Assembly (NCBI GenBank): GCA_000934665.2
Contig: KZ538070.1
Span: forward strand, 114,848-134,847
From: Catajapyx aquilonaris
Taxonomy: Eukaryota
Direction of reading: 5' to 3'
Length of the DNA stretch: 20,000 nt
Part shown: positions 1-20,000 of the stretch, piece by piece
Layout of the letters: each line of letters starts with the position of its first letter
Numbering within the stretch: position 1 is the first letter of the stretch
Position numbers and translations under genes: made by a program
Notes under the pieces: generated by a model
Database searches by the model: none
What the model was told of the DNA's origin: nothing
The model's input: the letters and a program-made list of their open reading frames with translations, nothing else

Positions 1-1182
1 GTACCCCTCAAAATTTTAACCCTGGCGTAACATAACCCCTAGCTTTTTGGACAAAAACCGCATGTACTAACTAACAAGTGGTCTCAAGCAGGTTTTCCAC
101 AGAAAAAAAGACTTAAGTGCAATTTTTGCACCGATTTTTTTTTTTTCCTGTAGGTATTGGTATACATACCCGAAACATACCCACAGCCAAGTGGCTCCAG
201 AAGAACCGCGGGGGAAAAAAATCCATTTCTTTTTTCCGGACTTTTTCCGGGGGAAAGTCCCGGAGCGTGAAAATGGCTCGTTAGGACTGTCTGCGGCCAA
301 AAAGTATTGTGCCGGGTTGAATGAAATCCGTTTGATGGCAGCTCTTCTCTTCTTCTTGGGAGCTTTTTTTTTTGTGAACGCTATCCGGGGAGAATCACGC
401 CCGGAGAAGAATCCGGAGCAATCCAACCTCCCTCCAAGATGAATCTCCTTTTGCCAATAACGGAAAAGCAGTAGAGAAAGCCGTTCTGCAAATACGAAAT
501 GAGTCTTGGATTTTCTGTGTGATCCGGATTCAAAATGGACGATCCGGGCACTGCCAGACACGGTCAGCCTCCTGTAAAGATAGACAGCAGACGGCAGGTG
601 TTGGCGCTCAAGCTGCTCAGGCACATCTTTGCATCTGCCCATGCTTAAAGATTTTTCCGCAACATGTTCCGCACCATTGTACCCCCATCATGGCCATACA
701 CACACACAAAAAAAAAATACCGGTACTGGGTTTGAGCCAAAGGTGCAAAGGTGCTGCCTCTTGCCCGATGCTAATTCAGTTACAAGTCCTGTGAGAGCTA
801 GGAAAAAATAGAGATGCAATTTCGTAGAACCACCTGCTGCTGCCTGGGACCAGTTGTCGCCTTCAATATGGAGACATTTCTTTTTTTTTAATCAGGAGGT
901 TTCGTGGGGGTTGGCAGAAGGTACCGTTGTCTTCGCTCTTCGAATGGCACGTATTGTGATGTAAATGAAGACGGAATATGAAACGGAGCCTTCAGGGGTC
1001 GGTTGAAAAGAATCATCCGGGCTTAAGCCACTTTTCCACAGGTTGAGTGCTTCCGACTGACAGTCTCAAAGAAAAGCAAGAAGCACTGTCTTAACCCAGT
1101 TCGGTTCAAAAAGCTTTTAGGCCCCATATTCGACGATCCGGACCTTCAAGGGGACGGACAAAGGAATATACTTGAATCTATC

Positions 1183-1545
1183 AGCCAATCACGCGTCTGG
1201 TACCCCAGAAGTGGCTCTTAGCCAATCACATAGCGGTCGGTATAGGCAGTAGCCAATCACGCGTCGTGTACCCCCCCAGAAGTCGCTCTTAGCCAATCAG
1301 GTAGCGTGTACCTTGTAGCCGGTATAGACAGTAGCCAATCACGCATCGTGTACCCCCCCCCCCCNCCCCCCCCCCAGAAGTCGCTCTTAGCCAATCAGGT
1401 AGCTTGTAACTTGTAGTCGGTATAGGCAGTAGCCAATCACGCGTCGTGTACCCCCCAGAAGTCGCTCTTAGCCAATCAGGTAGCTTGTACCTTGTAGCCA
1501 ATCACATATCGGCCGGTATATGCAGTAGCCAATCACATAGCGTGT
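1183..1545. repeat. Intronic imperfect minisatellite (~80-bp unit made of two ~40-bp subunits) with 10 AGCCAATCA boxes
   Basis: Unit agccaatcacgcgtcgtgta(c)nagaagtcgctcttagccaatcaggtagc..gtac/acttgtag.cggtatag.cagt repeated about 4 times; AGCCAATCA at 1183, 1220, 1251, 1291, 1333, 1389, 1431, 1470, 1496, 1527; ambiguous base at 1365 within a poly-C run. Confidence 0.93.
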
Positions 1546-2438
1546 ATCTCGGATAAACGTGCTTGAGACCATGTTCTTGTCAAATCCTGCAACTGTATGT
1601 CCCCTACCCATATGCCCTTTACAATGTTGGTACCCTTGCATGAAAAGGATTACTATATCTGACCCTTGGGAAGTTTTTTTTGCACACATTTTCCGACCCC
1701 TGCAGAATCTACCCCCAAATTTTCTCTGTCCTGAAGAATGTTGACATATAACTCGGACCGGGGAATGCGTTATTCCCAAAAGCATTACTGGTTGACCCCT
1801 TCTGCACTGGACACCAAGCAGTCACTCTGCTTGGAAGCAAGGAGTTATTTTTCCCTGAACAACCATTATGGTCGAAATATTATGGCCTTTTTCTGTTTAT
1901 TTTCAACCCCCCCTCTCTCTTGCTATATTTCCTGTGGCTCAGAGGCGGACCACTCTGATGCTACGAAATTTGAAAAAAAGAAACACCCTGTACCTTGGCT
2001 TTATGTTTTTTTTTTTTCTGTTTCCATGTTCTGTGTGTGCTTTCGTTGTTTGTTGTGTACCATTTTTTCATGGTTAGGAAAGAGTGTGAGGGCTATTAAG
2101 ACGCCTTTTTTCACACTAGTAGATGGTGTCATATTACCAAGTCGTCTCAATCTTTTTGGTCGATATAGTGCCCACAAGATGTTCCTGTGCATGGGGGGAA
2201 CTGTTGTGTATGGGGTTGGGTTCAAACATGGGCAGGGGTTGGAAGCACCAGCTGTGGATCCCAGCTGCAGATGAGGGGGGGAAATCCTTGGGAATAAGCT
2301 AACAAAATGTGCTCAATACTTTTTTGCAATTTAAATCTATGAAAGCACAGTTCTTTTAGTTTCTTTTTTTTAAAGTTATTGGCTTCCTATTTTTCCCCAT
2401 TTTTTAGTTTTCCTTTTTTTTCCAACCGTTATTTCCAG

Positions 2439-2545
2439 ATGTCATACCATGTCCAGCTGCAGTGTGGAGGTTACCAGTGATGATTTTGGGGATCCGTGTC
2501 CCGGCACCCATAAATACATAGAAGTGCATTATTCCTGTGCGATAG
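2439..2545 (+). CDS. Cirl: Lectin-domain exon variant A (candidate mutually exclusive exon)
   Basis: tttccag|A...ATAG|gttggt, 107 nt, phase 2 to 1, long pyrimidine tract upstream; encodes [35 protein letters not shown]. Confidence 0.85.
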
Positions 2546-5500
2546 GTTGGTTTCCATTTTTTTGCCTCTTTAAGGAGCCGGGAATTTTTTTGGGGGGAAA
2601 AAGTGGTTTGGATGTGGGCAACCTTCAGCTTTTGCTGTGAAAAAGCAGTGAAGCAAATCGCAGCTTGAGGAAGCACACATCCTAACCTGTTCTTTTTTTT
2701 CCAACTTCCCAGCTTCTTCGTTATAGGATTATAGGAGGAGGGGTCCGGCATTGTTGCGGGTAAGTCCGGACTCACCTATCGGCGTGCTGCAAGAAAATGA
2801 CCCAAATTTGTACAGCGTTAAAAACCTGGCAACAACACCTGCCCCCAAAAGCTTCCCGACCTTTCAACTAGATGCCGCTCGGCTCCGACCGCCTTTGTTT
2901 CCCCCCTCCTGCCTGACCACCTCCCCAGCATTTCCACCACCTCACAGAAGGAGGCGGAGGGCCATCGACCTTCAGAAGTTGGCTCTGAGCGAGGTCAGCT
3001 CTTTTTTGGAGGCTACTCCCGTTCATACCCACCCCCCTATTTCCAGCCCCTTCCGCCAGATGGCAGCACCTCCTTGTTGTCGATGGGTAAACGCGCCCGT
3101 AGCGACCAAACCCGGAACTATACCCGGGAAATTTGAAAATTTTGCAGCACGCCCCTCCGAAATTAGTTTTAAGTGTTGTGAGGGGGGAACGCAACCAAAA
3201 AAAAAATGTTTGGGTTTTTATCACCAGATGTAGCCAACAGCAGAACTGCAGCATCATTGCGACCACCAGTACGTTTGGTGATCCCTGTCCAGGTACTCTC
3301 AAGTACCTGGAAGCTCATTACCAATGCACACCAGGTATGACAATCACTCTTAGAGGTGCCAGTTGTAAAATGTAATGTTGGGCCACCCCCGACTTGTCCA
3401 GCCGGAGGAGGAATATATGGGTAGATAACAATGTTGGAAAAAAATGGCAGTTTCTGACACAACAATGCAATCACTCCGGTGGGGGATAAAAGCCAGAAAA
3501 TGATGTTCTGTGTTGTTAAGAGCGTGTTGACCAACTGTGCAGATTTACGATGACAGGCTTTAGTTTTTTTTTTCCTGGTTGTGACAAGTTGTAGCACTTG
3601 TCCTTTCCACTGGTCAAGAGAAAACTAGTAGACCTTGCGGTTGGGAGGGGGGACAAGTTTGGATGGTGACCGCCGGCTTTGCCTGCTAAATTTAACTGTA
3701 CTGTGAGACACCTACAAGCTGGTTGAGTAGGTGAGGAAGCACTTGAAGACACATGCATGCCAGCCGGGGATTAATAAGCTGCTGAATAATGGGCCGCCTC
3801 GTAGTTATATTTCTGATTTGTAAATGAAGCATTAATATGTGCCTTGCTGTCCTCAGTTAGTTAACAAATGAGGCGGCCGTAGGACTTGTAGATGCAATTT
3901 GATCATCCTGATGGTTACAACATCTTGTAAAGAGCTAGAAGTGACCTCTTGTTGTTGTTTTATCCAGCCACGAGCAGCACGACCACCAGGCCGCGGCCGC
4001 CGTGGCTACTCAGCACAGATCCGAGTCTCTGGAGCACTGCCAAACCTGCCACCCTCCGGCCGCTACCAGGAGGTGCCAACACTACCGGGTACTTGGATTC
4101 AAGCACCACGGTGGCCTCCAGCAGCGCCGGATTCAGCAGCACTGCCGCAACTACCACTGCCAGTACCACGACCACCACGACCACCACCACGACAACCCCT
4201 CCTCCCATCAAGGTGGTGCCACCCCGTCCAAAAGACTGGGAAGGTGGGAGGGACAGGGAGAGTCCAGTGCATGTGTGGGAGACCACGCAAGGCATGGTGG
4301 CAGTGTCCGCCACCAGCACAACATCCACCACCAGTCCATCCACCACTACGGTCACTGGTGACCCTCCAACCCCGAGGGTCCCAATGGCAACGTCATCCTC
4401 TCCGCAGCAGTGGGACGAAGCACGTCCAATGCCGCAGCACTGTGGTCCCACGGAGACCAGAGGTTTGTTCTGGAACTACACCCGGAGTGGAGAGGTGGCG
4501 GTGCAGCCATGCCCAGGCGGTGCAACAGGGTTCGCAAGGTGGAGGTGTGGGGGTAGTGACCCGGCCTCATGGGTTAGGCCGGCACCAGACCTGTCCGAGT
4601 GCAAGTCTGTGTGGCTCACCAGCCTAGAAACCAGGATACTAGAGGGGGACTCGATCATCAGCATCTCCAATGACTTGCTCCAGGTAAGAGGATGTACCAT
4701 GCTGCCACTACTCACATGCCTTTCTCACTTGGCTGGAAATTAACTTTTCATCTTATTACCACAGGTGACAAGCAGCAAGACCCTCTATGGTGGGGACATG
4801 CTGGCGACAGCCACCATCATAAAGCGGTTGGCAGAGAAGATGAACTCGGACCTGCAGACATTCCCGGACCCACTCCAGAGGGAGGCCATAATCACAGAGC
4901 TCCTCCAGAGTGTGGTCCAGACGGGCAGCAACCTCTTGGACAATCCTAGGCATGCACCATGGAGAGATCTAGGATACGATGAGCAGATGAGGGTGGCCAC
5001 TGCACTTCTCATTGGCCTGGAGGAAAACGCTTTTCTGCTTGCTGAAACTGTTGGGCGGGAGAAAACCGTCCTGCAGGCTGTCAAGAATATATGTACGTGT
5101 TGCAAATGGTTTCAGATGCTTTTGCAAATTTTGTTAAATTTTTCGCGAGTGATAACGTGTGCTGGAGTTTAACTGTCTAATTTTAAGTTTGCAACATTCT
5201 CTCTTTTCAGTGGCAACGGTGAAGGTAGTGGAGACCCGAAACATCCAGGAAGTGCGATTCCCACCAGCAGCTGCATTGGAACTGTGGGACTCAGCGGACA
5301 ACAGCTTAGTCCTCCCTGCAGAGGCTCTTTTGGAGAACAGTGACAATGGCTTGGTTCGTTTGGTTTTCTTTGCATACAACAACATGGAGGAGGTGCTCCA
5401 GCCCCATCCGGATGTGGCGGGTGGGACGGGATTGGTGTATGCAGAGAACAAGGACTTCCTGCAGAATGGAAGGTACAACGGCACACGCATACTCAACAGC

Positions 5501-8500
5501 AAGGTGATCTCTGCCTCACTGGGGAAAGGAAGGCACATTCAGCTTCCCGAGCCTGTGCTCATCACCTTCAGGCACATACGGACAGAGAATGTCAGTAATC
5601 CCTCCTGTGTCTTCTGGGATTACACCATGAGGTAAGCAGAGAGGCAACAGGTGCCCTAACAATTCAAATTATGGAGGATATATCTGTTTATATGGATAAT
5701 GTATTGTGAAAATGCACACGTAATCTGCTTTCAACCCACCAGTCATAAGTGTCAGTCTTTGTGAAATCACATTCTGAATATTTTCTAGCCTAGTTGAATC
5801 ACAACTGTCAGTATCTGTATTAACCTACGGAAAAGGGTTGGAGTTTGGTGGATTTTGAATAATGGCATCGGCCTTTTTATTTCAGTTCATGGTCCGAAGA
5901 AGGTTGCCAAGTGCTGGGGACGAACCACACGCACACCAGCTGTATGTGCGACCACCTGACCAACTTCGCCATACTGATGGACGTCCATGCCGTGCAAGTG
6001 CCCCTGCCACATGAGCTTGCCCTCTCTGTGATCACTTATGTTGGATGTGTGGTTTCTATCATATGTCTCGTCCTGGCAATATGTACTTTCCAGTTCTTCA
6101 GAGGACTCAAGGTAGATACACTCTGGGATCTTGGACACAATTTTGTTTATTTTTCCAAGTCTCTCCTCCCTCCCCTAAACTAATCCGATCGAGTGTTTCC
6201 CCCTAATGGAAGGAGACATTAATATTTAATGTGGGTTTTTTGGCTTTGTTGTTTAAGCTAGATATATTTTTTTGTGGCATCGAGTCATCAAAATTTGCCT
6301 GACGAAACAATAATTTAAAAATCAGGATAGAGTTAACAATATTTTTTGGAGAGGAGAAGAAGCCTCAGACTATGTTCATTCAATGCTACTGCTGATTTGC
6401 ATGGACATTTTTTGAAAATGTGACTAAAATGGACTCTTCCCCCCTGCCCCCCTGTTCCCGATTTGGTTTTCAGTCTGATCGCACCACTATCCATAAAAAT
6501 TTGTGCCTGTGCCTCCTTATTGCCGAAGTGCTCTTCTTAGCCGGGATTGGTCAGACTGACAAGCCAATCTTGTGTGGCATTGTGGCTGGATTGCTGCATT
6601 TCTTTTTCCTGTGTGCTTTTGCATGGATGTTTCTCGAAGGTTAGTGCCAGTCCATCCGTTTTTATGTAAGTGTTTACACGGGCGGGGTTTGACGCAAGAA
6701 AAAAAAAAGACATAGTCTGGCTTCATTTCTGCATATGTAAAGCATTTTGGGGGACCATTTCTCTCTCGACAGGTTTCCAGTTGTATGTCATGTTGATAGA
6801 AGTGTTTGAGGCGGAAAAGTCCAGGGTACGGTGGTACTACGCCATTGCTTATGGCGTTCCTACCATCATTGTGGCCGTGTCTGCCGTGGTGGACCCTTTC
6901 AGTTATGGCACTGAGCGCTACTGCTGGCTGAGGGCAGATAACTTCTTCATCTTTAGTTTTGTGGGACCAGTCATTACTGTGATACTAGTGAGTACCCATT
7001 CGTCATTTTACACTTTTTTCACTTTGAGCAAGTTGTAACACAAATCTTCTTTCTCGTTGCAGGCTAATCTAGTCTTCTTGAGCATGGCCATTTACATGAT
7101 GTGCCGCCATGCCAATGCCTCTGCCACCATGAAGAACAAGGAGCAATCGCGTCTTGCCACGGCCAGGTACTCATTCTTTGCCGTCTTCTACCTCGGTGGG
7201 CTGCAGGCCTCATGGGTGTTGGTAGAGTTGTCTTTTAACCAGGGATGGTGCTCAAACTCTTTGAGGTCTCCTCTACCATTAGATTTGGCATTGACATTCA
7301 TTGGTGTAAATCCTCCTTTTGTTCATACTATCAGACATTCCTGTATTTCAAGTACTCTTGGAAGATATGAAGATATGCTTATTTGCACATTAATTGCTCA
7401 ATACTTCATGTAACTGAATTTGGTTTATTTTTAACACAACTTAATTTCATTATTGCAAGTATGGTACTGCTATTTTACATGGAATGTGAAGTCCAACATC
7501 AAATTGAAATTCTGATCTTTCACCAAATAGTATTTGAAATGTTTTCCACTAGTCCGCAGTTTGCAGTTCCATATGTATCGTCAGTACCCATACTTGTGAC
7601 TGCTGCCTAATGACACCCTTATATTGCACAGAACAGAAATCGTCGTATCTGTTTCAATGGAAATGTCACCTCAGGTTTATGTGTACATTTGTGTACTCTT
7701 GGCCACACATGACAGTGAAGTGATGAGGCAAGTGTGTGAGAGCATGTGTGACATTCCATCAATACAGATATGAGCTGATTTTTGTTCCTTGCGGTATTTA
7801 CATGTATGGTTGAGCACTGCTGGTTTAAAGTGCATGGACACAAAGTACATTTGCACATAAAACACCGTAGATTTGATGGAGTCTTGTGGTTGTGGGACTA
7901 ACCTGTATTTTCTTGTTTTGCATGACTAGTGGGAAGGAGGAGAATGCCCTTCAGTCAAAGTTGAGGTCACATTTGTAAGCCAGTTTCCTTAATATTATTT
8001 TCTCCCCTGCAAAACTACCTCCAGTTTTTAAGTTTGATCTCTTTCTGTTTTTTCCTATCGCTCACCACTCCCATCCAAAAGTAGCAAGCACAACATGGCT
8101 TTTAGCAAGTAGCATTGCTCCAGCCATAGTGATCCGAGAGTGAGAGAGTACTCCCTAATAGCGTGCTGTTTTGCTTTGCAGGACATGGCTGCGTGGCGCA
8201 ATAATTCTTGTGTTCCTCCTGGGCCTTACGTGGACCTTTGGCCTGCTGTACTTGAACGAACAGTCAATGGTCATGGCCTATGTATTCACAGTGTTGAATA
8301 GTTTGCAAGGCCTCTTTATTTTTGTTTTCCACTGTGTTCAGAATGAGAAGGTAAGATCATTTGTGGGCTCCACACCTACCTTGTTATAGAGGCAGGGCTC
8401 TCCCTTTGTTGTTTTTTCAGTCTCATTTTTAAACTTGTACATAGTTTGAAAAGGGGGGGATGGAATAGGTTTAAGGCTGGATTGTAATGGCTGAAATAAT

Positions 8501-11500
8501 AAAGAGATGAGCAAAAGAAATTCCCTGAGATGATTTATTTCATCTGTGCAGAGGAATTGACAGCGGTTTCCCCCCATGCAATTGGCCTTTCTTTTTTCGA
8601 TTTATCCCTTACAGATGTCGCGACAAGAGTTATCACTGTGCGGCACAAACTGGATGTTTGTGCAGCACCGTTTTAGCTCTTGATGCGACATCTGTCCCCA
8701 TGCAGTTGAGTTATGAGTTGTCTCAGGGAATTTTTATTTGGTCTTTTCTGTTTTCACGTTTTTGTGCTTTGTGTTCGTACAGTTTTAAGTTACAGTCGAA
8801 CTTCCATCCTTTGAATCACAATTTCTTTACAGTTATGATGCACACGTTTTCTTTGTCCTTGACTTGGCCCGAAGAAACTCAACCAATTTTTCTGCGCCTT
8901 TTTAGACATTGTTGTTGCTGGACAACTTAATGAGATATGATCAGATAGTCTCATTCAGTTTCCATCGACCATCAATGCTGAAAACTGCTAAGAGAAATTT
9001 CTCAAGTTTCACTAAGCCAAGCTTAGATCAAATTTTGATTCTGGAAGTTCGAGTGTATTTGTTCCTTCTTTTTATTTTATTTTCCCTCCTCGCCTGGACC
9101 ATTGCAGGTGCGCAAAGAGTACCGCAAGTTTGCCCGCAGGCACCCGTGGCTCCCAGCCTGCCTGCAGGGCGCCAGCAAATCCTCCCCTGGAGGGAAGGAC
9201 CGGCGGAGATCCAGTCTCTACGCAGGGTCCAATGGCACCCCCTCTGCTCCAAACTCCCATAGCTCTGCCTGCAGCTCTACTGTCACTCCAGCAGGCGGCT
9301 CAAGCGTGGGTACCACAGTCGTTCAGTTGATCCCCACGCCCTCCCCTTCTCCGCCTCTACCCCACCCGCATCCGCACTCTCCCCAGCACCCCCACCTCCA
9401 CCAGCACCACTATCACCCCTACCACTCCCACCACCATCCGCCGCCTCCTCCCCAGCAGCATCACTACGGCAACCCAAGCCCGCGGCCTAGCGAGAATTAC
9501 TGCAGTCGTTGCAACCATTGTAAAGCGCAAGGTACATGATAAGTTTTGTAACCCTCCCTTGGCTCCCTGTATTTCTTCCGGGCGGTGTGTGGTGCTGGTG
9601 GAGGTCGGAGGTCGACATTTAAAAGGCAATTGGGTTGCTTTGGTGGTGCTGGGTTAGAGGTTTCTTCTAATGCTTACCTGTATGCACTAATTCCCCGCAA
9701 CATTGTCGGTAGCTCAACATCACCATGTAGACGTATAGAGAATCTGAGCTTGTCGTCAAGTTGTGAGAGAAAAACTGTGCTGTGCAGTATTAGAGGATGA
9801 ATGTTAGCATAATTATATGCCGCATAATTTTTTGATTGAGTGTCATAGACCAAGGTTCATATATTGAAGAATATTTGGCTGGTTATTAGTGGCAAGTGAT
9901 CTAAAAGTGACTGGAACAAAATAATGAACACACTCTTGCAAGAAATACCCAGTATCTTAGATTTCCATTGAAACAGACTGATCAAGTTGTACGGCAAATG
10001 GCCATTACTTATTGTCAGAAATTCCGTAATTTGAAGCCGTAAAGGTGATTTAGGCTGTTAATCTAGTTACGATCTGCCTAGTACTGGTTACAGAAGTTTC
10101 ATAAAATCTTATTGTCCAGGTCACCTACATTTCTAGGCTTTACTCACCACAATCCATTTTGTTTCGTCAGAGCAGGAGTGTCCCTGCAATCAGAAGAACT
10201 GGCTGACAGTGCATGGCATTAAAATGCCATCTTTGCATTATTTTATGCATGTAAGCGTACAAGGTTTAAAAAATTTTGTATGCATGTAATTTAACCTCCA
10301 AATTTTTGCTCATTCCCGAAATGGTTTGTCAGGCAATACATTACCTGAAGCGTATCATATTGAGAGGCTGAGTATGAGTTTGTTGTTTCTTTTGTTGGGT
10401 GGAGTGTTAGAGAGAGTTTTCCATAAATGTTGCATAACAAAAGTGCATTTTTGGGCCCGAAGCAGCTTTCAGTAACAGATAATATAAACAATTGCCAAGT
10501 GTCAGTTACAGAAAAAATTACAAATAATTATGCTGTAATTGTACAGGACAAATGGCCAAGTTTTTAAATTAAAAATGGTTTCGATTTGCAAACCTGTAAG
10601 TTGCGCTGGTCTTCCTTCACCTGTCCGGAACCTATCTGTGCTTATAAAATGTGTATCTTGTATGTTTTAGGCATAACTTTTATCCCTCTGTCCCCTTCAG
10701 CTGCAGCGTGTGTGGGGGAGCACCCGGAGCAGCATGCGCACCAGCCGCAGCAACCCAGGGCGGGTGGGCAGCAGCCCAGCTGCACAGCTGCCAACTCCTC
10801 AGCAAGGAGGGCAGCTCCCCCACCAGGCCCACCTCGTCCACACCCTTCGCACGGGGGGAGTGGCGGGGGCAACGGGGGGCCAGGGAGTGGGGGTGGCTCT
10901 GGCTCTAGGGGCGGGCCAAGGGCTCCCATCCACGCTCAACGACCAGGAAGTTGAGGTCAGTTTTCTGATTGAGACCCCACGCATGTGCACACATGTAAGC
11001 AAATGGTCCATGCATAAATGCCTTCTTTTCCTTGCAGAACTCATCATTCAAGTCATACAGCCGTGACTCTGGTAACGGCGGTTCAGAGCAGGAGGACTCC
11101 CCTAGGGCAGTCGCCTCAGGGGCTGGCCCAGGAGCAGCTGGTGTCGGGTCCACTTCCCGATCAGCTGCAAAAGACGCTCGCCGCCAGGCCTACCCTCCCC
11201 CTCCACACTCCTCATCTTCGTCCAACGCCTCGTCCAACTCGACTGCCACCAACAACCAGGCTGCCCCGGAGCTCTCAGTGGCTGAGTGTTGCAATGTCGA
11301 CCTATTCTCCGAGTACTGTCAGGAGATGCTGGGACTATCTGCTGATCTCTACCACTACAACCACCACCACCCCCCACCTCCACCTCCACCTTTACCATAC
11401 CCCACACAGCAACAGTACCCTCCTCAGCCGCAGTACCCTCCCCAGCAACAGTACCCTCCCCAGCCACAGTACCCTCCCATGCAACAATACCCTCCCATGC

Positions 11501-12072
11501 AACAGTACCCACAACCTTACCCCCCACAATACCAACACCAGTTGGGACCGCCCAAGAGAGGACGACGTGGCACCCTCCGTGCCACCAGCCCTTGGAACCA
11601 CACGTACACCGAGATTGAACTAGGGGCACAGCCAGGAGCAGAAGAGGGACCAGTGTATGAGGAGATTGAGCGGAATGACATCCTGCAGGTGTCAGATATG
11701 TCAGACGAGGAGGGGCGGCGGCAGAGCAGTGACGTCAGCCGGCAGTCATCACGTGGGTACGGCGATCACCACCCCCTAATTCCCTATGCCCCAGCCCCTC
11801 CGTCACCTTCCTCCCACCGCCACCACCACTCTCCCCGTTCTTCCCCTCATTCCCCCCGCTCCCCATCCCCACACGTCAGGCTCAAGGGCGTTCCCAGGAG
11901 GTACCCAGCACCTCCTGGGGTCGAGGTGTATGGGTTTGCACCTGAGAACTGCGTGACAGTGGCAGTGCTCAATGGGGACAGGGTTGTATGCCACCTTCAG
12001 CCGCAGGGGCCACCCCTGGATTCCGGAAGAAGGGCAGGCGGAGGAGTGGTGCCGCCGTTCAGTGAGTGCTGA
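2439..12072 (+). CDS. Cirl: Latrophilin / Cirl-type adhesion GPCR (ADGRL family), 5'-partial, multi-exon
   Basis: GT-AG exons with consistent phases: [2439-2545 or 3228-3334], 3968-4683, 4765-5092, 5211-5631, 5886-6111, 6474-6639, 6773-6987, 7063-7166, (7930-7974), 8182-8350, 9108-9305, 10701-10955, 11038-12072 (TGA). Translation shows the SUEL motif [11 protein letters not shown].E.HY.C, a Thr-rich stalk, an HRM domain ([20 protein letters not shown]), GAIN/GPS ([25 protein letters not shown]), aGPCR 7TM motifs ([45 protein letters not shown]) and a tail with [16 protein letters not shown] ending FSEC. No olfactomedin domain, as expected for invertebrate latrophilins. Confidence 0.96.
3228..3334 (+). 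CDS. Cirl: Lectin-domain exon variant B (candidate mutually exclusive exon)
   Basis: tcaccag|A...CCAG|gtatga, 107 nt, phase 2 to 1; encodes [35 protein letters not shown]. Confidence 0.92.
3968..4683 (+). CDS. Cirl: Cirl exon: Ser/Thr/Pro-rich stalk, hormone-receptor (HRM) domain and start of GAIN
   Basis: tatccag|CC...CAG|gtaaga; lies in ORF 3949-4743; [13 protein letters not shown], poly-Thr, HRM cysteines and tryptophans. Confidence 0.93.
4141..4197 (+). repeat. Coding ACN trinucleotide repeat (poly-Thr, mucin-like stalk)
   Basis: actgccgcaactaccactgccagtaccacgaccaccacgaccaccaccacgacaacc encodes [19 protein letters not shown]. Confidence 0.85.
5886..6111 (+). CDS. Cirl: Cirl exon: GPS autoproteolysis motif (HL/T, cut between codons at 5958/5959), Stachel peptide and TM1
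   Basis: ttcag|T TCA TGG...CTC AAG|gtagat; [22 protein letters not shown] followed by hydrophobic [20 protein letters not shown]. Confidence 0.95.
7930..7974 (+). CDS. Cirl: 45-nt in-frame cassette micro-exon in intracellular loop 3
   Basis: Branch-point-like GACTAAC 7896-7902, pyrimidine tract, ctag| acceptor, |gtaagc donor; phase 2 to 2 matching both neighbours; encodes (S)[14 protein letters not shown](L). Confidence 0.8.
9306..9531 (+). CDS. Cirl: Alternative 5'-splice-site extension of the helix-8/tail exon (His/Pro-rich then Cys-rich)
   Basis: Frame stays open past the AGC|gtgggt donor to a second donor CAAG|gtacat (phase 1) or to TGA at 9537-9539; composition resembles the coding tail. 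Confidence 0.6.
10171..10250 (+). CDS. Cirl: Candidate 80-nt alternative tail exon (phase 1 to 0)
   Basis: TACTCAC 10141-10147, ttttgtttcgtcag| acceptor, |gtaagc donor; open frame (E)[26 protein letters not shown]; restores frame between the 9531 donor and the 10701 acceptor. Confidence 0.55.
11038..12072 (+). CDS. Cirl: Cirl terminal exon: low-complexity cytoplasmic tail
   Basis: ccttgcag|AAC; ORF 11032-12072; [35 protein letters not shown]-terminal FSEC. Confidence 0.92.
   Translation, partial: NSSFKSYSRDSGNGGSEQEDSPRAVASGAGPGAAGVGSTSRSAAKDARRQAYPPPPHSSSSSNASSNSTATNNQAAPELSVAECCNVDLFSEYCQEMLGLSADLYHYNHHHPPPPPPPLPYPTQQQYPPQPQYPPQQQYPPQPQYPPMQQYPPMQQYPQPYPPQYQHQLGPPKRGRRGTLRATSPWNHTYTEIELGAQPGAEEGPVYEEIERNDILQVSDMSDEEGRRQSSDVSRQSSRGYGDHHPLIPYAPAPPSPSSHRHHHSPRSSPHSPRSPSPHVRLKGVPRRYPAPPGVEVYGFAPENCVTVAVLNGDRVVCHLQPQGPPLDSGRRAGGGVVPPFSEC
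11407..11514 (+). repeat. Coding 18-bp tandem repeat x6 (QQQYPP-like hexapeptide)
   Basis: Six imperfect copies of cagcaacagtaccctccc: [36 protein letters not shown]. Confidence 0.92.
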
Positions 12073-13690
12073 GGGTAGGCTCTACACAAGACAGTGCACC
12101 ATTTTTTTATGTGGACTAAGATATCAGTGTAAATAGTGTACAGGTGGAGTGCAGCATTTTTTCCCCCCCCAACCTCACTCCTTACGTCCTGGTTTGGTAC
12201 GGAACTCATTTTACACAAAGATGCCATGAAATAGCTTTGTCTCTCTTTTGTTTTTGTTTGTCCATTTTCCAAACCCGAGTTCTCCACAGAATGTGCCTGT
12301 TGTGTAAACCTGTGGATTGTGCTGGGGGGACTTTTTTTTTTAAAGAAAACTGTTTTTACCTGTTCTTTTTAAACGGATCAGACGGAACTTACGGAGGTCA
12401 TGCTGTGTTCTTTTATGTCACATGGACAGACCCTTTTTTTTGTAAAGGAGTGTAAGTGATTGTATGTTATACATGATGTGTACATTACTGCTTGCATAAA
12501 GTAAATTATTTGATTATAAAGCTGTGTGTGTCTGTTTTTTCCCAACTAAATTATTTGTCTAACAGTTACCAACCTCAACACATTCCTTACTACTTCTCAG
12601 TGCAATAGCTCTCTATAAAAATTGTCATTTCAATAACCAAATTGGTCCATGTTCCAACTAATTGGCATCTTCATTTGCAGTTGGAGCTTCAGACCTTCAG
12701 TTGGTGACTGCATGTGAAGTGAGTTGTATGTTGAAAAGAATTCAACCTGCGAAACTGTCCTGACAAAATTTTTCCACAGGGATGGTATTTCCAAAAGACC
12801 ATGAGATGTGCATGGCTTGAGACCAACCCTGCGTCTGGCGTTGGATCGCTTGCAAAGATGGGAAGCACGTCGCAAACTTAATTGCTGAGGTATTGGAATC
12901 TTGTTAACATTCAAGTGATAATATAATTAGTTATGTTGTTTCAGCAACATATTAAACTTGCTTATCGGTAGATTAAGCATACTGTATAGAATTGCTAAAC
13001 TGTAGTTATAAATACAAAGTCAGGGAGTGGCAGAGGTAATGTGGATGTGTGTAATTGATTTTCGTAGGTTAAGAAATTTAGGAAAATTGAGAGAACGTAA
13101 TAATTGAAGTGCTGAGTTTCCTATGCCCTGGTAGTGCCCCTTGAAAATCATTGCATAACGGGTGGGCTAAGTAGCAAGCTGCACAAGGTCATGGCATCAC
13201 ACTACAACTTTGAATCTCAATAAAACATATTGCTATCGCTTGTTCAATTAAATGCTTAGGGCTCTCGTTGTATAACACCACACATTTATAAATATGTTGT
13301 ACTAATTGCTATCACAGATTAGTGAATTGTTTCCAACAGTGAACAAAAATGATATCATCTACAAATAGTGGCATACTAATGGAGTACAGGTAAAAGTACA
13401 TTGCCTATTGTTTTTCAAATATATTGCGGTACTTATAATATGCCTGCAGGCTGAAAACGTGGTGACATCAGGTGTGGTCAGTGTGGCAATACTTAAGATG
13501 ACACTTGAAGCTCAGTTGATATGGTCAAGTAGGATGATGGATGGCCATAATCATTGCAATTGATTAATTGCATATGGCGTTATAGACCTTTGGCAAGTGG
13601 GGAGTCAGCCTCCAAATCATAGTGTCGTGCGTGACTGGGTCAATCAGGGCTCTTTCACTCCTGGGAGCGAGGCTGAGGCACACTTGAGGC

Positions 13691-15950
13691 ATGGGGGCCA
13701 AGGTAGAAGCAGTGTTGAGTCTGACAGGGGGATTTGGTCAATGGCACTGGACGGTTGTAATCCTGGCAGCCCTGCCTGGAATATCCTTCATTTCCTCCAG
13801 GTTGGGCATGATGTTTGTAGCAGTTGTGCCTGACCACTGGTGCCTCATTCCGCAACTCAAAGAGGCTAACTGGAGTGTATCTGACATCAAAAAGGCTGCC
13901 ATTCCAATGTATGTAACATGCAGTCTTGCACTTCTGTGTGAAACTTAACGGTATTTCCTGGTGATACTGAACTGCTCCTGCCACATGTATGGGCAGCATG
14001 TTCGGCAGAAATGTATCGATTGCTCTTGCATGTTCAACAGGGACATGCAGAGGGGTGAAGGAGTTTACAGCCAGTGCTACATGTACCAGAGGAATTACAC
14101 TGCTCTGGTTGATTTGGGCCCAAACGACACAAACTGGGAACCACCTGATGAAATACAAACAATCGGGTGCCGACAATGGGAGTTCGACCACAGTGTCTTC
14201 AAATCCAGCATAGTCAGCGATGTTAGTGGCGTTCACACTAGATATTGCTGGTATTTAATAAGGTTTTAATGAAGTAAACCTTCATTTACAGTGGGAACTT
14301 GTGTGTGAGCGGCTTCCTATCCTGGCGACTATTCACAGTGCTTTTTCAATAGGATTACTGATCAGTTCCATTTTCAGTGGACCACTGTCAGACAAGTGAG
14401 TTATTGAAATGCATGCACATATCATTTGAAGAGATGCACACATTATGCTCAGGATTGCAGGTATGGAAGACGCACCTGTGCTGTGGTTGGCACTGTGGTC
14501 ATGGTGGTTGTGTCAGTGGTCAACATCTTCTCAGTCAACTACGTCATGATGACTGCTGTGCGTCTGGTCATAGGGTATTGCACCTTCTGCATATATTCCT
14601 GCTGCTTTGCGTTAGGTAGGCCTGCATTATTTCCGATTGGTCTACGCAACATGCCTACTGACTTATTTTATGACCATTATAGTGGCGGAGCTGTGTCCCG
14701 ACGAGAAGAGGGCGTCTGTGATGTTTCTGTTTGACTTTTTCCCTGGTTGCGGTCGGTGGATTGCTGCTGCAGTGGCCTACTTCATTAGAGACTGGAGATA
14801 TCTCCTTCTGGCCTACTGTCTGCCCATTTTTACATTTTTATCGTTTTATTGGTAAGAGTGAAACAGAATGGTGTGCTCCTGGCCACAGGTTAAAAATAAC
14901 CCAGCGCTAAACGCAATCAGGTACCTGCCAGAATCTCCAAGATGGCTTCTGGTTAAAGGGCGCACAACAGAGGCAGGAAATGTTATAACTAGGGCGGCTA
15001 AAGGTAACAAGATGCCAGCTCCTGATGCGGATGTGCTTCACAGGTTACTGGAAGCCAGCAAAGAGGAGCAGGAGGAGGACAAGAAAGGTGCAGACTTTCA
15101 CATCCTGTGTTCACTATAAGTGAACAGCAGTTCTCTTTTCCCTCCAGCATCATTTTCAGGGATGATGAGATCAGTCACTGCATTTGTCAAGACAAAGGAG
15201 ATGCGTCGAAGGAGCATCCCAATGTTCTTCTGTTGGTTTGTCATCGCCTTTGTCTCCTATGGGCTCTTGTTTCATTTTTCCACATTACCACTCAACTTGT
15301 ACCTGTTGCATGTGATCAACGGGGTAGTTGTGAGCCTGACCCGAGCATTCATCGTGGTATGGCCACTGCCAGACTACCTTGGCAGAAAGACATGCTTTTT
15401 GGGCTGCCTCGTGTTAGGTGGCCTGTCTGGACTGCTTATTCTGGCTGTCCCTGAAGGTTGGATCCGTCACACTCCTAACATTTGGCAATTTTTTAAAAGA
15501 TATTATTGTTTCAGATATGGAGTGGCTGTTGGTGACCTTGTCATTGGCTTGCAGTGGTTTTGTGTCTGAAACCTTTAGTTTGGTGTACTTATACACAGCA
15601 GAAATGTTCCCAACAGAAGTGAGGAACACATCTATTTCTGTAGGTTCTGTGTTCGCTAGATGTGGAGGGATATCTGCACCGTTCATTGCCAACTACTTGG
15701 TAAGTGTGACAGTGCTTAACATAATGAAGGAACTGATTTTGTTTCTTTACAATAAATTCTCTTCTATGTGTAGTACACATTTCATTACTCAATCCCATCG
15801 GCCATGTTTGGTGGATTTTCTGCACTAGCAGCAGCGGCATGCTGCCTTTTACCGGAGACCTACGGAAAGCATATGCCAGAAACAATTGCTGAATTGGAGG
15901 CCTCGTGTGACAAGGCTAACAAGGACACTTGTAATGGCAATCAAAAATAA
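13691..15950 (+). CDS. SLC22-family (organic cation/anion transporter-like, MFS) protein, paralogue 1, ~554 aa, 9 exons
   Basis: Exons 13691-13908, 14041-14221, 14292-14395, 14461-14615, 14683-14851, 14921-15087, 15148-15456, 15515-15699, 15774-15950 join in frame (1665 nt). Motifs GGFGQWH, PDHWC, SIVSDWELVC, GPLSDKYGRR, DWRYL, LPESPRWL, YTAEMFPTEVR, LPETYG. Confidence 0.95.
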
Positions 15951-15951
15951 A
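15946..15951 (+). promoter_or_regulatory. Possible polyadenylation signal overlapping the stop codon of SLC22 paralogue 1
   Basis: AATAAA hexamer contains the TAA stop (15948-15950); motif only, in A-rich context. Confidence 0.3.
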
Positions 15952-16768
15952 AATTACAAAATAAGGATGGGAATAGTTTTATCGAACTTTACCATAAAAC
16001 GACAGATAACTTAATTGTATATTGATGAGGTAACCTAAGTGGCTTGCATAGGGATATGGCTGAGGGTTTCTATTCTTGTCAGATTAAAGGTAGTAGTTGC
16101 ATTATCCATGTTCATGATGAGTTTCAATAGGCTTGAGATAAGTAGGAAGTGAGCTTGTGAATCAGATTTATGATTGGTTAAGTGTACGTACTGTCACTTT
16201 GACTTACAAGCCATAACAATAAGAATCCCAAGCAGCTTACCATGTACTAGTAAATGACTTTAAAATATTTAAACAAACTGAGCAGAAGACATTCTACATT
16301 GTAGCACTGTAGAGAAGTACCGCTTATGATGTCAGGTTTTATCATAATTAATATGTTAGAAATATTTTATGGTTAAGGTAATATAAACTACCTGATTCAT
16401 GCTGGAAAGAAGGCGCAAAACAACATATCACTAGATAATCACAAATGTCTGTTCATGTTATCAATATTAGGACATGGACTTATGGACCACGCAACGATAT
16501 TTTCTATGCCTGCGCAGAAAGTCAATGAACGTTGTGTTTCTAACGCCTTATGCAACAGTCGGAGGTTTGTACCATATAGATTACTTCAATCAACAGAAAT
16601 GGACAAACTACTGCCATATTGCAAGATGTGTCTGTTTACATAATCATTGTGTGCAGATAACCTGTCATGTTGACTAATTTCGGACTAAGCAGGAAGTGGG
16701 CACCAGCATTTGTAAGGGTTGGTTAGGATCTGTTAGATAACCAATCTTTTGAAGGGGCAGTCTGAGAC

Positions 16769-19078
16769 ATGGGGGCCAAGGTGGAGGAAGTGTTGGGCTT
16801 GGCGGGAGGATTTGGGAGGTGGCACTGGGGTGTCCTTTTCCTGGCCTCCATCCCCGGACTTTTCTTCTCGACATCCAAGCTGGGCATGATGTTTGTTGGG
16901 GGTATCCCTGACCACTGGTGCTCCATTCCTGAGCTCAAGGGGACCAACTGGACCACCGAGGAAATAAAGAAGGTTGCCATTCCCAAGTACGTTCTGTTGT
17001 CAATGTGCCGCTTCCATTTTTACAAGATTACAGGACAAATGTGCAGTGAATGTTTTCCTTCAGGGATGAAGAAAAGGGTGAAGGAGTTTTCAGCCAATGT
17101 GAAATGTACAAGAGAAATTACTCTGCTTTGGCCTTAATGGACCCAAGTGATGCGAATTCATCAGAAGAAGGGGACTTTCCGACAGTCTCCTGCCACCATT
17201 GGGAATATGACTACAGCGTCTTCTCATCAAGTGTTGTCAGTGATGTACGTTTGATGAGTCATAATATAATAATGCTCTGCTAACAACCTTCTGAGTAATA
17301 GAGAGATGTCACTTGAAACTGTCTTATTCTTTATACTAATTGATTCCTCTTCAGTGGGAATTAGTGTGCGACCGCCTCCACATCCTAGCCACAATTCACA
17401 GTGCGTTCACAGTTGGAATTTTGATTGGTTCCATCATGGTTGGTCCACTCTCTGACAGGTAAAGGAATGGACTTGCGTTTGTCTTGCATCTCTTGTTACT
17501 GCGATTAGCGATGCATAAAATACTCTCAGTATTGCAGGTATGGAAGGCGCACTTGTGCCATAATTGCTACTGCAATATTGATGGTTGTGTCCATAGTCAA
17601 CGTGTTTTCAGTCAACTACATCATGATGTCAGCTCTTCGTGTGGTGATGGGATGTTGCAGTTTTGCTATTTATGTTTGCTGCTTTGCATTGAGTAAGTTG
17701 CCATGCTTCGCATTTGGTTGAAATTAGTGTACATGTGGTCAAGCTAAGGAGCATTTACCTTTTTCAGTGGTCGAGTTGTGCTCAAACAAGAGGAGGGCAG
17801 CGATCACATTTGTGTTTGATTTGTTCCCTGGTTGTGGTCGGTGGATTGTTGCTGCATTGGCCTACATCATTCCTGACTGGAGATATCTTCTTCTGGCTTA
17901 TTCCCTGCCAACTCTCTCATGCATTTTCTTTTACTGGTAAGAATGCTACAAATACTATGACTGAAGAAAGGATGCTAACTAATTGTTTAAAACCTTTAGG
18001 TTCCTGCCAGAATCTCCAAGATGGTTGCTGGTGAAAGGTCATATAGACGAGGCTGAGAAAATTATCATGCGGGCTGCTAAGAGGAACAAAGCGCCTGCCC
18101 CTGATCTAGAAGTCTTTCATAGCTTGGTGGAAGCCAGCAAAGAGGAACAGGAAAAGGACACCAAGAAAGGTACTCAAACTACCCTTGTAGTGCTGTGCTC
18201 ATCATATAAATACTGTATACTGAAGAGAATGTTCCTCATGTTGTTCAGCTACACCAACACTCTGCGGACTAATTACTGCAGTGACAGCTTTTGTGAAGAC
18301 GAAGGAAATGCGTAAAAGAAGTATCCCAATGTTCTTCTGCTGGTTTATCATCTCCTTTGTATCGTACGGACTCCTATTCCATTTCTCCAAACTGCCGTTC
18401 AACATTTACTTGTTGCACAGTATTAATGGAATAGTTGTGACCCTCACACGCCTTTCCATTGTGGTTTGGCCACTGCCAGACATACTTGGTCGGAGGACGT
18501 GCTTCTTGGGTTGCCTTGTATTGGGTGGTGTGTCTGGTTTGATCATCCTGGCTGTTCCCAAAGGTCAGTTCTACTCAGTGTCAACATCATTATCAACTAC
18601 AATCACTCATCTGCGGTTGATTTCTTTTCAGATATGGAGTGGCTGATGGTGGCCTTGTCATTGGCCTGCAGTGCTTTCGTGTCTCAGACCTTTACTCTGG
18701 TGTACCTGTACACTGCAGAGCTTTTCCCAACGGAGGTGAGAAACACTTCCATCACTACAGGTTCTGTGTTTGCCAGGTTTGGAGGAATAGCTGCTCCATA
18801 CATTGCAAACTATTTGGTGAGTAGGTTTTCTTGTCGGACATATTCAAGTGGGGTTTTTGTAGTTATTATTTTGTTATTTTTAAATTGTTCCACAGTATGG
18901 ATTTCACTACTCTGTTCCATCTGCTGTGTTTGGTGGGTGTTCTGCATTGGCAGCAGCAGCCTGCTTTCTTCTGCCAGAAACATATGGAAAGGAAATGCCT
19001 GAAACCATTGCTGAGTTAGAAGCTGGATGCAAAGATATTGAGATGCATGATAAAAACGACGAAAACTCCCACACGTAG
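16769..19078 (+). CDS. SLC22-family (organic cation/anion transporter-like, MFS) protein, paralogue 2, ~559 aa, 9 exons
   Basis: Exons 16769-16986, 17064-17244, 17355-17458, 17538-17692, 17768-17936, 18000-18169, 18249-18563, 18632-18816, 18896-19078 join in frame (1680 nt). Same motifs (GGFGRWH, SVVSDWELVC, GPLSDRYGRR, LPESPRWL, YTAELFPTEVR, LPETYG) and same intron positions as paralogue 1. Confidence 0.95.
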
Positions 19079-20000
19079 CTGCAAAATGTTTTGAAAATAT
19101 TGAGGCTATTGAACTAAAGTGGCTCTCATGCAGTGGTGTCAGGGCAGTGTAAAAAGTCCATGGTATCAAAAGAATGTCTCAAGTTCTAGTGGTTTTCACG
19201 TGTAGGTCTTTTGCTTCTATCCACTATTGAAATAATCCATCAGCAGCACACCAATTGAATCAAGTTGGGCATTTAAAAGAGAATCCTCTAACTAGTCTAA
19301 CAGTAAGAGGCCACAGGCTTATCATGGTGTTGCCAATTAATTCATTGTTACATCATATTCCATCCATTGTTGCTTCCATTGTTGGCAACATCAATTGAGG
19401 CTCAAGAATCCATTGTGCCCAATCCAGGTTTTTGGCATATTCGTTTTATTGTGGAATAATCTGCCAGTGGGCTTGGTCTATTCGTTACAAGGTTCCAGCC
19501 CTGTACTGTGTAGGACAATACTACACGGTATAATGAAGCCCCATGCTGCATACCTCGATTAAGATCTAGCACTACCCGGATTACTATTATTATTAATGCA
19601 GAATAATGATGCTAGTGTTGATGGCTAGCCATCAAAGAATACTTGTAACCCAGGTCCGATCGGAATGGGCCAAAAGAGCAGACCCACGTATTGTCCAAGA
19701 TGCGCAAGTAGCCCAAGTCCAAGACTTGGGTAACATGGAATCTTTGATTCCTTTTGACATTTTCAATGGACATTGTTCATGCTCATTGTGAGTGGTTCAT
19801 TGATGATATTAATGCAGAAATAAAGCTTACTCAGCTGCATAACGAGAGCTTCAGCCACCTACGAATGCATAACGAGATTAAAGACCCTTCCAAAAAATTT
19901 TACAGCCTTCCTGCTCCTCATGAAATGGTGAGATATGTCGTGTTGTGTAGAGTCCTCGATAATGTATGGCATGTGTTATGTATCATTGGGGCCGTCCATA

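What the first reader, a model, noticed from the sequence alone, without database searches (positions are those of the whole stretch)
2439..3334. Duplicated, apparently mutually exclusive exons give the latrophilin lectin domain two swappable halves
Seen: two exons of exactly 107 nt with the same phases (2 to 1) and canonical splice sites. Both encode the C-terminal half of a SUEL/rhamnose-binding lectin fold, with 18/35 identical residues by my count (cysteines and [14 protein letters not shown] retained, no stops). Because 107 is not a multiple of 3, including both shifts the frame and stops at 4625-4627; skipping both also shifts it. No first-half lectin exon is visible between them, so this is not a tandem two-domain arrangement. 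Variant A has an acidic stretch (VEVTSDD); variant B is neutral there and has an N-glycosylation sequon (NCS). Established: the latrophilin lectin domain is a ligand-binding surface (teneurins in vertebrates). Inference: a Dscam-like binary switch of adhesion specificity in an adhesion GPCR. I do not know whether this has been described for this lineage.
Basis: partly seen in the sequence, partly recalled or inferred. Interest (0 to 1): 0.85.

Follow-up and report, generated by a model that had tools for sequence, protein, structure and literature searches.

The report
Swappable lectin exon pair in latrophilin
Two alternative copies of one exon let an arthropod latrophilin receptor build the last third of its lectin domain in two versions; the arrangement is old and already appears in gene catalogues of other insects and of crayfish, but I found no paper that describes it.

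Summary
Exons A (2439-2545) and B (3228-3334) are both 107 nt with AG/GT sites and the same phase. Both encode the C-terminal third of the SUEL/RBL lectin domain of a latrophilin/Cirl gene, and 18 of 35 residues are identical. Using both exons or neither breaks the reading frame.

No RNA data could be obtained for this organism, so mutual exclusion rests on comparison:
- Nine metagenome loci from other insect-like genomes carry the same A-then-B pair, each exon 107 nt with the same splice-site flanks, in introns that otherwise do not align.
- Public isoform sets of 11 insect species, including Periplaneta, Zootermopsis and Tribolium, contain both an A-type and a B-type isoform of one gene. So does a second Cirl gene in three decapods. 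In seven of these 14 species a same-length pair differs only in this segment.
- A-type exons evolve faster than B-type (mean identity 0.58 versus 0.82). They carry acidic residues before the DPC motif in 12 of 12 insects, against 0 of 12 B-type exons.

The pair is therefore an ancient, conserved, almost certainly mutually exclusive exon pair. That it switches ligand specificity is inference. It appears in annotation, but seven literature searches found no description.

The parts
2439..2545 (+). Exon A: 107 nt, alternative ('A-type') C-terminal third of the SUEL/RBL lectin domain. It has an acidic stretch before the DPC motif and a non-consensus donor, GTTGGT.
   Evidence: It is 73% identical to the A-type of Periplaneta and 77% to the A exon of Cherax gene 2. 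It aligns at 75-76% nucleotide identity to nine metagenome loci whose introns do not align.
3228..3334 (+). Exon B: 107 nt, the canonical ('B-type') version of the same segment. It is neutral and Ser/Thr-rich, carries an NCS sequon, and has the donor GTATGA.
   Evidence: It is 91% identical to the B-type of Periplaneta, Zootermopsis and Cryptotermes. 87 database proteins match it at E <= 1.
2546..3227 (+). Intron between A and B (682 nt). It holds no lectin-like reading frame and is too long for steric exclusion.
3335..3967 (+). Intron between exon B and the next constant exon (633 nt)
3968..4683 (+). Next constant exon: Ser/Thr/Pro-rich stalk and hormone-receptor (HRM) domain. It is in frame only after exactly one of A or B.
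   Evidence: (HRM 30.9 bits)
2412..2426 (+). Candidate selector 1: a T-rich 15-mer ending 12 nt before exon A's acceptor, complementary to 3433-3447
   Evidence: This is a lead only.
2694..2705 (+). Candidate selector 2: the same 12-mer (TTTTTTTCCAAC), 149 nt downstream of exon A
   Evidence: This is a lead only.
3433..3447 (+). Candidate docking site: the complement of both selectors, 99 nt downstream of exon B
   Evidence: This is a lead only, and it is not matched in the related loci.
4765..12069 (+). Rest of the same gene (exon limits approximate): GAIN, GPS, 7tm_2 and a long Pro/Gln/His-rich tail ending at the stop after 12069

Best explanation
The window holds most of a latrophilin/Cirl adhesion-GPCR gene of a hexapod-like arthropod. 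Its lectin (RBL) domain is split over a constant exon outside the window and one of two tandem, homologous 107-nt exons. Splicing takes exactly one of them.

What the sequence shows:
- A or B alone keeps the frame.
- Both together or neither gives a premature stop, so such transcripts are unproductive.

What the swap changes: the swapped piece is the last ~35 residues of the ~100-residue fold. Both versions keep the four cysteines and the DPC / GT-KY-E motifs, so the fold is probably preserved. The retained sugar pocket is inferred, from recalled knowledge of which motifs line it. The surface strand between the second cysteine and DPC changes, acidic in A and neutral Ser/Thr in B. The residue between GT and KY also changes, His in A and Leu in B.

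Age: the A/B pair probably predates the split of hexapods from decapods and ostracods. B is the slowly evolving default form and A is a fast-evolving alternative.

Inferred, not shown: the two forms differ in what the lectin domain binds, whether a glycan or a protein partner such as a Toll-family receptor. Exon choice may be helped by a weak donor on A and possibly by competing RNA pairings.
For: Anatomy and frames.

Gene identity: the exons give HRM, GAIN, GPS and 7tm_2. The best named hits are latrophilin Cirl.

Conservation of the pair:
- 9 of 79 metagenome loci carry an A-like exon 933-948 nt upstream of a B exon.
- In those loci both exons are 107 nt with AG/GT and the same flanks...ttatttcag|ATGT...TAG|gttggt for A, and tttttatcaccag|ATGT...CCAG|gtatga for B.
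- blastn of window 1-4700 against six of those loci aligns exon A, exon B and, where the locus reaches that far, coding parts of the next exon. Apart from these there are only short low-complexity runs, and the introns do not align.
- Among five distinct loci, pairwise divergence is 3.1% for exon A and 1.1% for exon B, against 5.3-7.1% for introns.

Annotated isoforms of one gene:
- Same-length pairs that differ only in this segment: Periplaneta X1/X2 (residues 94-127), Zootermopsis X1/X2 (110-143), Nicrophorus X1/X2 (99-132) and Chelonus X1/X2 (97-130).
- Cryptotermes has a 963-residue model of each type. In Onthophagus, 2 of 13 isoforms are alternative.
- Both types among the isoforms of Agrilus, Tribolium castaneum, Zophobas, Cotesia typhae and Nomia.
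- In a second Cirl gene of decapods: Procambarus (residues 101-136), Cherax (116-151) and Panulirus (125-160).

All 12 insect-type A exons and 12 B exons keep four cysteines.

Class differences:
- Mean pairwise identity is 0.58 among A exons and 0.82 among B exons.
- Acidic residues lie between Cys2 and DPC in 12 of 12 A exons and 0 of 12 B exons.

Tree of the 35-residue exons: the B forms, including window B, decapod gene-2 B' and chelicerates, group at 90/81 support. Window A lies nearest to Cherax gene-2 A and the Darwinula A-type gene.

Deep divergence makes chance survival of an unused exon implausible. The C-terminal exon is only 35-38% identical to the best insect hits that cover the whole exon.
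Against: - There is no RNA evidence for this organism. No RNA run was listed, so no reads were laid.
- The isoforms of relatives are database gene models, and I did not see the evidence behind them.
- One model (Cotesia congregata, P0294) carries both variants in tandem.
- Several listed isoform sets show no A-type: Ischnura 5 of 5 B; Hetaerina 5 of 5 B; Anabrus 4 of 4 B; Lycorma 2 of 3 B and one without a match; decapod gene-1 sets; Dermacentor 14 of 15 B and one without a match.
- One insect-like locus (L063) has about 4 kb on each side of its B exon and no A copy.
- Among close relatives, exon A shows 4 non-synonymous against 3 synonymous variable sites. Constraint on A is therefore weaker than on B.
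- The tree rests on 35 columns. The A forms do not form one supported clade, and the Nicrophorus alternative exon falls among the B forms.
- The protein-protein contacts named in the passages I read for LPHN3-teneurin-2 lie in the constant part. Those named for LAT-1-TOL-1, F69, D79 and the long loop, appear to lie there too, though I did not map that paper's numbering onto the chain.
Confidence: 0.85

Rival explanations
1. Exon A is a dead or dying duplicate in this genome. Only B is spliced in, and A is an intronic relic.
For: A has a non-consensus donor, GTTGGT. A-type exons evolve faster than B-type. Among close relatives A shows 4 non-synonymous against 3 synonymous variable sites. No RNA evidence exists for this species.
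Against: - The frame is open, all four cysteines are kept, and the Pfam score equals that of B.
- The acceptor and even the odd donor match those of nine loci from a distant lineage whose introns do not align.
- It is 73% identical to the Periplaneta A-type and 77% to the Cherax A-type, while the gene's tail is only 35-38% identical to the best insect hits that cover the whole exon.
- A-type isoforms are annotated in 14 species.
Confidence: 0.03
2. A and B are used together in one transcript, for example through an unseen small exon that restores the frame. This would give a protein with two C-terminal lectin halves.
For: A 46-nt stretch (2713-2758) has a T-rich tract plus CAG before it and GTAAGT after it. 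Since 107+46+107 has the same remainder mod 3 as 107, the frame would be restored. One database model (P0294) has both variants in tandem.
Against: Reading A into the 46-nt stretch hits a stop at codon 39. No N-terminal lectin half lies between A and B: 0 of 19 queries matched one, and the profile search found none. Direct A+B stops at 4625-4627. In the four insect and three decapod same-length pairs, the isoforms carry one variant only.
Confidence: 0.02
3. Both exons are used and mutually exclusive, but the swap has no effect on ligand choice. A is kept for another reason, for example tissue-specific regulation of receptor level through unproductive splicing, or use from an internal start that gives N-terminally truncated products.
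For: - The contacts named in the passages I read for the solved teneurin complex lie in the constant half. Those named for the Toll-receptor complex appear to as well, though I did not map that numbering.
- Both variants keep the motifs I recall as lining the sugar pocket.
- Periplaneta X6 (P0157) starts in the intron just before the A exon and lacks the first lectin half.
- Cherax has annotated skip-both isoforms with a shifted start.
Against: There are class-specific, conserved differences. A carries acidic residues in 12 of 12 insects and B in 0 of 12. The residue between GT and KY is His in the window, Blattodea, decapod gene-2 and Darwinula A exons and varies in other insects. It is Leu in 9 of 12 B exons and His in the other three. 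The NCS sequon is kept in B. Full-length isoforms with signal peptide, first lectin half and A are annotated in Periplaneta, Tribolium and Cotesia.
Confidence: 0.1

Closest known systems
Annotated Cirl isoform pairs in other arthropods, for example Periplaneta americana X1/X2, Zootermopsis nevadensis X1/X2, Tribolium castaneum X3/X5, and Procambarus, Cherax and Panulirus 'latrophilin Cirl' X1/X2
   Same: The same position in the protein, the same 35-36-residue segment, and the same two sequence classes. At the DNA level, in nine related loci, the same order (A then B), the same 107-nt length, the same phases and the same splice-site flanks.
   Different: Those are database gene models of other species. 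The window's species has no close relative in the searched collection: the tail exon is at most 38% identical to hits that cover the whole exon. In decapods the pair sits in a second, more divergent Cirl gene, and its B' variant has drifted.
Dscam1 variable exon clusters (features recalled, not tested here)
   Same: Tandem homologous exons of equal phase, one chosen per transcript, that replace part of an extracellular binding domain while keeping its fold.
   Different: There are two variants, not dozens, and no evidence of homophilic recognition. A docking/selector pairing is only a candidate in the window and is not seen in related loci. Here exclusivity is already enforced by the reading frame.
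Vertebrate latrophilin alternative exon between the lectin and olfactomedin domains, which modulates teneurin binding (passages of PMC6422961 citing Boucard et al. 2014)
   Same: Alternative splicing at the N-terminal adhesion module of a latrophilin, proposed to tune ligand binding.
   Different: That is a short cassette insert outside the lectin fold. This is a swap of the last third of the fold itself. Invertebrate latrophilins have no olfactomedin domain, and teneurin binding is doubted for them.
Described splice variants of Drosophila Cirl: 7TM versus 1TM by intron retention, a truncated 'RBLneo' N terminus, and a 4-residue GAIN deletion (passages of bioRxiv 10.1101/2023.01.11.521585 and PMC13197933)
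   Same: The same gene family, and alternative splicing that changes receptor make-up, including the N terminus.
   Different: None of the passages I read mentions two alternative versions of the lectin domain's C-terminal part. I did not examine the Drosophila gene itself.

Membership tests
SUEL/rhamnose-binding lectin domain (Pfam PF02140) | Profile match above the curated threshold | tested here: met
   Each 35-residue exon peptide alone scores 38.5 bits against a cut-off of 31.4, at profile positions 47-80 of 80. Both align to residues 68-102 of the 106-residue solved RBL domain of latrophilin 1 (2jx9) and to other latrophilin and fish lectin chains.
SUEL/rhamnose-binding lectin domain (Pfam PF02140) | Four cysteines of the C-terminal part at conserved spacing, plus the DPC and KY-E motifs | tested here: met
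   Four cysteines are present in all 12 A-type and 12 B-type insect exons compared.
SUEL/rhamnose-binding lectin domain (Pfam PF02140) | N-terminal part of the domain (YGR motif, four more cysteines) | not testable with these tools
   That exon lies upstream of the window: 0 of 19 queries matched it, and no whole genome is held. It is present in the relatives' full-length proteins.
SUEL/rhamnose-binding lectin domain (Pfam PF02140) | Carbohydrate binding | not testable with these tools
   This needs a binding assay.
Latrophilin / Cirl (ADGRL) adhesion GPCR | Domain order lectin - HRM - GAIN/GPS - secretin-type 7TM | tested here: met
   Scores were HRM 30.9 bits; GAIN 68.7 and 39.4; GPS 47.7; 7tm_2 27.9-72.3 bits on successive exons.
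Latrophilin / Cirl (ADGRL) adhesion GPCR | Closest relatives are named latrophilin/Cirl | tested here: met
   By summed tblastn bits the gene is most like insect Cirl (Periplaneta 1344), then decapod gene 1 (about 1100), then decapod gene 2 (about 845).
Mutually exclusive exon pair | Adjacent, homologous exons of equal length and phase | tested here: met
   Both are 107 nt in the same phase, with 18 of 35 residues identical and 682 nt between them.
Mutually exclusive exon pair | Joint inclusion or joint skipping is unproductive | tested here: met
   The stops fall at 4625-4627 and 4359-4361.
Mutually exclusive exon pair | Mature transcripts carry exactly one of the two | not testable with these tools
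   No RNA run was listed for this sequence. In relatives, annotated isoforms carry one or the other in 14 species. One model carries both (P0294).
Docking-site/selector RNA mechanism (Dscam type) | One intronic site complementary to a site next to each variable exon | tested here: inconclusive
   The 12-mer occurs at 2415-2426 and 2694-2705, and its complement at 3433-3444. These are the only 3 exact copies in 20 kb. With up to 1 mismatch there are 4 matches against 0.35 expected, and 0 of 200 shuffles reach 4. The shared-site statistic is 12, reached by 0 of 300 shuffles. The sequence is low-complexity (T/A runs), which the shuffles do not model.
Docking-site/selector RNA mechanism (Dscam type) | The arrangement is conserved in relatives | tested here: not met
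   In loci L051 and L050 the same statistic is 9, reached by 218 and 231 of 300 shuffles.

The most novel reading that the evidence does not exclude
The A/B exon pair is a binary ligand switch at least as old as Pancrustacea in the only latrophilin of most insects. B, almost invariant, would serve a conserved partner. A, acidic and fast-evolving, would serve a second, co-evolving partner, for example another Toll-family receptor or a different glycan. Exon choice in this species would be set by two copies of a 12-mer competing for one complementary site downstream of exon B. Decapods would have partly divided the two forms between duplicated genes. On this reading the switch went unnoticed because it is absent from the Drosophila descriptions I read. 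It would be directly testable in Tribolium or cockroach.
Probability: 0.25. Interest if true: 0.7.

Novelty: new member of a known kind. Interest (0 to 1): 0.47.

Why it matters
What the lectin domain of invertebrate latrophilins binds is still open. Teneurin binding is doubted, and Toll-family receptors have recently been proposed.

A conserved natural pair of lectin variants offers a ready-made experiment: same receptor, two binding modules. It exists in tractable species such as Tribolium, cockroach and crayfish.

Work on Drosophila Cirl may also miss part of the family's repertoire, because the descriptions I read mention no such pair.

For genome annotation, automated models can skip or merge these exons. 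One model with both exons and several skip-both models were seen.

Tried and rejected
- **RNA evidence.** The look-up of sequencing runs on window 2400-5700, kind rna: no RNA holder listed, none was listed.
- **Own genome.** None is held. The upstream lectin exon and the species could therefore not be found.
- **Earlier notes of this scan.** Nothing turned up by place, words or sequence.
- **First protein search.** I repeated it with 15 more bases on each side.
- **Species placement.** The tail exon finds nothing above 38% identity among hits that cover the whole exon. The lineage stays 'hexapod-like pancrustacean'.
- **Docking/selector idea in the related loci.** It is not better than chance there.
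- **Frame-restoring mini-exon (2713-2758).** It has an in-frame stop.
- **Third exon copy.** None is present in the window or in six long loci.
- **Pfam on six ORF pieces of the downstream tandem genes.** There were no hits at E <= 0.01.
- **Structure prediction.** Not run. The tools return no surface or contact map, so it could not tell which face the swap alters.
- **Literature.** Seven searches found no paper describing alternative lectin-domain exons in Cirl or latrophilin. I read passages only of PMC6422961, PMC13197933, PMC6629964, PMC7195488 and 10.1101/2023.01.11.521585. For 10.1101/2023.05.04.539414 I read passages plus section 10. Subscription journals are not covered. Supplements were not opened and may list such isoforms.
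Full report
**What is in the window.** The + strand from about 2.4 to 12.1 kb holds most of an adhesion-GPCR gene. Translated exons give a hormone-receptor (HRM) domain. They then give GAIN, GPS and a secretin-type seven-helix domain in order. Nineteen full-length latrophilin/Cirl proteins align exon by exon. By summed bits the gene is most like insect Cirl (Periplaneta 1344, Gryllus 1287, Ladona 1285). It is less like the main decapod gene (about 1100) and least like a second decapod gene (about 845). Its tail exon is at most 35-38% identical to named proteins that cover the whole exon. The species therefore has no close relative in the searched collection, and I can only call it a hexapod-like pancrustacean. 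No whole genome is held for it.

**Checking the observation.** Exon A is 2439-2545 and exon B is 3228-3334.
- Both are 107 nt, follow an AG and precede a GT. Both start with one base that completes a codon and end with one base that starts the next.
- The peptides share 18 of 33 aligned residues, which is 18 of 35 overall.
- Each alone passes Pfam's threshold for the SUEL lectin domain, matching the last 34 of 80 profile positions.
- Each aligns to residues 68-102 of the 106-residue solved lectin domain of latrophilin 1. 'Half' is therefore better read as 'the last third'.
- Either exon joined to the next exon (3968-4683) stays open for 274 codons. Both together stop at 4625-4627, and neither stops at 4359-4361.
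- No N-terminal lectin half lies in the window: 0 of 19 queries matched one. A profile of the exon family finds exactly two copies, at 76.3 and 69.0 bits, with the next best at 4.7.

**Is exon A alive?** I could get no RNA data, because no run was listed. The test had to be comparative.

A scan of metagenome contigs with an alignment of A-type peptides returned 79 loci. Nine of them (L035, L036, L043, L048, L050-L053, L055) carry an A-like exon 933-948 nt upstream of a B exon. That B exon's peptide is identical, or in two loci one residue different, to that of Gryllus, Periplaneta and Cryptotermes. In all nine, both exons are 107 nt with AG/GT. The flanks match the window's, including the unusual donor GTTGGT after A, and the acceptor tttttatcaccag and donor GTATGA around B.

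At the DNA level, blastn of window 1-4700 against six of these loci aligns exon A (75-76% over 123 nt) and exon B (79-81% over 126 nt). Where the locus reaches that far it also aligns coding parts of the next exon. Apart from these there are only short low-complexity runs, and the introns do not align. An unused exon would not keep its frame, its cysteines and both splice sites across that distance.

Among five distinct versions of these close relatives, exon A differs by 3.1%, exon B by 1.1% and the introns by 5.3-7.1%. The seven variable sites in A are 4 non-synonymous and 3 synonymous. A is constrained, but less than B.

**Are the exons alternatives of each other?** Public protein sets answer this for relatives. 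In each of the following, two isoforms of one gene have the same length and differ only within this segment:
- Periplaneta X1/X2, residues 94-127.
- Zootermopsis X1/X2, residues 110-143.
- Nicrophorus X1/X2, residues 99-132.
- Chelonus X1/X2, residues 97-130.

Cryptotermes has two 963-residue models, one of each type. In Onthophagus, 2 of 13 isoforms are alternative. Both types also occur among the isoforms of Agrilus, Tribolium castaneum, Zophobas, Cotesia typhae and Nomia.

Among the 80 further proteins brought in, a simple rule gives these counts:

| Class | Count |
|---|---|
| B | 43 |
| Alternative | 20 (one, Artemia, looks B-like by eye) |
| Both | 1 |
| No match in the first 400 residues | 16 |

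The alternative type also stands as the representative for a mayfly (Cloeon), a lacewing (Chrysoperla), a sawfly (Orussus) and several more beetles.

In decapods the swap sits in the second Cirl gene: Procambarus (residues 101-136), Cherax (116-151) and Panulirus (125-160). Cherax also has annotated skip-both isoforms that start in a shifted frame. The ostracod Darwinula has an A-type gene and a B-type gene on different contigs.

**Against, or neutral.**
- No A-type appears among the listed isoforms of Ischnura (5 of 5 B), Hetaerina (5 of 5), Anabrus (4 of 4) or Lycorma (2 of 3 B, one without a match). The same holds for the decapod main-gene sets and for Dermacentor (14 of 15, one without a match).
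- Locus L063 has about 4 kb on each side of its B exon and no A.
- One model (P0294) has both variants in tandem.
- These are gene models, and I did not see the evidence behind them.

**Age.** A tree of the 35-residue exons is weak, with only 35 columns. It groups window B, all insect and crustacean B forms, the decapod B' forms and the chelicerate forms at 90/81 support. Window A lies outside that group, nearest to Cherax gene-2 A and Darwinula A. Window A is 67-73% identical to Blattodea A, 48-61% to holometabolan A, and 48-55% to any B. The simplest reading is one duplication before hexapods and decapods split, followed by losses. This is inferred, not shown, and the Nicrophorus alternative exon falls among the B forms in the tree.

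**What the swap changes.** Both classes keep four cysteines in 12 of 12 insect pairs, along with the DPC and GT-KY-E motifs. From memory, not from a call, two of these cysteines bond to the constant part and the motifs line the sugar pocket.

The class differences are:

| Feature | A-type | B-type |
|---|---|---|
| Mean pairwise identity | 0.58 | 0.82 |
| Exons with acidic residues between the second cysteine and DPC | 12 of 12 insects (three in the window) | 0 of 12 |
| Residue between GT and KY | His in the window, Blattodea, decapod gene 2 and Darwinula; varies in other insects | Leu in 9 of 12, His in 3 |
| NCS sequon | Not class-wide | Kept across pancrustacean B forms |

The acidic rule does not hold for the decapod pair.

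**Does this alter partner choice?** That is untested.
- In the passages I read of PMC7195488, the LPHN3 residues named at the teneurin-2 interface (S38, R44, D49, D67, the C36-C66 bond) lie in the N-terminal, constant part.
- In bioRxiv 10.1101/2023.05.04.539414 (passages and section 10), the C. elegans lectin domain binds the Toll-like receptor TOL-1 through a long 24-residue loop, and F69A abolishes binding. By position these appear to lie in the constant part too, but I did not map that paper's numbering onto the chain.
- PMC13197933 (passages) lists Toll-8 as a Drosophila Cirl partner.

The specificity-switch idea is therefore plausible but unsupported by known contacts.

**How exclusion is enforced.**
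- Shown: the reading frame. Both or neither gives a premature stop.
- Ruled out: steric hindrance, since the intron is 682 nt. Both introns also start with GT and end with AG, although I did not test formally for minor-spliceosome signals.
- Suggestive: the weak donor on A, identical in a distant lineage, fits a regulated exon.
- A lead only: the 12-mer TTTTTTTCCAAC lies 12 nt before exon A's acceptor and again 149 nt after exon A. Its complement lies 99 nt after exon B.
  - These are the only three exact copies in 20 kb.
  - The minimum-energy fold pairs the first with the third.
  - 0 of 300 shuffles reach the shared-site statistic.
  - However, the sequence is a T/A run plus five bases, and shuffles do not model such runs.
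  - The related loci show nothing better than chance, with 218 and 231 of 300 shuffles reaching the observed value.

**Comparison with what is known.** The kind, a mutually exclusive exon pair in an arthropod surface receptor, is well known. This very pair stands in public isoform catalogues. Seven full-text searches found no paper that describes it. The passages I read on Drosophila Cirl splicing list 7TM/1TM forms, a truncated 'RBLneo' N terminus and a 4-residue GAIN deletion, but no lectin swap. I did not examine the Drosophila gene itself.

**Verdict.** The functional reading remains a hypothesis. I file it as a new member of a known kind, of moderate interest. Its main value is a natural handle on what the invertebrate latrophilin lectin domain binds.

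Noticed in passing
window 1170-1560: There is a tandem array of ~98-nt units (1.9 copies at 94% match, with further degenerate ~39-nt units). Each unit carries AGCCAATCA-type motifs and a long C run that contains the window's only N. It lies about 0.9 kb upstream of exon A, inside the large intron.
   Followed up: no
window 2713-2758: This 46-nt stretch is preceded by a second copy of the T-rich 12-mer plus CAG and followed by a consensus GTAAGT inside an 18-nt palindrome. Its length would restore the frame between A and B, but it carries an in-frame stop. It may be a decoy or poison exon, or chance.
   Followed up: partly
window 13600-15830 and 16700-19000, + strand: Two tandem copies of a multi-exon gene lie here. 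Matching ORF pieces are 74% identical over 111 residues. The pieces look like a membrane transporter to me (recalled, not tested). A Pfam scan of six pieces gave nothing at E <= 0.01.
   Followed up: partly
window 11407-11510: An 18-nt repeat (5.8 copies) encodes a Gln/Tyr/Pro-rich run in the receptor's cytoplasmic tail. A His/Pro-rich run lies at 9362-9408.
   Followed up: no
L054 1-290: This is a mite-like contig, judged by its B exon, which is close to that of Oppia. It has a second, very divergent copy of the lectin segment (DEC in place of DPC, and about 16 extra residues) that ends only 48 nt before the 107-nt B exon. Reading the two together hits a stop. It may be an independent or older alternative exon in chelicerates.
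   Followed up: partly
P0004/P0100 against P0123 and similar; P0007 against P0073: Decapods (Panulirus, by different contigs) and the ostracod Darwinula have two Cirl genes. The more divergent decapod gene keeps the A/B' exon pair. No A-type appeared among the listed isoforms of the main gene.
   Followed up: partly
P0098, P0104 (Cherax); P0157 (Periplaneta); P0294 (Cotesia congregata): Database models show the failure modes. Skip-both isoforms start in a shifted frame. One isoform starts in the intron just before exon A. One model has both variants in tandem.
   Followed up: partly
L001, L002, L004, L015, L017, L019: These are intron-less contigs of about 3.4-4.4 kb with open frames of 873-1147 residues. 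They encode whole latrophilins whose lectin domain ends in an A-like segment (GT-x-KYVEVHY). They look like transcripts of other, unnamed crustacean-like animals.
   Followed up: no
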